The notes under the pieces: generated by a model
What the model was told of the DNA's origin: nothing
What the model saw: the letters and a program-made list of their open reading frames with translations, nothing else
Databases searched by the model: none
Shown: in pieces, positions 1 through 54,894 of the stretch
Position numbering within the stretch: the first letter of the stretch is position 1
Layout: every line of letters begins with the position of its first letter
Program-made: the position numbers and the translations under genes
Virus record (IMG/VR): IMGVR_UViG_3300031951_000204
Location: 1-54,894 of that record
Origin: a virus
Taxonomy: Duplodnaviria; Caudoviricetes
Direction: 5' to 3' (one strand)
Length of the DNA: 54,894 bases

Positions 1-427
1 GCCATTTCTCAATGCGCGGGTCTTGGGAGGGGATGCGCCGTGGTTCCTGATCGTGCAGGCACCAGCGGGAGACGTTGAAGAGACTCAGGCGCTTTTCCTT
101 GAGTCCGTATCCGCGCTGGATGCCGCTTCCCCACCACTCGCCGCGGTGGATGCCGGGGCCAAGCGCCATCAACGAGCGTTGACGTTCTTCAACCCATCTT
201 GCGAATCCGTGGTTGTCATTTTGAGGGGTGATCCAGCGGGTGCGCGATCCGGCCAGCATCGACCAGCTTGCGCCGTCCTGATGCCATGAGCAAATCGCTT
301 CTCTGTATGGCTGTCCGCCATCCTCGATGATGGCGATGGTGGCATTGGTCCCGTCGATCTTTTCAGTGATGATGCAATCGCGGAAAAGGCGCGGGATTTT
401 TGGGAATGGTTCAAATGTCGGTGTCAT
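1..427 (-). CDS. RNA ligase (Rnl2-like nucleotidyltransferase), runs off the left edge; absent from the ORF track
   Basis: Manual translation from ATG 427 (ATGA overlap with the upstream ORF): MTPTFEPFPKIPRLFRDCIITEKIDGTNA...GSRTRWITPQNDNHGFARWV...GEWWGSGIQRGYGLKEKRLSLFN. Contains ligase motif I KxDGxN and a GEW motif. Confidence 0.85.
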   Translation of the reverse strand, partial: MTPTFEPFPKIPRLFRDCIITEKIDGTNATIAIIEDGGQPYREAICSWHQDGASWSMLAGSRTRWITPQNDNHGFARWVEERQRSLMALGPGIHRGEWWGSGIQRGYGLKEKRLSLFNVSRWCLHDQEPRRIPSQDPRIEKW

Positions 428-636
428 GGTGTGTCGTGGATATGGATTCCGTCTTTGGTGACGAAGGTTTCGCGTGAAGTGAGGTGGTAGAGTTCGCACA
501 CGTCGCACTGGTAAACGTAGAGTTTGCCGGTGCGGTGTTGGCGGTTCGGGTTGTTCATCAGGTGCAGGATGAAGACCTCCGCATGAACCTTGAGGCGGAA
601 CGCCTTTTTCTTGCGGCAGACTTCGGCGGCGGTCAT
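424..636 (-). CDS. small zinc-binding hypothetical protein
   Basis: YxCxxC..YHLT motif; ATGA-coupled on both sides. Confidence 0.65.
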   Translation of the reverse strand: MTAAEVCRKKKAFRLKVHAEVFILHLMNNPNRQHRTGKLYVYQCDVCELYHLTSRETFVTKDGIHIHDTP

Positions 637-965
637 AATGGCAAAAGAGGTTCGGTGAGTTGGCGTTTAGCCTCGCGGGTGAGGCGGGCGTTTTCGACAT
701 GCTCTTTGATGTCGTGTCGCAAGTGGCAGCGTTGGCAAAGATGGGCAAGGTTCTCGGCCCGGATGTCATGCTTGTCGTGCTTGTCCGCATTCATGGCGAA
801 TGGCTCGCCAAGGTGGGCGGTGGTGAGAATGACCTTGCTGCCGGTGATTGGATGCGGAGCATAATTCTCCGCTCCACACCACTCACACAAATCACGCGAC
901 CGGCGGCGGATGACGCGCACAACGCGCTTCCAGTTGCGAGGGTAGCGGTTCCAATCGACCGGCAT
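633..965 (-). CDS. HNH-family endonuclease-like protein
   Basis: YPxNW...CEWC...LTTAHL...ENLAHLCQRCHLRHD. Confidence 0.8.
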   Translation of the reverse strand: MPVDWNRYPRNWKRVVRVIRRRSRDLCEWCGAENYAPHPITGSKVILTTAHLGEPFAMNADKHDKHDIRAENLAHLCQRCHLRHDIKEHVENARLTREAKRQLTEPLLPL

Positions 966-968
966 GAT

Positions 969-1721
969 TCAGATGCGTTTGAATGAGATTTTCCATACCC
1001 AAGGATTAGAGCTCCAGCTTCCGGTGCCGTTGATGGCTTCCCACAAGACGGCATAAGCGCCTCGCGCTGTGGCCCATGTAATGCGCTCGCGGTCGGACGG
1101 AAATTTCGGGTCATCTCCATAGGTGAAGTCTTCGGGCATCGAAAGCGCAAGAGCGCCAATGTTCAGCTTGGGGAAATTGAAAATGACATTGAAGAGAGCT
1201 TCAAGCGGATGACCGACTCGCCCAATCCCCTCCGCCCACGCATCGCTTTCGCTGATGTCCTGCAATCGCTCGGCGCGGATGGATTCGATTTCCATCGCGA
1301 TGCGGCTGGCCCATCGAGGCATGAGAAGGCAAGGAATGGTTTTGCTTTCCGCCCATGGCCGGGGATCAGGCTTGAGTCTGCATCGTTGCACTTCGGCATC
1401 CGTCATGTGACGAAAGCAGGTTTTTTTTCCTTCCGCGTAAGCGATGATCGCGCCTTGAGCGGGGGATTCTTTGACGCATGTATCAAGGTGGAATGCGCCA
1501 AGGTGGAAGTTTTCCTTCACCCATAGCCTGTCTCCGGGCTTGCCGTAAGGGCAGCGCATGGCAAACGATTGAAGTGGAGGATGGCACATTGGAACCGGGC
1601 CTTGATCGGTGTGCCGCACGGCCATGGGTTGCGGTTTCACAATCCGCCGCGTCTGAGTCTTTCGACCATCGAGGATGGCGCGGACCATCGGCGCGGACAT
1701 GAGTATCGGGCGCTCTTTCAT
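969..1721 (-). CDS. ASCH/PUA-like phage protein
   Basis: MKERPILMSAPMVRAILDGRKTQTRR...CPYGKPGDRLWVKE...ERLQDISESDAWAEG...NPWVWKISF, a common phage family. Confidence 0.75.
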   Translation of the reverse strand: MKERPILMSAPMVRAILDGRKTQTRRIVKPQPMAVRHTDQGPVPMCHPPLQSFAMRCPYGKPGDRLWVKENFHLGAFHLDTCVKESPAQGAIIAYAEGKKTCFRHMTDAEVQRCRLKPDPRPWAESKTIPCLLMPRWASRIAMEIESIRAERLQDISESDAWAEGIGRVGHPLEALFNVIFNFPKLNIGALALSMPEDFTYGDDPKFPSDRERITWATARGAYAVLWEAINGTGSWSSNPWVWKISFKRI

Positions 1722-2497
1722 GGCGTGTAATCCTTTTCAAAGCACCACAGGCGGAAGCAGGCATGGAAGGCATCCAGCGCAGCCGGGCCGTTGTCCCATT
1801 GCTTGACATAGACATCCCCCGGCACGTCTGCCGGGATGATGACGGAAATCAGGTCCGGCGGGTTATCCCCCTCTTCCTTCAATGCGTCCGCATAGGCGGC
1901 AAGCTGCATGGCCCACTCCTTGTAAAAGCCGGGGGCGCGCTTGCCTTTGAGTCGCTGGGATTTGAAGTCGATCACCGCGCGGCGTCCGTTCTTTCGGATC
2001 GCATACAGGTCGAGGCGTCCGGCATAGCCAAGCTCGCCAACAACCGATTGCTCGGCGGAAATCGTGGTTTCGATTTCCTCTTTCAGCCATTTTTCCACGC
2101 CGCGGACGTAATCCAGAATCTCGCCCGTGGCGGTGAATGCCCCGGTGGTGGCGTAGGATTCAACCTGCTCGTGCAAGAGCGTTCCCCATTCGGCAGCCTC
2201 GCGCCCGATGCGGTCGCTTTCCTCGGCAATGCGGGAATGCCATTGCTCTTCCGGTTCGCCGGGATTTTGCGGGGTGGTGAGCGCCGCGCGGATCGCGTTG
2301 TCCTGCAACCATGTTGTGAGCGCGGGCTTGGCTTTCATGCCCAAGATATTCGTGACTGACGGCACAAGGTTCATCTTGCGCGCGTCCGCCACGGTGGTTG
2401 GGCGCGGCAGCCCGGTGGATTTTCCAATGACCTCGTGACAGGCGGTGCCGTCACGGTGATACCAGTGGGAGCTTTCAGCTTTGCGGTTGATCTTCAT
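1718..2497 (-). CDS. PD-(D/E)XK exonuclease (RecB/Cas4-like)
   Basis: PSVTNIL, GTLLH, YAGRLD, IDFKS and QLAAY motifs. Confidence 0.85.
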   Translation of the reverse strand: MKINRKAESSHWYHRDGTACHEVIGKSTGLPRPTTVADARKMNLVPSVTNILGMKAKPALTTWLQDNAIRAALTTPQNPGEPEEQWHSRIAEESDRIGREAAEWGTLLHEQVESYATTGAFTATGEILDYVRGVEKWLKEEIETTISAEQSVVGELGYAGRLDLYAIRKNGRRAVIDFKSQRLKGKRAPGFYKEWAMQLAAYADALKEEGDNPPDLISVIIPADVPGDVYVKQWDNGPAALDAFHACFRLWCFEKDYTP

Positions 2498-2687
2498 GTT
2501 TTGTTGGGGCTTCGGGTCCGAGAATGATGGCGGCTTTGCGGGCGAATGGGACGCCCTTCACGTTGCTTGCTGCAAGGTAGGCTTTCAGCACTTCCGCGCT
2601 TTCCGCGGCAATGATGATGACCTTGCCTTGATGGTCGGTGAAGGTGGCAACGCCGATGAAGGAGTTTTCTGAGGATGGTTCGCTCAT
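2475..2687 (-). CDS. hypothetical protein
   Basis: Operon-coupled 70-aa ORF. Confidence 0.5.
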   Translation of the reverse strand: MSEPSSENSFIGVATFTDHQGKVIIIAAESAEVLKAYLAASNVKGVPFARKAAIILGPEAPTKHEDQPQS

Positions 2688-3970
2688 GGCGCGACCTCCT
2701 TCCCGTCCACATAGGCAATCGCGCCGTCCTCAATGTGTAGCCCCTCATTGCCGGGCGATTCCGAGAATTTTTCGATCCAACATTGGAACCCGCGCTCCGC
2801 GGCAAGGCCGGAGAGCATCTTGAGGTTGGCGGAGTTCATCAAAGCGCCCTCGCGGATCAGGATGATTCGCAGGTCCGGGTTTTGACTCATAGCGACCAAT
2901 GCCGAAATCCTGATTTGCTCCGCGGTGGAAAGCTGGGAGAAGAACACGCCGTTCATCAACACTCCTTCATCCGTCAGTTCCAGCCCGTCGATGGGAAGCG
3001 CGGCTTCCTTGATGGCGTTCGACTTCTCGATGTCGATTTCCTCAATCCGCCGGTCCAGCGTGGCATACTCTGAGCGAAGCTTTGTCACGCGCTCGGAAAG
3101 TTCCTTGTGCTTGCGCGCTTGGCGCACGGCGCGGTTGGTTTCGTCAACCTTGGCGATGGCGTTGCGGGCTTCGGTGATTTGCTCCGGCGCGGGCGCGGCA
3201 CCCTTGGCCTTGGCGTATTCCTCACGCGCGAGGATGCTTGCGTCGTCAGCGTCCTTGAACTCAACGCGGGCCTCCGCCATTTCTTTTTCAATCTGTTCGA
3301 TGCGTGAAATAGCATCCCGGCGGCGCTTGTCTGCCGCTACGGAATCGCTGGCGAGTTTTTCAACCACCCGCGCCTTGGATTCCAAATCTGACAGCGTGCC
3401 CACCAGTTCGGCGGCGCTCACTTCCTCGGACGGCACGCCCTCCGAGGGTTCCGGCACGGCGGTAAGCTGGGCGGCGGCTTCTTTGCCGTCGCGGCCTACC
3501 GTAGTGCGTTCGACATAATATCTAGCGCGTTTGGCGTCGAGGTCGGAGAAGTCCAGCCCGGCGGCGGCTTTCAGCGCCTCCACTTGATCCCTCGGCTTGA
3601 GGCGGGTGAACTCCAAAGGATCAAAAGCGTAGTTGCCAAGCAGGCCGTTGAGGAAAGTTTGCGCCTTCTGCACCGGCAATCCTTCCGCGGTGGTCAGGGT
3701 GAGGTAGCTGCCTTTCTTCGTGATCTTGCGTTCCAGCAGGTATTCCGCTTTGTCAGCGCCAAGCGTGAGCTTGATGTTGGCTGCCGGGCGTCCGTGGCGG
3801 ATGGGATCATCCAAGCCGGTGTTGGACAGCGCAAGGAGGATGCCGTCGAGCACGGAGCTTTTTCCTTGGCCGTTGTCGCCGGTCAGGATCACGGGCTTGC
3901 CGGTGGCAGGGTCAATCTCGATGGCGGAGATTCGTTTCAGGTCGTTGATTTCCAAATGTAAAATGTTCAT
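2684..3970 (-). CDS. SMC/SbcC-like ATPase (AAA_23 type)
   Basis: Walker A GDNGQGKSS, long coiled coil, LSTAEQ signature-like motif. Confidence 0.85.
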   Translation of the reverse strand: MNILHLEINDLKRISAIEIDPATGKPVILTGDNGQGKSSVLDGILLALSNTGLDDPIRHGRPAANIKLTLGADKAEYLLERKITKKGSYLTLTTAEGLPVQKAQTFLNGLLGNYAFDPLEFTRLKPRDQVEALKAAAGLDFSDLDAKRARYYVERTTVGRDGKEAAAQLTAVPEPSEGVPSEEVSAAELVGTLSDLESKARVVEKLASDSVAADKRRRDAISRIEQIEKEMAEARVEFKDADDASILAREEYAKAKGAAPAPEQITEARNAIAKVDETNRAVRQARKHKELSERVTKLRSEYATLDRRIEEIDIEKSNAIKEAALPIDGLELTDEGVLMNGVFFSQLSTAEQIRISALVAMSQNPDLRIILIREGALMNSANLKMLSGLAAERGFQCWIEKFSESPGNEGLHIEDGAIAYVDGKEVAP

Positions 3971-3985
3971 GTCTTTTTGTGTTGG

Positions 3986-4165
3986 TTAGAAGCGTGCGAT
4001 TTTGGCTTGAAGGCTGGCGCGGATAGCGACGAGTTGATTCAGGTGGCGCGTTCCCGCTCGTGGCTTGTATCGCCTTATTTGTTTCATCACTTGGATGTCT
4101 CCGGAGGTGTTGGCAAGTTGCGTTTGGAGGCTGGCAAGAGCCTCGGTTCTTTGTGCGGTGTGCAT
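3986..4165 (-). CDS. hypothetical protein (59 aa, not in the ORF track)
   Basis: Manual translation MHTAQRTEALASLQTQL...QAKIARF; fills the operon gap. Confidence 0.5.
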   Translation of the reverse strand: MHTAQRTEALASLQTQLANTSGDIQVMKQIRRYKPRAGTRHLNQLVAIRASLQAKIARF

Positions 4166-4190
4166 GGTTCGGACTTTTGTGAGAATGGGT

Positions 4191-4297
4191 GAAGTGGGAG
4201 GCAGTTTATCGCCTCAATCGGTGCGTGCCGCTTTTGCTTGCGCCGCTGGCCGCTGTTTCCCGTGCTTTCGCTGCGTGTCACTCCACGCCGCCACTTC
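4191..4297 (-). ncRNA. candidate tRNA-like structured RNA
   Basis: 7-bp outer stem GAAGTGG/CCACTTC, 2-nt linker, hairpin GCGTG-GAGTGA-CACGC, and hairpin GAGGC-GATAAACT-GCCTC stacked on the 3' strand. Confidence 0.5.
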
Positions 4298-4457
4298 GTT
4301 TGTGCCGTCTCTCCGGCTGGTCACGCTGTTCCTGCCCGCGTTTGGCGCATCAGTATGTTCGCCCCTGCCACTTGCCATCCCTTCACGGATCGCGCAGGAA
4401 ATGGCCTGCTCTGAGTTGGTCCGCTACTGGCATCGGGGCTTATGGTTGGGAAATGGT

Positions 4458-4964
4458 CTAAAATGGAATATCATCCGATTCATCCTCCACCGGAGCGGAA
4501 GGCGGCTGGGCCTTGGCTGGCGGCGTGGAAACCGTCGATCCCTTCACGGCTGGCTTGTCGTAAAGGAAAGTCTCGATCTTGTTGCGGTCGTAATCCTTCG
4601 TTTTGCCTTGCACGCGCTCGATGCCAAGGCGTGCGGTGCCGCGCTGTTTCATTATCCACTTGATGAAGTCAGGCGACTCGAAATCCACCTTGCGGCCCGG
4701 ATCAATCGACCCGCCGCAAATGCACTTGAGGAACTGGTTGATCTTCCACGCGGCGGCGTCGGAGAAAACAAAGTTCTCATAGACGTGAACCTTGTGATCG
4801 TCCGGGCCGTGGAACTCAAACTTGACCGGCAGCATGGCATGGCCGGTTTTCTGAGTGGTGGTCATGGCGTTCACTTCAAGCAGAATGAACGGGTAATCCC
4901 CCTTGGGAAGCGGCTCAAAGCTCTTTTCCTCGGGTTCCTGATAGGTGTAATTGCGTGGGTCCAT
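4458..4964 (-). CDS. DUF669-family ssDNA-binding protein
   Basis: FEPLPKGDY N-terminus and acidic C-terminal tail DESDDIPF. Confidence 0.8.
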   Translation of the reverse strand: MDPRNYTYQEPEEKSFEPLPKGDYPFILLEVNAMTTTQKTGHAMLPVKFEFHGPDDHKVHVYENFVFSDAAAWKINQFLKCICGGSIDPGRKVDFESPDFIKWIMKQRGTARLGIERVQGKTKDYDRNKIETFLYDKPAVKGSTVSTPPAKAQPPSAPVEDESDDIPF

Positions 4965-4966
4965 GG

Positions 4967-5791
4967 TTATGCGGTGTAAATGTGGCTTTCAATGAGTGGG
5001 CGGGGAAGCGTGCGGATTGATCCGCGAATGACTGGCGGGAGGCTCTTGTTTTTCGCTCGCAGGCTAGCGGTGAGAGACTTCACCACTTCGTCAAACGCGA
5101 GTTCCGCGATATTGTCGCAATGCAGGAGCTTGACCTCGAAAGACAGCTTGCCCTCTTGGATGCGGTAGCGGAACAAGCCGGAAACCTCAAACGTGGTGGA
5201 TTCCTCCGCGCCCTTGAATACGGGGATGCGGAGTTTCAACCCGGATGGAACGCGCACGTCCCCCGCGGCCTTGGCGTCCGTGGTTTCCTCCCAGCAAAGC
5301 GAGGTGTCGCCATTTTGCAGGCGCACGGCATTGGTGAAGGAAACCTTGCGCATACCTGACAGGCTGGTGGCCACGGTTAGCACGTCGGCGGCTTTCGGTT
5401 CCATGATGTCATCAAGGTGCTCTTCGATGAACTCCGCGAACTTCTGTTGTGTGAGCGGCTGGCCGCTGATGCGCGTCCAGTCCTGCCATTCGCGGGTGAA
5501 TTGCAGCGGGAATGTGGCGGAGTGCTCTCCCCATCCGTTCACTTCGTTGTCGTGCCAATCGAAAATCGCGGCAATGTTCATTGCGCTCAGACTGGCGAGC
5601 ACGACGGTTTGGTCGCTGAGGTGCAGCCAGATGTAATCAAGCAGCGCGTCGATGGATTCCGCCTGAACGTGCCCTTTCGGGTAATCGGGCAGCGTGAAAA
5701 GCTCGTCGGGGACGATCTTGTGACCGGGCGGGATGGACACCCCGCCTTTGTTGTTTGGAACGCGCAGGGCGTTGATGAGTTCTTGGATCAT
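4967..5791 (-). CDS. DUF2303 (YfdQ-like) protein
   Basis: QQKFAEFIEEH, LRIPVFKG and FRYRI motifs; follows its usual partner gene. Confidence 0.8.
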   Translation of the reverse strand: MIQELINALRVPNNKGGVSIPPGHKIVPDELFTLPDYPKGHVQAESIDALLDYIWLHLSDQTVVLASLSAMNIAAIFDWHDNEVNGWGEHSATFPLQFTREWQDWTRISGQPLTQQKFAEFIEEHLDDIMEPKAADVLTVATSLSGMRKVSFTNAVRLQNGDTSLCWEETTDAKAAGDVRVPSGLKLRIPVFKGAEESTTFEVSGLFRYRIQEGKLSFEVKLLHCDNIAELAFDEVVKSLTASLRAKNKSLPPVIRGSIRTLPRPLIESHIYTA

Positions 5792-5795
5792 GGTT

Positions 5796-6083
5796 TTAGA
5801 GGCGGATTTCGTCGGTGAGGTTGTTGAGGTTGTCGGTGTTGCGGGTTATGCGGGTCAGAATTTCCGTGAGCACTTCTTCAAGGTGGCTGACGGCTGGTTG
5901 ATCGCGTACGTCTTTCATGTTGGTCGGACAGGCAGGATGGGAGAGCCGGATTCTTTCAGTGCGGCATGCAAGGCGCTCGACAGCTTCCGAGTTGCACAGA
6001 ATGGCGGTGTTGATTTGATTCAAAATGCTATCCACCGGACTGGAAATCGGTTCAGTCATGGCGCAGTCTTGATATTTTGACAT
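5796..6083 (-). CDS. hypothetical coiled-coil protein
   Basis: Operon-coupled ORF. Confidence 0.55.
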   Translation of the reverse strand: MSKYQDCAMTEPISSPVDSILNQINTAILCNSEAVERLACRTERIRLSHPACPTNMKDVRDQPAVSHLEEVLTEILTRITRNTDNLNNLTDEIRL

Positions 6084-6087
6084 GGCT

Positions 6088-6444
6088 TTACTGGTTGGCG
6101 GCTTTTGGGGTGACTACCTTCGGCTTTTCACCGAACGGCAGCTTGAGTTGCTTCGGGTTGTCGCGGACAAGCTGGCCCTCGTGGACGAAGAACATGCTGG
6201 GCGCGATGTCGGGCACGGGAACGCTGCATTTCACGGTTCCGGAGACTTCCACTTGGCCGGAGTCATGGCCGCGCGGTTTGATTTCCAGCGTCAGGGTAAG
6301 CGTGCCTTTTTTGGCAGTCTCGCCTACGGCGGCGACAAGTTCCGCAAGTTGCTCGCTTGCCTGTTCGGCAAGGTCGCCATGGGAGACTTCTGACAGGGTG
6401 CGGGCAAACATATTGCTCGGCAGTTGGTCGGTTTCTTCACTCAT
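6088..6444 (-). CDS. YfdP-like conserved phage protein
   Basis: LAELVAAVGETAKKGTLTLTLEIKP...FFVHEGQLVRDNPKQ; usually precedes DUF2303. Confidence 0.7.
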   Translation of the reverse strand: MSEETDQLPSNMFARTLSEVSHGDLAEQASEQLAELVAAVGETAKKGTLTLTLEIKPRGHDSGQVEVSGTVKCSVPVPDIAPSMFFVHEGQLVRDNPKQLKLPFGEKPKVVTPKAANQ

Positions 6445-7402
6445 TGGTTTCGGTTGGTTGGGGTTCGGGTTGATTCTTTTCGGCGGCGTGCTCGGTCACG
6501 GCTTTGCGGAAGGCGTCTGCTTTGTTCAGGATGTTCTTGCGCTTGGCTTCCTTGAGGTCTGAGAGCTTTTGCCCTTCCAAGAGCCAGCCGATTGACAGGA
6601 GGTATGCTGTCGCGTCGTCCTCGATGCCCTTGAACACGCGGGCGAGGTCGTCCGTGCTGGCGTGGACCTTGGCGACCGCGGCGCGGGCGGCGAAGTCGTC
6701 CCATGACAGTTCCATTTCGGATGGAAGGTCGAAGCGGGACTTGGCGAGGAATCCGGGGCGCTCTTCCGTGAACATCACGCGCTTGCCCTCTCCCATGGCG
6801 CGGGCTTTCTTCGCGCCCTTTTCCTTGCGGAATGATTGATCGAACTTGGCGAAGAACATACAATCCACCGCCTCATGCCACGCCGCGGCGGCTTGCTGGT
6901 GCATCTTGAGCAAGTAGCGGTCATACCGCTCGCCCTCGATAACATCCTCCACCGTCTTGACGATGGCATGGCCGAGCGTGACCACGTTCATCTTGTTACG
7001 CAGGCGCTTGAGCTTCTTGAAATACTCAACCCATTGTTCGGTCGCGCGGACGTATCCCTTGCCGAAACCTCCGTCGATTTCCTCAATCGAATTGCAACGG
7101 GCCTCCTTGCAGAGAAACGCCCAAAGCAGGGGTTCCAATCCGTTCACGGTGTCGATCACCGCAGTTTCAAAATCGTGCGTCTCGTTTTGCAACGTGTCGA
7201 TGGCCGCGATTGCCTGTTGCCAGTTCTCAAGGATTGGGAGGCGGGCAACGTCCATCGTGCCGGTGCCGTCGTCAGTGCCGATGAAGATGGGCTTCGGTGC
7301 GGCGGCGGCGAATGTGGACTTGCCCACGCCGCCGGGGCCGTAAAGTCCGATGAAGTGAGGTCGGGCGATTGGCCCGCGGGTAATTTGTGATAACATGCTC
7401 AT
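6437..7402 (-). CDS. AAA_24 phage ATPase (Sak4-like recombination protein)
   Basis: LYGPGGVGKSTFAA Walker A, VIDT Walker B, AKSRF; start placed at ATG 7402. Confidence 0.85.
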   Translation of the reverse strand: MSMLSQITRGPIARPHFIGLYGPGGVGKSTFAAAAPKPIFIGTDDGTGTMDVARLPILENWQQAIAAIDTLQNETHDFETAVIDTVNGLEPLLWAFLCKEARCNSIEEIDGGFGKGYVRATEQWVEYFKKLKRLRNKMNVVTLGHAIVKTVEDVIEGERYDRYLLKMHQQAAAAWHEAVDCMFFAKFDQSFRKEKGAKKARAMGEGKRVMFTEERPGFLAKSRFDLPSEMELSWDDFAARAAVAKVHASTDDLARVFKGIEDDATAYLLSIGWLLEGQKLSDLKEAKRKNILNKADAFRKAVTEHAAEKNQPEPQPTETNE

Positions 7403-7406
7403 GTCT

Positions 7407-7703
7407 TTATTTGGTTGGGAAAATGCGGGCGAGGCAGGCAAGCCCCTCGGTGGTGATCTGGACGATGATGATGCGGCGATCCGTTTGATGCTTTTCGCGG
7501 CGCACGAGATTCATCTTTTCAAGCTGGTCAATCAGGCCGGTTGCGGCAGCGGTCGAAAACCCCACCTTGTCGGCAATGGTCGTCATTTTCACGCCGTTGT
7601 CAGAGTGACCGATAAGCGTCAAAGCGTGAACCACAGTGACCGCATTGATGTTCTCCTCGCGTGCGCGGCGACACGCCTGCATAAACTGTTCGGTGAAGTT
7701 CAT
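7407..7703 (-). CDS. MarR-family winged-helix regulator
   Basis: MTTIADKVGFSTAAATGLIDQLEKMNLVRR...DRRIIIVQITTEG; ATGA-coupled start at 7703. Confidence 0.85.
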   Translation of the reverse strand: MNFTEQFMQACRRAREENINAVTVVHALTLIGHSDNGVKMTTIADKVGFSTAAATGLIDQLEKMNLVRREKHQTDRRIIIVQITTEGLACLARIFPTK

Positions 7704-7882
7704 GCCCTGCCTCCATTTCCATACCAAGCGGAGGCGCAGAAAAAGACGCAGGCCATGACCCAAGCTCCAGCCACGGCAAAGCCGTTTCGCTGAGTGATGG
7801 CGTAAAGGCCAAGTGCGACGGACGCCAAAAACATGATGGCGCATGACAGACAGACGGTTGATGGGTGGATTTTCATATTCAT
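7700..7882 (-). CDS. small two-TM membrane protein
   Basis: Two hydrophobic stretches; preceded by the CCCAACGAAAC leader motif. Confidence 0.6.
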   Translation of the reverse strand: MNMKIHPSTVCLSCAIMFLASVALGLYAITQRNGFAVAGAWVMACVFFCASAWYGNGGRA

Positions 7883-7983
7883 GTTTCGTTGGGTTCCTCT
7901 CTTCTCCGGCTCATTTTGAAACCACACAGGGCAGGCATTGTTTTACTTGGCCGCCACCCAAGCGTTTGAAGAGAGGAAATCTT

Positions 7984-8244
7984 TCAATGCTCGATGTTCT
8001 TCTCAATGAACTCGGCAATATCCGACAAGCGGTAAGCGATCTTCTTTTTGGAGGCGAGGACCACGCGGGGGATTCCCATGCTGTCCAGTGTCTTGCCATC
8101 CACGTCCAGCAAGCCAGCGGCTTGCGCCTTGGATACGAGCGTCAGCTTCTCGCTGTGCTTCGCCATGATGGTGGCAACGACCTCCGCCTTGGCCTCGGCA
8201 AGCACGGTATCAAGTTGCTCGGGGGTGAGGGTGAGGGTGTTCAT
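7984..8244 (-). CDS. excisionase-like (HTH_17/MerR-type) DNA-binding protein
   Basis: LVSKAQAAGLLDV...IP...IAYRLSDIAEFI. Confidence 0.7.
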   Translation of the reverse strand: MNTLTLTPEQLDTVLAEAKAEVVATIMAKHSEKLTLVSKAQAAGLLDVDGKTLDSMGIPRVVLASKKKIAYRLSDIAEFIEKNIEH

Positions 8245-8420
8245 GCCAGTCTCTCCCGAATGAGTTGCTCGATCCAAGTGGAAAGGCTCAGGCCGTCATT
8301 GAAAGCGGCTTTCATCGCCTTGGTGCGGACGCCCGGATTCAGGACTATGTTTTGCCGCACTTTTGTCACCTGTTTGGTGGGACGGCCCCGTTGTTTTTTT
8401 GGAGTGGCTTGCTTGCTCAT
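8241..8420 (-). CDS. ribbon-helix-helix regulator (Cro-like position)
   Basis: RGRP hook, strand RQNIVL, then AMKAAFNDGLSLSTWIEQLIRE. Confidence 0.7.
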   Translation of the reverse strand: MSKQATPKKQRGRPTKQVTKVRQNIVLNPGVRTKAMKAAFNDGLSLSTWIEQLIRERLA

Positions 8421-8542
8421 TGCGTGGCGAATGAATGCGCAATGAGTGTGTAGTAAGCAAGTGGGAAATATCACTATGATTAAAATTGCGCACAAAAAAT
8501 CATTTTGTGATTATAGCCGGGGGGGGGTATTGTCCTCCCGTC

Positions 8543-8713
8543 ATGGACGCGAAACCACAAAAAAAGGTGGCTCAAAAAACCCCGAAAGGCCGTCACAATT
8601 TCAGTATTTCTAGCACAACTCTGGAAATGCTGAGGCGTGCCGCAGAAAAAGAAGATTGCTCGATGTCCGCCTTGTTGACCCGCTGGATTTTGGAAAAGAC
8701 CAGCGGCATGTAA
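8543..8713 (+). CDS. ribbon-helix-helix regulator (repressor-like position)
   Basis: HNFSIS strand, then LEMLRRAAEKEDCSMSALLTRWI. Confidence 0.7.
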   Translation: MDAKPQKKVAQKTPKGRHNFSISSTTLEMLRRAAEKEDCSMSALLTRWILEKTSGM

Positions 8714-8714
8714 A

Positions 8715-9047
8715 TCACTCCCGTTTCTCCACCCGCATCCTCCGCAATTCACCCATGGTTTCCCGGTGCCTCCGCTCCTGTTGCAAGTTCGCCTCAATCG
8801 CCGCTCGCTCTACCTCCAAAGCTGCGGCATCCTCCCGGTCTTGCGCTGCCCACTCGTCGGCAAAGTCCGCCATTCCCCGCGCGGGAGGCAGGCGCGGAAT
8901 AGGGGTGTCGTCGCGCGAGGTTTCCACCTGTTCCAGACGCGCAAGGATGGCGTCATTGACACGGTGTTGCCGTTCCAGTTCCGCGCGTTTCGCGCCATCG
9001 TCACACGCCGCCAGAAAGAGCGGCAAAATCAGGGCAATCGCTTTCAT
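8715..9047 (-). CDS. lipoprotein
   Basis: Signal peptide MKAIALILPLFLAAC with lipobox LAA-C. Confidence 0.7.
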   Translation of the reverse strand: MKAIALILPLFLAACDDGAKRAELERQHRVNDAILARLEQVETSRDDTPIPRLPPARGMADFADEWAAQDREDAAALEVERAAIEANLQQERRHRETMGELRRMRVEKRE

Positions 9048-9068
9048 GCGGTGCCAACCTAACATGCC

Positions 9069-10199
9069 ATGAGCACGGTCGTCAAATACAAGTCAGTCAG
9101 CGTCACGGTCTATCCGTGGACGCATCCCAGCGGGCGTCAGTATTGGCGCTTCAAGAAGCAAGGTAAAGCCGTGACGCGCGCCAGTGAGGAAGCGGCAAAG
9201 CGCGAGGCGTTGGCCTACGCTCGCACTCTCTACCGCGGACACGTCAGCCTGAATGAACTCAGTCCGGACCAGCTTTTGACTGTGAAACAGTTCCTAGAAC
9301 TGACCCCCACCCTTTCCGATGTTCGGGCGTTTGCCGAATGGCGGAAGCGCCACCGGCCACGGGTGCCGTTGTCATTCGCGCAGGCGGATTTCTTGGCAGC
9401 CAAGTCAACTACTGCCGGGCACTACCATCGCCGCAACCTCACGCGCTACTTGTCGCTTCTCGATCCCCTTGCGGATCGTCCCATGTCGGAAATCTGCATA
9501 ACCGACCTCCGGGCAATCCTTCCGGAAGCGGCTCCGCGCACGCTTTCCAACATCCGGCAAACGTGGGTGACGTTCTGGCGGTGGGCGGCGCGCAATGGAA
9601 TGACCGACAAGGACTCCGCGGACCTTCCGGCCTTGCTTGACCTTCCTCCGGTCGTTCACGGCATCCCGGCGATCTACACCGCGGATGAACTCCGGGTGAT
9701 GCTCTCAAACGTGTCCGCTCCATATTTGCCATGGCTGGCATGCGCCGCTTTTTTGGGCATCAGGACTGAGGAAATCGCGCCAATCAAACACAGCGACAAA
9801 CCCCCGCTCGATTGGTCGGATTTCCATTGGGATCGTGGGTTGGTAATTGTTCGGCCCTCAACCTCCAAGACGGGCAGGCGGCGCGTCATTCCCATCCTCC
9901 CGGCGCTTGATGCGTGGTTACGCCCCATCGCCAAGGAGTCCGGGCGCATGGCCCCGCGCATCCCGCCAAGCGCAGGGGAGGGCCGCGCCATGGCGGAAAC
10001 CACACGGCTGGGAAAACTCATTGGTGGATGGAAGCGAAACGCGCTCCGCCATTCGTGGATCACGTTCCGCGCGGCGCTCGTGGGTATAAGCCAAGCTGCC
10101 GGTGAGGCCGGTAACTCGGAGAGCGAAGCCCGGCGCTCCTACGTTGACGCCGCGGGGAAGGATCAAGCGGAGGCGTGGTTCGCCGTGTTCCCCTCGTGA
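9069..10199 (+). CDS. int: tyrosine integrase (phage type)
   Basis: N-terminal arm-binding-like strands; catalytic GIR, SKTG, NALRHS, AGNS...RRSY; attP directly downstream. Confidence 0.92.
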   Translation: MSTVVKYKSVSVTVYPWTHPSGRQYWRFKKQGKAVTRASEEAAKREALAYARTLYRGHVSLNELSPDQLLTVKQFLELTPTLSDVRAFAEWRKRHRPRVPLSFAQADFLAAKSTTAGHYHRRNLTRYLSLLDPLADRPMSEICITDLRAILPEAAPRTLSNIRQTWVTFWRWAARNGMTDKDSADLPALLDLPPVVHGIPAIYTADELRVMLSNVSAPYLPWLACAAFLGIRTEEIAPIKHSDKPPLDWSDFHWDRGLVIVRPSTSKTGRRRVIPILPALDAWLRPIAKESGRMAPRIPPSAGEGRAMAETTRLGKLIGGWKRNALRHSWITFRAALVGISQAAGEAGNSESEARRSYVDAAGKDQAEAWFAVFPS

Positions 10200-10383
10200 C
10201 CCCCTCACCCCTGAAATCCCCACTTAACATGAAGAAATCGAAATCCCATCAAGACACTGAAATCCATCACGTTGACCCACACAACGGAACGTGGTGATCC
10301 CCCGCTATGACGGTTCGATCCCGTCCTCGTGCATTTACTCCTGTATGGGTTTTCCAGCTATGTTCCCCTTGTGATCCCCTCAC
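10186..10383 (+). repeat. integrase arm-type direct repeats flanking the attP core
   Basis: TGTTCCCCTCGTGACCCCCTCAC (10186-10208) vs TGTTCCCCTTGTGATCCCCTCAC (10361-10383), 21/23 identical; partial copy GTGATCCCCC at 10294. Confidence 0.75.
10304..10333 (+). other. attP: attP core, a copy of a host tRNA 3' end (probably tRNA-Leu)
   Basis: T-arm GACGG-TTCGATC-CCGTC followed by acceptor 3' strand CTCGTGC and discriminator A; no 5' half present. Confidence 0.8.
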
Positions 10384-10718
10384 GAGCAAATGCGTTTTCT
10401 CAGCATCACTAAAAACCATGTCCATCCGTGGCTTTTCGATGGCTTCCCTCCGGGCTTTTCGATGGTGATCCGGTCCCGCCTGTCACCGATGCGGACAGTC
10501 CAGCGACGGACGCGCCCGGTTCGGAAGTCGTGCCATTGCAAACAGCCCAAAGCGTCCCCGGTTCGGCGTGGCAGGTTTTCAATCTCAATCTCGGCAAGCG
10601 CGCGGTGGTCAATGTCCAACATGCGCCGTTCTGCTTGCGCCTTTTGCGATGCAATCCCCATTTTCCGCGCCGTTTCGGACGAAAATCGACGCTTACGTTG
10701 CCAGCGGTTCCTTGTCAT
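10380..10718 (-). CDS. basic hypothetical protein
   Basis: Last ORF of the leftward operon before attP. Confidence 0.6.
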   Translation of the reverse strand: MTRNRWQRKRRFSSETARKMGIASQKAQAERRMLDIDHRALAEIEIENLPRRTGDALGCLQWHDFRTGRVRRWTVRIGDRRDRITIEKPGGKPSKSHGWTWFLVMLRKRICS

Positions 10719-10723
10719 TGGTG

Positions 10724-11239
10724 CTATAATAACTTGTTCGCTTTACTGAAAATCACCAGCATCGAGGGGAACGGCGCGGCTTGGATGTCCTTGAACCGTT
10801 TCGTGTAGTCCGCTGGTGAGACGTGGCCTTCGTTGAAGCGCAGGCGGCCCTTGAAGAATCGGATTTCATCGGCCTTTAGCGCGTGTTCGTGGAACCATCT
10901 TGTGTCTGTCCTTGCTGGTAGCAGGAAGACGGCGACATCCGCCTCGGGACCTTTGGCCAGCCAGACGCCAATCGTCCGGCCATACGGCGGGTTGCAATAG
11001 ACTCTCTGACCATCCCATCGGATTGCCGTCCCGTCCCACACTTGCCCAGGTTTGCACGGGTCGAGCGTGAATCCGAACTCTGCATCGAGAGCGGCGTAGA
11101 GATCCGGCGGCGTTCCCCATTCGACGTGAGCGGCCTTGAAGCAGGCGTGATCCCTCGAAGAAAGCGAACAAGGCATCGCACCCAATGACTGCCCGGCGGC
11201 AGTTTCAGGTGGATTCGGAGCGTCAGGGCGGGCAGTCAT
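10724..11239 (-). CDS. phage Dam-family DNA N6-adenine methyltransferase (cassette 1)
   Basis: EWGTP, FTLDPC, YCNPPY, LLPARTDTRWFH, FKGRLRF, APFPS. Confidence 0.9.
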   Translation of the reverse strand: MTARPDAPNPPETAAGQSLGAMPCSLSSRDHACFKAAHVEWGTPPDLYAALDAEFGFTLDPCKPGQVWDGTAIRWDGQRVYCNPPYGRTIGVWLAKGPEADVAVFLLPARTDTRWFHEHALKADEIRFFKGRLRFNEGHVSPADYTKRFKDIQAAPFPSMLVIFSKANKLL

Positions 11240-11260
11240 GGGTGGATTTTGTCGTTCGAT
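11163..11260 (+). repeat. attC: attC site 1
   Basis: AGCGAAC...ATC-g-CACCCA-a-TGACTGCCCG // CGGGCAGTCATGGGTGGAT...GTTCGAT. Confidence 0.85.
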
Positions 11261-11571
11261 GGACTGAGTTCCGGGGTGATGTCGGCACGGCACCCAAGGC
11301 AGATCCACATGCCCACGCCGTTTAGTTCGTGGCCCATGTTGTGCGGGCATTCTTCCTCCATCGGTTCCATGACGTAGGCTGCCTTTCCGTCATCGCGGAG
11401 GGTGATCAGCAGGTATGCGATTCCTCGATCCTTCATCACCTTGGCGATGGGCTTGATGAAGGCGGCTTCCCATGCTTTTTTGTTGTTCACATCTTTGCTC
11501 ATATTGTTGCGGAGTTGGTTGGTAATTCGGCCATCGAACAAGGTCGGTGCTGGCAACCGCGATAACGTCAT
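11236..11571 (-). CDS. hypothetical protein with CxH..CxxC motif (cassette 2)
   Basis: ATGA-coupled at both ends inside attC sites; alternative start at 11502. Confidence 0.65.
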   Translation of the reverse strand: MTLSRLPAPTLFDGRITNQLRNNMSKDVNNKKAWEAAFIKPIAKVMKDRGIAYLLITLRDDGKAAYVMEPMEEECPHNMGHELNGVGMWICLGCRADITPELSPSNDKIHP

Positions 11572-11622
11572 TCGTGCTCTTCGGGCTTCCCTGGCGCGGT
11601 TGCCAGACCTCGTTCGTTGTAT
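11533..11622 (+). repeat. attC: attC site 2
   Basis: ATCGAAC...GGT-g-CTGGCAACCGCG // CGCGGTTGCCAGACC...GTTGTAT. Confidence 0.8.
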
Positions 11623-11674
11623 GCACTGCGTCCGCTCGTTTCATCAGCGGATTGCGTCAGCGATTCATTGGCTT

Positions 11675-11857
11675 TCAGAGTCTCATTCTGCGGAGTTTTT
11701 CCGCGAGGAATGCGCCCCGCGATTGGTCGCCGCGCAGTGTATCCAGCTTTTCCCACAGTTCGGGCGGTAGCGTGATGCTCGACGTGATGACCGCGTTTTC
11801 CTTTGGCTTTCGCCCGGAGCCTTCGCGTTTGCCTCCGCGTTTCACTTTCGGTTCCAT
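11675..11857 (-). CDS. CopG/RHH-like regulator with RGGKREGSGRKP hook (cassette 3)
   Basis: SITLPPELWEKLDTL...SRGAFL pattern. Confidence 0.7.
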   Translation of the reverse strand: MEPKVKRGGKREGSGRKPKENAVITSSITLPPELWEKLDTLRGDQSRGAFLAEKLRRMRL

Positions 11858-12069
11858 TGCTCCCACCCTTCCTTTGCGGATTCAGCCGATGGACCGTAGA
11901 AGATTGGAGTGCTTCCGGGGTGGTTGCGCTCGATCCATCTTTCGAGGTCATACGCGGCCAGTTCCCACGAGTCGTGATCGCTGACGCAATCCGTATTCCG
12001 GCCCTTGAAGTGGTAGCGCGGACCGTAGTTGGTCCACATGGCTTTGATTCTGATTTCATTGTTTTTCAT
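11842..12069 (-). CDS. hypothetical protein (cassette 3)
   Basis: Directly preceded by a sigma70-like promoter. Confidence 0.6.
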   Translation of the reverse strand: MKNNEIRIKAMWTNYGPRYHFKGRNTDCVSDHDSWELAAYDLERWIERNHPGSTPIFYGPSAESAKEGWEQWNRK

Positions 12070-12078
12070 GGCGGAGCT

Positions 12079-12107
12079 ACGCTACCGCTTGCGTTTGATT
12101 TCGTCAA
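12079..12107 (-). promoter_or_regulatory. internal promoter in cassette 3
   Basis: TTGACG-17 nt-TAGCGT, 9 nt before ATG 12069. Confidence 0.55.
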
Positions 12108-12115
12108 CAGGTTTT

Positions 12116-12715
12116 TCATTCTTCCGCGAAGTCCATTTCGCCTTGCTGAGATACCATCCGCTCCGCGAGACAGATTGTGTCGTTGTGGTCGCCGCCGTGG
12201 CAGACGAGCATGGTTTCCAGCGTTTCCCATCCCGGCCCCATCCCTACGGAGTTCCATCCGAAGGACAGCACCACCGTTCCCGGTGTCGCCAGTTGCCGCA
12301 TGAGGATACGGCATTCCTTTTTCATGCGGGCGGTTTGGGTGTCCTTCATGGTGGCAGTCAGCCCGAGTTCCGAATACACCTCCGACACTTGGCGCGGGCT
12401 GTATGGAGGGTCGAAGATTATCAGGTCGGCTTTCACTCCATCGGCTACCATCTTCCGCATGAAGTCGCGGGCTTCCATGTGGTGTTCCGCTTCCGTGTTC
12501 GGGTTCATGTCGTTGGTGTGAGTCGCCCACCGCTTATTCCGCGCGAAGGGGTCGATAGACACTTTCGAGTGGCGAAGGTATCGCTTCACCATGTCGCCCA
12601 TTGGCGGCACTGAGAAGGTATCAGCGGACGGCATAGCCCACACACGGCGGAAGTATGATTCAGGAAGAGAAGAGATGGCGGAAGATGATGGCATACAACA
12701 AGGGAGTGATGGCAA
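12116..12715 (-). CDS. adenine-specific DNA methyltransferase (cassette 3)
   Basis: WAMPSADTF, IDPFA, FDPPYSPRQ, SFGWNSVGMG, HGGDHNDTI. Confidence 0.85.
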   Translation of the reverse strand: MPSLPCCMPSSSAISSLPESYFRRVWAMPSADTFSVPPMGDMVKRYLRHSKVSIDPFARNKRWATHTNDMNPNTEAEHHMEARDFMRKMVADGVKADLIIFDPPYSPRQVSEVYSELGLTATMKDTQTARMKKECRILMRQLATPGTVVLSFGWNSVGMGPGWETLETMLVCHGGDHNDTICLAERMVSQQGEMDFAEE

Positions 12716-12794
12716 CGGGAACTAGCCGTTCAAGTCGGTGGCGGATTCGGAGTCCTGCGCGGCTAGTCCCCGCGCCATACCCCCAGCGTTCGGC
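12693..12794 (+). repeat. attC: attC site 3
   Basis: ATACAAC...GT-g-ATGGCA-a-CGGGAACTAGCCG // CGGCTAGTCCCCGCGCCATAC...GTTCGGC. Confidence 0.85.
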
Positions 12795-13057
12795 GAATTG
12801 CCGTAGAGTTCGCGAACACATTCGGTCAGCCGTGTCAGCATCATTTGCATTTTGATGGTTTCGATTCGCTCCATAGATTCGGCGGTGAGGATGTCCTCGC
12901 CGTATTCCTCGCGGACCTCGACTGAGATTTCTCGCGTCTTGATTCCTTGTCCCGGTTTGATTTCGGGGCAGATGATTGTGAATGGCACGTATTTCGCCGA
13001 ACCAGGCGCTGCAGGCAACAGCCGCCCCGCTTCTACGTTCGATGTTTCTTGGTTCAT
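12722..13057 (-). CDS. hypothetical protein (cassette 4)
   Basis: Starts inside attC4 and ends inside attC3. Confidence 0.65.
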   Translation of the reverse strand: MNQETSNVEAGRLLPAAPGSAKYVPFTIICPEIKPGQGIKTREISVEVREEYGEDILTAESMERIETIKMQMMLTRLTECVRELYGNSPNAGGMARGLAAQDSESATDLNG

Positions 13058-13120
13058 TGGTTGTCTCCTTTGCGCTCAGGCGTTGCCGTCGGCGGCTGTG
13101 CCTGAGCTTGGTCGTTCCGG
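12996..13120 (+). repeat. attC: attC site 4
   Basis: GCCGAAC...GCT-g-CAGGCA-a-CAGCCGCC // GGCGGCTGTGCCTGAGC...GTTCCGG. Confidence 0.9.
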
Positions 13121-13123
13121 CAA

Positions 13124-13345
13124 CTAATCCCGCCATGGGAAGTCGTAGTGGCCAGTCTCGGCAATGAGGATGAAGCGCATCGCCAGTTCCGTTTCGCGGG
13201 AGATTTCCCCCGTCCCGGACTCGCGGCGACTGACAGTTTCGCGGGTGACGCCAAGGTAGTCCGCGAGTCGTTGCTGATTCCAGCCGACAGCCTTGCGGAT
13301 TTCCATGATGTCTCTTTGGTCGATTCGTGGTGGTGTTTTAGCCAT
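13124..13345 (-). CDS. XRE/HTH_3 transcriptional regulator (cassette 5); frame is open up to ATG 13486
   Basis: IRKAVGWNQQRLADYLGVTRETVSRRESG. Confidence 0.85.
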   Translation of the reverse strand: MAKTPPRIDQRDIMEIRKAVGWNQQRLADYLGVTRETVSRRESGTGEISRETELAMRFILIAETGHYDFPWRD

Positions 13346-13351
13346 GCGCGG

Positions 13352-13405
13352 AATGTGCGCTTTCCGCACACGGAATGCAAGCGCAAAGTGTGCGGATTTC
13401 TCACA
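13352..13405 (-). promoter_or_regulatory. promoter with two palindromic operators in cassette 5
   Basis: TTGCAT-17-CACATT; 17-bp TGTG-N9-CACA boxes at 13354-13370 and 13389-13405. Confidence 0.6.
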
Positions 13406-13415
13406 ATCAACCGCG

Positions 13416-13503
13416 CCGGAACAAGTCGCTGGATGGAACGCCGAGGAGCGTCCTTCTTGAAGCGGAGATTTAGGGTCGGCGTCCATGAGCTTATGCGTTG
13501 TGC
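13416..13503 (+). repeat. attC: attC site 5
   Basis: CCGGAAC...GCT-g-GATGGA-a-CGCCGA // TCGGCGTCCATGAGC...GTTGTGC. Confidence 0.85.
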
Positions 13504-13898
13504 GAAAGAATCAGCATCGCGTGAGTCGGTTCCCCGACCAGTCCAGCTCGGCTCGGGTGAGGGTCATGCATCAGCCCATCGTCGTTCCACAGGACGGCAT
13601 GAGCCTTTTCCCTTGGCGACGTTCCGCGAGCGATTACAGCGCCGCCGATCCACGCGGGCATGTCGCGCCACTCGATCATCATCATTCGCAAGCCACGGGC
13701 GTTCAGAAAGTCCGAGACGTTGTGATAGAATTTCCCCGAGTTCGGATCTTCCCGGTCGGTAAAGTCCGGAACATCGTCTTGGGGCAGTTTGAGCAGCCAT
13801 GAGAGGCACGCTGAGAAACAGTCAGAGTCCGTCCGTTGCGTCGGCAAAGACGCACAACAAGGGAGTGGATTCGACCCGGTGGAGCTTTCCAATTTCAT
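13491..13898 (-). CDS. papain/C39-like cysteine-fold protein (cassette 6)
   Basis: Q..DSDCFSAC ... HAVL ... HDPHP, a Cys-His-Asp arrangement. Confidence 0.6.
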   Translation of the reverse strand: MKLESSTGSNPLPCCASLPTQRTDSDCFSACLSWLLKLPQDDVPDFTDREDPNSGKFYHNVSDFLNARGLRMMMIEWRDMPAWIGGAVIARGTSPREKAHAVLWNDDGLMHDPHPSRAGLVGEPTHAMLILSHNA

Positions 13899-13946
13899 TT
13901 CAGTTACGGTTCAGTTTCTCCGGGCGCATCACTCCCAGCGTTAGCC
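13852..13946 (+). repeat. attC: attC site 6
   Basis: GCACAAC...GGGAGT-g-GATTCG-a-CCCGG // CCGGGCGCATCACTCCC...GTTAGCC. Confidence 0.85.
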
Positions 13947-14171
13947 AAAGTAAACATCTCCATGTTCATCGACTTTAGGTTTTCTCAAGTCCACCGCGAC
14001 AATGACTCCGTTCCACAGAATACCTTTTCCGGCAATCCATTCGGCGTCATCGCCCTCGGCGGGTTTCTGGTCGCGTGGCCATTCAAACGCCATAGCGCAT
14101 TCTCCATCGTCAAGAAGAACGTCCCAGCAGTAGGGCTTCCAGTCGAATACAGCACTGATTTTTCCTTTCAT
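13941..14171 (-). CDS. hypothetical protein (cassette 7)
   Basis: Stop codon TAA lies within the core box. Confidence 0.65.
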   Translation of the reverse strand: MKGKISAVFDWKPYCWDVLLDDGECAMAFEWPRDQKPAEGDDAEWIAGKGILWNGVIVAVDLRKPKVDEHGDVYFG

Positions 14172-14180
14172 AATTCAAGA

Positions 14181-14267
14181 GGCTAACAAGTCGTGCGAGG
14201 CAACGCCGATAGCGTCGGTGGTGAGTTCGGGCTTCATTCGCGACGTGCCTCCATTTGGACGTTCAAA
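14181..14267 (+). repeat. attC: attC site 7
   Basis: GGCTAAC...GTG-c-GAGGCA-a-CG // CGTGCCTCCAT...GTTCAAA. Confidence 0.75.
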
Positions 14268-14539
14268 AAATTCTCAGGATTGATCCTGCCGCGCTCCGCG
14301 TCAGAAAGCTCCGGCGATTTCCATCCATGCAGGCGCGCGTATTCTCGCAATGACAGGTCAAGCCGTTCGCGCTTTTGCCGAAGTATCTCACCCCGCTTCA
14401 TCCACTCACGCATGATTTCAAGGCATTGGCCTGACCCGTGGCATCGGGCGCACGGGATGTCACGGAAAGCGGTATTGGTTGCGGCGGGGGCGCTTATTCC
14501 CGTGCCGTTGCAATCCCAGCATGTTGTTGTTGCTGTCAT
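14234..14539 (-). CDS. DnaJ-type zinc finger + XRE HTH protein
   Basis: CWDCNGTG..CARCHGSG, then GEILRQKRERLDLSLREYA...LSDAERG. Confidence 0.75.
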   Translation of the reverse strand: MTATTTCWDCNGTGISAPAATNTAFRDIPCARCHGSGQCLEIMREWMKRGEILRQKRERLDLSLREYARLHGWKSPELSDAERGRINPENFLNVQMEARRE

Positions 14540-14835
14540 GGGTTGAAGGTTCCGATGGATTGGTATTCGTGTTGCTCTTGCTCGATGTCGTCCAGTGGGC
14601 GAAACCTCCGCGGGTCAAAGCCGCACTCTCCCCACTGTTTGCGGTGTGGAGGCGGCGGGTTGCGGACCTCGCGCAGCAGGATCGCGCACGTTTCGGCTCC
14701 GGCCCATTCTTGCGCTGGGATCACGTCGCGCACGGTGTAAACCTTTCCCTCACGCGGAAGGTTCTTCATGTAGTTGAGAACGGCATCAGGAAAAGCGCCA
14801 TTCACGCACACGACTTTTTGCCCTACGTCAAACAT
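14536..14835 (-). CDS. SH3/KOW-like hypothetical protein
   Basis: MFDVGQKVVCV...YTVRDV...FDPRRFRP. Confidence 0.65.
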   Translation of the reverse strand: MFDVGQKVVCVNGAFPDAVLNYMKNLPREGKVYTVRDVIPAQEWAGAETCAILLREVRNPPPPHRKQWGECGFDPRRFRPLDDIEQEQHEYQSIGTFNP

Positions 14836-15199
14836 GGCGGACCTCCTTCCATGCGTCCAACATTCCACACTCGCATGCATGCCCTTCCCCGATCCGGGCC
14901 GGGCAGTTCAGCCCGTGGCGCATGAATGACTCGGCGCGTTTCAGCAATGACAGGAACTTGTCACGCTCTTGAATCATCCTCACGGCTTCATCCGCCACCG
15001 TGCGCCCGATGATTGTGTCGGGATGCTCGCGGACGATCCTATCTATTTCGGTCCACCATTCGTTGACTTTCAAGTGACCGGCTTTCCATGCGGCGAGGTT
15101 GTCGCGCTCTTTCTCGATCCGGTCCACGTCCTCACTCGTCAACACGAGCGGTATCGTCCGCCGCCCCATCTTGCCGTAAAGTTTTCCGATGTAGTTCAT
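14828..15199 (-). CDS. hypothetical protein
   Basis: ATGA-coupled start at 15199. Confidence 0.6.
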   Translation of the reverse strand: MNYIGKLYGKMGRRTIPLVLTSEDVDRIEKERDNLAAWKAGHLKVNEWWTEIDRIVREHPDTIIGRTVADEAVRMIQERDKFLSLLKRAESFMRHGLNCPARIGEGHACECGMLDAWKEVRHV

Positions 15200-15411
15200 T
15201 GCATCTCCCCCTTTCCAGTCCCGCCACAAGCCGGACACGGGGCAAAGCAAGCGTGTCCCTCTCCACAACTTCCCGGTCCATCCAGCGCAATACCGCTTGC
15301 GACGTGGCCTTGCCCTTGGCAATTCCGGCAAGCGGTTTCCTCCGCGGCGCGCTCAAGGTATCTGGCGGCAGCACGCTTGGCTAATTCGCGTTCTTTGTCG
15401 GTTAATCTCAT
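15196..15411 (-). CDS. DnaJ-type zinc-finger protein
   Basis: CRNCQGQG...CPACGGTG. Confidence 0.65.
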   Translation of the reverse strand: MRLTDKERELAKRAAARYLERAAEETACRNCQGQGHVASGIALDGPGSCGEGHACFAPCPACGGTGKGEMQ

Positions 15412-15593
15412 GGCCGTTTCCCCCTCCTGCATTTGATCCATCCTTCCGCAATGCCTTTCAGCAAGGCGCGCCATGATGGCTGCCCAAACGTCGCTCCGGC
15501 GCGTGCGGTCGCCGCCACGTCGGTAGCAACCCGGTTCAGCGCCTCGACTTCGGCGGGCGTCATGTCAATCGTGTGTCGTTTCTGCTTCTTCAT
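15408..15593 (-). CDS. small RHH-like protein
   Basis: KRHTIDMT strand followed by helices. Confidence 0.5.
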   Translation of the reverse strand: MKKQKRHTIDMTPAEVEALNRVATDVAATARAGATFGQPSWRALLKGIAEGWIKCRRGKRP

Positions 15594-15735
15594 AATCTGG
15601 AAATATCTTGGTATCGTGGGCGAAAGCATCGCCGATTTCCCGGCGTATCGCGGAAAACCCGTTCATTGCGTCCATGATGGCAATGGCGATCATAAAGACG
15701 GCCATTCCGGTGAGGGCGAACATCAGACCTATCAT
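15565..15735 (-). CDS. small membrane protein
   Basis: Hydrophobic N-terminus MIGLMFALTGMAVFMIAIAIM; ATGA-coupled. Confidence 0.5.
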   Translation of the reverse strand: MIGLMFALTGMAVFMIAIAIMDAMNGFSAIRREIGDAFAHDTKIFPDYEEAETTHD

Positions 15736-15929
15736 GGCGCGATGATGATTTTGCGGACGCGCGGGCGGTCGCGCAACACGCGCTCCGCCGCCTTCCGCTG
15801 TTTCTCCGGCAGCGCGGGAACCTGACATTTCAGGACTTCCCGGCATCCGGCGGGCAGGGGTTTCTTGTGGAAAAGTCGATCCACCCAATCTGATGCGGCA
15901 ATCGCGCCGTGGTAAAGTATCGGGTTCAC
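15732..15929 (-). CDS. hypothetical protein
   Basis: GTG start directly after the CCCAACGAAAC motif. Confidence 0.5.
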   Translation of the reverse strand: MNPILYHGAIAASDWVDRLFHKKPLPAGCREVLKCQVPALPEKQRKAAERVLRDRPRVRKIIIAP

Positions 15930-15940
15930 GTTTCGTTGGG

Positions 15941-16066
15941 TTAAAGGGTTGAGACAAATAGGGCAAGCCATAAAACGGCAAGCCCGGCCATGACCTTGAG
16001 CGGGTTGATTCCAAGGAACGGGCAGGCGACAAGCCCGACAATCACGGGGATGAATAGCGGTGTCAT
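15941..16066 (-). CDS. 41-aa hydrophobic peptide (not in the ORF track)
   Basis: MTPLFIPVIVGLVACPFLGINPLKVMAGLAVLWLALFVSTL; ATGA-coupled. Confidence 0.5.
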   Translation of the reverse strand: MTPLFIPVIVGLVACPFLGINPLKVMAGLAVLWLALFVSTL

Positions 16067-16287
16067 GCAACCTCCTTTCCAGCGGCATCAAGCCGCGCGG
16101 CGAGGACATAGCGGCCTGACTCGTCGCGCTTCCACAAGGCGTAGCTCGTGATGCACACGTCGTCACGGTCAGACGAGCGGGAGTCTTGATCCGCTTTCGC
16201 GGCCTCAAGTGCTTCGGCTGGCGTGAAAATCCCCAGCGGGAGATACACGCCGTCTTCATTTTCGGCAATCAGTAGCAGGTTGTTCAT
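16063..16287 (-). CDS. hypothetical protein
   Basis: ATGA-coupled on both sides. Confidence 0.6.
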   Translation of the reverse strand: MNNLLLIAENEDGVYLPLGIFTPAEALEAAKADQDSRSSDRDDVCITSYALWKRDESGRYVLAARLDAAGKEVA

Positions 16288-16538
16288 TGGTGCAAGTGTG
16301 CTCGGTGTTGGATGAGATATTCGCGGATGTCCCGAATTTTGGCGTTGATCGCCGTGCGTGCGTCTCGTGCGGCGGTCCACGCTTCCGGCCCGGCAACGTA
16401 GTAATCGCGGGCGTTGAACTCGATCCGCTCCCATGCCTCAATGAAATCATGCAAGGCATCGTCAGCGGCATCGTATCCTTCACACAGCGTTTTCTTGCCG
16501 GTGCCGTTCAGGTGGATGGTGGGTAGGGGCGTGCTCAT
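16284..16538 (-). CDS. conserved small phage protein
   Basis: PTIHLNGT...FNARDYY motif. Confidence 0.65.
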   Translation of the reverse strand: MSTPLPTIHLNGTGKKTLCEGYDAADDALHDFIEAWERIEFNARDYYVAGPEAWTAARDARTAINAKIRDIREYLIQHRAHLHQ

Positions 16539-16978
16539 GTTGGTAGGTTGTCGTAGATTGCAGAGCTTGGAACTCCGGCATTTTCCCGCAGGAACTTCTT
16601 GAGCAAGCCGATTCCATCGCAGGCTTTCCCCCGTAGCTCCGCGCGTAGCTCCGACATGCTTTGCCATCCGCGCGGGACAAGGCGAGCCGCTGCCGGGTCT
16701 TGTGTGAGGTTGCCGGTGTCCGCCAGCCAGAATGTTTCAACGCCAAGGGCTTTGTTGGATAGCTTGAACTCCATGCAAAGACCTTCCTCCGGTCGCGTGG
16801 GATGCTTTGGCGGCGGAACAAGGCATTCCACAAAGCTGAATGCGTTATTCCAGACCTCGCGTTGCGCGGGCTTGAGGTCCATTCTCTTCTCCCTGTCCCA
16901 ATGTGCTATTTCCGCCACCACGCGCGGGAGCTTTTGTTGAAGCTGGGCCATGTAGAGGCCAAAATAGGGATTGCTCAT
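16535..16978 (-). CDS. hypothetical protein
   Basis: ATGA-coupled on both sides. Confidence 0.6.
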   Translation of the reverse strand: MSNPYFGLYMAQLQQKLPRVVAEIAHWDREKRMDLKPAQREVWNNAFSFVECLVPPPKHPTRPEEGLCMEFKLSNKALGVETFWLADTGNLTQDPAAARLVPRGWQSMSELRAELRGKACDGIGLLKKFLRENAGVPSSAIYDNLPT

Positions 16979-17289
16979 GGGTATCCGATTCCTTCCTCGT
17001 GTTGTTGGTGAATTGCTGCGAGGGCATCCGCTTCTGCTTTGCAGGCATCCGCCCATTCCTTTTCTTTCCTGTCATGCTGGGCGATTTGCTCAGGCGTGCG
17101 AATCAGCCAGTGTCCGGCATCCCCACGGTCAGCGTAGCAATCCGGGTCGCCATGCGTTCCGCACGTCGGGCACTCAGGACAAATGCACTCGTCCCGGTCA
17201 ACGTCTCCATTGCAGACTTCACAGATGCACGGGCCGTCGTCAGGCGGGCCGGAGCACCCCGGCGGGTATGACCATCCGAATGCGCTCAT
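16975..17289 (-). CDS. Cys-rich zinc-binding protein
   Basis: FGWSYPPGC...CEVC...CICPECPTC. Confidence 0.65.
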   Translation of the reverse strand: MSAFGWSYPPGCSGPPDDGPCICEVCNGDVDRDECICPECPTCGTHGDPDCYADRGDAGHWLIRTPEQIAQHDRKEKEWADACKAEADALAAIHQQHEEGIGYP

Positions 17290-17450
17290 GGCAGTTTCCT
17301 CCCGAACAGGACAAGGTTGATGTTGCAATAACGGCGGAAGAGCGAAAACCAGCGGGCCGGGTCGGTGCACCCGTAGCCAATCGGCCACAGAGAATCCATG
17401 TCGGTTTTCACCCGCTCGCGGCGGCGCAGGAGAACGGTTGTCGCGTTCAT
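17286..17450 (-). CDS. hypothetical protein (54 aa, not in the ORF track)
   Basis: Manual translation MNATTVLLRRRERV...GRKLP; ATGA-coupled on both sides. Confidence 0.5.
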   Translation of the reverse strand: MNATTVLLRRRERVKTDMDSLWPIGYGCTDPARWFSLFRRYCNINLVLFGRKLP

Positions 17451-17743
17451 GGCTGGCCTCCTATCTGCAAAGTGAAGCCATGGACAACCAAGGGCTTGCC
17501 GTTCGCGTGCCGCGGGCTGCCGGGCACCTCGACAAACGCTTTGATCGTCGGACGATTGCGGGCAATGCGCTTCATCGCGCCATCCCTCAGCGTTTGCAGG
17601 ACGTGGACAACCGCGGCTTGCGCGTTGCCCACAAAATACACGTTGCGCCAGCGGCCAAGGCTGCCGTCCCGGCGCTCAATGGCGACAAGGTAGGGCTTGC
17701 TTGTGATAGGCGTGGGTTGTTGTAGGTCGGTGTTCATGTTCAC
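17447..17743 (-). CDS. hypothetical protein
   Basis: Start follows the CCCAACGAAAC motif. Confidence 0.55.
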   Translation of the reverse strand: MNMNTDLQQPTPITSKPYLVAIERRDGSLGRWRNVYFVGNAQAAVVHVLQTLRDGAMKRIARNRPTIKAFVEVPGSPRHANGKPLVVHGFTLQIGGQP

Positions 17744-17755
17744 GTTTCGTTGGGG

Positions 17756-18085
17756 TTATTGTCCAAAGACCACGCGCAGCATGCGGGTTTCCAACCCGGT
17801 GACGTAGCGGAAAAGCTCCGTCAGCATGTCGTTGTAAATGTCGTCATGCTTGGCGATTTCCTTCACGGTGTTTCCGCGGATCACCGAAAACGTGACGGTG
17901 TAGGTGTCGCACGGGTCCAGCGTGATGCGGACATGATTGATACGGTTGCGCGTGAGCGTGCCGGGCAGGCGGAAGCTCAGGCCGTCAGGATGCGCAATCA
18001 GGTTGCGCGCTCCGGTCATTACGATGAAGCCTTGCCCGCCAAGCTGGGAAAGGATGGTTTTTGCGATGGTTTGGTTAGCACTCAT
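17756..18085 (-). CDS. conserved early phage protein
   Basis: IAKTILSQLGG..F..MTGA...DTYTVTF...IYNDML..LF...TGL; first gene of the leftward operon. Confidence 0.75.
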   Translation of the reverse strand: MSANQTIAKTILSQLGGQGFIVMTGARNLIAHPDGLSFRLPGTLTRNRINHVRITLDPCDTYTVTFSVIRGNTVKEIAKHDDIYNDMLTELFRYVTGLETRMLRVVFGQ

Positions 18086-18213
18086 ATCGGCGCGAAATTA
18101 CCCAACAAAACGTGAGGATGGCAAGAATAAAATGCAATGCGTCTCCAATTGTATTCATAACTTTTTGAAAATCCGTGCTTTACGTTTCGTGGGGAAATCG
18201 CATTTTGCTTCGC

Positions 18214-18393
18214 ATGTCCGAAGTTTCCCTTCCTCGCCTATTAAAAAAGAAGGATGTCGCCGCCGCCCTCTCTTGCTCTGTGAAGCATGTTGACCACCTT
18301 ATCAAAGCCGGAAAGCTCGCTACCGTTTCACTCGGCAGCAAGACCATCCGCATCACGCTCGATAGCGTCAAATCATTCATATCCGAACAATGA
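18214..18393 (+). CDS. HTH_17 excisionase/AlpA-like protein
   Basis: LLKKKDVAAALSCSVKHVDHLIKAGKL...IRITLDSVKSFI. Confidence 0.8.
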   Translation: MSEVSLPRLLKKKDVAAALSCSVKHVDHLIKAGKLATVSLGSKTIRITLDSVKSFISEQ

Positions 18394-19970
18394 ACGCCAT
18401 GCCACTCGATCCATCAAATTGGGTGATTGGCGACGACACGCCACCCGCAAACGTGATCGCAATGAACGAGACGGCCAAAGAGCCTCCGCCGCTGCCAGAA
18501 TCACGCCATATCACCGAATCAGCCATTGCAGAGGACACGGCGAGGCAACTCATCCACGCGGTTTGTGAATATGGGCGGGAGGCTCTCCATGATTTGCCGG
18601 TTGATTGGTTTCCCACCCCGGCATTGCGCAAGATGGCCTCCAAGTGTCTCGATGCGGCTGACAGCGGCATGACAGGATGGCAGGACATCATGCTTGTCCA
18701 CTTCCCCGCCGATGCCGAACGCTTCGCCTTCATGGAATGTGTGGAGCAAGGCATACTTCCAGCGTCCCCCGCCGCATGCCAAGCATTGTCAGAACGCCTC
18801 CGGGCACTCCACGTCGCGCAGCAAACGCGCACACTCGGCAGCAAGATAGCGCAAGCGGTTGAGGCTGGCGACGATCCGGGCCGGTTTATCGAACAACTGG
18901 CAAAGCTCCGCGAGGAAGCGGCAAGCAATACCGGCCTGCTTGCCATGGCCTATGCCATGCGATTCGATCCGCAGGCAAAGCCACCAGCCGATGAATGCAC
19001 CATGGCGCTAGGTGATGCTCCCATCACGGCGCGCGGCAATCTAACCGTGGTGCAAGGCAAATCCAAAGTCGGCAAGTCCGCCGTGGTTTCATCCCTCCTT
19101 GGCGCGGCGCTCCGCGGGCAAAAGATGTTTGAGAAGTTTGACACGCTCGGCATCGAATGGACACCGCAGCAAGAGGCGGAGGTGATCCTTCACTTCGACA
19201 CAGAGCAAAGCCCCCATGATTTCTACATACTGGTAGCGCGGGCATACCGGCGCAGCGCAACCCCGAAGTCCCTCGACCGTCTGTTATCCGTGCCGCTCGT
19301 GCGCTTCTCACGCAAAGACCGTCTCGCCATCGTGGAACAGATGATACAGAAGGAACACGAGAAGCACGGCAGGGTTGACCTCGTGGTTATTGACGGCGTG
19401 GCGGACCTATGCGCCAGCCCGAACGACGAGGAAGAAGCCTTGGCGCTTGTCGCTCACCTCATGGCGCTTTGCCACAAGTTCAACACTTCAATCGTCTGCA
19501 TCCTCCACGAGAACCCCGGCACGGACCAAGGCAAGACGCGCGGGCACCTCGGCAGCGAGTTGAACCGCAAGGCGTTTGCAAACCTCCGCATCGACAAGGA
19601 CGAAGAGGGGATTTCAACCTTGTGGGGAACGGACATGCGCAAAAAGGATATTCCGAAGTCTCAAGGAACCTGTTTTCAATACAGCGACGAAGAACAGATG
19701 CACGTCACGGTGGGCAAGGCTGGCGCTATCATGGCGGAGCGCAACGCGGAGAAGTCCCAGCGTCTCAAATCCGCCCGTGATGAAAAAGACCTTGAAAAGC
19801 TGGATCGCATCTATGAGGCGGGCGAGCCGTTGGATTACACCACGCTTGTTGACTCGATTTGCGAAGAGTTCGCAATCAAGGATCGTGGTGCGAAAGTCCG
19901 CGTTGCAAAATGGCGGGCGGATAGCGTCATTGAAAAGCTGGATGATGGCCGATACGCCCTCAAAAAATAA
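18390..19970 (+). CDS. AAA_25 / RepA-like replicative helicase
   Basis: QGKSKVGKS Walker A, FDTEQ, VIDG Walker B, LHENPG..KTRGHLGS; possible C-terminal winged helix. Confidence 0.8.
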   Translation: MNAMPLDPSNWVIGDDTPPANVIAMNETAKEPPPLPESRHITESAIAEDTARQLIHAVCEYGREALHDLPVDWFPTPALRKMASKCLDAADSGMTGWQDIMLVHFPADAERFAFMECVEQGILPASPAACQALSERLRALHVAQQTRTLGSKIAQAVEAGDDPGRFIEQLAKLREEAASNTGLLAMAYAMRFDPQAKPPADECTMALGDAPITARGNLTVVQGKSKVGKSAVVSSLLGAALRGQKMFEKFDTLGIEWTPQQEAEVILHFDTEQSPHDFYILVARAYRRSATPKSLDRLLSVPLVRFSRKDRLAIVEQMIQKEHEKHGRVDLVVIDGVADLCASPNDEEEALALVAHLMALCHKFNTSIVCILHENPGTDQGKTRGHLGSELNRKAFANLRIDKDEEGISTLWGTDMRKKDIPKSQGTCFQYSDEEQMHVTVGKAGAIMAERNAEKSQRLKSARDEKDLEKLDRIYEAGEPLDYTTLVDSICEEFAIKDRGAKVRVAKWRADSVIEKLDDGRYALKK

Positions 19971-19971
19971 A

Positions 19972-19998
19972 CCCCGGCGCGCACAAGGCGGGCCGGGG
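19972..19998. terminator. GC-rich hairpin between convergent genes
   Basis: CCCCGGCGCGC-ACAAG-GCGGGCCGGGG. Confidence 0.45.
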
Positions 19999-20006
19999 CG
20001 CGCCCC

Positions 20007-20267
20007 TCAATCAGTCGGGCACCCTCGCCAATCGTCCCCAGCGTGCATTGCCTCCGCCGCCATGCGGGCAAGGTTGCGCGTGCGATAGGTCACGCCGCCC
20101 GGCACGAGCACAAATCGCCCGTCCCTCCGCTCGATCCGATATGGCTTCGTGCTTGGCCTGCCGCCCCGCCGCCCGTTCGCTCTCACCGCTTCCGCTTTCG
20201 CCTCGCTCTTCACGCGTCCGCCTTTCCGGCCAAGCATCGCAGCGGCTTTCTTGATTGGGTCATTCAT
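20007..20267 (-). CDS. small basic phage protein
   Basis: AAAMLGRKGG...SEAKAEAVRANGRRGGRP motif. Confidence 0.7.
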   Translation of the reverse strand: MNDPIKKAAAMLGRKGGRVKSEAKAEAVRANGRRGGRPSTKPYRIERRDGRFVLVPGGVTYRTRNLARMAAEAMHAGDDWRGCPTD

Positions 20268-20475
20268 GGGTTGCTCCTTTCCTCATGGCTATCCGGGTTT
20301 CCCCGACCTCGCCCCCCATCCACCTGTCAGGCTCGCGCGCGGTTTGCAAGGCCGTTTCAATCCTGGCCTCACTGTCCGCCCCGTGGATCGTGTCCAGCCA
20401 GCGGCCAAGGGAGGAATCCCACGACTGCACCACAAAGCGGCGAGCGTGCGCGTGGTTGGAAAGCGGGTAGTTCAT
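20260..20475 (-). CDS. hypothetical protein
   Basis: Operon-coupled. Confidence 0.55.
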   Translation of the reverse strand: MNYPLSNHAHARRFVVQSWDSSLGRWLDTIHGADSEARIETALQTAREPDRWMGGEVGETRIAMRKGATHE

Positions 20476-20813
20476 CCCTCGCCTCCTTTCGCTCCGGTGA
20501 TGGCGGCGCGGATCATTTTAAGCGCGATCTTCAAATCCCGCTTTGCAGACCCGTCAGCCAATTCGCTTTGCGCCTCATAGACATGAGCTTCAGCCGCAAC
20601 AAGGGCATCAAGCAACTCCGGCGCGGCACAGAAAAGCGCGGCGTTCGCCTTCATCGTTTCCGCCGTGCTGGGTGATCCTTTCCGCATGTCCCCGCCGCCA
20701 TAAGGCGAGGTTGAAACGTCAGGGAACGAGCAAACAACCCGGCTTAGTCCGTCAAATATAGCGTTCGGCGTGCCGTCTTTTTTCCGCCCGTAGGTGAGTT
20801 GGATGGAGTTCAT
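20472..20813 (-). CDS. conserved phage protein
   Basis: ANAAL..AAPELLDAL motif, common in phage early genes. Confidence 0.7.
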   Translation of the reverse strand: MNSIQLTYGRKKDGTPNAIFDGLSRVVCSFPDVSTSPYGGGDMRKGSPSTAETMKANAALFCAAPELLDALVAAEAHVYEAQSELADGSAKRDLKIALKMIRAAITGAKGGEG

Positions 20814-20977
20814 GCGTCCCCCCCTTCAACCTTGGTAATAACAAGGAAATCTTTTTCGCTCCATAAAATGTGATGTGCTTTCAGTTGCTCCGCAAAAGCG
20901 CGGGCTTCCTCGATGTTGGAAAATCGGCGCTTGATTCGTTTCGTGCCCAAGCGGGCTTCAAGTGTGTATGGTTTCAT
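20810..20977 (-). CDS. hypothetical protein (55 aa, not in the ORF track)
   Basis: Manual translation MKPYTLEARLGTKRIKRRFSNIEEARAFA...; ATGA-coupled. Confidence 0.5.
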   Translation of the reverse strand: MKPYTLEARLGTKRIKRRFSNIEEARAFAEQLKAHHILWSEKDFLVITKVEGGDA

Positions 20978-20981
20978 CTTC

Positions 20982-21233
20982 TCAGTTTTCTACGGTTTGT
21001 GGTTCATGTCTAAACGTCCATCCGCGATACTCGCGGCGCGCCGCGGCTGCGGCTTCAATCTCACTCGCCCAAAATGGCTCTTGATTCCCGAAGCGCCAAG
21101 GAGCGCCAATCGTCCGCTCATTCGTGTGAAACAGCGTGGCCTCGCTCCGGTCTTTGGTCATCGGTCCATAGGCTTCATAAAACTCCTCCCCCGTGGGGGA
21201 AATCAGGATTGTTATGTGTCGGTTCATGTTCAT
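20982..21233 (-). CDS. hypothetical protein
   Basis: Operon context. Confidence 0.55.
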   Translation of the reverse strand: MNMNRHITILISPTGEEFYEAYGPMTKDRSEATLFHTNERTIGAPWRFGNQEPFWASEIEAAAAARREYRGWTFRHEPQTVEN

Positions 21234-21238
21234 TCCTT

Positions 21239-21664
21239 TCAGTCGATGTTGTTGGAAGCCAGCCACGACGGGTAATCCCCATCGTGAAGCGGGCAGTATG
21301 GCGGCACAGGGCCGTTGCATTTACCGAAATTGCACGGGCAATCCAGTTCCTTGACGAGTTCCCCTGCCGTCCATGTCCATTGCCCGCGCAGGTTTGCAAA
21401 CTCATACGGGGTGCAATCCACAATCACGGCCACCGCATCAGCGGCAGGCTCGTGAGGGTTGCGGTCAAAACGATCAGGCAAAACAACCTGCGTGTTGGGG
21501 GCGAGTCCGCGGAGATAGGCAATCGCGGATTCCTTGGTTGTAAGGTCAACGCAATCCGCCAATCGCCAGCCCTTGCCGCTCGTGAGATTGGCCACAAGCT
21601 CAGCCTGCTTCTCCGCATGGTCAGGATCGCCGATCAGGGTGATGGGGAAATGGCGCGCGCTCAT
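21239..21664 (-). CDS. hypothetical protein with C-terminal CxC..CPLH motif
   Basis: ATGA-coupled. Confidence 0.6.
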   Translation of the reverse strand: MSARHFPITLIGDPDHAEKQAELVANLTSGKGWRLADCVDLTTKESAIAYLRGLAPNTQVVLPDRFDRNPHEPAADAVAVIVDCTPYEFANLRGQWTWTAGELVKELDCPCNFGKCNGPVPPYCPLHDGDYPSWLASNNID

Positions 21665-22185
21665 GCCATGCTCCTTTCCACCCGTGAGAGCACGGAGCGC
21701 AGGCGGTTCGCAAACTCGCCCACCGTTTCAACCTTCCACTCGCCTTTTGTCAGCCATTCGCTGTGATAGTGCTCAGGACGGGAATAGACGGCCTCGACGC
21801 GAAAGGCGCGGATCAGGCGCAGCATGCTGGCGATTTCATCCGCCGCATAGCCTTCGTCCGCCTTCATCACCGCAAGGCGCTTGTGGACGCCCCGCAGCGA
21901 TGTCACGGCATCAATGTAGTCTTGCACGTCGTCAGACTCAACCTCACGCCCGCGCCACAGGCTCAAAACCTTGCCGTCATCACAGCGAAACGCGCGAATG
22001 CTGAATCCGCCCGTGTCGCCATTCACACGCTCTTCATGGTATGGATTCGACCAGTTGCGCGGCTTCCCATCCTCGCCCACCTTGGCGACAATGGCGCGGA
22101 ACACGTCAGGGACATTCCCCCGCGCATCACACGGGGCTTTCAATTCTTCAATCATCAGGATTCTAGTTTTATGGGTAGTCTTCAT
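21661..22185 (-). CDS. hypothetical protein
   Basis: Start follows the CCCAACGAAAC motif. Confidence 0.65.
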   Translation of the reverse strand: MKTTHKTRILMIEELKAPCDARGNVPDVFRAIVAKVGEDGKPRNWSNPYHEERVNGDTGGFSIRAFRCDDGKVLSLWRGREVESDDVQDYIDAVTSLRGVHKRLAVMKADEGYAADEIASMLRLIRAFRVEAVYSRPEHYHSEWLTKGEWKVETVGEFANRLRSVLSRVERSMA

Positions 22186-22233
22186 GTTTCGTTGGGGTTG
22201 TGGCGGGGGATCGAACCCCGCCGGGTTGGTTGG

Positions 22234-22590
22234 TCACTTCGTCACGGTCGGGCACTTGCGGTTCTCCCACTTGTCCGACCACGCGGAAAGAATGCTGTCC
22301 ATCGCATCCGGAATGTCGGATCGATAGGTGTAATCCGCCACGAGTTCAAAAGGCTCGTTTCCAAGCACGAGAAACAGCGTGTAGCGTTCCTCTCCCTTGG
22401 CGAGCCTCAGCCATCCCTCGTCACACGCTGTCAGATTCTCCACAGCAAGCTTCTTGGCTTTGGATGGTTCGAGGTGCGCAAGGTGATCCCGCTCTTCCCC
22501 ATTGTCAGCGTAGCGCAGGACATAGCCCGCGCGCTGCAAATGGTTCACAAGGCTCGATACAACGGGTTTCCAATTCAGGTAGGTTCTCAT
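22234..22590 (-). CDS. conserved hypothetical phage protein
   Basis: DNGEE...ACDE..L....LVLGNEPFELVADY. Confidence 0.65.
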   Translation of the reverse strand: MRTYLNWKPVVSSLVNHLQRAGYVLRYADNGEERDHLAHLEPSKAKKLAVENLTACDEGWLRLAKGEERYTLFLVLGNEPFELVADYTYRSDIPDAMDSILSAWSDKWENRKCPTVTK

Positions 22591-22624
22591 TTTGTTGGTT
22601 GGGGTTGGGGTTCTGGTTGGTTTC

Positions 22625-22888
22625 TCAGATGCTCAAAAGGCGGGATTGCGATCCATTGCGGAATCCGCGATAAATCGGTGTCTTGCTGTCCCGGCGGCGC
22701 GCATCCATCGCTGCCCCGCGAATCGTCGTGAACGGACCATAAGCCGAGCAATAGCCCACCATGGGGCACACAGTTTCCGAATCCGGAGAGTCGGCGGAAT
22801 AGGCACGGAAGAAACCGGACTTTTCAGCGTGCCAGTCTTCCATGATTACGATGCAGGGGGTGGTTGTGGTGTCGGTGTTTGCTTTCAT
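22625..22888 (-). CDS. hypothetical protein, first of the leftward early block
   Basis: Preceded by TTGGCA-16-TATCTT with a near-palindrome ACCAAAGCGGTTTGGT in the spacer. Confidence 0.55.
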   Translation of the reverse strand: MKANTDTTTTPCIVIMEDWHAEKSGFFRAYSADSPDSETVCPMVGYCSAYGPFTTIRGAAMDARRRDSKTPIYRGFRNGSQSRLLSI

Positions 22889-22963
22889 TGCGGCGTCAAG
22901 ATACCAAACCGCTTTGGTTTGCCAAGAACTATTTTCATCCAATTTTCCACTGTTCACACGAAC

Positions 22964-23152
22964 AAAGTGCAAAGGTGCAAAACCTAGTGCAAAACATAGT
23001 GCAAAATGCACTCACTGGTGCATGTTCATAAGTGCAGTAGTGCAAAGGTGCAAAATGGCCCCTTGTGAAACAAGGGCCAATGCACTTTGCACTTTGCACT
23101 ATGCACCAAACACAAAAATTCACTTCTAACAGCCAAGTGCAAACTTTGCACC
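22964..23152. repeat. iteron-like (G)TGCA(A/C) repeat cluster, putative replication origin
   Basis: 15 TGCA cores in about 185 bp, AT-rich, direct and inverted, around palindrome TGGCCCCTTG-TGAAA-CAAGGGCCA. Confidence 0.7.
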
Positions 23153-23165
23153 TTGACGAAACGTG
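23153..23165 (+). promoter_or_regulatory. TTGACGAAACGT promoter motif (further copies at 24046, 24720, 27386, 46502)
   Basis: Five copies, each 34-36 nt upstream of an ATG. Confidence 0.7.
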
Positions 23166-23187
23166 AACCCCGTCAACCATCCCTCCC

Positions 23188-23430
23188 ATGTCCAAACCCA
23201 AAACATCCGCCAACTCCAACATCCCCGAAGGCTTCAAGGTCCGAATCTTCCTCCCCGGTGCCGTCATCCACGTTCTCACGGCGTCTGAGCCTCAAATCAT
23301 CCGCGACGAGCAAGATCGAATCATATCCGCCCACCTCGACATCATCCCCAACACCGAGCACGGCGATTCCATCGGATTCATCGACTGGTCCGCCGTCATC
23401 GCCGTCTCTTGGCGTCAAACGAACGTTTGA
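23188..23430 (+). CDS. hypothetical protein
   Basis: ATG lies 35 nt after the promoter motif. Confidence 0.65.
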   Translation: MSKPKTSANSNIPEGFKVRIFLPGAVIHVLTASEPQIIRDEQDRIISAHLDIIPNTEHGDSIGFIDWSAVIAVSWRQTNV

Positions 23431-23540
23431 GGTTTCAGCCGTGGCGGTGGGGGGTGGCCGACTACAAGCAAGCATCGGTTACGCATACGCGCGCAGAATT
23501 TGCTCTTGCAAAAAATTCGCTCCTGCAAACAAGTTGCGTC

Positions 23541-23954
23541 ATGGATGCCGTTGCAATCGTGAACGCAGAATTACCCAAAGGCCGCAGACCGCTGACGAGC
23601 CTTGCCAATCCCGGCGACCTTTCCCCGAAGGTCTTGAGCATCCTCACCGAGAAGGTCCCGCCCGCCGAGGTGGCCGATGCGATTGGCGACATGATACGAG
23701 CCAAGCGAGTGACGAAGAACGGCGTGGAGGTGGATGGGCGGCAGCGTGAGGCTGGCGTGAAGCTGTGGCTGGCCTATGCCGTGGGCCTGCCGGTTCAACG
23801 CGTGGAAAGCGTCAACGTCAACCTCGACGCGGAATCCGGTGTTGGGTTGCGCGAACGCTTGGCGAAATCCCCCGCGCTCCGGGCGGCATTGCGAAAGGAG
23901 CTAGATGCCGCTGACTCGGTGGAGGTGGAAAGCGTGGCAGAAAAAGGAGTGTAG
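23541..23954 (+). CDS. terS: putative terminase small subunit
   Basis: Position upstream of terL; AGVKLWLAYAVGLPVQRVE segment resembles terS-like proteins. Confidence 0.5.
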   Translation: MDAVAIVNAELPKGRRPLTSLANPGDLSPKVLSILTEKVPPAEVADAIGDMIRAKRVTKNGVEVDGRQREAGVKLWLAYAVGLPVQRVESVNVNLDAESGVGLRERLAKSPALRAALRKELDAADSVEVESVAEKGV

Positions 23955-24081
23955 CAAAATAAACGGTTGTCGCATGGGTTTCGCGCGGATTTTCGGCTTT
24001 CGATTCGTGCTCCTGTAATCCTCCGTTATTTTTGCCACGTTCGGATTGACGAAACGTGGGGATGGGCGAGAATGTGGCGAC

Positions 24082-24723
24082 ATGAAAGCAATCCAACAAA
24101 TCCCCGTTGCCATCCTCGCCCGCGTCTCAACCTCCAAGCAGGACAACGATAGGCAAGTGCACGAGTTGACCGAGCATGCCGAGCGCTCAGGCTGGCGCGT
24201 GGTCGAAGTGATCCGCGAGCAAGTGAGCGGCGCGAGCAAGACAAGGCCGGATGTTGTGCGCGCCAAGGAACTCGCCAAGGCTGGCACAATCCGAAAGGTG
24301 CTCGTGCATGAGATTTCCCGCCTTGGCCGTCGTCCGGCCCTTGTGCATGAGGTTGTGGAAAGCCTTCACGAGTCAGGCGCGAGCCTTTACTGGCACTCAC
24401 AGCGCATTGAAACGCTTTTGCCGGATGGCAGGCGCAATCCCGCGGCAGGCATCATGCTTGCGGTGATGGCGGAAATGGCGCAGGCGGAGAGGGAAACGCT
24501 CATCGAGCGCACGCGCTCCGGGTTGGCAGAGGCGCGGAGAAAGGGCCGGGTGCTTGGCCGTCCGAAAGGCAGCACGCTGGACGCTGCGGAGCTTGTGGCG
24601 CGGCATCCCGACATCGCGCGGCACCTGCGGGCCGGTCATTCGATTCGCCACGCTGCGGCGATCACAGGCAAGAGCACGGGCACGGTGCAGGCGGTGAAAC
24701 GGGCGATGGAGAAACAGTCTTGA
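24082..24723 (+). CDS. serine recombinase (resolvase/invertase family)
   Basis: ARVSTSKQ, EISRLGR, ERETLIERTRSGL..AR..G..LGRP, C-terminal HTH. Confidence 0.92.
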   Translation: MKAIQQIPVAILARVSTSKQDNDRQVHELTEHAERSGWRVVEVIREQVSGASKTRPDVVRAKELAKAGTIRKVLVHEISRLGRRPALVHEVVESLHESGASLYWHSQRIETLLPDGRRNPAAGIMLAVMAEMAQAERETLIERTRSGLAEARRKGRVLGRPKGSTLDAAELVARHPDIARHLRAGHSIRHAAAITGKSTGTVQAVKRAMEKQS

Positions 24724-24754
24724 CGAAACGTGAAGGCTGGAAACAACGCCAGCC

Positions 24755-25336
24755 ATGGACATCACCGACCGCAGGACCGATCCGCTACCCGCCGCAGGCA
24801 AGCTCCGCCTCGTGAATGACGAGGGGAAAGCCCGCATCCTCGACAGCAACGGGAAACGCGCGCGGTTGAGGGCGGAGGCTGGAATCCCCCTGCATGCGGT
24901 TGCGGCGACGGCTACGCTTGACCCGACCGGCACAAACAACAGCGTGCTTTACACCGCCAAGGTTGCAGGCGCGGCGGGAAATGCCATTTCGGTGCAATAC
25001 GCGATCAGCGGTGCGGGAAGCGCGGTGTTGTCGGTTGCCGTGAACGGCACGGCGATCCTTGTGACGGCGGGCAGCGCAACGGTGGCATCGGCGGTCATTA
25101 CGGCGGTCAACGCTGACGCTGCGGCATCGGCCCTTGTGACCGCGGCGGCATCGGGCACGGTGACGGGTGCGATTGCGGCGGTTGCGCAGACCTACCTTGC
25201 CAATGGTGAGGATGCCACGGAAGGGGTGTATGGTGACATGCTTTTGACGGAAACCGGATACTTGTGCATAGCGTTTGCCGATGTGAAGAAATCCAGCACG
25301 AGCGGATGGCGAGCGGTTGAAGTTCCTACTGTCTAA
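24755..25336 (+). CDS. Ala/Thr-rich virion structural (decoration/sheath-insert-like) protein
   Basis: YTAKVAGAAGNAISVQY...LANGED domain seen in virion proteins. Confidence 0.55.
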   Translation: MDITDRRTDPLPAAGKLRLVNDEGKARILDSNGKRARLRAEAGIPLHAVAATATLDPTGTNNSVLYTAKVAGAAGNAISVQYAISGAGSAVLSVAVNGTAILVTAGSATVASAVITAVNADAAASALVTAAASGTVTGAIAAVAQTYLANGEDATEGVYGDMLLTETGYLCIAFADVKKSSTSGWRAVEVPTV

Positions 25337-25440
25337 CAATTCTCCCGCAGTCGCATGCGGGCCGTGCGGTTAATGGGTTTTCCGCGCGGATTCATGTCTC
25401 ACCTCGGCCCGGCGGGGTATGCGACACCGGGAAACTTTGC

Positions 25441-27195
25441 ATGGAAGGACTCGACACGATCTTGCGGGAGGCTACGCGCTGGGATGTTGCGGCGTGGTTT
25501 GAGGGGTTTGGGAAGATACGTCGGAAGGGTGGGGAGTTGGTGAGTCCGCGGGCGAACGTGTATCAGCATCGAATCAGCGAGGTGTTGCGTGAGGCGCATG
25601 AGCGGGGGAGGCCAGCGAGGCTGGTGTGTTTGAAACCGCGGCAGAAGGGCAGCTCGACATTCAGTGTTGCGGCGCTGTATCGGCGGATGATGGCGAAGCC
25701 GGGTGCTGGGTTGATTGCGGGTGGCGCGCATTTCCAAGGTGCGAACCTGTTCAAGATTCTCAAGACCTACACGGAGAATGACGGGTTGGATGGTGATGCG
25801 TGCAAGGTGATGGACACGTCGGCGCGGTTTCGGAATGGATCGAGCATTGAGCGGATCACGTTGGCGAACAGCAATGCGGGCCGGTCGGGGACGTTTCAGG
25901 CGATGGTGTTGACGGAGGTGGCGTATTTGTCGGAGGAAGGGGTTGCGAATGCGGACGAGGTGTTAAACGGGTTGGTGAAGTGTGTTCCGTATGAGCCGGA
26001 CACGTTCATTATTCAGGAGAGCACGGCGAAGGGTGCGAGCGGGAGCTTCTATGATCTATGGCGTGGAGGGATTGAGTTTGACGAGTTCATGGCCGGGAAG
26101 AACGGCTATGTGAAGGTGTTTGCGGCGTGGTATGAGTTTGAGGATTCGCGGTTGTTGCCGGATGGTGAGGGGATAGGCGGATGGGATGATTTGACGGATC
26201 AGGAGCGGAGGTTGGCGGAGAAGTGGAATTTGGACTTGGAGCAGGTTGCGTGGATGCGGTGGGCGATACGGGAGGAGTGCAAGGGGGACTTTGACAAGTT
26301 CTGTCAGGACTACCCGTTTGATCCGGAGACGGCGTTCCTAAAGTCGGGTCGTGGTCGGTTCAGCATTGAGGGGTTGGAGTATCAGGAGAAGCGGTCGCGT
26401 GAGTGCAAGCGTGAGCATGGGGCGTTGGAATACAACGAGCGTGCGGACTCGGTGCAATGGGTTCCGATGAATGAGGGAGAGGCGCGGAGTGTTCGGTGGG
26501 AGACGCCGCGTGTCGGTTGCCGGTATTTGGTTGCGGTTGACCCTATGACGGGAGCATCGCAGACGGGTGGTGATGATCCGGACTCGCATGGTGTGTTTGT
26601 GTTGCGGCAGGGTTATCTGGACCGTGGCGAGTGGGTTGAGCCTGCGGTTGTGATGCGCAACATGCTGGTTGCGGATGGTGTTCGGTTCGGGTGCTGGTGG
26701 GACATTGACGTGTTGGAGGAAGAGGTGTGGAGGATGGCGAGGTATTGGCAGGCCATCATTGTTCCGGAGATGAACATGGATCGAGGGTTGGTGGAGTTGT
26801 TGAAGTTGAGGGGGGACGTGGACATTTATCAGCGTGAGATTTTCAACCGGCGGGAAATGACGCGGACGAAGGCGTTGGGATGGGTGACGGACATCCGGAC
26901 GCGTCCGATGGTGATTGAGGGGTTGGCGCGTGCTGTTAGAGAGGCGGGGCGAGGTGGGTCGGGTGAGGGGATTGAGATACGCTGTCCGTGGGCGCTGGCG
27001 CAGATGCGGAATTTTGTTGTGAAGCCGAACGGGAAGGCTGAGGCGGGGCCGGGATGGCATGATGATGATGTGCTGGCGTTGGCGATTGGTGTTGCGACGT
27101 TGGAGATGGCGGTTCCGTGGCAGGAGCGTGAGCGGATGTATGGTGGGCGGAAGTTTTTGGTGGGTGGACGCAAGGCTGCGGGGCAATGGGATTGA
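25441..27195 (+). CDS. terL: terminase large subunit
   Basis: LKPRQKGSST, LTEVAY, IQESTAKG, AVDP, HDDDVLALAI. Confidence 0.92.
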   Translation: MEGLDTILREATRWDVAAWFEGFGKIRRKGGELVSPRANVYQHRISEVLREAHERGRPARLVCLKPRQKGSSTFSVAALYRRMMAKPGAGLIAGGAHFQGANLFKILKTYTENDGLDGDACKVMDTSARFRNGSSIERITLANSNAGRSGTFQAMVLTEVAYLSEEGVANADEVLNGLVKCVPYEPDTFIIQESTAKGASGSFYDLWRGGIEFDEFMAGKNGYVKVFAAWYEFEDSRLLPDGEGIGGWDDLTDQERRLAEKWNLDLEQVAWMRWAIREECKGDFDKFCQDYPFDPETAFLKSGRGRFSIEGLEYQEKRSRECKREHGALEYNERADSVQWVPMNEGEARSVRWETPRVGCRYLVAVDPMTGASQTGGDDPDSHGVFVLRQGYLDRGEWVEPAVVMRNMLVADGVRFGCWWDIDVLEEEVWRMARYWQAIIVPEMNMDRGLVELLKLRGDVDIYQREIFNRREMTRTKALGWVTDIRTRPMVIEGLARAVREAGRGGSGEGIEIRCPWALAQMRNFVVKPNGKAEAGPGWHDDDVLALAIGVATLEMAVPWQERERMYGGRKFLVGGRKAAGQWD

Positions 27196-27419
27196 CACGC
27201 CCCCACGAGACGCAAAGGATGGTTTTGCCAGTGAGCATCGCGGGTTGACGCGAGTATCAGGCGCGATTGAGTCCAAAGGGCTGTGACACGGCCAGCCACG
27301 GTTGCGCAAGGTTGCCTCCCACAAAAACAAGGGGGGCGGATGGGCAAGGTCGGTTCATGGCTGACAATCCTTCCCACTGGAAATCTTGACAAAACGTGGG
27401 GGCCGTGAACAACGCGGGC

Positions 27420-28952
27420 ATGAGCGAGATCATTCCTGTGTTGGAGCTTGGAAAAGCGCGTGCGAAAGAAGCGTTTTTGGCTGGGAGCGGGAGGGTGATT
27501 AACCCGAGTCGGAATGCTGACACGAGGCAGGTCCGGTATCGGATGGGTCGCCACCGCGGGAAAACGCCGGATCAGGTTGACTCGGAGTTCGAGCGGTTGT
27601 GGGGGAGTGTGAATCCGAAGGTGCGGGAGAAGTATGCGAAGATGGCGGGTCCGCAGACGAGTTCCGGGTATGGTGCGAAGGTTGAGAAGCCGGAGATGAA
27701 GAAGGTTCCGCTTGCTCCGGTGCCGCGCCCCGAGGCGAAGCCAGATGCTGCAAAAGTTCCGACGTTTGATGATTTGACGAAGGTTGACCATTCGGCGCTG
27801 ACTCCTGACGGGATGCGTCATTCGATTGGCGATGGAGCGGCGAGCGCGCCGGTATCTTTGCCGAAGATGCCTGATGCCGTGACCGGCACGCCTGAAGAAT
27901 GGAAGGCATACAACGATCAAATGGCAAAGTTGAACCCGTCAACGCCGTTTCTCAAAACTCCAATGGGCAAGCTCGTCGCACCGATTGTTGACCCTGACAC
28001 GATCCACAACACTGATTCGGCTGGCAATCGGATCGACAAGCCGGGTTCGGTGAAGCCAACCGCGGCGACTCCGGTTGCGACGGTTGAAAAGCCGGGAGCA
28101 TTTGCGGGAGCGAAGCGCCGTGGGGGAGCTTCCCCAAGCGCGCAGCAAGGTCGGATTTCAAGCGGGGCGAGTCCGTCCGCGCCGCCCGCGGTTCGTGATG
28201 CGGCGGCTGACGTGGCGGACAAGCCGTGGCAGAATGTTGCGGGTCAGCCAGCGCAAACGCCTGTTCCGCGCCCGATGCCGGACCAAAAGACGTCATCGGT
28301 GACCCCGGCGGAGCGCGCCCGTCCAACAATGTCGGAGACTCCGGCGGGCATGGAGTTGGTCGGGATGAAGGGTGGAGTTCCGCAGTATGAGTCAATTGGC
28401 AGCGTGTATGGTGAAAGCCCGCGCAAGGCTGATGCGCCTCCGCTTGGAAATGTTGGTCCGGTGCGCGCTGAAAGGACGGCGAATGACATTCGGGCGGACT
28501 ATCAGAATCGGAACCAGACGCCTGCCAACCGCGCCGGAGCGGACAATGCGATGCGATCACAAGGCATGGTTATCCCTGCCACTCCGCAAACTCCGGTAAC
28601 ACGCGGCCCGGCCAGCCAGCCAGCCCCGGCCTACCAGTCGCCCACGGAAAAGGGAGGCGCGTTCAGCCGCGAGCGATACGCCAAGACCGCTGCGGCGCAG
28701 CAGGAGGGTTGGGACAAGAAAGCGATCCGTGATGGCACCGCAAGTCAGGCCACCAAAGATAAATGGTCTGACTACTCCAAAGAACGTGAGGCCGGTGTTG
28801 CGATGGACAAAGAGATCAACAAAGGCAAGCCCTACGGCGGAGCGGCCCCGGTTGTCGGTGGCGTAGGTAGCACTCCGAACAGCAAGGTTGTCGGGATTCG
28901 TCCCGGTTCTGCTTTTCCGATCCGCAAGCCGCGGTTTGCGATGGCTCGATGA
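27420..28952 (+). CDS. Pro/Ala-rich, largely disordered protein (probable internal virion protein)
   Basis: Low complexity; precedes the giant protein; ATG 34 nt after the promoter motif. Confidence 0.65.
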   Translation: MSEIIPVLELGKARAKEAFLAGSGRVINPSRNADTRQVRYRMGRHRGKTPDQVDSEFERLWGSVNPKVREKYAKMAGPQTSSGYGAKVEKPEMKKVPLAPVPRPEAKPDAAKVPTFDDLTKVDHSALTPDGMRHSIGDGAASAPVSLPKMPDAVTGTPEEWKAYNDQMAKLNPSTPFLKTPMGKLVAPIVDPDTIHNTDSAGNRIDKPGSVKPTAATPVATVEKPGAFAGAKRRGGASPSAQQGRISSGASPSAPPAVRDAAADVADKPWQNVAGQPAQTPVPRPMPDQKTSSVTPAERARPTMSETPAGMELVGMKGGVPQYESIGSVYGESPRKADAPPLGNVGPVRAERTANDIRADYQNRNQTPANRAGADNAMRSQGMVIPATPQTPVTRGPASQPAPAYQSPTEKGGAFSRERYAKTAAAQQEGWDKKAIRDGTASQATKDKWSDYSKEREAGVAMDKEINKGKPYGGAAPVVGGVGSTPNSKVVGIRPGSAFPIRKPRFAMAR

Positions 28953-29028
28953 TTTTTCACAGACGGGCCGCGATGGCGGCGAACGAAACGACGGGTGGAT
29001 ACCCGCAACCTCAACCTTATGAAATCAG

Positions 29029-32000
29029 ATGGATGACAGCATGTTTCGCCAAAAGGGCGCGGGAGTCCCGCGTGGAAATGAATCGGTCGCGGAGGATGCC
29101 GTTCCGAGTGAACTCAGCGGGGGTGAGGTTCGTGTTCCGATATGGAAGTCGTTTGTTGGAAACAAGGATTTCCAAGAGCGGCAGGCTGGCGCGATAGCGG
29201 CGGAAAAGAGCCTGATGGCTTCCGCCGGGCGCGGCGGCGTGCGGTGGGGTGGTGACAACGGGCGGTTGTTTCGGAAGGCTGGCAGTTCGATTGAGGAATT
29301 TGACGCCGAGCAGTTGGCGGAAGACCCGGAAGCCGGGCCGTTTGCGCGCAAGAGCCTGTTTGACCGTGAGCGCCGGAGTGCGGCGGCGGAATATGATGGG
29401 TATGATTTGAAGCTCCAAGACCCGGCTTTCAAGGCGCGCGGTCTGACGGAAAAAGACCGTCAAGAGCGGCAGTTTGAGTTTGAGGCGTTGCCGGATACGG
29501 ACCCGCGCAAGGCGCAGGCCAAGGCGGCGATTGACGCGGACGACCAGTATCGCGCGGAGAAGGCGGAGATTGAGCAACGGAAGTATAACGCGAAAGTTCG
29601 CGCCACGCAGCTTGGCAACATTGACCCGGATACATGGTGGGCGAATCGCGCCACCATCGGGCAGGCACGCAAGCCCGCGCCGGTCGAGCAGGCGCAAGCG
29701 GCTCGTGGTGAGGCGAGGGCGGCGGATGATTCCGCGATGGGCCGGGAGAAAGAGCTTGATGCGGAGTTGATGAGCGGAGTGAGCGCCGCGCGGCTTGCGC
29801 AGATCAAAGCGGAGAAGGCGGAAATCGCACAAGCGCGCTCGCTGGCCGGTGAGCAGCAGGTTGAGGCGGACATGGCGGTTGATGGCGTCCGGCAGGAAGC
29901 GCAGGCCAAGGTTGACCAGTCTGTTGCGGAGCGTGGTTTTTGGGCTGACACCATTGCGGCGCTCAAGCGCGGCTATGCGGGTGCGGCGCAATCGGCAAAC
30001 ATCCTTCAGGGAGCAACTGACGCGGAGAACGCGCAAGATATTGCGGACTACGAGAAAATGAAGCAGGCCAACCCGGCTTCCACGGAGTTTCAGGAATTTC
30101 TCAATGCCAAGGGCTTTGCGGAGTCCGCCGCGGCATTCATCAAAAACCCCATCAGCATTGTTTCTGAGGTCATCGCGGAGAGCGCGGCGCAAATGGTTCC
30201 ATCCATCGCGCTTGGGTTTGCTGGCGGGTCGGCTGGCGGTGCGTTGGCGTCCGCTCCCACGGCTGGAACCGCGGCCCCGGCGACGGTCCCGATTGGCGCG
30301 GTGGTTGGCAGCGCCATTGGCGCGGGCACCGGCTCATATTTGGCGGAGTATGGCAACGCCATGCTTCAATCCATGCAGGAGGCAGGCATGGACGCGGCTG
30401 ACCCGAAGTCGATCCAAGCATTTTTCGGTGATGAGCAAAAACTTGCCGCCGCCAAGGAGTTTGCGGTGAAGCGCGGCATTCCGATTGCGATTTTTGACGC
30501 GGTTTCGATGGGCCTTGCCGGTAAGTTTATGAAGCCGGTCCAAGTTGCTGCCAAGGGCGGCGCGAAAGTGACGGCTGGGCAGGTTCTCAAGGCCAGCGGC
30601 AAGGAATTGGCCGCGCAGGCTGCGGCGGGTGCTGGCGGTGAGGCCGCGGCGCAGTTGGCGAGCACGGGCGAGATTTCAGAGGGCAAGGCCATCTTCTTGG
30701 AAGGCATTGCGGAAGTCGGATTTGCGCCGTTGGAAGTGGCGAGCAACTTGCGGGAGTTCGGCGGCGCTGCACCGGGCAGCAAGGAAGCGGATTTGATGGA
30801 GCAAACGACAACCGCGCTGACCGCGATTGACCCGGAAGCTGCCCCACCGACACCGCAGGAGATTGGGAATGCCGCTTTCATCACCGGACAGGGTGCCGGG
30901 GTTGAAGGACTGGCGGAAAGCGTGGTGATCGAGCGGGAGCTTGCCGGGATTGACGCGGAGGATACGGCGGCTGTTGCGGCAGCGGATCAAGCGGTTTTGG
31001 ATGCCAAGGCCACGGGTGACGCGGCGACGATCAAAGCGGCGGAGACGGCGCGTGAGTCGGTGATTGGAGGCCGCGCGCATCTTGTTCGCGCCGTGCTCAA
31101 GATAGCCTCCGGGCGGGACATTTCCACGCTGACGGACAACGAGCTTCGATCCATTGGCTACAAGGCGGACAAGGAAAAGCCGGGCGAGTATGTGGAGTTG
31201 GATGCGGATGAAGCCAAGGCGGCGGGCATCACAAAGCCGATGGTGCGCCGTGGCGCGGATGAGTCGGTTGTGATTACTGACGAGGCGCTGAAACGGGTCG
31301 AGGGCATTTTGCCGCGTGCTCGTGCCCGTGTGAAAATGGGCGAGACTGAGGCGCTGGACAAGGCGCAGCAACGCGCCAACACACCGGAATGGGAGGTGGA
31401 CACTTCCGCCGGGCCGGTGCGCGTGAAAGCCACGTCCCCGGAGGATGCGGAGCGCATTGCGGCGGAGACTTCTCCGCTTGGGCAGACGGTTCGCCCCGGC
31501 AGCGCCAAACAGGTTTCTCCGTCGCCCGGAAGTGATTCGGGCAATGCTCCGGGGGGGGCTTCGCCTGTGAACCCGGCGGCGGGGAATCAATCATCCAATG
31601 AAACAGGCCAGCCACAAACGCCGCCGGGAGCGGCCAATCAGCAAACGGGAAGCGCGGGAAATCCAGCGGGAGCTTCGGGAGGAACTGCGAGTAATGCAGG
31701 AGGCGCGCAAGGTGCCGCCGGGCAGGGAAATGCGGTTCCGGGGGCAGGAAAATGGTCAATCGTAGATTCTGACGGAAACTACAAATCGACGTATGACACG
31801 CAAAAGGATGCCGAAGCCGCCGCTGAGTATTTGAACGGCGCGGACAAATCGGGGAAAACTTATTCTGTTCGCCCTGCCACCGCGGAGGAATCCGGCGGAG
31901 CTTCATCAACAGGAGGAAAAGCCGCACCGGGCACCAAAGCTTTAGCCGCGGCTCGCAAGCGCATTGAGCAGATTAAGAGCAAGAACAAACGTCTCGCGGA

Positions 32001-35000
32001 TGCCATTATTGAGACACAAGACCCATCAATGTGGGCGATGATGTCCGAGGACGGGAAAAGCATTTACCTGAACGTCGAACGCATCATCAAGCGCGCCTTG
32101 GAGATTGGAATGAGCGAGGCGCAGGCCGCGCAATACTTCGCCCGCGTGCTCGATGAGGAAATCCGGCACATGGCGCACAATGATTCGGCGCGGAATCAGT
32201 ATGCCAAAATCGCCAAGGAAGCCGGTATTCACTTCGATGAAAAAGCCTTTGAAAACTGGCGCGAGCAGCATTACGGCGAAATCTGGCAAAACGATTTTGT
32301 TGCCCCCGGCAAGGACAAGATCATCCGTGACCTTTACTCGCGGGACACGACAAAGGGGAAAACCCACAACTTTGATTCCCTTCCAGCATGGAAGAAGGCG
32401 TTTGAGGGAATCCGCGCGTTGAGTCAGGGAGATAAAGTCACCGAAGGCAGCAAACTATGGACTAACATCAGAGACACGCTCCGGCAGGCGATTGAGGCCG
32501 CGCTTGCGGCACTCAAAGAGTTCATCGACATCGCCTCACCCACTCTCAAGACAGAAATTCAGAATCTCGAAAATGCACTCAAGCAACTCAATAAACCACG
32601 CGGAGGAACTTCAAAAGCTGGTGGCAAAAAGCCCGCTTCCGGCCAAGCGGGTGCTGGAACTGGCGGGGCGGCCCCACAAGGCGGCGATAGCAGCCCTGAC
32701 AGCAATGGCGGGACTCAGCCGCCACCAAGCGACGGCGCTGGTGCACCATTATCAGTCGGCGCGCGGGTGAGCTTTGTCTCGTCAAGCCCGGTGCTTGGCG
32801 ATATGGCCGGTCAGCGGATTGAGGGGACCATTGCCATCTTGCAGAACGGCATGGCGCGCGTGCGGCCTGATTTCGACCCGTCGATTTCGGTCGCGGTGCC
32901 GGTAGATGAGTTGACGGTGGAGCAGGCGGCAAAACCGCAGGCTAAACCTGCTTCCAACGAGGTTGGCCGCAACAAAAACGGCGATCAGATTTTCACCGAT
33001 GCGAACGGCGTGCGGTATCTTGAGGAAAACGGCTTCCGGATCAACCAGCCGGTTGACATGCGCCCGACGCGCGACGGTGTTGAATCCGTCCCGGTTTCGC
33101 CGCAGGAAATGTTCGACCGCGGCAATCTCCGGTTCCTGACCGAGACAGAGGTTGAGCAGATGCGCGCGGCCAAGGCGGCTGGCGGCAAGGATACCGAGTG
33201 GGAAGTTGCCAACATGGAACTTCTGTCGGAGGACCGCGCACGGATCAATGCGGCGCTGGTTGGGGATGAATCAGTGGTGAACGCGATTCGCAACAGCGAC
33301 CCGCAGAACGCGCGCATTCAGATCACAAGCCGGGTTCGCGCAATCCTCGCAAAATGGCTCAACGCCCGTGAGATTGATCCGAAGTCCTACACCTATTTCA
33401 GCCGCATGGCTGACAACCCGGTGTGGATTGATTCGGTGTTCAAGTCGGTCGGGAAAGAGATTTCCGCGGGCACTCCGCAACAAACACCAACCCCGCCAAC
33501 CAATGAAAAAGAAGGCCAAGGGCAAGGGCAAGCCGAAGGGCAAATGCTGACACCCCCGCCGTCCGGGGATAAATCCCCGGCGGCGCTCACCCCGGAAGAA
33601 GAACAGGCGAAGAAAGACCTGTTTGATGCTTTTGACGGTCTGGTAGATGGATTGGAAGCCGCCCCTCTGCCTGAACCGGAGTTCTACCGCGAGCGCCCGC
33701 CGACCGACCGCTTGCCGCAGATGCAGAAAGCGGCGCAATCGCTCATTTCCGCCGGGGTGGACACTCCCGGCAAGCTGGCCGAGTTCCTTGAGAAAGTCGC
33801 GCCGAACAAGCTCCGGCAGTTTTCGGAGTTCCTTTGGAGGCAGGTCAATTCCTTCCTCATGGGCGACACGGCGGCGGTGGATTGGAATGAAATCTACAAC
33901 GCATCAACGAATCAGGATGCGACAATCAAAGTAGGCGATTGGGTCCGATTCAAGGATCGTCCGGATGAAGGTCCGTGGACGGTTTGGAGCAAGGACGGCG
34001 ACCGTGTGAAGCTGGACAACAGCACGCGCAACCTTTCGTTCAACATCGACAACTTTGAGAAAGTCGATCCGCCGCAGGGGCAGGAGGAAGATGCCGATTT
34101 GAGAGATTCGATTCTTGGCCCTCCCATGGACGCGCCCGCCGAAGTGGTGCTTGATCGTCTCAAAAAACGCCTTCTCAAGCATGCCGAAGGCGGAAACATG
34201 GACCCGCACCAAATTGCCGGAACATGGTTTGAGATATTCTGGAATTTCAACGGTGATGGATACGCCACAATCCAAGGCCGAGGTCACAAGGTTTCCGCGA
34301 AAATATCCGATATTTTAAAGGGCAAAATTGGGGTTCAAGATTCAACGAATGAAGAATCCGCGCCGGAACCCGCCGCCGCCTATCGCCTTGCCTCCCAGCT
34401 TGCCGAGCGGATCAAACGCAAGGAAAAGACCAGCATTCAGGAACTCACCCGCATGGCGAGTGAGGTTTATGGAGGCAGGACCGGCGAAGGCTTCGACATC
34501 AAGACCGCTTATGACTCGGTGGAAATGGCAATCAACATCCTGATTGGAGAATCAGGCATGGAGGTCAACGTGACGCCGGAGCAGGCACGCCAGAACCTCG
34601 AAACCATCCGTGGCTGGCTAGAATACATCCCGACGCAGACGCGCCGCACGGGCGAAATGGATGCGATGCAACAATTTTCCACGCCACCCCATTTTTCCTA
34701 CATCGCTTCATGGGTGGCGGCGGTTGGCAACAAGGACGTTGGATTTGAGCCGTCCGCCGGGCTTGGCGGGCTGGCCGCGTGGATGGCCCGCGCCGGGGCT
34801 GACGTTCGCCTCAACGAACTGAGTCCGCGCCGCCGTGAAATGCTCGACCAGATGCACATTGGCCCGCCCGCCACCGGGCATGATGCCGGAGTGCTTCACT
34901 CCCTGCTTTTGCCAGCGATCAACAACGGCAGTATGCCGCAGCCGACGATTGTGGTGATGAATCCGCCGTTTTCCAACAACGCGGCGGGCCGGAAAGACTT

Positions 35001-38000
35001 GCTGACCGGCGCGAAGCACATTGACGAAGCTCTCAAGCTCCTGCCTCCCGGCGGGCGCTTGGTTGCCATCGTGGGCGAGGGCATGGCGCTGGAAGCTCCG
35101 AAATACAAGCCGTGGTGGGATCGCATCCGCCGCGATTACAACGTCCGCGCCAACATCCATGTCGATGGCCGCGAATACGCCAAGTATGGCACGACCTTTT
35201 CCAACCGGATTCTCGTCATTGACAAGGTGCCCCCGACCGGCGAAAGTATCGTCGGAGGCGAGGTCACACGAATCGAGGATTTGATTCCACTTCTCGACCC
35301 GGTAAGAACAACCCGCCCGACTCCAAATGAAAACGCTGCAATACCCGGAAATCCATCGCCACCCAATCAACAAGGCGGCATCGCTCCGACTCCGCAAGGA
35401 GGGAATGGACCGCGCGGCACCCCAAGAACTCCCGGTTCTCGCACTGGCTCGGGAAGTGCTGGTCAAGGAGGATCAGGAGGACTCGGAAGCGGCAATAGCA
35501 CTAACTCTGGTGGACAGGTCAATGGAGGAAGCAACGCAACTGATAGCGGAAGCGATAACACCGGAACAAATCCTGACGGACAACCTTCAGGACGTGGCGG
35601 ACAGGATTCTAGCGGAACTGCTGCCAAGCTAGACACCGAGGTTGAGCGCGACGAGGCATCGGCTGAGCGCAATGTGGATGAAAACGAGGTTTTCACCGAT
35701 TACACGCCGACGAAGTTCCGGCTGAAAGGATCACAGCCGCACCCGACCACGCTGGTTGAGAGTTCGGCCATGGCAACGACCGAGTTGCCAGCATCCACGG
35801 TCACGCTCAATCTTCCAAAGGAAGTCGTGACATCCGGCGAGCTTTCCGACGCGCAGCTTGAGGCCATTGCCTATGCGGTGCAGGCGCATGAGTCCGTGTT
35901 TGAAAACGGAGAGCGGCAGGGCTTTTTCATCGGTGATGGAACCGGCGTCGGCAAAGGCCGTGAAATTGCCGGGACCATCCTTCACAACTGGCGCGAAGGA
36001 CGGCGCAAGGCTGTTTGGATCACAGAGAAAAAGGATTTGGTGAAAGATGCACGGCGCGACTTTGACGGCATCGGAGGCAAGGATGTTTCTGTGTATGACA
36101 TGGCAAAAAACGTCCCAGCGCCACAAGGCGATGCGGTTGCGTTTTTGACGTATGACGGGTTGAAAGGAAATTTTGACGGCTTGACGCCAGATGGCGGAAT
36201 CCGGAAATCTGACGCCAAAAAACCCGCTCGCATCCAAAACCTTCTCAACTGGCTTGGCGCGGATTTTGATGGGTTGATCGCTTTGGACGAAGTTCATAAC
36301 GCGGGGAACGCGCTGGCGATCAGAGGCAGTCGTGGAACCAAGCAACCGTCACAAAAGGCCATTGCCGTAGTTGAGTTGCAAAAGGTGTTCCCGAAAGCTC
36401 GTTTCCTTTATGTTTCAGCCACCGGAGCGACCGAACCGAACAATCTGGCGTTTGCCTCGCGTCTTGGCATGTGGGGGCCGGGCAAGGCGTTCCGTGATGC
36501 CGTCAACTTCTACAATCAGATCAAATCCGCAGGCATTTCCGCCATGGAGATTGTCGCCCGCGACTTGAAAGCGATGGGTCTTTACGTTGCCCGCACGCTT
36601 TCCTTCAAAGGGCAGGATGGCGGCGAGTCGGTCACATTCACACGGCTTGAGCACAGCCTGACGCCAGATCAGGAAACCATTTACGGGAAAGCAGCGGAAG
36701 CATGGCAAACGATTTTCGCCAACATCGACCGCGCGCTTGCTGTGACAGGAGCAGCAAATAGCTCAAGGGCAAGAAACGCCGCCGCGTCCGCGTTTTGGGG
36801 ATCGCAGCAACGGTTTTTCAACGGCTTGCTTACCGCAATGCAGATGCCTTCCGCGATTGCGGACATGAAGCAGAAGCTGGACGAAGGCGGGTCAATCGTA
36901 ATCCAGTTGATAAATACCAACGAGGAAGCGTTGAACCGTGCAATCGCCCGCGCGCTTGCTGAAAATCCAACCAACCCGGATTACGAGAATGTGGACCTTT
37001 CCTCACGTCAGGACATTCTTGAGTTCATCCATAGCTCCTACCCTGTGAACCAATACGTTGAAGTTCCTAACGGAGTTGATTCGCAGGGGAATCCAAAAAC
37101 TCAATGGGTTCTTCTCACAGATGAAGAGGGCAACGCAATTCCCAACCCGCAGGCTGTTGCCATGCGCGATGCCTTGCTTGATGAAATGGCAAGGCTCCCA
37201 TTGCCCGATCCTCCGCTTGAGCAAATCATCAGGACGTTCGGCGCGGAAGCGGTTGCTGAAATCACCGGTAGGGACAGAAGGCTTATTGAAAAAACGGACG
37301 ACCGAGGAAGCACCCGGAGAGTGGTTGAAAGACGCAACGATTCAAAACGCGAAAAAGAGAAAAACGATTTCCTCGACGGCAAGCGCCGTATCCTCATGTT
37401 TTCGGACAAAGGCGGAACCGGATTCTCCTATCACGCTGGGGCGAACTTCAAGAACCAGCAGAAACGCTATCAATACGTCGTGCAGGCTGGTTGGCGTGCG
37501 GACAAGGCAATTCAAGGGCTTGGCCGGACCCACCGCGCCGATCAGGTCAAGACTCCGGCATTCATCCTTGTTTCCACCAACGTCAGCGGGCACAAACGGT
37601 TCATTTCCACCATCGCGCGGCGCTTGCAACAGCTTGGCGCGCTGACCTCCGGCGAGCGCAAGACCACCGGGCAGGGCTTGTTTGATGACAGCGACAACAT
37701 CGAGGATGCTTATGGTGACAGCGCCGTGACGAGGTTTTTCTTTGACCTGTTCCGCGGCGAGATTCCGGGGCTTGGATTTGACGACATCACAAGGAAACTT
37801 GGATTCCAAAAAACAACAATTGACCCGATAACTGGAGAAGAAGTCACAATCAACAAGCTCTTGGATGATGCGGGATTGCTGAATACAAGCAAGATTCCGG
37901 AACTTAGCCAGTTCCTAAACCGCATCCTCGCGCTGCCGATCCAAGAACAAAACTCGGTGTTCGACGCCTTCATGGAGCGCCGCGAGGTCTTTATCCGGGC

Positions 38001-41000
38001 GGCGAAAGAGTCCGGAAGCTATGACGCCGGGGTTGAAACCTTCAACGCGGACGAGCCGGAAGTCGTGGCGGATGAAGCGGTGTATCAAGACCCCAACTCG
38101 TCAGCGGCGACACGGCTGGTTGAAATCAAGTTCAAGCGGTTCTTCTCCTACAACGATTTCGATTTTGTCACCAGCCTTGCCAAGAATCCGAAATACGTCG
38201 TTTCCCGCGACGGAAAGCGTGTCTATGCGCTGGGTCAAACGGACTTGAACGTGACCATGGATGATGGTCGGGTGCTTCCCGGCTTCAAGCGGTTCACTCT
38301 CAAAAACGTCTCCATCGAGCCAAAGGAAAACTACACGACCGGCCCTCGCCCCGGAAAGGCCAAGGTTGGCGACCAGTTCACCCACAATGGCACGCAATGG
38401 GAGTTGATCGAAATTGACAGCGAGAACGGCAAAGCCCGGATTCGGGAGGTTGGCGTGGACCGGGAGAAACAGGCAATGCCGACCGGCGAGCTTCGTTCCC
38501 TCTACGAGCAAACCGGCAACGTGGTTGATGGCGTGAATGAGAACTCCCACTACGTTCCGGACTATTTCGAGTTGGATCAGGCCGAGGCGCAATCCGAGTG
38601 GAATCGCCTGCTTGCCGCCGAACCGAAGTTTGAGGAAAAGAACGCCACCTTCATTGTCGGATCGACGCTGCCAATCTGGCACCGCATCCCGTTTGCCAAC
38701 AAGCAGGTCAAGCGGGTGAAGATGGATGACGGAAGCTCGTTCCTTGGAATGCTCGTGCCGGAGGACAAGGTGGACGACACCCGCGCCCAACTCGGTGCTT
38801 CCGCATCGGAAGTCACCCCGGCCAAGGCCCGCGCCGCCATCATCGAGCGCGGCGCGCGTGTGGAACTCTCAAACGGCTGGGTGATGAAACGCACCAATTC
38901 GGCTGGCGAGCAACGGATTGAGGTTGTCGGCGTGGATCACACGCAATGGGGAACCGGCACGGAACCGGCGTGGAACCGCTACGGCTACATCGAGCGGATC
39001 AACTTTGCCCCGCGCTACTTCCTCCGCACCGACCTCGACTCAATCGACAAGCTCTTGCGCTACGCGCCAGCGGTGCAGATTGTTGAAGGCCTCCAAGCCG
39101 CCGAACTCCCCGCCCTCCGCGCCGACTCGCCGGAGTGGAAGTCGATGAGCAAGGCACAGCGCGCGGAGTACCTTAAAAAAAAAGGCGGTTTGGAAGCCGC
39201 CCCACTCCCTGAAACCGACGCCAACATCGGGCGTCTCCGCAGCAAGATTCAAGGCGGGATGAACAAGCCGCTTCTTGATGAAGCTCGCCGCCAGCAGGCC
39301 GCGTTTGGCAACATCAGCACGCCGCGCCTTGCCAATCCGGGCAACACCGAGCGGAGCCGGGCGGAACAGGACATTGTGGATGCGCTCTATGAGCACGAGC
39401 GGCAGGTTCGCAAGGACCGCGACGTATTTGCCGAAGCGCGCCGCCGCGTGAACGACGACCCCAAGGGGGTTGAGGAAAAGCTGTTGCAGATTGCCGAGGG
39501 CAAGACGTTCGCCACCGACGACGCGGATCACGTCGCGTTTGCCATGCTCATCAACCAGCGCGCCGCCGAGGCGGGCAACGACTTGACGAAACATGAAGCC
39601 AACATGGCGCTACGCATGGCCTACCGTGCAATGCGCGCCGACACCGCCCGCGAGCTTCGCATCGGCTACGACAAGTTTATGAAGCCGGAGGAACGGGCGC
39701 GGAAGGCGATTGCCGACGCGATTTACACCCCGACGCTGGCGATTGAGAAACGCGCGGCGCAGTTGAATTTCAGCCCGGAGAAGCAACGGGAATACATCCG
39801 GCAGGCCGCGAGCGAGCGGTTGCAGACCATCGAGAAGGCGCTGAAAAAAATGGGCGTCACGCTGGACGAGATTCTTTCCGGCCAAGCGTTCCTCAGCCTG
39901 TCGCAAAACGCCATTCTCAAGCAGGCGCTCGCCGTGCGGACGGCGGAAGAGCGGATGGTGGTCAAGATGCTGCAAGCCAAGACGCCGCTTGAGCGCATCA
40001 AGAAAAAGACCGGGTTCACCGAGGAACGCATCGAGGGAATCCGCGCGATGCTCTACGAGGAACTGCTTGAAAAGGCCAAGGAGAAGGTCCGCGCGGGCAT
40101 GAAGCTGGAAAACTTCAAGGATGCGATGAAAGGGCTGCAAGCCGCCCCACTTCCGGGCGCAGGGCTGACCGAAGAGCAGATTGAGGCGGAAGCGCGCCGG
40201 ATCGTGGAAATCGGGTTTGGCATCCCGCGCGAGACGCCAAAGGCATCCGTCGCCAAGCCGAAGCGGATCAAGCCCAAGGCTGACACCGACCCGCATCAAG
40301 CCGACTGGACCCGCCCCGTGTTCACGGATGGTCTGAATGACTACGATTTCGACACCAAGGACCGGGCGGAGATTATGAAGCGGGTGGAGGCCATCCGTGG
40401 CATCGCCAGCGCCACCGGCAAGATCAACACGCTCACCGGCAAGAAGAAGGCGCAGGCGGAGGCGCTTTTGAAGGAGATTGACGCCATCCTTGCCAAGTAT
40501 GGCACCGACTCGGAGAAAATCTTTGAGGCTGCAAAGCCGGTGGAGGAATACGCTTTCAACATCCACGACCGGGCGCACGTCGCCGCCATCGCCCGCGCGA
40601 TCCAAGCGATTGACGCCGACATCGTGGACAAGGGACTTGAGTGGGTTTATTCATCCATCCTTTCCGGCATCCAGACGATGACGGTGAACGCCACCGCGGC
40701 AATCCCGGCGGCATGGGATATGACTGTGGGCCGCGGCTTTGAAATGGCGGTCAACGCCCTGTTCCGCGACAAATCTTCCTCCACGCCGAACGAGGTCAAA
40801 TACATCCTCAAGGCCGCGCGCCCGGCGCTCGCCCGCGCCATGTCCAACGCATCCGCCACATGGGGCAGCGAGCTTCCCATGTTCGATGAGGATTTCTTGG
40901 GCAAGGCCGCGGACCTCGACAAGCTGTTTGACGGCCACGCGCCGAAGATTGGCGTGATTGGCGGCACCAAGGGCCGGATCATCCGCGTGCCGCTCCGCAT

Positions 41001-42540
41001 CCTGCTTGCGACCGACGAGTTCAACCGCACGGCAATCGCGGTGGCGGAAGTGGGAGCGATGGCCTACCGGGTGGCGCAGGCGCAAGGACTCAAACCCGGA
41101 ACGCCGGAGTTCGACAAGTTTCTCGCCAAGGAGGTCAACACAGCGGGCAGCTACTCCGCCAAGCTCGCCGCGGAAAAAGCCAGCAAGCTGATTTTCACCA
41201 ACCCGCTGCCGGGGCAAACCAATCCCATCACGGACGAGCGCGCTCCCATCGAGGGGATTGGCGACGTGGTTGGCGCGGGCGCGGCTTTGCTCAACTCGCT
41301 TGTCACCACCAAGACCGACAACCTGTTTGCCAAGGCGTTGCTCGCCATTCTCCGCGTGAGCTTCTTCCCGTTCCAGCGCACGCCGTTCAACCTGATTCGC
41401 CGCGGCGTCCGCCACACGCTCAATCCCATCAGTTTGATCGACATTGCGGTGTTGATGACAAAGAACTCAATCACCGTTGATACCAACGGCAAAATCCGGT
41501 GGAAGTGGAATGCGCGTGGCCGCAACCCGGAAATCGTGGTTCGCCTCGCGCAGCAACTCCAAGGCGCGACTCTGCTTGCCGCCCTGATGTCGATGGCTGC
41601 CGGGGAGGGCGACGAGGACGATCAGGACAAGCCCATCCTCATCACCGGAAGCCAGCCGTTCACCCTGAAAGGCATGGCCGAGCGGGAAGCGCAAATGCGC
41701 TCAGGCCTTGGCCCCTACCGCATTTCCTTCCGCCGCAAGGATGGGTCCGAGCGGTTCGGATTCAACTATGGCAGGCTTGAGCCGCTCGCCACCACGCTTG
41801 GCACCACGATTGACTCCCTCAAGGCATACAAGCGCACGAATCGCGCCGGGGCTGATGGCGCGGGAGTTGCCTCTTCCGTCCTTGGCGGACTGGTGGCGCA
41901 GGCGCAGGACAAGACCTATCTGCAAGGATTTGCCGACTTGTTCAGTCTCGTCAACAACGCGCTCGAAAGCGATGAGAGTCTGAAAGACAACCGGAAGTTC
42001 CAGCAGTTCATGGCAAGCCGCGTGGCGATGGCGTTCCCGAACATCATCAAGCAACCGATCCGCGAGACCGACCCCATGTATCGCGCCCGCGCGGAGGACT
42101 TCATGCAGGAGCTTCTTTATCAGGCCGCGCCCTACGGCCAGAAGGAAGCCAAGGCCGATCCATACGGACGCTTGGCGGAAAAGACCGGCAATCCGGTGGG
42201 CCGCGTGTTTGACGTGACGGACGCGGGAACCGACCCGGTAAATCCCTACGACAAAGCGCTTCTCCGCTGGCGCGACTCCGGCCAAGGCAAGCCGTGGTTC
42301 CCCGCTCCGATTGTCAACGGCAGCTTCAAGAACAACCGCACCGGCAAGGAGCAGGACATGACGCAGGATCAGCTTGCCGAGTTCCGCAACATCGCCGGAA
42401 AGCGCGTCACCGCCATGCTCAAGCGCGAGGCCATCAACCTTGAAAGCCCGACCATCATCGACATCGAAAAAATCAAAGACGCTCATTCCAAAGCTCGCTC
42501 CGAGGCCAAGAAGATGATCGCCTACAAACATTCACGCTAA
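29029..42540 (+). CDS. 4503-aa polyvalent (DarB-like) protein: glycine-zipper TM region, zincin-like motif, N6-adenine MTase, strawberry-notch SF2 helicase, helical C-terminus
   Basis: DEEIRH aa ~1042, FEPSAGLG aa ~1906, NPPF aa ~1978, GDGTGVGKGR aa ~2302, DEVH aa ~2420, QGLGRTHR aa ~2829. Confidence 0.88.
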   Translation: MDDSMFRQKGAGVPRGNESVAEDAVPSELSGGEVRVPIWKSFVGNKDFQERQAGAIAAEKSLMASAGRGGVRWGGDNGRLFRKAGSSIEEFDAEQLAEDPEAGPFARKSLFDRERRSAAAEYDGYDLKLQDPAFKARGLTEKDRQERQFEFEALPDTDPRKAQAKAAIDADDQYRAEKAEIEQRKYNAKVRATQLGNIDPDTWWANRATIGQARKPAPVEQAQAARGEARAADDSAMGREKELDAELMSGVSAARLAQIKAEKAEIAQARSLAGEQQVEADMAVDGVRQEAQAKVDQSVAERGFWADTIAALKRGYAGAAQSANILQGATDAENAQDIADYEKMKQANPASTEFQEFLNAKGFAESAAAFIKNPISIVSEVIAESAAQMVPSIALGFAGGSAGGALASAPTAGTAAPATVPIGAVVGSAIGAGTGSYLAEYGNAMLQSMQEAGMDAADPKSIQAFFGDEQKLAAAKEFAVKRGIPIAIFDAVSMGLAGKFMKPVQVAAKGGAKVTAGQVLKASGKELAAQAAAGAGGEAAAQLASTGEISEGKAIFLEGIAEVGFAPLEVASNLREFGGAAPGSKEADLMEQTTTALTAIDPEAAPPTPQEIGNAAFITGQGAGVEGLAESVVIERELAGIDAEDTAAVAAADQAVLDAKATGDAATIKAAETARESVIGGRAHLVRAVLKIASGRDISTLTDNELRSIGYKADKEKPGEYVELDADEAKAAGITKPMVRRGADESVVITDEALKRVEGILPRARARVKMGETEALDKAQQRANTPEWEVDTSAGPVRVKATSPEDAERIAAETSPLGQTVRPGSAKQVSPSPGSDSGNAPGGASPVNPAAGNQSSNETGQPQTPPGAANQQTGSAGNPAGASGGTASNAGGAQGAAGQGNAVPGAGKWSIVDSDGNYKSTYDTQKDAEAAAEYLNGADKSGKTYSVRPATAEESGGASSTGGKAAPGTKALAAARKRIEQIKSKNKRLADAIIETQDPSMWAMMSEDGKSIYLNVERIIKRALEIGMSEAQAAQYFARVLDEEIRHMAHNDSARNQYAKIAKEAGIHFDEKAFENWREQHYGEIWQNDFVAPGKDKIIRDLYSRDTTKGKTHNFDSLPAWKKAFEGIRALSQGDKVTEGSKLWTNIRDTLRQAIEAALAALKEFIDIASPTLKTEIQNLENALKQLNKPRGGTSKAGGKKPASGQAGAGTGGAAPQGGDSSPDSNGGTQPPPSDGAGAPLSVGARVSFVSSSPVLGDMAGQRIEGTIAILQNGMARVRPDFDPSISVAVPVDELTVEQAAKPQAKPASNEVGRNKNGDQIFTDANGVRYLEENGFRINQPVDMRPTRDGVESVPVSPQEMFDRGNLRFLTETEVEQMRAAKAAGGKDTEWEVANMELLSEDRARINAALVGDESVVNAIRNSDPQNARIQITSRVRAILAKWLNAREIDPKSYTYFSRMADNPVWIDSVFKSVGKEISAGTPQQTPTPPTNEKEGQGQGQAEGQMLTPPPSGDKSPAALTPEEEQAKKDLFDAFDGLVDGLEAAPLPEPEFYRERPPTDRLPQMQKAAQSLISAGVDTPGKLAEFLEKVAPNKLRQFSEFLWRQVNSFLMGDTAAVDWNEIYNASTNQDATIKVGDWVRFKDRPDEGPWTVWSKDGDRVKLDNSTRNLSFNIDNFEKVDPPQGQEEDADLRDSILGPPMDAPAEVVLDRLKKRLLKHAEGGNMDPHQIAGTWFEIFWNFNGDGYATIQGRGHKVSAKISDILKGKIGVQDSTNEESAPEPAAAYRLASQLAERIKRKEKTSIQELTRMASEVYGGRTGEGFDIKTAYDSVEMAINILIGESGMEVNVTPEQARQNLETIRGWLEYIPTQTRRTGEMDAMQQFSTPPHFSYIASWVAAVGNKDVGFEPSAGLGGLAAWMARAGADVRLNELSPRRREMLDQMHIGPPATGHDAGVLHSLLLPAINNGSMPQPTIVVMNPPFSNNAAGRKDLLTGAKHIDEALKLLPPGGRLVAIVGEGMALEAPKYKPWWDRIRRDYNVRANIHVDGREYAKYGTTFSNRILVIDKVPPTGESIVGGEVTRIEDLIPLLDPVRTTRPTPNENAAIPGNPSPPNQQGGIAPTPQGGNGPRGTPRTPGSRTGSGSAGQGGSGGLGSGNSTNSGGQVNGGSNATDSGSDNTGTNPDGQPSGRGGQDSSGTAAKLDTEVERDEASAERNVDENEVFTDYTPTKFRLKGSQPHPTTLVESSAMATTELPASTVTLNLPKEVVTSGELSDAQLEAIAYAVQAHESVFENGERQGFFIGDGTGVGKGREIAGTILHNWREGRRKAVWITEKKDLVKDARRDFDGIGGKDVSVYDMAKNVPAPQGDAVAFLTYDGLKGNFDGLTPDGGIRKSDAKKPARIQNLLNWLGADFDGLIALDEVHNAGNALAIRGSRGTKQPSQKAIAVVELQKVFPKARFLYVSATGATEPNNLAFASRLGMWGPGKAFRDAVNFYNQIKSAGISAMEIVARDLKAMGLYVARTLSFKGQDGGESVTFTRLEHSLTPDQETIYGKAAEAWQTIFANIDRALAVTGAANSSRARNAAASAFWGSQQRFFNGLLTAMQMPSAIADMKQKLDEGGSIVIQLINTNEEALNRAIARALAENPTNPDYENVDLSSRQDILEFIHSSYPVNQYVEVPNGVDSQGNPKTQWVLLTDEEGNAIPNPQAVAMRDALLDEMARLPLPDPPLEQIIRTFGAEAVAEITGRDRRLIEKTDDRGSTRRVVERRNDSKREKEKNDFLDGKRRILMFSDKGGTGFSYHAGANFKNQQKRYQYVVQAGWRADKAIQGLGRTHRADQVKTPAFILVSTNVSGHKRFISTIARRLQQLGALTSGERKTTGQGLFDDSDNIEDAYGDSAVTRFFFDLFRGEIPGLGFDDITRKLGFQKTTIDPITGEEVTINKLLDDAGLLNTSKIPELSQFLNRILALPIQEQNSVFDAFMERREVFIRAAKESGSYDAGVETFNADEPEVVADEAVYQDPNSSAATRLVEIKFKRFFSYNDFDFVTSLAKNPKYVVSRDGKRVYALGQTDLNVTMDDGRVLPGFKRFTLKNVSIEPKENYTTGPRPGKAKVGDQFTHNGTQWELIEIDSENGKARIREVGVDREKQAMPTGELRSLYEQTGNVVDGVNENSHYVPDYFELDQAEAQSEWNRLLAAEPKFEEKNATFIVGSTLPIWHRIPFANKQVKRVKMDDGSSFLGMLVPEDKVDDTRAQLGASASEVTPAKARAAIIERGARVELSNGWVMKRTNSAGEQRIEVVGVDHTQWGTGTEPAWNRYGYIERINFAPRYFLRTDLDSIDKLLRYAPAVQIVEGLQAAELPALRADSPEWKSMSKAQRAEYLKKKGGLEAAPLPETDANIGRLRSKIQGGMNKPLLDEARRQQAAFGNISTPRLANPGNTERSRAEQDIVDALYEHERQVRKDRDVFAEARRRVNDDPKGVEEKLLQIAEGKTFATDDADHVAFAMLINQRAAEAGNDLTKHEANMALRMAYRAMRADTARELRIGYDKFMKPEERARKAIADAIYTPTLAIEKRAAQLNFSPEKQREYIRQAASERLQTIEKALKKMGVTLDEILSGQAFLSLSQNAILKQALAVRTAEERMVVKMLQAKTPLERIKKKTGFTEERIEGIRAMLYEELLEKAKEKVRAGMKLENFKDAMKGLQAAPLPGAGLTEEQIEAEARRIVEIGFGIPRETPKASVAKPKRIKPKADTDPHQADWTRPVFTDGLNDYDFDTKDRAEIMKRVEAIRGIASATGKINTLTGKKKAQAEALLKEIDAILAKYGTDSEKIFEAAKPVEEYAFNIHDRAHVAAIARAIQAIDADIVDKGLEWVYSSILSGIQTMTVNATAAIPAAWDMTVGRGFEMAVNALFRDKSSSTPNEVKYILKAARPALARAMSNASATWGSELPMFDEDFLGKAADLDKLFDGHAPKIGVIGGTKGRIIRVPLRILLATDEFNRTAIAVAEVGAMAYRVAQAQGLKPGTPEFDKFLAKEVNTAGSYSAKLAAEKASKLIFTNPLPGQTNPITDERAPIEGIGDVVGAGAALLNSLVTTKTDNLFAKALLAILRVSFFPFQRTPFNLIRRGVRHTLNPISLIDIAVLMTKNSITVDTNGKIRWKWNARGRNPEIVVRLAQQLQGATLLAALMSMAAGEGDEDDQDKPILITGSQPFTLKGMAEREAQMRSGLGPYRISFRRKDGSERFGFNYGRLEPLATTLGTTIDSLKAYKRTNRAGADGAGVASSVLGGLVAQAQDKTYLQGFADLFSLVNNALESDESLKDNRKFQQFMASRVAMAFPNIIKQPIRETDPMYRARAEDFMQELLYQAAPYGQKEAKADPYGRLAEKTGNPVGRVFDVTDAGTDPVNPYDKALLRWRDSGQGKPWFPAPIVNGSFKNNRTGKEQDMTQDQLAEFRNIAGKRVTAMLKREAINLESPTIIDIEKIKDAHSKARSEAKKMIAYKHSR

Positions 42541-42561
42541 CCCCAACGAAACGTAAAGGCC

Positions 42562-44757
42562 ATGATCCAAGAACAAGTTGAGAGAATCATCGAACCGAAG
42601 GAAGGCGAGCAGCCGATACAGGACGACGGGCTTACCCCGTTGATGCCGTTTCCCACCTCCTACCTTCTCAACCGCGATCAGGAGGACGAGCTTGTGACCC
42701 ACGCCATGCGGCGGCTGGAACAGCTTGAGCGGGAAACCGGGCGCGACGTGTGCGAAGGCGAGTGGTGGGGCAAGGATGCCCAAAACATCGAGATTCGTGA
42801 CATGGAAGGCGTGGGCGGCGTGGAACAGACATGGATGGGCAAGCGCCACCTGTATGACCTCACCTACAAGAACGACGTTTCATGGCGCAGCCGTTTGCTT
42901 GGCGGAATTTTCGCCACGAGCAACCTCGTGGTGCCAGCCGTGCGCCGCGTGTGCCGCCAGATGATCGCCCGCGCGGTGAATTACTTTTTCGGGACCGATC
43001 CATGGTTTGCCATCTACCCGGTCGGGGCGCTCGACCGCGACCGCGCGGACAAGGCTGACCGCTACATCCGGTGGAAGATGGATCAGGCCAAGCTCAAGCG
43101 GAGCGAGGAACAGGGGATTGAGCGGGCGTTCATCATCGGTGAGGCCGTGGTGAAAACCTCATGGGCGAACCGGGCGCAGATTTACAAGACCCGCGCCCGC
43201 GTGCTCGTGGATGAAGTTGGCGCGGACATCCTTGGCGCGGATGGCGATTACATTCTTGAAGATGACCCATGGATTGCCGAGGCAATGGAAGACCCGGCCA
43301 CCGGGGAAATGGTCCCGTCCGGCCAGATTGTCCTCAAGCGTGACGGCGCGACCCCGCAGCCGGAGCCGATGATTTTCACGGAAAAGGTAATCACCCGCCG
43401 CATCACCCACTACAAAGGCCCGGAGGCGAAGGTGATTCACTTCATGGATTTCCTTTGCCCGCTTGAAGCGGAAAGCATCCAGCAGGCGGATTGCGTGGTG
43501 CATCTTTACGACATGCCGCTGATGGACTTGGCGGACCAGTGGAAGAAGAGCATCGACGCGGGCGCAAGCGCGGAAGTGAAAGCGGAGTCAACCCGCCGCG
43601 CCATCGACTTGATTCGCACGCTTGCATCTTCCTCCGGCCAGCCAAAAAGCGCGCAGAACTCTGACAATGTGGATGAAACCACCGGCAACGGATCGCGCGA
43701 CGAGCAGGTTCAGCCGGTCGTTGAAATCGCGGAGTTCCATCTCCGCTACGATTGCGACGGCGACGGCATCCTTGAGGATGTGATGCTCGTGGTGGACCGC
43801 CGCAGCCGTACGCCAATCTTCTACGATTACGAGGCCAATATCACCGCGGACGGCTTGCGTCCGTTCTCGGTGATCCGCGTGAACGAGGTTCCGGGCCGCT
43901 GGTATGGCATCGGTGCCATGGAAATGTTCAACACTTCCCAGCAGATTCTTGACCTCCTTATCAACCGTTGGAACTTCGCCAACTCGAAAGCCGCGCGCGT
44001 GGACTTCTGGAATCCGCACAACACGCTTGAGGGCCGCGCCAACCCGCACCTTGAGTTGAATTGGGGTGGCACCTACACCCCGGCCCCCGGCAAGACCGCC
44101 AAGGACTGCTTGGAAACCGTCTATCTGGAAAACAACACCGCCGACCAGATTCAGGAACTTGCTGAGTTCTTCATGCAGATGATGATGAATGAATCCGGAG
44201 TGATGAACGGCAACGACGGACAAACCGCCGGGCTGGAATCATCCAAACTCGCCACCGGAATCCGCAACATCGAGAAAAGCGGGCAGGAACTTTTCAGCCT
44301 CTACCTTGGACACCTTGAGCCGGGCGTGAGTGAGACGCTGACAAAGATGGTCAAGATGATGATGAGCCGCCTCGATGGCATGGAGGTCTATCGCTATTTC
44401 GAGGAAGGCGAGGGCGGCGAGGGCATGGGTGAGTTCCGCGAAATCAACCCCGGCGACATTTCCAACATGGAACTGGATACCCGTATCCTGCTTACCCGCT
44501 ACCGCGGCGAGCAGATTCTTGAATCCTCCATCCGCGCATGGGAGATTGTGGAGAAATACTATGCCCAGCCGAGCATTGACGTGCAGATGCGGACGCAAAA
44601 TATGGCAATCGACATCCTCAAGGCGCTGCAAGTTCCGAACGCGGACAAGGTGATCGAGCCGCTGCCGCTCCAAGCAATGCCCACCGGCCCGGTTGACGCC
44701 ACCGGAACCGCGCAAGCCGTCGCTCCGAAACCACGTCAATCCACCCCCAACCTATGA
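42562..44757 (+). CDS. portal protein
   Basis: 731 aa; G.AVVK and RPF......PGRWYGIG..E.....Q...D motifs; position before scaffold and MCP. Confidence 0.8.
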   Translation: MIQEQVERIIEPKEGEQPIQDDGLTPLMPFPTSYLLNRDQEDELVTHAMRRLEQLERETGRDVCEGEWWGKDAQNIEIRDMEGVGGVEQTWMGKRHLYDLTYKNDVSWRSRLLGGIFATSNLVVPAVRRVCRQMIARAVNYFFGTDPWFAIYPVGALDRDRADKADRYIRWKMDQAKLKRSEEQGIERAFIIGEAVVKTSWANRAQIYKTRARVLVDEVGADILGADGDYILEDDPWIAEAMEDPATGEMVPSGQIVLKRDGATPQPEPMIFTEKVITRRITHYKGPEAKVIHFMDFLCPLEAESIQQADCVVHLYDMPLMDLADQWKKSIDAGASAEVKAESTRRAIDLIRTLASSSGQPKSAQNSDNVDETTGNGSRDEQVQPVVEIAEFHLRYDCDGDGILEDVMLVVDRRSRTPIFYDYEANITADGLRPFSVIRVNEVPGRWYGIGAMEMFNTSQQILDLLINRWNFANSKAARVDFWNPHNTLEGRANPHLELNWGGTYTPAPGKTAKDCLETVYLENNTADQIQELAEFFMQMMMNESGVMNGNDGQTAGLESSKLATGIRNIEKSGQELFSLYLGHLEPGVSETLTKMVKMMMSRLDGMEVYRYFEEGEGGEGMGEFREINPGDISNMELDTRILLTRYRGEQILESSIRAWEIVEKYYAQPSIDVQMRTQNMAIDILKALQVPNADKVIEPLPLQAMPTGPVDATGTAQAVAPKPRQSTPNL

Positions 44758-45023
44758 CAACCGACCAAAAGGCTGAACTGATGCGAACGGCTGAAAGGGC
44801 CGTTCAAGACATGGAGTTTCTTTCCAAGTGCGACGAGTTCAAGCGGTTCATGGATCACTTCCGCAATCGCTCGGACAAACTGGCGGATGAAATCCTCCAT
44901 GGCGACATGCAGGATGATGAGCGGGAGAAGAAACGCCAGTTCCGGCTTGGAATCCTTGAGGTTCTACGCGGAATGAGCGAAATCCACGCGGCCAATTCCA
45001 TCATCCTCCGCAATCAGGGTTAA
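44754..45023 (+). CDS. small portal-adjacent protein
   Basis: ATGA-coupled to portal; helical. Confidence 0.7.
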   Translation: MTTDQKAELMRTAERAVQDMEFLSKCDEFKRFMDHFRNRSDKLADEILHGDMQDDEREKKRQFRLGILEVLRGMSEIHAANSIILRNQG

Positions 45024-45814
45024 GCTCCCGGCCCTCCGTTTGCAGGCGCTCCGGTGGCAGTATTCCATGCCGGATCGCCCGCGGAAGTTTGGTATGGAAA
45101 CCACTCGGTTGCGGTGATGGTGAGAGATGCGGATATTGTGGGATAGCCAGCTAGTCCAGCGGCCCATGCTTTGATAGGGATTGGCGTCGGAGACGATGCA
45201 AGCACAAGGTCGGCGTCAAATTCCAAAGTATCCGAGGCAACAATACTATGCAATCTTGGATCCGAACATCCAGAGACAAATGGAACGGGCGGATCGTCGG
45301 TCCCGTCGGTTCTAAAGTCAAACCAACCCTGAAGCCAGAACTTTCCGTTTTCGTCTTCAAAAATCGGAACGTGGTCAAATGTTCCAATCCAGCCGGGGAA
45401 GCCCGGACCGATACGGATCGGTGCCAGCCTGGACTTCCACCATTCATGGCTGACATTTTCAAACCAAAACGATGCCTCTGTGTTTCCGTTTTCATCAGTC
45501 CGATGGGTCTTGAACACTTCCAATTCCGTGGGCAAACCCCATTCCGGTTTTTCAAGGCGCATCAATCCGCTTCCTGTTTTGGTTACAATCGTTGGAGCGC
45601 TATCGACCGCGGCTTCGATTTCCAGCGTCCAATCCAACTGCACTACGCGATAAAGAAGTTCCACCACCGCATGCAATGGCAACGGCCCAATGAGAAATCC
45701 GGTAGGGAACTCGAGCCCGGTTTGAAGATCGGCCAAGTCCTTCCTGATGGTCAGATAAGGCCATGGATATTTGCTCCTTGATGACCTGCTTCTCCATGTG
45801 ATCCTTTGACTCAT
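45020..45814 (-). CDS. hypothetical Trp-rich beta protein (antisense in the head module)
   Basis: 264-aa ORF, lower GC, coupled to 45811-46476. Confidence 0.7.
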   Translation of the reverse strand: MSQRITWRSRSSRSKYPWPYLTIRKDLADLQTGLEFPTGFLIGPLPLHAVVELLYRVVQLDWTLEIEAAVDSAPTIVTKTGSGLMRLEKPEWGLPTELEVFKTHRTDENGNTEASFWFENVSHEWWKSRLAPIRIGPGFPGWIGTFDHVPIFEDENGKFWLQGWFDFRTDGTDDPPVPFVSGCSDPRLHSIVASDTLEFDADLVLASSPTPIPIKAWAAGLAGYPTISASLTITATEWFPYQTSAGDPAWNTATGAPANGGPGA

Positions 45815-46476
45815 AGGCTGTCCTTGTGAACTGGCGATGATTCAAAAACCCGCACGGCGGCACCGTTTAACAATCCATGAGTGAGCATTTGCGCTGTGAA
45901 AGCCGCTTGTGACGCGGTTGCCGTGTCGTCCACCTCGTCCACCTTGCCAATCAAAAGCCGCGCCTTGTTTTGTTCTCCGGAATCATTAAAGCTGACTTCA
46001 TTCGTGTTGGTCGATGCGGGCGAAATGGCGGAAAGCGTCCAGTTGCTTGGTTCCATGGCATCAATATCGCATTCAAGCACGATGAATTGCGCGCTTGAAA
46101 AGGTGTTCCATGCGTCAAACCCGGCTGCAACAATATCCGCCTCGCTGCCATTGGTCCCATCCGTGACAGAACTGCCCTCATAACCCACCAGCCATTCATG
46201 GATGCCCTCAACCGTTCGGACGAAAAGCTTGAACGGGTGATTGAAAACTCCGGCTACCTCGTCCGCAGGAACAGCCCCAAGCGTCATTGCCGGAACCATC
46301 CATTGATTGTTGAACCCGGTGATGCCGGATGGCGTTTGCACCACTTGGCGTTCAGCCCCGCGCAGGAGATTGACAATCGTGGCAAGCTCCCGCTCAAGAG
46401 CCGCTATGCGCTGTTCGGCATTGGCAAGTTCGGTTTGCAGGCGAAAAGAATCGTCCATGACGCATAGAAACTGCAT
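45811..46476 (-). CDS. hypothetical protein with N-terminal coiled coil (antisense in the head module)
   Basis: 221-aa ORF with an HPFKL motif. Confidence 0.7.
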   Translation of the reverse strand: MQFLCVMDDSFRLQTELANAEQRIAALERELATIVNLLRGAERQVVQTPSGITGFNNQWMVPAMTLGAVPADEVAGVFNHPFKLFVRTVEGIHEWLVGYEGSSVTDGTNGSEADIVAAGFDAWNTFSSAQFIVLECDIDAMEPSNWTLSAISPASTNTNEVSFNDSGEQNKARLLIGKVDEVDDTATASQAAFTAQMLTHGLLNGAAVRVFESSPVHKDSL

Positions 46477-46536
46477 TTGCAGAATTTTTGCAATTTCAAT
46501 CTTGACGAAACGTAAAGACTGACGCCCATCGTGCTC

Positions 46537-47571
46537 ATGTCAGACACAACTCAGGCGCAAGCCGACTTGCCGGACGACCAAGTGACGGTTTCCGATCCAT
46601 TGGACGCGGAAAACTCCACCAATGGTGGGATGAGTGATCTTGCAAAGTTTGAAGAGGAAATGGCCATCATGGACATGACCCCTGCTCCACAGGAACAAGG
46701 CGAAACGCCTGAGAATGGGGAAGAAGGAGAATCGACCGAGGGCCAGCCATCCGAAGAGAACGAACAGGAATCACCCGAAGAAGAATCTGACGAGCCGGAG
46801 GAATCCGAGGACGAGCCAGCAGCCAACACGTCAAACCGCTTCCGCATTCGTGCGAAAGACGACGTTGAGGCCGAGGCGCTTGCCCTGCGGAAACGCCACC
46901 CGGATTGGTCGCTTGAGAAGTGCATTGCTTCGGCAAAAGACATTTTGGGCGTCAAGCCGGAATCCGGTGAGCAACATCAGGATTCACCACAGCAAGCCGA
47001 TACGGGCGAGAGCATCGAGGCGCAACTCAAGGAACTGCGGCAAAAGCACAAAGAGGCTACAACCGCGCTGGAATTTGAGTCCGCCGCCGATATTTTTGAG
47101 CAAATCGAGGCGCTGCGCGACAAGCAAGTGGTTGTTCGCATTTCCGAAATGCAGGAGAAATCCCGCGCGGAACAGCGGCAAGCCGAGGAATACGACAGGA
47201 AATGGGACGAAAGCGAGCGACAAGCCGTGACGTTCTACCCTGCCGCCAAAGACCCCAATTCAGCACTTTCCAAAAAGATCGCGGAGTTGGATCAGCGGAT
47301 GAAAGACCTTGGCGACGACCTGTTTTTCGATCCTGAAAAGCCGTTCGTACTGGCGAAGGAAGCCGCGCGAATCCTCAAGGTTCCCATGGCTGACCCCAAA
47401 GCCGCAAAAGCGGCCAAGTCTGTTTCTTCTCCGAAAAGCCCCATCGAGCCAGCAAGCGGAAACGCTCGCACAACCCCCGTCAGCCCTACCAAGCGGCTTA
47501 ATGAGGAGTTGGATGCTCTGGACAGCCTCGACGCCTTTGAGGCGCACGTTGGCGCGATGAGCTTCGGATAA
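46537..47571 (+). CDS. capsid scaffolding protein
   Basis: Highly acidic N-terminus, coiled coil, directly before MCP. Confidence 0.75.
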   Translation: MSDTTQAQADLPDDQVTVSDPLDAENSTNGGMSDLAKFEEEMAIMDMTPAPQEQGETPENGEEGESTEGQPSEENEQESPEEESDEPEESEDEPAANTSNRFRIRAKDDVEAEALALRKRHPDWSLEKCIASAKDILGVKPESGEQHQDSPQQADTGESIEAQLKELRQKHKEATTALEFESAADIFEQIEALRDKQVVVRISEMQEKSRAEQRQAEEYDRKWDESERQAVTFYPAAKDPNSALSKKIAELDQRMKDLGDDLFFDPEKPFVLAKEAARILKVPMADPKAAKAAKSVSSPKSPIEPASGNARTTPVSPTKRLNEELDALDSLDAFEAHVGAMSFG

Positions 47572-47655
47572 CTACCTCGTTTGCCCAGCGGTGGAGATGG
47601 CGGGTTTCCCGGTCCCAAAAGGACTTAACAACCAAACCATCAACCAATTACCACC

Positions 47656-49155
47656 ATGGCATACGACATTACACCCGCGACAACGAAAACCACGTTGTAC
47701 GCACAAGACGCCGCCTCTCTCCGCCAGAAATGGCACAAGGGGGCGCTACTGGCCGAAGAAGAGGAAGATTTCTTCCAACAATTTGAAGGCAACATGCGGG
47801 CACCCATTTGGGTGCAAAACGACCTCTCCAAAGGAGACGGTGCCAAGATGACCTTCACCACCACGTCCGGATACTACGGCGAGGGCAAATACGGTGAGGA
47901 ACTCTTTGAAGGTCCGTCAGACTACGAGAAGGATGACATCGACTCGTTCGACCTCAACGTGGACTTCATCCGCAACGCGGCGTCCCGTTCCAAGCGTGCG
48001 GACGAAATCATGGGCCTCATGGACGAGCTTAAATCGCTCGTGCCCGTCAAACTTGGCAAGTGGCTGGGCCGCACCAAGCGCGACAACATCATGGGCTTGT
48101 GCGTCCTCACCCTGCCGCAAGAAAACCGGATTTATGCCGGTGGCAAAACGCTTGCAACCCTTGGCACCGCTGACGTTCTTTCATGGGACGACATCGTGAC
48201 CACGGGTGCCGCGATGAAGCCGCTCGGTGGCCTTCCGGCCAACATTTCGCGCGATGGAGCGGTGCCGATCTGGTCACAGACTTTCATCCCGTCCGAAACC
48301 GGCGCGCTTTCGCTGCGACTCGACGCGGATTACAAGTCTGTCCTGTCCAGCGGTGACGTTCGCGGTCGCGGCAACACGCTCTTCAAGGGCGGTTATCCGT
48401 CGATTGACGGCCACACTATCGTTCCCCACAACGCCCTCAACCATGCGGGCAAGGGCGCGGTTGGTTCGTTCCTCGCTCCCGAAGCCTATCTTGGCGTTTC
48501 CATCGCCGCAGGTAGCGACGCCGCGCGGGTTCTTACTGGTGGCGGCACTGACAACGCTGACAACAGCTTGACCGGAACCGGAAAACCGTTGTGGTTCAAG
48601 TATTTCGGAGGCCACGACTTCAAGTTTGTGGACACCGGAGCACTTGACGTTTCCGCATCGGCCATCGGTGACGTTGCTGGCCCGTATTACGCGATCATCT
48701 ACAACACCAGCGGCACCGATGCTGGCAAGTGGGGCTTCGTGAAATACACCACCGGCAACGATGGCAACAAGATCACCATCTTGGAGTTCCTGTGTGATAC
48801 GGGTGCGGCTGCCGCCGGAACCTATCGCAAAGGCACCGTGGGGTCTGTCACTTGGTCCGCTGGCGTCAATACTGAAAAGTGGGACTCCGGCGCGCTTATC
48901 ATCCCGGCCAACATCAAGGGAGTGCAAATCGGTCACACCCTCGCCCTTGGACGTGCTGGCATCCTCCGCGGCTACGGCTCCGCCCGTGCGCAGCGCGACA
49001 TCGAGATGGACAACGGCAACTTCATCAAGCGCGTGTTCATCATGTCGGTATTCGGTCAGGCGCTCCGCAGGGACCGCAAGAACCGCGTTCCAGCGGTGGC
49101 ATTGCTCACCCACGCCTTGAGCCGCCCCGGCATCAAACTGCCGACCGTGGCTTAA
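47656..49155 (+). CDS. major capsid protein (N4-gp56/DUF4043-like)
   Basis: NDLSKGDGAKMTF...G.G..G.E..EG...LNVDFIRNA; RGRGNTLFKG....IDG; followed by a strong hairpin. Confidence 0.8.
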   Translation: MAYDITPATTKTTLYAQDAASLRQKWHKGALLAEEEEDFFQQFEGNMRAPIWVQNDLSKGDGAKMTFTTTSGYYGEGKYGEELFEGPSDYEKDDIDSFDLNVDFIRNAASRSKRADEIMGLMDELKSLVPVKLGKWLGRTKRDNIMGLCVLTLPQENRIYAGGKTLATLGTADVLSWDDIVTTGAAMKPLGGLPANISRDGAVPIWSQTFIPSETGALSLRLDADYKSVLSSGDVRGRGNTLFKGGYPSIDGHTIVPHNALNHAGKGAVGSFLAPEAYLGVSIAAGSDAARVLTGGGTDNADNSLTGTGKPLWFKYFGGHDFKFVDTGALDVSASAIGDVAGPYYAIIYNTSGTDAGKWGFVKYTTGNDGNKITILEFLCDTGAAAAGTYRKGTVGSVTWSAGVNTEKWDSGALIIPANIKGVQIGHTLALGRAGILRGYGSARAQRDIEMDNGNFIKRVFIMSVFGQALRRDRKNRVPAVALLTHALSRPGIKLPTVA

Positions 49156-49165
49156 TCCACACCCA

Positions 49166-49210
49166 GCCGGGGGAGGCAACACCTCCCCCGGCCAACCTTT
49201 CCCCCTTTTT
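49166..49210 (+). terminator. intrinsic terminator-like hairpin after MCP
   Basis: GCCGGGGGAGG-CAACA-CCTCCCCCGGC, then a pyrimidine/T tract. Confidence 0.65.
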
Positions 49211-49212
49211 CC

Positions 49213-49665
49213 ATGAAAGCCGTATTCCGAGTTTCCAACCGTTTGCGCGCAGCCGCGCCTATCCCTCGTGATTTCCTTCCAATCCCCGGCATCGAGCATG
49301 TCGGGCTTTGCTACCAGCAACGCATCATCACCGATCCGGAAGAGTTCAACGCGACACTGGCAAGGGTTTTGGACCCGCGCTTTCAAAGCCGCGGAGCGGT
49401 GATCCAGCCATACATGCTGACCGCCTCCGACGTGGCGGGACTTTCCGCAAAGCCGGTTCCCGCTCCCGCTCCTGTTGAAGCGCCGCCCCCGGTTGAAGAA
49501 GTCGCCTCGTCCCCGAAATTCCGCACGGAAGGGGATGACATTTTCATGGGCAACGAGCGCGTGGGTGGGATTTACGAAACCGGCTTCCGCTGTGCCAAAG
49601 GTCATGCCGAACTCCGCGAGGAAATCGAGGCATGGCTCAACACCCAACCTGAATCACCACAATGA
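49213..49665 (+). CDS. hypothetical virion-associated protein
   Basis: Structural operon context. Confidence 0.6.
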   Translation: MKAVFRVSNRLRAAAPIPRDFLPIPGIEHVGLCYQQRIITDPEEFNATLARVLDPRFQSRGAVIQPYMLTASDVAGLSAKPVPAPAPVEAPPPVEEVASSPKFRTEGDDIFMGNERVGGIYETGFRCAKGHAELREEIEAWLNTQPESPQ

Positions 49666-50462
49666 GTGCTTTTTCCGATTTCCTTGAAAACGAGTTGATG
49701 GATCACATGTTCCGCAACTCGGTTTATTCCAAGCCCGCGTTGCATTTCGCCCTGTTTACCGCCGCGCCAAGCGATTCCGGCGGAGGAACGGAAGTGACTG
49801 GCGGCAGCTACGCGCGTGCCACCGTCACCAACGACAACACGGCTTTCCCGCAATGCGCGGCCACCGGCACACCGACCAAGACCAACGCGCTGGCAATTAC
49901 CTTCCCGACCGCATCGGCGGCATGGGGGACGGTCACGCATTGGGGCATTTTTGATGCTTCAACCTCTGGCAACCTGCTTGCGCATGGCGCTCTTGCCTCC
50001 ACCCGCACGATTGCAAGCGGAGATGTTCCGCGTCTTGCGGTGGGAGCCATTTCCTTGACCATGAGCAACGCCGTATCCGGCGGCTTGACGGACTTCGCCA
50101 AGCGTAAGTTGCTCGACCACGTTTTCGGCGGTCCCGCTTACACCCCTATTGCCACGCTCTACACCGGACTTGGCACGGCTCTCAGCGGCGAAACCATCAC
50201 CGAATGGGCGGACACCGCTTACACCCGCCAAGCTACCGCGTTTGACGCGGCATCCGGCGGCGCATGTATCAACGCCGATGCGGAAACCTACACGGACGGA
50301 GGCGGCGCGGATGATGTCGCCACCCTGACCCACTTCGGGGTTTGGGACGATTCCGGAGCGGGCAACCTGCTGGCCGTTGGTCCGCTGGGAGCATCCCGCT
50401 CCATCGTCGCAACCGACGCCGTGACCCTGCCTGACGGTTCTCTTTCGATTTCACTCCAATAA
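49662..50462 (+). CDS. tail/virion protein with a tandemly duplicated domain
   Basis: Two repeats of (S/T)DF....L.DH.F...YAR/YTR...THWG/THFG..D...GNLLA.G.L. Confidence 0.75.
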   Translation: MSAFSDFLENELMDHMFRNSVYSKPALHFALFTAAPSDSGGGTEVTGGSYARATVTNDNTAFPQCAATGTPTKTNALAITFPTASAAWGTVTHWGIFDASTSGNLLAHGALASTRTIASGDVPRLAVGAISLTMSNAVSGGLTDFAKRKLLDHVFGGPAYTPIATLYTGLGTALSGETITEWADTAYTRQATAFDAASGGACINADAETYTDGGGADDVATLTHFGVWDDSGAGNLLAVGPLGASRSIVATDAVTLPDGSLSISLQ

Positions 50463-50467
50463 TCTCC

Positions 50468-51448
50468 ATGGTTGATGTTGATGCCAGTTTCTCAACTTCA
50501 CTGGTTCCGGTTGTCGCAGTCACTTCCGGAACCGGGCGCATTGTAGCCGCTGGATTTTCAACCGATCTGGTGGCGCTTGTGGATTTGCAAAATGTCAGAA
50601 GCCGCACGGCATCGGCAAATTTCATTTCCTCGCTCGATGCGAATGTTTCGCTGGATGATGCCAGCGTAACCACTCGCCAGCTATCCGCCTCGCTCATTAC
50701 TTCGCTCAATGCTTCCGTGAGCCTGTCCGGAGCAAGCGACCGGCGCGGGCGGACGGTTTGCGAGCTTGTGAAAGAGTCGCTTTCCTTGTGGGGGTTCCTG
50801 TGCTCGAAAACCGCCCCGCGCTACGCGCTGGATCGCGCCATCACGGACTTGAACACGGCCATGCAAATGGTCTGGAACAATGCGGAAGGGCATGACTATT
50901 GGAGCAATGAGGCGCTGACGATTCCGCTCAACGACGGGGAAGATGAATACACGCTGCCGGACAGCGTGCAAAATGTCGTTGGCCCGTGCCGCCGGGCGGA
51001 TAACAACCGCCCGCTGACCCCGCTCAACTCCATTGGCGAGCTTGAGACGTTCGTGGACCTTTACTTGAATGGCGAAACGGCATCCGAGCCGCTTGCCTAC
51101 CATGTTGACCGCTACAAGCAAAGCGCCGACGATCCGGCCAAGTGCGTGTTCCGCGTGGTCCCGGCTGTCTCCGGTGCGACGGTCAGCTTCACGCTGGAAG
51201 TGGTGAAGGAGTGCCCGCGCTACACCGTGGACGACCTCAACACCTGTCCGCTGGTCCCGATTCCGCACCAGTATGCGGAAACCCTGCTTATCCCGATCAT
51301 CCGCTATCACGCTTCATCCTATTACCTGTTCGCCGCTGCGGATCAGACGCAAAAAGAAACCATCGACCGGGAGTATGTCCAAGCGCGCATCGCCCTTGGG
51401 CTGGCTGACCCAAACCCGGTCAAGATGAGAGAAGGGGGTGAGGTATGA
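50468..51448 (+). CDS. head-tail adaptor-like protein
   Basis: LN.AMQ...GEDEYTLP...P.AY...VPIPHQY pattern. Confidence 0.6.
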   Translation: MVDVDASFSTSLVPVVAVTSGTGRIVAAGFSTDLVALVDLQNVRSRTASANFISSLDANVSLDDASVTTRQLSASLITSLNASVSLSGASDRRGRTVCELVKESLSLWGFLCSKTAPRYALDRAITDLNTAMQMVWNNAEGHDYWSNEALTIPLNDGEDEYTLPDSVQNVVGPCRRADNNRPLTPLNSIGELETFVDLYLNGETASEPLAYHVDRYKQSADDPAKCVFRVVPAVSGATVSFTLEVVKECPRYTVDDLNTCPLVPIPHQYAETLLIPIIRYHASSYYLFAAADQTQKETIDREYVQARIALGLADPNPVKMREGGEV

Positions 51449-52305
51449 AAGCCATCGCCCTTGGGAACCGGCTGGCGCGTGACCTTGGCGGCACGTTCAC
51501 CGAAATGGATGCCGATGCACGGCTGGAAGTGCTCGATGCGATCAACGGCGGGCTGCAAAAGCTCCATGCCGTCGCCTCGCATGAATCCAAGATCACCACG
51601 GCTGGCATTTACCTCCCGGCCCCGTCCACGGTTTCGCTCGGTCTTACCAACGGCAGCGCCACGGTGACGGGACACACGTTCACCTCGGAAGACTTTTATC
51701 GCACCATCCGGATCGACGGTGATCCGATTGACAACCAAATCATTTCCGAAACTGAACTGCTGCACCCATACACCGGATCGACCGGCACGGTGGACGCGAT
51801 CATTTACAGTGATGCCGCCACCGTGCCTGAGCCATACGATGAACTTGTCGGCAACCCTTTCATCATGGAAACCCGGAGCGAGCTTTTCCCGTTCCAGCCT
51901 GTTGCCGATCCCTACTCCACCCGGCACATTTGCGAGCCTGAGCTTTACCATGTCGAGGCAAACGCCCGGAACCAAAACCCGCCAGCGCCATCGGTGATCC
52001 GGTTCAACTCATTGCCGGGAGTCGCTTACCGGCTGTCTGCAAAATTCACGCTGGCCCCGGCGCGCATCGCTTTCTCCGATTTGCTTTCGCCCGGCGCGGA
52101 TATTCCGCTGCGGGAGGAACACGTTGAACTTTACCTGTTGCCTATCGCCCGCGGCCTGCTTGCGCTTTCCGACCGATGGAAGAACCCGGACACTCGCGGG
52201 GCTGCCGCCAAGGCCGGTGAAAACGCTGTCGCTGACTACGAGGCATTGGTTCCTCACACTCTTGCCACTCCTTCAAACTTCGCCCGAACCAAACGAGGAT
52301 TCTAA
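51445..52305 (+). CDS. second adaptor/neck-like protein
   Basis: LDAINGGLQ...PELY..E...P...Y...IP pattern with a beta insertion. Confidence 0.55.
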   Translation: MKAIALGNRLARDLGGTFTEMDADARLEVLDAINGGLQKLHAVASHESKITTAGIYLPAPSTVSLGLTNGSATVTGHTFTSEDFYRTIRIDGDPIDNQIISETELLHPYTGSTGTVDAIIYSDAATVPEPYDELVGNPFIMETRSELFPFQPVADPYSTRHICEPELYHVEANARNQNPPAPSVIRFNSLPGVAYRLSAKFTLAPARIAFSDLLSPGADIPLREEHVELYLLPIARGLLALSDRWKNPDTRGAAAKAGENAVADYEALVPHTLATPSNFARTKRGF

Positions 52306-52635
52306 ATGGAAAACATCATCACCATCGAAGAACTCCCGGCTTTCATTGACGATGCAATCACCAAGGTCAATGAGGGCGTGGCGCTTGCCCGCCGCCGTGG
52401 AATCCTCGCGGAGCTTCCCAAGGAGGTTCAGTTCGACGTGTTGCTTGTCTCCAAATGGCAAGACCCGAATCACAAGGCCGTCTCCACGGAAAAAACTTCC
52501 GACAACGGAGAATCCAAGACGGTTCAAGACGGCACCAGTGTTCGCACCAGCCAAGAAAACAGCAAGCAATCAAGCAATAGCTCCAATCAAAACAACTCCG
52601 CAGGCCAGAACGCAACTTACACCTACTCCGATTGA
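52306..52635 (+). CDS. S/N/T-rich protein, N-half of a possible trypco2-like domain
   Basis: LPAFIDDAITKVNEGV...VQFDV. Confidence 0.55.
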   Translation: MENIITIEELPAFIDDAITKVNEGVALARRRGILAELPKEVQFDVLLVSKWQDPNHKAVSTEKTSDNGESKTVQDGTSVRTSQENSKQSSNSSNQNNSAGQNATYTYSD

Positions 52636-52638
52636 CCC

Positions 52639-52881
52639 ATGCCGCGAACTCTTGACAGCAAAACCACAAGTAGCAGTTCCAGCGTTAGTTCTGGAACTGA
52701 CTCAGGTTCTCGCGCCTCAACCCAATCGTCAAACGGAACGGAAAAAAGCACGTCCACCCGCACGGATTCAGGCGGAAGAACAGGCGAGTCCTCCCAATTC
52801 GCCAACATCGCCGCCAGAATCTCTTTTTCCATCCCGATCCTCGGGCGAGTCCCTGCGGATACAAACTCCAACTCCTGTTGA
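52639..52881 (+). CDS. Ser-rich protein, in frame with the previous ORF
   Basis: Ends ARISFSIPIL; separated from the previous ORF only by TGA CCC. Confidence 0.5.
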   Translation: MPRTLDSKTTSSSSSVSSGTDSGSRASTQSSNGTEKSTSTRTDSGGRTGESSQFANIAARISFSIPILGRVPADTNSNSC

Positions 52882-52883
52882 CC

Positions 52884-53558
52884 ATGAGCATCCGCAACCG
52901 CATCACCCAATACCTCTCATCGGTCCTTTCCAGCCGCATCTGGTTCACGACCGGGCCTCGGCTCGTCGGCAAATCAGCCGTAGGGGCGGGATACGGCGGA
53001 GAGATCACCGTCGGCACCGGCCTCACCCTTTCCGGTGGAGTCCTTAGCGCATCTGGCGGAGAGGTGAGCGACATCGCATACAACGAAGCGACATGGAACG
53101 GCGTGACCACCATCGCGCCGAGCAAGAACGCCGTGCGGGACAAGTTTGAGTCGTTGGTTGCCCCTACGGCCCTCGCCTTCGCGGGGATTGATCCGAATGG
53201 GGAACCAATTCTCGCCGCCCGCATCGTTGGAGGTGCATATGATGGTTTGATTCTTCGCGAGCAAGGGACTTCATACGGGAATGGGAAAGTGCTTTTCGGC
53301 TTGGATTATGTCTCCTATCCCGTCACTTTCATCAATTGGGGTAGTTCTACATACAGTTTCAATTACAACACCAGCGGCGTGGGATCTTCTGCCGCAGCGA
53401 TTGGAACGGATTATCCATGGGAGGCCGATTGGACCGGATCAGGATTTACCGTCGTTGAAGATGAGGTTGTCGTTGGAGGTGTTCCCAACCCGCCCGCCAT
53501 CGTCACCGGGCCGCCGACGCCCGCTCCCGCCACACCGCCCGTCATCTTCACTCCATAA
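52884..53558 (+). CDS. tail-fibre-like protein
   Basis: EITVGTGLTLSGGVLSA and VSDIAYNEATWNGVTTIAPSKNAVRDK fibre-type motifs. Confidence 0.6.
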   Translation: MSIRNRITQYLSSVLSSRIWFTTGPRLVGKSAVGAGYGGEITVGTGLTLSGGVLSASGGEVSDIAYNEATWNGVTTIAPSKNAVRDKFESLVAPTALAFAGIDPNGEPILAARIVGGAYDGLILREQGTSYGNGKVLFGLDYVSYPVTFINWGSSTYSFNYNTSGVGSSAAAIGTDYPWEADWTGSGFTVVEDEVVVGGVPNPPAIVTGPPTPAPATPPVIFTP

Positions 53559-53561
53559 AAA

Positions 53562-54008
53562 ATGCCCGGTGGTATCGTCAGCAACTGGAAACTCACGCTC
53601 GATCCGGCAGGCACTCCGCTGGTGCTCATCAACATCGGCGACAAGCTGGAGGAGGAGCTCTCCATCGGCTTGAGCCGCTTGATCGATGTGATCCCTCTGG
53701 TGCGCGGCACCGCGCCGCTTATCCGCAACCGCGGCAACGCGGTGACACAGCTTTCGTATGCGATCTATCAGGACGCGGCATCCGATGCGGTCTCAAGGCA
53801 GGACCTGCTCACCTCCTTGATCACATCTTTGAGCGCGGACCCCAAACCGCTTAAAGTGGAAATCAGCACCATCACGGATCGTTACTGGCAGTTCGCCTCC
53901 GCGATCATCAGCGATGTCACGCCGCTGCGCTACATCCCCGCCAAGAATCCGCGCCGTCTCACGCGCTACTCCATCACCGCCACCAGCCTCAGCCAGGTGG
54001 GTCCTTGA
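53562..54008 (+). CDS. putative tail protein
   Basis: Structural operon context. Confidence 0.55.
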   Translation: MPGGIVSNWKLTLDPAGTPLVLINIGDKLEEELSIGLSRLIDVIPLVRGTAPLIRNRGNAVTQLSYAIYQDAASDAVSRQDLLTSLITSLSADPKPLKVEISTITDRYWQFASAIISDVTPLRYIPAKNPRRLTRYSITATSLSQVGP

Positions 54009-54011
54009 GCC

Positions 54012-54894
54012 ATGGAAAAATTCGATTACACCCTGAGCTTGCAGACCACCGGCGCGGACAAGTCCGCCGCCGATGTGCAAAAGCTGGGCAACGCCATCGA
54101 GCAGGTGGAGGCCAAGGTGCGAAAGGAAACGGCCGCCACCGAAAGCGCCACCAGGGCCAAGCAGGAATACAGCGTCACGGCATCCAAGGTCACGGCATCG
54201 TCCGGGGCGATGGGCCGCGGCATCCAGAATGTGGCCTTCCAGTTTCAGGACATGGCCGTGCAGGCGGAGATGGGAGTCTCCGCCACGCGCATCTTTTCCC
54301 AACAGGTGCCGCAGTTGTTAGGCGGCTTCGGCGCGATCGGAGCGGTGGCCGGTGCCGTGATCGGAATCGGCGTGCCGCTGGCCGCCGCACTCTTCCGCAG
54401 CGGCAAGGAAGCGGAGGATGCCGCGCCGAAGATTGATGAGATCAACGATGCGCTTGATAACTTCGCCGAGTCCGCTGAGAGAGCCGCCGATGCCAAGCGC
54501 GCCGATGTGAACGAGGCATGGATCGAATCCCTCGACGCCGAGGAGAAATCCTATGAGCGCATCAACCAGCGGCTCGCCATCCAGATCGCGCTCAACGCCA
54601 AGCTGCGCGCGATCAAGGAAGGCGGAGACGCCGCCGAGCGGGAGGCCCGCATCGCCGAGATCGAGGCCGATCCCAACAAGTCCGAAGAGGATAAAATCAC
54701 CGAAACCGCCGCCATCCGGGAGGAAGCGGCACGCGCCGCCGCCGCCGCGGAAAAACAAAAGTTGGATGACCAGGCGAAGCTCGACGCCGCCGCCGCAAGA
54801 GACGCGCAGGCCAAGGCAGCACGGCAAGCGGCGGATGCCGAAACGGCAGCGCAGGCAAGGGCCGCATTTGAGGCCCAAAGAGCGGTTTTAGAAC
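54012..54894 (+). CDS. tape-measure-like protein, runs off the right edge; absent from the ORF track
   Basis: Manual translation MEKFDYTLSLQTTGADK...IQNVAFQFQDMAVQ..MG......SQQVPQLLGGFGAIGAVAGA, followed by Ala/Glu coiled coil. Confidence 0.8.
   Translation, partial: MEKFDYTLSLQTTGADKSAADVQKLGNAIEQVEAKVRKETAATESATRAKQEYSVTASKVTASSGAMGRGIQNVAFQFQDMAVQAEMGVSATRIFSQQVPQLLGGFGAIGAVAGAVIGIGVPLAAALFRSGKEAEDAAPKIDEINDALDNFAESAERAADAKRADVNEAWIESLDAEEKSYERINQRLAIQIALNAKLRAIKEGGDAAEREARIAEIEADPNKSEEDKITETAAIREEAARAAAAAEKQKLDDQAKLDAAAARDAQAKAARQAADAETAAQARAAFEAQRAVLE

What the first reader, a model, noticed from the sequence alone, without database searches (positions are those of the whole stretch)
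10736..14267. Phage-borne array of seven integron-type cassettes (attC) with no integron integrase
Seen: seven imperfect palindromes (11163-11260, 11533-11622, 12693-12794, 12996-13120, 13416-13503, 13852-13946, 14181-14267). Each runs from an AAC core box to a GTT core box, with paired L boxes carrying an unpaired base and, in 6 of 7, a second unpaired A six bp further in. Their primary sequences differ, but each cassette's start box is the reverse complement of its own end box: GTTCGCTTT/AAAGCGAAC, GTTCGATGG/CCATCGAAC, GTTGTATGC/GCATACAAC, GTTCGGCGAA/TTCGCCGAAC, GTTCCGGC/GCCGGAAC, GTTGTGCG/CGCACAAC, GTTAGCC/GGCTAAC. Established: this is the architecture of attC sites and the footprint left when circular cassettes integrate at G^TT. 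Inference: the phage acquires and shuffles its own accessory genes (two MTases, regulators, a C39-like protein) as cassettes, using a host IntI in trans. This would be a phage accessory-gene exchange system built on integron machinery.
Basis: partly seen in the sequence, partly recalled or inferred. Interest (0 to 1): 0.95.

Follow-up and report, generated by a model that had tools for sequence, protein, structure and literature searches.

The report
Phage integron cassette array without integrase
A phage of Verrucomicrobia carries seven genuine integron gene cassettes, including two DNA methyltransferases, next to an integron-type insertion site but has no integron integrase of its own, so it probably borrows that enzyme to swap accessory genes.

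Summary
The window is a whole phage record. It has exactly seven attC-type hairpins (10736-14263), all on one strand. Each cassette's first 7-10 bases are the reverse complement of its own R'' box (7 of 7). The fold shows covariation, with unpaired bases at attC positions 16 and 22/23.

A covariance model built mostly from phage sites also finds attC arrays beside true integron integrases (IntI) in Verrucomicrobia genomes. Sister phages carry the same kind of array at the same place, and two of them share cassettes in a different order. Identity switches exactly at G^TT in 7 of 7 junction comparisons. Contigs from other metagenomes carry window cassettes 2, 4 and 6 singly, broken at the same points.

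The hairpin-less left end (10736) is a conserved sequence resembling host attI sites, and it is joined to a different first cassette in different phages. The window has no IntI. Its own integrase (9069-10199) is unrelated to IntI. IntI passes its cut-off in 36 of 81 genomes of the likely host family, and sister phages carry an IntI-like gene where the window has ORF112.

One departure: every identifiable cassette gene lies on the recombining (bottom) strand, the reverse of bacterial integrons.

Phage attC clusters were published in 2023, so this is a new variant rather than a new kind.

The parts
10716..10738 (+). attI-like site; crossover between G 10736 and T 10737; fixed left end of the array
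   Evidence: The motif ggtgctataataactt G^TT is conserved at the array start in related phages, each joined to a different first cassette. It scores 5.2 with a weight matrix built from 12 host attI junctions. That is the top 0.18% of 3852 GTTs; the background mean is -8.65.
10737..11254 (+). cassette 1 (518 bp); attC1 at 11167-11256; gene = Dam-type DNA methyltransferase, 10724-11176 on the minus strand
   Evidence: Start and end boxes are complementary over 9 nt. attC1 scores 65.8 bits with the model. PF05869 at 1.6e-14 and phrog_111 at 2.1e-31. The stop codon lies 10 nt beyond the boundary, inside the attI-like site.
11255..11616 (+). cassette 2 (362 bp); attC2 at 11537-11618; 89-aa ORF at 11236-11505 on the minus strand, no family
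   Evidence: 9-nt boxes; 52.0 bits. Found alone, flanked by unlike sequence on both sides, in contigs of runs X5 and X8, with breaks at 11253/4 and 11618.
11617..12788 (+). cassette 3 (1172 bp, three ORFs on the minus strand: 11675-11866, 11842-12069, and the methyltransferase at 12116-12694); attC3 at 12697-12790
   Evidence: 9-nt boxes; 65.0 bits. phrog_11619 DNA methyltransferase at 2.4e-34; phrog_35980 at 1.8e-6 for the 63-aa ORF. The attC3 hairpin is 94.7% identical to one in L086 and 88% to ones in L015, L026 and L022.
12789..13114 (+). cassette 4 (326 bp); attC4 at 13000-13116, with a long loop holding the ribosome-binding site and ATG of the 111-aa ORF at 12722-13057 on the minus strand
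   Evidence: 10-nt boxes. 52.6 bits although not in the training set. Found alone in an X5 contig covering 12786-13117. The ORF's last 23 codons lie in the neighbouring attC3.
13115..13497 (+). cassette 5 (383 bp); attC5 at 13420-13499; helix-turn-helix regulator at 13124-13486 on the minus strand (the true start may be further in)
   Evidence: 8-nt boxes; 68.8 bits; HTH_3 at 7.9e-10. In run X10 a variant of this attC is followed by the start of cassette 3 (table 5c).
13498..13940 (+). cassette 6 (443 bp); attC6 at 13856-13942; 135-aa ORF at 13491-13898 on the minus strand
   Evidence: 8-nt boxes; 62.4 bits; phrog_5845 at 3.3e-22, function unknown. Found alone in an X8 contig covering 13497-13942.
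13941..14261 (+). cassette 7 (321 bp); attC7 at 14185-14263; 76-aa ORF at 13941-14171 on the minus strand, no family
   Evidence: 7-nt boxes; 59.6 bits. The box after G^TT (TTCAAAAAA) is phage backbone and has no partner.
10380..10718 (-). ORF112, the conserved neighbour of the attI-like site. It sits where sister phages have an IntI-like gene. Function unknown.
   Evidence: 9 of 9 related viral loci that hold sequence upstream of this gene have attC sites directly upstream of it. No Pfam family, no usable Atlas hit, no similarity to IntI loci.
9069..10199 (+). phage tyrosine integrase (376 aa), not an integron integrase; probably the lysogeny integrase
   Evidence: phrog_1 at 6.5e-14. No NCBIfam family at E<=1. 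No TIGR02249 match in the record. BLASTP against a host IntI gives E=0.30. 316 homologues at E<=0.001, the only organism name among the 120 rows listed being Luteolibacter; MAG relatives are Verrucomicrobiota.
14234..14539 (-). ORF101, the right-flank backbone gene (zinc-ribbon/HTH-like). Its last 8 codons and stop lie inside attC7.
   Evidence: HTH_31 at 5.5e-5. By frame arithmetic, the AAC at 14263-14261 and the AAC at 10738-10736 are both in-frame codons. Without the array this ORF would therefore end at the TAG (10726-10724) that now ends the Dam gene.

Best explanation
Window 10716-14263 is an integron platform without its integrase, carried inside a temperate phage of Verrucomicrobiales. 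It consists of an attI-like site (crossover G^TT at 10736/10737) followed by seven mobile cassettes, each ending in a true attC site.

The window minus strand is the recombining 'bottom' strand. Folded on itself, it forms:
- the R stem (AAC/GTT);
- a 5-6 nt unpaired spacer;
- a 3-bp stem;
- an extrahelical base at position 16;
- a 5-6 bp stem;
- an extrahelical T at position 22/23;
- a variable loop.

An integron integrase supplied in trans would cut between A and C of the bottom-strand AAC. It could come from the host chromosome or from a co-resident sister phage. It would excise cassettes as circles (attC x attC) and insert them at the attI-like site (attI x attC).

The cassette genes lie on the bottom strand. 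They are therefore transcribed with the phage's leftward early genes, towards attI and ORF112. This is the opposite of the bacterial layout.

Shown: the sites, their fold, the cassette boundaries, shuffling between genomes, the conserved insertion site, kinship with IntI-linked attC sites, and the absence of IntI from this phage.

Inferred: which IntI acts, that recombination still occurs in this phage, the direction of transcription, and that the methyltransferases serve against restriction.
For: 1. Seven sites and no others. They score 52-69 bits, all on the + strand; the next hit scores 15 bits.

2. Circular-cassette footprint in 7 of 7 cassettes, 7-10 nt each.

3. Covariation on 18 sites:
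- 85.2% of cells paired against 60.6% in shuffles (0 of 500 shuffles reach it);
- 17 of 22 pairs have changes on both sides;
- partner-slid controls give 35-45%.

4. Geometry read matches Nivina 2016 (PMC5027507, passages read). Unpaired bases lie on the arm opposite the bottom-strand AAC, at position 16 and, 5-6 bp further in, a T. The spacer is 5-6 nt.

5. The model (16 phage and 2 host sites) finds attC arrays beside IntI genes that pass the TIGR02249 cut-off in genomes outside the training set.
- About 29 sites at 45-61 bits in L077, next to an IntI of 380.8 bits.
- 25 of 27 hits in 15 further IntI loci have the orientation expected of a canonical integron.

6. L015 and L016 share cassettes in a different order. 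Identity switches exactly at G^TT in 7 of 7 junction comparisons.

7. Contigs of three other metagenome runs carry window cassettes 2, 4 and 6 singly. They run on into unlike sequence at 11253/4, 11618, 12786-92, 13113-17, 13497 and 13942. In X5, cassette 2 follows an attI-like flank.

8. The left boundary motif is conserved, with a different first cassette in different phages. L084-L087 share one backbone flank with four different cassette-start sequences.
- The motif resembles 12 host attI junctions.

9. No IntI in the record.
- IntI is over the cut-off in 2 of 5 Verrucomicrobia genomes that hold relatives of the phage integrase.
- It is over the cut-off in 36 of 81 genomes of the family of the closest such genome.

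10. Sister phages L015, L016 and L026 have an IntI-like gene 49 nt from the same attI motif. Its best family is TIGR02249, at 194 bits over its full length. It lies inside genomes syntenic with the window.

11. L002's record is a complete phage with terminal repeats. It has an array and no IntI.
Against: - No recombination was observed directly. The one raw-read run laid (X21) gave 0 reads, so cassette circles were not tested.
- R boxes do not fit GTTRRRY beyond GTT (0 of 8). The first extrahelical base on the bottom strand is C, not the usual G: top-strand G in 16 of 18 sites. The host IntI-linked sites inspected share both traits.
- The bottom strand does not fold better than the top. It is lower in energy in 3 of 7 sites, higher in 3, with 1 tie.
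- The MAG closest by the phage integrase (Prosthecobacter debontii, 69% identity) showed no IntI over the cut-off. It is an incomplete genome.
- The window's cassette genes themselves were not found in the other fetched arrays. Only one 28-residue fragment of the cassette-2 ORF matched in L085, and attC hairpins are shared.
- The IntegronFinder and HattCI attC models could not be run here.
- Gene orientation is the reverse of what IntI-driven capture from a bacterial integron would give. Exchange with host arrays may therefore be rare.
Confidence: 0.8

Rival explanations
1. The phage's own tyrosine recombinase (9069-10199), perhaps with ORF112, recombines the hairpins. This would be a self-contained phage cassette system that needs no integron integrase.
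For: The gene lies 540 bp from the array start. Relatives of this integrase brought in the loci that hold arrays. ORF112 is always next to the insertion site: 9 of 9 loci.
Against: - Only 11 of 42 viral loci fetched by this integrase have any attC hit at E<=0.001. None of 25 bacterial loci does.
- In ORF112-type phages the integrase is not within the fetched 7-kb flanks.
- It has no similarity to IntI.
- The sites and the insertion site are of the same kind as those beside true IntI genes.
- Sister phages have an IntI-like gene at the insertion site in addition to this integrase.
Confidence: 0.07
2. The array is a frozen relic. It was built by IntI in an ancestor that had the gene, as the sister phages still do, and is no longer mobile in this phage. 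The hairpins now serve only as intergenic RNA or terminator structures.
For: - The window lacks IntI, and the nearest host MAG shows none over the cut-off.
- The window's own cassette genes were not found elsewhere among fetched loci, apart from one 28-residue fragment.
- The hairpins lie in the sense strand of the transcripts.
Against: - Window cassettes 2, 4 and 6 occur in other contexts in independent metagenomes.
- IntI-less, ORF112-type phages with an identical backbone flank carry different first cassettes. This requires recombination at the boundary after that backbone arose.
- The footprint boxes are still perfect in 7 of 7 cassettes.
Confidence: 0.1
3. The hairpins are ordinary intergenic palindromes (terminators or REP-like repeats) and the box pattern has nothing to do with site-specific recombination.
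For: They lie between genes. Folding energy is unremarkable for 3 of 7 sites. Rfam has no match.
Against: - 39 bases of box complementarity.
- Exact G^TT breakpoints between relatives.
- Two conserved bulges, with covariation.
- The same model finds IntI-linked arrays.
Confidence: 0.01
4. The array is a piece of host chromosomal integron carried on the contig by imprecise prophage excision or chimeric assembly. It would then not be part of the phage.
For: It lies beside the phage integrase, where prophage ends are found. Qi et al. 2023 list a section title on fragments of chromosomal integrons in Vibrio phages; I saw only that title in the outline.
Against: - Phage genes flank the array on both sides: Sak4 and nucleases on the left; the terminase-like gene, portal and head genes on the right.
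- The same layout occurs in a complete phage with terminal repeats and in syntenic sister phages.
- Cassette genes belong to phage families and lie on the strand opposite to host cassettes.
Confidence: 0.02

Closest known systems
Clusters of attC sites lacking an integrase (CALIN) in phage genomes, Qi et al. 2023, Front Microbiol (PMC9892861; abstract, section 2.1 and section 3.4 read)
   Same: attC clusters in phages without IntI. DNA methyltransferase cassettes (five reported there). A bacterial IntI acts in trans (IntI1 recombined 5 of 6 tested phage attC sites).
   Different: - They screened 10,705 NCBI phage genomes and found 17 CALINs of at least 2 sites, described as sporadic.
- Here the array sits at a conserved attI-like site shared by a whole phage group, with cassette shuffling visible between members.
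- Here the genes lie on the bottom strand.
- The hosts here are Verrucomicrobia.
- Their supplementary tables could not be seen, so I cannot exclude that a similar case is listed there.
Chromosomal integrons of Verrucomicrobiota (IntI over the TIGR02249 cut-off, with attC arrays; loci L077, L079, L080, L099-L114)
   Same: The same attC family by covariance model. The same AAC-AAG spacer start, and G as the first unpaired top-strand base in the sites inspected. Similar attI junctions (...TAATAA.ACT G^TT).
   Different: - The host arrays have IntI beside attI.
- Their cassette ORFs lie on the top strand: longer on top in 22 of 26 cassettes.
- The window has ORF112 in place of IntI, and its genes lie on the bottom strand.
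Sister phages with an IntI-like gene (loci L015, L016, L026)
   Same: Syntenic phage backbone. The same attI motif, the same attC type, bottom-strand genes and methyltransferase cassettes.
   Different: They encode a 321-aa IntI-like recombinase. TIGR02249 gives 194 bits, below the 265 cut-off, and identity to host IntI is 34-37.5%. The gene starts 49 nt from attI. The window has no such gene.
IntI-mediated cassette insertion outside att sites (bioRxiv 10.1101/2022.09.11.507474; title and start of abstract seen in the listing only)
   Same: Would explain how a first cassette could enter a phage genome at a plain GTT.
   Different: The window's insertion point is a conserved, attI-like sequence used repeatedly, not an arbitrary GTT.

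Membership tests
integron attC site | Inverted R boxes with conserved AAC ... GTT triplets | tested here: met
   7 of 7 sites. Invariant in 18 of 18 aligned sites.
integron attC site | R box consensus RYYYAAC / GTTRRRY beyond the triplet | tested here: not met
   0 of 8 GTT boxes fit RRRY (read). Boxes of IntI-linked host sites (GTTCTCC, GTTCGGC, GTTAGCC) also do not fit. This looks like a trait of the lineage.
integron attC site | The first bases of the cassette are complementary to its own R'' box (footprint of a circular cassette cut at G^TT) | tested here: met
   7 of 7 cassettes, 7-10 nt.
integron attC site | Hairpin with an unpaired spacer of 5-6 nt and extrahelical bases at about positions 16 and 23/24, on the arm opposite the bottom-strand AAC, separated by a 6-bp stem (Nivina 2016) | tested here: met
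   Spacer of 5 nt, then a 3-bp stem, a bulge at position 16, a 5-6 bp stem, and a bulged T at 22/23. The base at position 16 is C on the bottom strand rather than the usual G.
integron attC site | Scores with the published attC covariance model (IntegronFinder / HattCI) | not testable with these tools
   The model is not available, and Rfam gave no match in the window. As a proxy, a model built from these sites recovers attC arrays beside IntI genes in genomes not used for training.
integron attC site | Recombination exactly at G^TT | tested here: met
   Comparative evidence only: 7 of 7 junction comparisons between L015 and L016, and contig breaks at the window's own boundaries. No biochemical test.
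integron gene cassette (bacterial layout) | ORF on the top strand, followed by its attC | tested here: not met
   - All ORFs with a family hit are on the bottom strand: 5 ORFs in the window's cassettes and 6 in relatives.
- 0 of 11 top-strand ORFs tested had a hit.
complete integron | intI gene next to attI | tested here: not met
   No TIGR02249 match in the record, with no candidate even at the first look. No tblastn hit of the sister-phage IntI in the window at 1e-8.
complete integron | attI site at the start of the array | tested here: inconclusive
   The boundary is conserved, is used by different first cassettes, and resembles host attI junctions (score 5.2; host leave-one-out range -6.8 to 10). 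Binding by IntI was not tested.
CALIN (cluster of attC sites lacking an integron integrase) | Two or more attC sites close together with no intI nearby | tested here: met
   Seven sites in 3.1 kb and no IntI in the 54.9-kb record.
integron integrase (for the 376-aa integrase at 9069-10199) | Match to TIGR02249 / similarity to IntI | tested here: not met
   (BLASTP E=0.30 against a host IntI).

The most novel reading that the evidence does not exclude
A group of temperate Verrucomicrobia phages maintains its own integron platform as a standing part of the phage genome. The platform is a host-type attI followed by a cassette array.

Its cassettes are mirror images of bacterial ones. The genes sit on the recombining strand, so the array is read from the phage early promoter towards attI.

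The phages would thus keep a private, fast-shuffling pool of counter-defence genes, mostly DNA methyltransferases. The pool moves by integron chemistry but is expressed only in phages.

Some members keep a divergent IntI. Others, including this window, have replaced it with ORF112 and depend on IntI from the host or from sister phages.
Probability: 0.5. Interest if true: 0.85.

Novelty: new variant of a known kind. Interest (0 to 1): 0.72.

Why it matters
Integrons are known as bacterial devices for capturing genes, and recently as stores of anti-phage defence cassettes. Here the same machinery appears on the phage side, as a conserved part of a phage lineage, loaded with DNA methyltransferases that would counter restriction.

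If confirmed, both sides of the phage-host conflict use integron recombination to vary their gene content.

The inverted gene orientation would be a simple structural rule that keeps phage and host cassette pools functionally separate.

The case also offers a natural system, with and without IntI in sister phages, for asking how integrase-less arrays stay mobile.

Tried and rejected
- Rfam scan of the whole window at gathering thresholds: no match.
- Folding energies alone do not separate the sites from shuffles for sites 4, 5 and 7, and give no bottom-strand advantage.
- GC content by codon position did not discriminate the coding strand. I relied on family hits instead.
- The first MAFFT alignment of the seven sites (A1) misaligned the 5' arms and was not used for a model.
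- Single-protein locus search with the integrase found one weak relative. With ORF101 it found none.
- No empty insertion site (a relative with ORF112 but no cassette) was found: 0 of 9 loci with upstream sequence.
- ORF112 stayed unidentified.
  - No Pfam family.
  - No usable Atlas feature hit, and structural neighbours with TM below 0.5.
  - No similarity to IntI loci, so the idea that it is a remnant of IntI was dropped.
- The 376-aa integrase was considered as the cassette recombinase and ranked low (see rivals).
- PDB sequence searches gave nothing for the integrase or for the 135-aa cassette-6 protein. 'C39-like' was not confirmed.
- The attI-like similarity rests on an ungapped weight matrix from 12 host junctions. 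In one search the L017 entry was one base out of register, so its score (-8.1) is meaningless. L084 and L090 scored only -1.1 and 0.3.
- Raw reads of run X21: none laid, so no test for cassette circles.
- Literature: four searches found no paper on integron arrays in Verrucomicrobia phages or on inverted cassette orientation in phages. Supplementary tables of Qi et al. 2023 were not available.
- No structure prediction, complex prediction or representative-library search was run.

Full report
**What the window is.** The window is a complete IMG/VR virus record: 54,894 bases, linear, CheckV estimate 93%.
- It encodes a portal (42562-44757), a terminase-like protein (25441-27195) and a head protein (47656-49155).
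- It also encodes a Sak4-type annealing protein (6437-7441, minus strand) and nuclease genes.
- A 376-aa tyrosine integrase lies at 9069-10199 (phrog_1, 6.5e-14).
- The finding lies between this integrase and the leftward early genes, with phage genes on both sides.

**The observation.** Each of the seven sites runs from an AAC to a GTT. Exact positions and cassette limits were computed.
- The cassettes are 10737-11254, 11255-11616, 11617-12788, 12789-13114, 13115-13497, 13498-13940 and 13941-14261.
- In all seven, the first 7-10 bases (GTT...) are the reverse complement of the box ending in AAC at the start of the same cassette's hairpin. That is 39 matched bases beyond the fixed triplets.
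- The leftmost GTT box (10736) has no hairpin. The box after the last hairpin has no partner.
- Single-strand folding gives clear hairpins for sites 1, 2, 3 and 6. Energies are unremarkable for 4, 5 and 7.

**The fold.** I aligned 16 phage sites and 2 host sites (A3) and wrote one structure for them.
- The structure is AAC/GTT, an unpaired spacer, a 3-bp stem, a bulge, a 5-bp stem, a second bulge, then a longer stem.
- 85.2% of cells pair against 60.6% in shuffles (0 of 500 shuffles reach it).
- 17 of 22 pairs change on both sides.
- Sliding the partners drops pairing to 35-45%.
- The first bulge is G in 16 of 18 sites and the second is A in 15 of 18, on the top strand.
- On the complementary strand these are at position 16 (C) and position 22/23 (T), counting from the outer end of the GTT box.
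- Nivina et al. 2016 (PMC5027507, passages read) give the rule for attC bottom strands:
  - the unpaired bases lie on the arm opposite the AAC;
  - the first is at position 16, usually G;
  - the last is a conserved T at 23/24;
  - a 6-bp stem lies between them;
  - the spacer is 5-6 nt.
- The window minus strand fits this rule except for C in place of G. It is therefore the bottom strand.

**Model test.** A covariance model built from A3 (R1) finds exactly the seven sites in the window, all on the + strand, at 52-69 bits. Site 4 was not in the training set. The next hit scores 15 bits.

**Hosts and their integrons.**
- The phage integrase has 316 homologues at E<=0.001. The only organism name among the 120 rows listed is Luteolibacter.
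- In genome contigs its relatives lie in Verrucomicrobiota MAGs. The closest (69%) is a Prosthecobacter debontii MAG.
- Integron integrase (TIGR02249, cut-off 265 bits) passes the cut-off in 2 of 5 such genomes. It passes in 36 of 81 sampled genomes of the family of the closest one.
- Next to these IntI genes lie attC arrays that R1 detects although they were not used to build it. There are about 29 sites at 45-61 bits in L077.
- In 15 further IntI loci, 25 of 27 hits have the strand expected for a canonical integron, with IntI divergent from the array.
- These host sites start AAC-AAG, like the phage sites. In the two G005 sites of A3 and the G003 site I read by eye, the first unpaired top-strand base is also G.
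- The window's sites therefore belong to the attC family used by IntI in this bacterial group.

**Mobility.** Loci fetched with the integrase alignment (42 viral loci) include L002, L015, L016, L017/L018 and L026. These have arrays in the same place.
- L015 and L016 have near-identical backbones but share cassettes in a different order, and each has cassettes the other lacks.
- In 7 of 7 junction comparisons, identity switches exactly at G^TT on the right side of the hairpin. The hairpin stays with the DNA on its left.
- This fixes the polarity: top strand = + strand, crossover in R'. It is the canonical one.
- One hairpin is identical in the two phages while both flanks differ. This is also true of the homogeneous attC sites of the host array.
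- For the window's own cassettes, I laid Logan contigs of three other metagenome runs (X5, X8, X10) on 10300-14700.
  - They cover cassettes 2, 4 and 6 singly and then run on into unlike sequence.
  - The breaks are at 11253/4, 11618, 12786-92, 13113-17, 13497 and 13942.
  - In X5, cassette 2 is preceded by ...cctaattaact, an attI-like flank.
  - In X10, a variant of attC5 is followed by the start of cassette 3.
  - Contigs cannot show circles, and the raw-read run gave no reads.

**The left end is an attI-like site.**
- Loci fetched with ORF112 (10380-10718) all have attC sites directly upstream of that gene when sequence is available: 9 of 9.
- The chain rule places the first G^TT 18-366 nt from the mapped start of the ORF112 homologue in these loci (18-78 nt in seven of the nine).
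- It follows a conserved motif: W ggtgctataataactt, L084-87 ggtcggtctaataacgt, L083 gggtgggataactcctt, L015 ggttcctataattaact.
- The first cassette differs. L084-L087 share the same backbone flank, yet the sequence after G^TT is different in each of the four.
- Replacing the first cassette requires recombination at this boundary.
- I located twelve host attI junctions by the same rule, next to IntI. They read ...TAATAA.ACT G^TT.
- An ungapped weight matrix built from them gives the window boundary 5.2. That is the top 0.18% of 3852 GTTs; the background mean is -8.65.
- Other phage boundaries score 8.9, 4.2, 3.9, 1.3, 0.3 and -1.1. The leave-one-out range of the host sites is -6.8 to 10.
- This is good but not conclusive evidence that the site is an attI of the host type.

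**No IntI here, but one in sister phages.**
- The record has no TIGR02249 match.
- The 376-aa integrase has no NCBIfam family and no similarity to a host IntI (E=0.30).
- In L015, L016 and L026, a 321-aa gene starts 49 nt left of the attI motif, on the strand leading away from the array.
  - Its best family is TIGR02249: 194 bits over positions 14-314 of 315, below the 265 cut-off.
  - XerD scores 111 bits.
  - It is 34-37.5% identical to host IntI proteins.
- Beyond those arrays lie homologues of the window's terminase-like gene, portal and head genes. The integron is therefore inside the phage genome.
- The window has ORF112 at that position. ORF112 has no detectable relation to IntI and no known family.
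- L002's record is a complete phage with terminal repeats. It has an array and no IntI.

**Inverted genes.**
- In the window, the five cassette ORFs with a family hit are all on the minus (bottom) strand. They are the Dam methyltransferase, a second methyltransferase, the HTH regulator, phrog_5845 and phrog_35980.
- None of 4 long plus-strand ORFs had a hit.
- In relatives, the ORFs with hits are again all on the bottom strand:
  - two methyltransferases in L015;
  - a PAPS-reductase-like protein in L016;
  - methyltransferases in L090 and L086;
  - a weak hit in L092.
- None of 7 top-strand ORFs tested there had a hit.
- In the host array L077, the longer ORF is on the top strand in 22 of 26 cassettes. 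One top-strand ORF hits Mrr_cat.
- The phage cassettes are thus mirror images of bacterial ones. In the sense of the gene, each cassette is attC first and then ORF.
- Start codons and a ribosome-binding site lie inside the cassette's own attC in cassettes 1 and 4.
- The genes point towards attI, ORF112 and, in sister phages, IntI.
- The Dam gene ends in the attI-like site, and ORF101 (right flank) ends inside attC7. Both AAC codons at the two array ends are in frame. Without the array, ORF101 would therefore use the stop that Dam uses now (frame arithmetic).

**Comparison with what is known.**
- Qi et al. 2023 screened 10,705 phage genomes and found integron parts in 21 phages, including 17 attC clusters without integrase.
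- They noted five methyltransferase cassettes and showed that IntI1 recombines 5 of 6 tested phage attC sites.
- The kind is therefore known.
- Three things are new here:
  - a conserved attI-like platform shared by a phage group, with visible shuffling between members;
  - sister phages with and without an IntI-like gene;
  - the consistent inversion of the genes.
- My four literature searches found nothing on these points. Supplementary files could not be seen.

**Verdict.** It is refined by the attI-like site, the inverted genes and the IntI-bearing relatives. Use of IntI in trans and present-day activity remain inferences.

Noticed in passing
L015 8450-9415 (minus strand); identical in L016 and L026: Sister phages encode a 321-aa IntI-like recombinase 49 nt from the same attI motif. 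Its best family is TIGR02249, at 194 bits, below the 265 cut-off. This makes a complete integron inside a phage genome, with cassette genes pointing towards the integrase gene.
   Followed up: partly
L116 7078-10937 (genome G009, contig 1, about 2.179-2.183 Mb): An ORF112 homologue, an attI-like G^TT and three attC sites lie in a bacterial chromosome between a fructosamine kinase gene and DUF1501/PSD1 genes. No other window gene is nearby. Here the long ORFs (111, 210 and 296 aa) are on the top strand, as in bacterial cassettes, but none has a Pfam hit.
   Followed up: partly
window 29029-42540: A single open frame of 4503 aa on the + strand, between the terminase-like region and the portal gene. 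Its first 300 residues are 53-55% identical in the sister phages.
   Followed up: no
loops of attC sites, e.g. window 11213-11222 and 12748-12757; also L015 and L018: Many otherwise different hairpin loops share a short motif on the top strand, ATTCGGAGTC or GTTCGGGCT. Its role is unknown.
   Followed up: no
L015 11173-11297 versus L016 12033-12156: The same hairpin (98% identical) is attached to different cassettes on both sides, with different R'' boxes. Either exchange also occurs at the AAC side, or new cassettes are built on existing hairpins.
   Followed up: partly
window 12652-12798 in run X5: Summed contig depth over attC3 is 91, against 4-6 for neighbouring bins. This hairpin sequence is present in many contexts in that sample.
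   Followed up: no
L005 400-1001, L022 37-526, L023 2130-3076: Other phage contigs with relatives of the integrase have two or three attC hits about 4 kb upstream of the integrase rather than downstream. The platform's position relative to the integrase is therefore not fixed.
   Followed up: no
L117 6052-8373 (genome G009): A partial IntI-like match (215 bits, model positions 4-218, in a 384-aa ORF) lies on the same strand as two attC hits downstream of it. This is not the usual divergent layout.
   Followed up: no

What the first reader, a model, noticed from the sequence alone, without database searches (positions are those of the whole stretch)
11163..14267. Cassette genes are reversed and the attC sites act as translational couplers
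Seen: every cassette ORF is on the minus strand, opposite to the usual integron cassette orientation but co-directional with the phage operon. Read on the minus strand, the frame that uses the crossover AAC as a codon hits a stop inside every attC, right beside a start: ATGA overlaps at 11236/11239, 11568/11571, 13054/13057 and 14234/14237; stop 12722 then TTG 12715; stop 13491 then ATG 13486; stop 13904 then ATG 13898. Five clear genes enter their junction in the AAC frame (ending ANKLL, SNDKIHP, PNAGG.., HNA, LNVQMEARRE). attC7 encodes a 20-aa leader (MKPELTTDAIGVASHDLLAS) that stops just before ATG 14171. Inference: a fixed-frame rule lets any cassette sit before any other and still terminate and reinitiate, so the hairpins do not break expression. 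N-terminal leaders such as GAMPCS, PAAPGS, PATCS and PLPCC are by-products of this.
Basis: partly seen in the sequence, partly recalled or inferred. Interest (0 to 1): 0.88.

Follow-up and report, generated by a model that had tools for sequence, protein, structure and literature searches.

The report
Phage integron with inside-out gene cassettes
A phage of Verrucomicrobia carries an integron gene-cassette array in which the genes lie on the unusual strand, mostly lack stop codons of their own, and end in one fixed reading frame inside the neighbouring recombination hairpin, often right at the next gene's start.

Summary
All stop and start coordinates check out. The seven palindromes are true integron attC sites. 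Each 7-mer after a hairpin is the exact reverse complement of the 7-mer before the next one, ending at an attI remnant at 10736-10742. The window has no intI. Related phage contigs carry an IntI-like gene beside a homologous attI.

Polarity is settled. Shared cassettes travel with the hairpin 5' of the gene. Other metagenomes hold single window cassettes cut at the predicted AA|C borders. Bulged bases sit opposite the AAC. The genes therefore lie on the intI ("bottom") strand. Chromosomal integrons of the host family, with the same attC geometry, code on the other strand in 15 of 17 cassettes.

The frame rule holds. The AAC frame stops inside 34 of 35 unique attCs, against 17 and 18 for the other frames. 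That frame is open across 28 of 37 cassette bodies.

A start overlapping or near that stop is found in only about half the sites. Three of the window's seven hairpins are no more stable than shuffled sequence as RNA. Translational coupling is therefore inferred, not shown.

The parts
10712..10742 (-). attI remnant (s0). AGCGAA|C marks the crossover at 10737|10736. It is followed by AAGTTATTATAGCACCAATGAC. The f0 stop TAG gives the Dam-like protein its tail ..ANKLL.
   Evidence: The 7-mer is the exact reverse complement of s1's R'. No hairpin or CTTGTT arm follows it. The flank is homologous to the attI next to intI in G004 (AGTTAATTATAGGAACCAAT) and to attIs of L017-L019 and L021.
11163..11260 (-). 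attC s1 (98 nt). R'' is ATCGAAC and R' is GTTCGCT. The f0 stop TGA 11236 overlaps ATG 11239. A second in-frame ATG lies at 11176.
   Evidence: RNA z-score -5.3. Bulges C and T at 12 and 19 nt from the 3' end.
11533..11622 (-). attC s2 (90 nt). R'' is ATACAAC and R' is GTTCGAT. The f0 stop TGA 11568 overlaps ATG 11571.
   Evidence: z-score -5.7. Its 3' arm plus 35 nt is shared with L018, where a different gene follows.
12693..12794 (-). attC s3 (102 nt). R'' is GCCGAAC and R' is GTTGTAT. The f0 stop TAG 12722 lies in the 3' arm. ATG 12694 follows directly after R'.
   Evidence: z-score -5.0. Homologues in L015 and L018 show 4 compensatory pairs, and the stop is kept as TAG/TGA at +66. High depth in metagenomes.
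12996..13120 (-). attC s4 (125 nt). R'' is CCGGAAC and R' is GTTCGGC. The long loop holds AAGGAG, and ATG 13057 overlaps the f0 stop TGA 13054.
   Evidence: z-score -1.6.
13416..13503 (-). attC s5 (88 nt). R'' is GCACAAC and R' is GTTCCGG. The f0 stop is TAA 13491 (AAC GCA TAA), followed by ATG 13486.
   Evidence: 80% identical to attCs in L013 and L015 that precede a methylase gene. z-score -0.9.
13852..13946 (-). attC s6 (95 nt). R'' is GGCTAAC, whose TAA is the 76-aa gene's own stop. R' is GTTGTGC. The f0 stop is TAA 13904 and ATG 13898 follows.
   Evidence: z-score -2.3.
14181..14267 (-). attC s7 (87 nt), the distal end of the array. R'' is TTTGAAC, inside the backbone 101-aa gene. R' is GTTAGCC. 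The f0 stop TGA 14234 overlaps ATG 14237 of a 20-aa leader ORF (14175-14237).
   Evidence: There is no GTTCAAA partner upstream. z-score +1.05.
10737..11254 (-). Cassette C1: s1 hairpin plus a Dam-like DNA methyltransferase (ORF 10724-11239, or from ATG 11176). It has no stop of its own. The stop lies in attI.
   Evidence: Pfam Dam 5.5e-14. phrog_111 3.2e-31, matched from residue 31 of 171. Best codon-model frame is f0.
11255..11616 (-). Cassette C2: s2 hairpin plus a 111-aa ORF (11236-11571; alternative ATG 11502). Its stop lies in s1.
   Evidence: It is found alone with unlike flanks in runs X5 (record 3, 11254-11618) and X8 (record 26, 11253-11618).
11617..12788 (-). Cassette C3 with three genes: s3 hairpin, a DNA methyltransferase (12116-12694/12715), a 75-aa ORF (11842-12069), and a 63-aa ribbon-helix-helix-like ORF (11675-11866) that has its own stop.
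   Evidence: phrog_11619 2.4e-34, residues 23-182 against profile positions 21-176..
12789..13114 (-). Cassette C4: s4 hairpin plus a 111-aa ORF (12722-13057). Its last 22 residues and its stop are encoded by s3.
   Evidence: Run X5 record 5 covers 12786-13117 with unlike flanks.
13115..13497 (-). Cassette C5: s5 hairpin, an operator-like inverted repeat (13351-13408), and an Xre-type HTH gene (13124-13345, open back to 13486). Its own stop TAG lies 10 nt before the next AAC.
   Evidence: HTH_3 7.9e-10, residues 60-99 of the 120-aa ORF..
13498..13940 (-). Cassette C6: s6 hairpin plus a 135-aa ORF (13491-13898). Its stop lies in s5.
   Evidence: phrog_5845 3.3e-22. Run X8 record 30 covers 13497-13942 with unlike flanks..
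13941..14261 (-). Cassette C7: s7 hairpin with its leader ORF, plus a 76-aa ORF (13941-14171) whose own stop is the TAA of GGCTAAC.
14234..14539 (-). Backbone 101-aa gene. It reads across the distal crossover in f0 and ends in s7.
   Evidence: f0 open for 117 codons upstream.
9069..10199 (+). Phage-type tyrosine integrase, convergent with the operon. It is not an integron integrase.
   Evidence: phrog_1 6.5e-14. No NCBIfam hit and no PF00589 hit at E<0.01. 47% identical homologue in G004, beside what looks by eye like a tRNA 3' end in the sequence printed (no tRNA scan run). G004 IntI has no homologue in the window (tblastn best E 0.56).

Best explanation
The region is an integron cassette array carried by a temperate phage of Verrucomicrobiota. 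It consists of an attI remnant and seven cassettes. The window has no intI, so it is CALIN-like. Close relatives have the complete platform.

The platform and the attC geometry are canonical, but the cassettes are built inside-out. Each unit is C-hairpin-GTTRRRY-ORF-RYYYAA on the coding strand, so the attC lies 5' of its own gene and the genes are read towards attI and intI. They run co-directionally with the phage operon that presumably transcribes them.

Most ORFs have no stop codon of their own. They cross the AA|C crossover with AAC as a codon, and the next unit (any attC, or attI) supplies a stop in that frame. This makes cassettes interchangeable without fusing or running on.

The start of the next gene sits at that stop (ATGA), a few nucleotides after it in the loop, or just after the hairpin. 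In that last case it is sometimes bridged by a short leader ORF. The most likely function is a hand-over: the ribosome finishing gene n melts the hairpin that would otherwise bury the start of gene n+1, then terminates and reinitiates there.

Shown: site identity, polarity, mobility, the frame and stop rule, and the context-dependent C-terminal tails. Inferred: transcription from the phage promoter, translation across the hairpins, and reinitiation.
For: Identity. R'(n) equals the reverse complement of R''(n+1) for 7 of 7 links in the window. The same holds along 5 related viral arrays and 1 MAG. The attI flank is homologous to the one beside an IntI-like gene in G004. That gene's best family hit is TIGR02249 (3.5e-57) and its best solved relative is VchIntIA 2a3v (1.4e-32, aligned through the IntI-specific insert). 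Bulges lie at 12/13 and 19/20 nt from the 3' GTT. Both are present in 25 of 36 sites and at least one in 33 of 36. These equal positions 16 and 23 with a 6-bp spacing, on the arm opposite AAC, as described for bottom strands (passage read).

Polarity and mobility. A 753-nt methylase unit sits at different array positions in L013 and L015, with borders at -2 and +9 of AAC. The 5' hairpin is kept and the 3' hairpin differs. Cassettes C2, C4 and C6 occur alone with unlike flanks at the predicted borders in runs filed under separate studies.

Strand. The codon model puts 36 of 37 cassette bodies on the intI strand and 29 of 37 in f0 (cross-validation 92 of 94). Host-family chromosomal arrays code on the other strand in 15 of 17 cassettes.

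Frame rule. The f0 stop lies inside 34 of 35 unique attCs, against 17 and 18 for the other frames. All 7 attIs have an f0 stop at +6 to +18. f0 is open over 28 of 37 bodies, against 1 and 2. The single attC without an f0 stop belongs to the single cassette whose ORF lies on the other strand. The methylase is 258 aa in one array and 245 aa in the other.

Coupling. Among 24 clear cases there are 8 ATGA/TTGA overlaps and 1 eight-base overlap, and 15 of 24 starts lie within -5 to +18 nt of the stop. There are two independent leader relays: a 20-aa ORF in s7, and a 22-aa ORF in L013 that ends ATGA on the next start. A 1-nt indel in a shared hairpin resets the frame to two different ORFs. Median RNA MFE of the hairpins is -34.8 kcal/mol.
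Against: There is no expression data of any kind. No RNA holder was listed.

Nine of the 24 clear cases start 28 nt or more from the stop, or overlap it by 29-38 nt. In the window s4, s5 and s7 are not more stable than shuffles as RNA, so a hairpin barrier is not universal.

Several loop-proximal starts add leaders outside the conserved protein, and later in-frame starts exist. The start actually used is therefore unknown. SD-like motifs are rare both at cassette starts (7 of 37) and at backbone starts (7 of 29), so they do not discriminate. A-rich loops could display starts for independent initiation.

Nine to eleven of 37 cassettes have their own stop. Long chromosomal attCs also have f0 stops inside all 13 hairpins, but there f1 and f2 reach 9 and 11 of 13, so length alone explains that result. 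The open-run strand test alone leaves 16 of 37 cassettes tied.
Confidence: 0.7

Rival explanations
1. Stop supply only. The fixed-frame stop exists merely to terminate ORFs that were compacted up to the recombination point. Downstream genes initiate independently, either at starts displayed in A-rich single-stranded loops or after the hairpin. No ribosome is handed over.
For: Nine of 24 clear cases have starts 28 nt or more from the stop, or long overlaps with it. Loops holding starts are A-rich. This phage rarely uses SD motifs anywhere (7 of 29 backbone starts). Three of the window's hairpins are weak.
Against: Eight exact four-base stop/start overlaps lie in frame with the whole downstream ORF. 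My rough estimate, not a computed figure, is about 0.02 per site for such an overlap by chance (counts). Two leader relays place a stop on or 3 nt before the next start. Stops are kept through compensatory stem changes.
Confidence: 0.24
2. Chance or composition artefact. Long shadow ORFs in GC-rich DNA, together with the ATGA overlaps common in phage operons, only mimic a rule.
For: The antisense strand of many cassettes is also open (16 of 37 ties). Spurious f0 ORFs exist in C3 and C5.
Against: The effects are frame-specific. Stops lie inside the hairpin in 34/35 against 17/35 and 18/35, p = 2.6e-7. Bodies are open in 28 against 1 and 2. The codon model puts f0 best in 29 of 37. The control arrays show the opposite strand.
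Confidence: 0.03
3. The repeats are not integron sites but another kind of phage boundary repeat, handled by the phage integrase at 9069-10199.
For: The window has no intI. The only recombinase in the window is the phage-type integrase.
Against: Relatives place an IntI-like gene next to a homologous attI. The R-box chain, the bulge positions and the AA|C borders are those of attC. In G004 the phage integrase sits beside what looks by eye like a tRNA 3' end (no tRNA scan run), which would suit prophage integration.
Confidence: 0.03

Closest known systems
Canonical integron cassette arrays (class 1 mobile integrons, Vibrio chromosomal integrons)
   Same: intI (in relatives) next to attI. attC hairpins with RYYYAAC/GTTRRRY boxes. 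Extrahelical bases at positions 16 and 23 opposite the AAC. Crossover at AA|C of the bottom strand. Cassettes shuffled as units (definitions from passages of PMC5027507).
   Different: ORFs lie on the bottom (intI) strand in 36 of 37 cassettes, so the attC precedes its own gene on the mRNA. Most ORFs lack their own stop. Expression must run from the distal end towards attI and intI rather than from a Pc promoter. The window itself lacks intI.
ORF-11 / ORF-18 of attI1 (translational coupling in class 1 integrons)
   Same: A reading frame spans the recombination crossover, and its stop codon is supplied by whatever cassette is inserted. Termination near the next start is thought to drive reinitiation (passages of the review PMC8876359).
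   Different: In class 1 integrons this is one short leader ORF at attI only. Here whole cassette proteins do it at every junction, and every attC and attI obeys one frame.
Short ORFs within attC that relieve the hairpin block to ribosomes (work of Jacquier et al., as summarised in PMC8876359)
   Same: The attC hairpin in mRNA hinders translation of the next cassette, and translation into it relieves the block. The 20-aa and 22-aa leader ORFs here look like this.
   Different: Those are top-strand attCs, 3' of their own gene and in canonical orientation. They were shown by experiment for a few sites. No frame rule was described in the passages I read.
Integrons and CALINs reported in phage genomes (Qi et al. 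2023, PMC9892861)
   Same: Clusters of attC sites without an integrase in phage genomes. A complete integron was reported in a prophage (abstract and passages).
   Different: The passages I read mention cassettes 'oriented in the same direction' or divergent attCs. They describe no arrays of reversed ORFs, no stop-less ORFs and no frame rule. The supplements were not seen.
Inverted-integrase integrons (Treponema and others)
   Same: An unusual relative orientation of parts within an integron (passages of PMC4889954 and PMC13323075).
   Different: There intI is flipped onto the attC strand. Here intI and attC keep the regular opposite-strand relation and it is the ORFs that are flipped.
Reversed toxin-antitoxin cassettes of large chromosomal integrons
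   Different: As I recall, those are isolated cassettes with their own promoters among canonical neighbours. Here almost the whole array is reversed and appears promoter-less.

Membership tests
Integron (complete) | Integron integrase (IntI, a tyrosine recombinase with the IntI-specific insert) adjacent to attI | tested here: not met
   The window has no homologue of the G004 IntI (tblastn best E 0.56). The only recombinase is a phage-type integrase. Relatives do meet this feature: TIGR02249 is the best hit at 194 bits, below the 265-bit cut-off, and VchIntIA 2a3v matches at 1.4e-32 through the insert.
Integron (complete) | attI recombination site at the integrase-proximal end of the array | tested here: met
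   AGCGAA|C plus AAGTTATTATAG.. carries no hairpin. It is homologous to the attI next to intI in G004 and to the attIs of L017-L019 and L021. In the window it is only a remnant without intI.
Integron cassette array / CALIN | Two or more attC sites: imperfect palindromes with R'' RYYYAAC and R' GTTRRRY | tested here: met
   Seven sites of 87-125 nt. AAC and GTT are invariant. IntegronFinder's covariance model was not available.
Integron cassette array / CALIN | Extrahelical bases on the arm opposite the AAC triplet, at positions 16 and 23/24 with a 6-bp spacing | tested here: met
   Bulges lie at 12/13 and 19/20 nt from the GTT, which equals 16/17 and 23/24 counted from the end of the 7-mer. 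Both are present in 25 of 36 unique sites and at least one in 33 of 36. The definition comes from PMC5027507. The first base is mostly C here, not G.
Integron cassette array / CALIN | Cassettes are discrete mobile units exchanged at AA|C | tested here: met
   The R-box chain signature holds for 7 of 7 links. Units are shuffled between L013 and L015. Single cassettes sit in other contexts.
Integron cassette array / CALIN | No integron integrase near the attC cluster (this defines a CALIN) | tested here: met
   The contig is the whole record.
Canonical cassette architecture | ORF on the top strand with its attC at its 3' end, expressed from Pc near attI | tested here: not met
   ORFs lie on the intI strand in 36 of 37 cassettes. 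The hairpin 5' of the gene travels with it. No promoter-like site was found on either side of the array. Host-family chromosomal arrays do meet this feature in 15 of 17 cassettes.
Translational coupling (termination-reinitiation) | The upstream stop overlaps or lies within a few nt of the downstream start | tested here: inconclusive
   Met at 15 of 24 clear junctions, 8 of them ATGA/TTGA overlaps, plus two leader relays. Not met at the others.
Translational coupling (termination-reinitiation) | Downstream translation depends on upstream translation | not testable with these tools
   No RNA or protein data are available. Reporters are needed.

The most novel reading that the evidence does not exclude
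Phages of Verrucomicrobia maintain their own class of integron cassettes, built inside-out relative to all described integrons. The attC lies 5' of the ORF on the coding strand, and the ORFs have no stop codon. A universal reading-frame grammar at the recombination point (AAC read as a codon, with a stop and often the next start inside every attC and attI) lets any cassette be plugged into a phage operon and still be translated. The cargo is rich in DNA methyltransferases, which suggests a swappable anti-restriction toolkit. The platform and attC geometry are shared with host chromosomal integrons, but the cassette pool is separate.
Probability: 0.55. Interest if true: 0.9.

Novelty: new variant of a known kind. 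Interest (0 to 1): 0.82.

Why it matters
Integrons are described as one-way devices: a promoter at attI, ORFs on the top strand, and the attC behind its gene. Here the same recombination machinery serves cassettes of the opposite coding polarity, and a simple, checkable frame rule replaces each gene's own stop codon.

If the rule is functional, three things follow. First, recombination sites can double as translation signals. Second, the context-dependent C-terminal tails are explained (258 aa against 245 aa for one methylase). Third, there is a sequence test for 'expressed from the far end' arrays that annotation pipelines would mis-call.

It also adds complete, apparently active integrons to environmental phages. 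Their cargo is dominated by DNA methyltransferases, so they are a candidate system for rapid exchange of anti-restriction genes.

Hairpin-plus-leader modules are found joined to unrelated ORFs. This bears on the open question of how cassettes are made.

Tried and rejected
The phage integrase at 9069-10199 as the cassette recombinase: rejected. It is not IntI-like, and relatives have a separate IntI.

The minus strand as the canonical top strand, with crossover at G|TT: rejected.

INPHARED phages, distant blastn with window 9000-16500: no match. Viral contigs searched with the phage integrase gave one weak locus, L001, which I did not use.

The 101-aa backbone protein was not found in five related records. 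These records are fragments, so this shows nothing.

SD-motif comparison: SD-like 4-mers occur at 7 of 37 candidate cassette starts and at 7 of 29 backbone starts. This is uninformative.

Promoter and terminator scan of 10000-18600: 1 promoter-like site (on the + strand) against 3.2 expected, and 9 terminator-like sites against 11.5 expected. Nothing usable.

Expression: no RNA holder was listed for 10300-14700. The runs laid were DNA contigs only. No joints were reported, and uncovered bins say nothing.

The open-run strand test alone is weak in this GC-rich DNA (16 of 37 ties). It was replaced by a codon model.

My first hairpin-scoring script missed many sites. It was replaced by the chain rule. 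The automatic ORF choice picked wrong frames for some cassettes and was superseded. Automatic classes contain known errors: window C5 is called f0 although the HTH gene is in another frame with its own stop, and L013_13173 is called f0 although its ORF is on the other strand.

I built no covariance model. No protein-homology database search, structure prediction or complex prediction was run, because none was needed for the question.

Literature: five searches found no paper describing arrays of reversed or stop-less cassettes or a frame rule at attC. This covers only the held library. Supplements were not opened, and those of PMC9892861 could list similar phage arrays.

Full report
**What is there.** The window is a whole 54.9-kb virus record. 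It carries a portal, terminase, major head protein, Sak4-like protein and a phage-type integrase. Between 10736 and 14267 the minus strand carries a run of small genes separated by seven imperfect palindromes.

Read on the minus strand, each palindrome begins NNNNAAC-G and ends CTTGTT-NNNN, with CTGGTT once. The decisive signature is a chain. The 7-mer after hairpin n is the exact reverse complement of the 7-mer before hairpin n+1, for all 7 links:
- GTTAGCC to GGCTAAC
- GTTGTGC to GCACAAC
- GTTCCGG to CCGGAAC
- GTTCGGC to GCCGAAC
- GTTGTAT to ATACAAC
- GTTCGAT to ATCGAAC
- GTTCGCT to AGCGAAC

The last partner, at 10742-10736, has no hairpin behind it. The first R'' (TTTGAAC, inside the 101-aa backbone gene) has no partner upstream. 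This is what circularly permuted integron cassettes look like.

**Relatives and the platform.** Portal relatives at 62-85% identity exist in viral contigs. One of them, G004, has a homologue of the phage integrase (47% identity). It also has the same kind of array, ending in GTAGAAC|AGTTAATTATAGGAACCAAT. A 321-aa gene follows on the same strand. That gene's best NCBIfam hit is the integron integrase TIGR02249 (3.5e-57; 194 bits, below the curated 265-bit cut-off). Its best solved relative is VchIntIA, aligned through the IntI-specific insert (1.4e-32).

The window's end site, AGCGAAC|AAGTTATTATAGCACCAAT, is homologous to that attI flank. The window has no intI (tblastn best E 0.56). It is therefore an attI remnant plus seven cassettes, which makes it CALIN-like.

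Further arrays with IntI at 73-100% identity were found in viral contigs (L015 = L020, L017, L018, L019). Another is in an Akkermansiaceae MAG (74%), and an IntI gene (65%) with an attI-like flank is in a Luteolibacter MAG, on a short contig where no array was detected. The chain signature holds along the arrays except at two links, both after GTTCTCT.

**Polarity.** Four independent lines say the gene strand is the canonical bottom strand.

(i) Units shared between arrays with identical IntI start at -2 to 0 of one AAC and end +4 to +20 after the next. For example, a 753-nt methylase unit at 99.9% identity sits at different positions in L013 and L015. The hairpin 5' of the gene travels with it, and the hairpin 3' of it differs.

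(ii) Contigs from other DNA runs hold single window cassettes with unlike sequence on both sides, cut at the predicted borders. These are 11253/4-11618 (C2, two runs), 13497-13942 (C6) and 12786-13117 (C4).

(iii) On the gene strand, single-base bulges lie in the 3' arm at 12/13 nt (mostly C) and 19/20 nt (T) from the GTT. Both are present in 25 of 36 unique sites and at least one in 33 of 36. Counted from the end of the 7-mer these are positions 16 and 23 with a 6-bp spacing, on the arm opposite the AAC. That is the published description of bottom-strand attCs (passages of PMC5027507).

(iv) attI and intI lie 3' of the array on the gene strand, which is the regular intI/attC relation.

Each cassette is therefore C-hairpin-GTTRRRY-ORF-RYYYAA on its coding strand. 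A codon model trained on backbone genes (right strand in 92 of 94 held-out 100-codon chunks) puts 36 of 37 unique cassette bodies on the intI strand.

As a control I took chromosomal integrons of the MAG's family, whose IntI is 35-39% identical. They have the same AAC|G...CTT|GTT sites, the same bulge positions and an attI next to intI. Yet they carry their ORFs on the other strand in 15 of 17 cassettes, against 19 intI-strand, 2 other-strand and 16 ties in the phage set by the same crude open-run test (Fisher p = 2e-7). The reversal is real and belongs to the phage arrays.

**The frame rule.** Call the frame in which AAC is a codon f0.
- In 35 unique attCs (clusters at 90% identity from 41 rows) the first f0 stop lies inside the hairpin in 34. 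For f1 and f2 the counts are 17 and 18 (p = 2.6e-7).
- All 7 attIs have an f0 stop at +6 to +18.
- f0 is open across the whole cassette body in 28 of 37 unique cassettes, against 1 and 2 for f1 and f2. The codon model also prefers f0 in 29 of 37.
- So roughly 26-28 of 37 cassette genes have no stop of their own and end in the neighbour. The rest stop before R'', or use a TAA or TAG inside R'' (GGCTAAC, GTAGAAC).
- The only attC without an f0 stop (L013, AAC at 13173) belongs to the only cassette whose ORF (185 aa) lies on the other strand. This is a natural control.
- The consequence is visible: the same methylase is 258 aa in L013 and 245 aa in L015, because its tail is read from different neighbours.
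- In one attC family with four compensatory stem changes, the +66 stop is kept as TAG or TGA. On its own this is weak evidence.

C7, C5 and C3 have their own stops.

**Starts.** Among 24 cassettes with one clear f0 ORF:
- 8 have the first in-frame start overlapping the f0 stop by ATGA or TTGA. In the window these are s1, s2 and s4.
- 1 overlaps by eight bases.
- 6 start 6-18 nt after the stop.
- 9 start 28-83 nt after the stop or overlap it by 29-38 nt. One of these is the known mis-call C5.

Where the gene starts after the hairpin, a leader ORF can bridge the gap. In s7 a 20-aa ORF begins ATGA on the backbone gene's stop and ends 3 nt before ATG 14171. In L013 a 22-aa ORF begins 3 nt after the f0 stop and ends ATGA on the next gene's start. 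These two are not homologous.

Which start is used remains open. Family alignments begin at residue 31 of the Dam-like ORF and residue 23 of the second methylase counted from ATG 12694. A homologous attC in L018 has its only nearby start at the R' ATG. The HTH domain starts at residue 60 of the long ORF, after an operator-like inverted repeat.

The s2 3' arm plus 35 nt is shared with L018 but is followed by an unrelated gene. A hairpin shared by L013 and L015 encodes the same 21-residue leader fused to two different ORFs, with a 1-nt indel resetting the frame. Hairpin-encoded N-terminal stretches are therefore portable leaders and not parts of the conserved proteins.

**Mechanism and its limits.** As RNA the hairpins have a median MFE of -34.8 kcal/mol. 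In the window, s1-s3 have z-scores of -5.0 to -5.7 and s6 has -2.3. However s4, s5 and s7 are not more stable than shuffles. The phage rarely uses SD motifs at all.

Initiation without SD is sensitive to structure; this is general knowledge and was not tested here. A ribosome that reads into the hairpin and stops at or near the next start is therefore a plausible way to keep a promoter-less, hairpin-studded operon translated. No promoter-like site was found on the gene strand.

This idea has known relatives. ORF-11 of attI1 takes its stop from the inserted cassette, and short ORFs in attC relieve the hairpin block (passages of PMC8876359). Translation continuity raises downstream cassette expression (passages of PMC11511950). 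None of this was measured for these arrays, and no RNA run holds the region. The rival that the stop merely terminates stop-less ORFs, while starts fire independently from A-rich loops, cannot be excluded.

**Comparison and novelty.** The platform meets the defining features of an integron in the relatives, and of a CALIN with an attI remnant in the window. It departs from the canonical cassette architecture in coding strand, stop codon ownership and direction of expression.

Integrons and CALINs in phages have been reported (PMC9892861: abstract and passages). Inverted-integrase integrons are a different inversion. Five literature searches found nothing on reversed arrays, stop-less cassettes or a frame rule. 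Supplements were not seen. I rate this a new variant of a known kind.

**Cargo.** The window carries two DNA methyltransferases, and four of ten larger ORFs tested from relatives have an N6_N4_Mtase domain. The G004 methylase cassette (L013 11295-12071, a CcrM-like hit) is a further case. The single cassette in the MAG ends in the same residues as that methylase (by eye) and may be another, though I ran no family search on it. This hints at exchangeable anti-restriction genes.

Noticed in passing
window 10724-11239 and 12116-12694; L018 4859-5731; L019 8400-9224 and 9268-9975; L015 9311-9958; L013 11295-12071: DNA methyltransferases are the recurrent cassette cargo. There are two in the window. 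Four of ten larger ORFs tested from relatives have N6_N4_Mtase, and G004 has a CcrM-like one. The array may be a swappable anti-restriction set.
   Followed up: partly
L013 13854-13979 and L015 8118-8244: A hairpin 98% identical is joined at its GTT to two unrelated ORFs. The same loop ATG and a 21-residue leader are fused to both, and a 1-nt indel in the 3' arm resets the frame. Similarly, window s2's 3' arm plus 35 nt is shared with L018 395-460 ahead of a different gene. This suggests attC-plus-leader modules are re-used when cassettes are made.
   Followed up: partly
L013 13173-13855: This is the one cassette in the phage arrays with its ORF on the other strand (185 aa, 13288-13845), that is, in canonical orientation. 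Its attC is the only one lacking a stop in the AAC frame.
   Followed up: partly
window 13351-13408: A 21-nt inverted repeat (76% complementary, 16-nt spacer) lies between attC s5 and the probable start of the Xre-type HTH gene (ATG 13345). It looks like an operator, so this cassette may regulate itself.
   Followed up: no
window 12652-12798: The s3 hairpin bin has summed contig depth of 91-126 in two metagenome runs, against about 4-8 for its neighbours. This attC type seems to be shared by many cassettes in those communities.
   Followed up: no
L013 10248 and L018 2739: The only two broken links of the R-box chain both follow the R' GTTCTCT. The next R'' is AATGAAC in one case and TCAGAAC in the other, instead of AGAGAAC.
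   Followed up: no
window 15196-15629 versus L013 16317-16684: The small genes that follow intI in G004 (60 aa, and a 62-aa protein with paired CxxC motifs that looks like a zinc finger) resemble, by eye in the printed translations, genes upstream of the array in the window (73 aa and 92 aa). The window also has an unrelated 112-aa ORF (10380-10718) where intI would be. The intI region was lost or rearranged.
   Followed up: no
L013 about 16780-16830: A sequence that looks like the 3' end of a tRNA (ending CCA) lies between the operon and the phage integrase of G004. It is probably a prophage attachment site. I saw it by eye only and ran no tRNA scan.
   Followed up: no
window 29029-42540: A single open reading frame of 4503 aa on the + strand lies between the terminase region and the portal gene. 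I did not examine it.
   Followed up: no
L047 (G101 3447200-3458600): A chromosomal integron of the host family has at least 14 cassettes of 350-630 nt with uniform attCs of about 105-125 nt and canonical ORF orientation. Two of the cassette bodies have the same length and the same flanking 7-mers, so they may be duplicates.
   Followed up: partly
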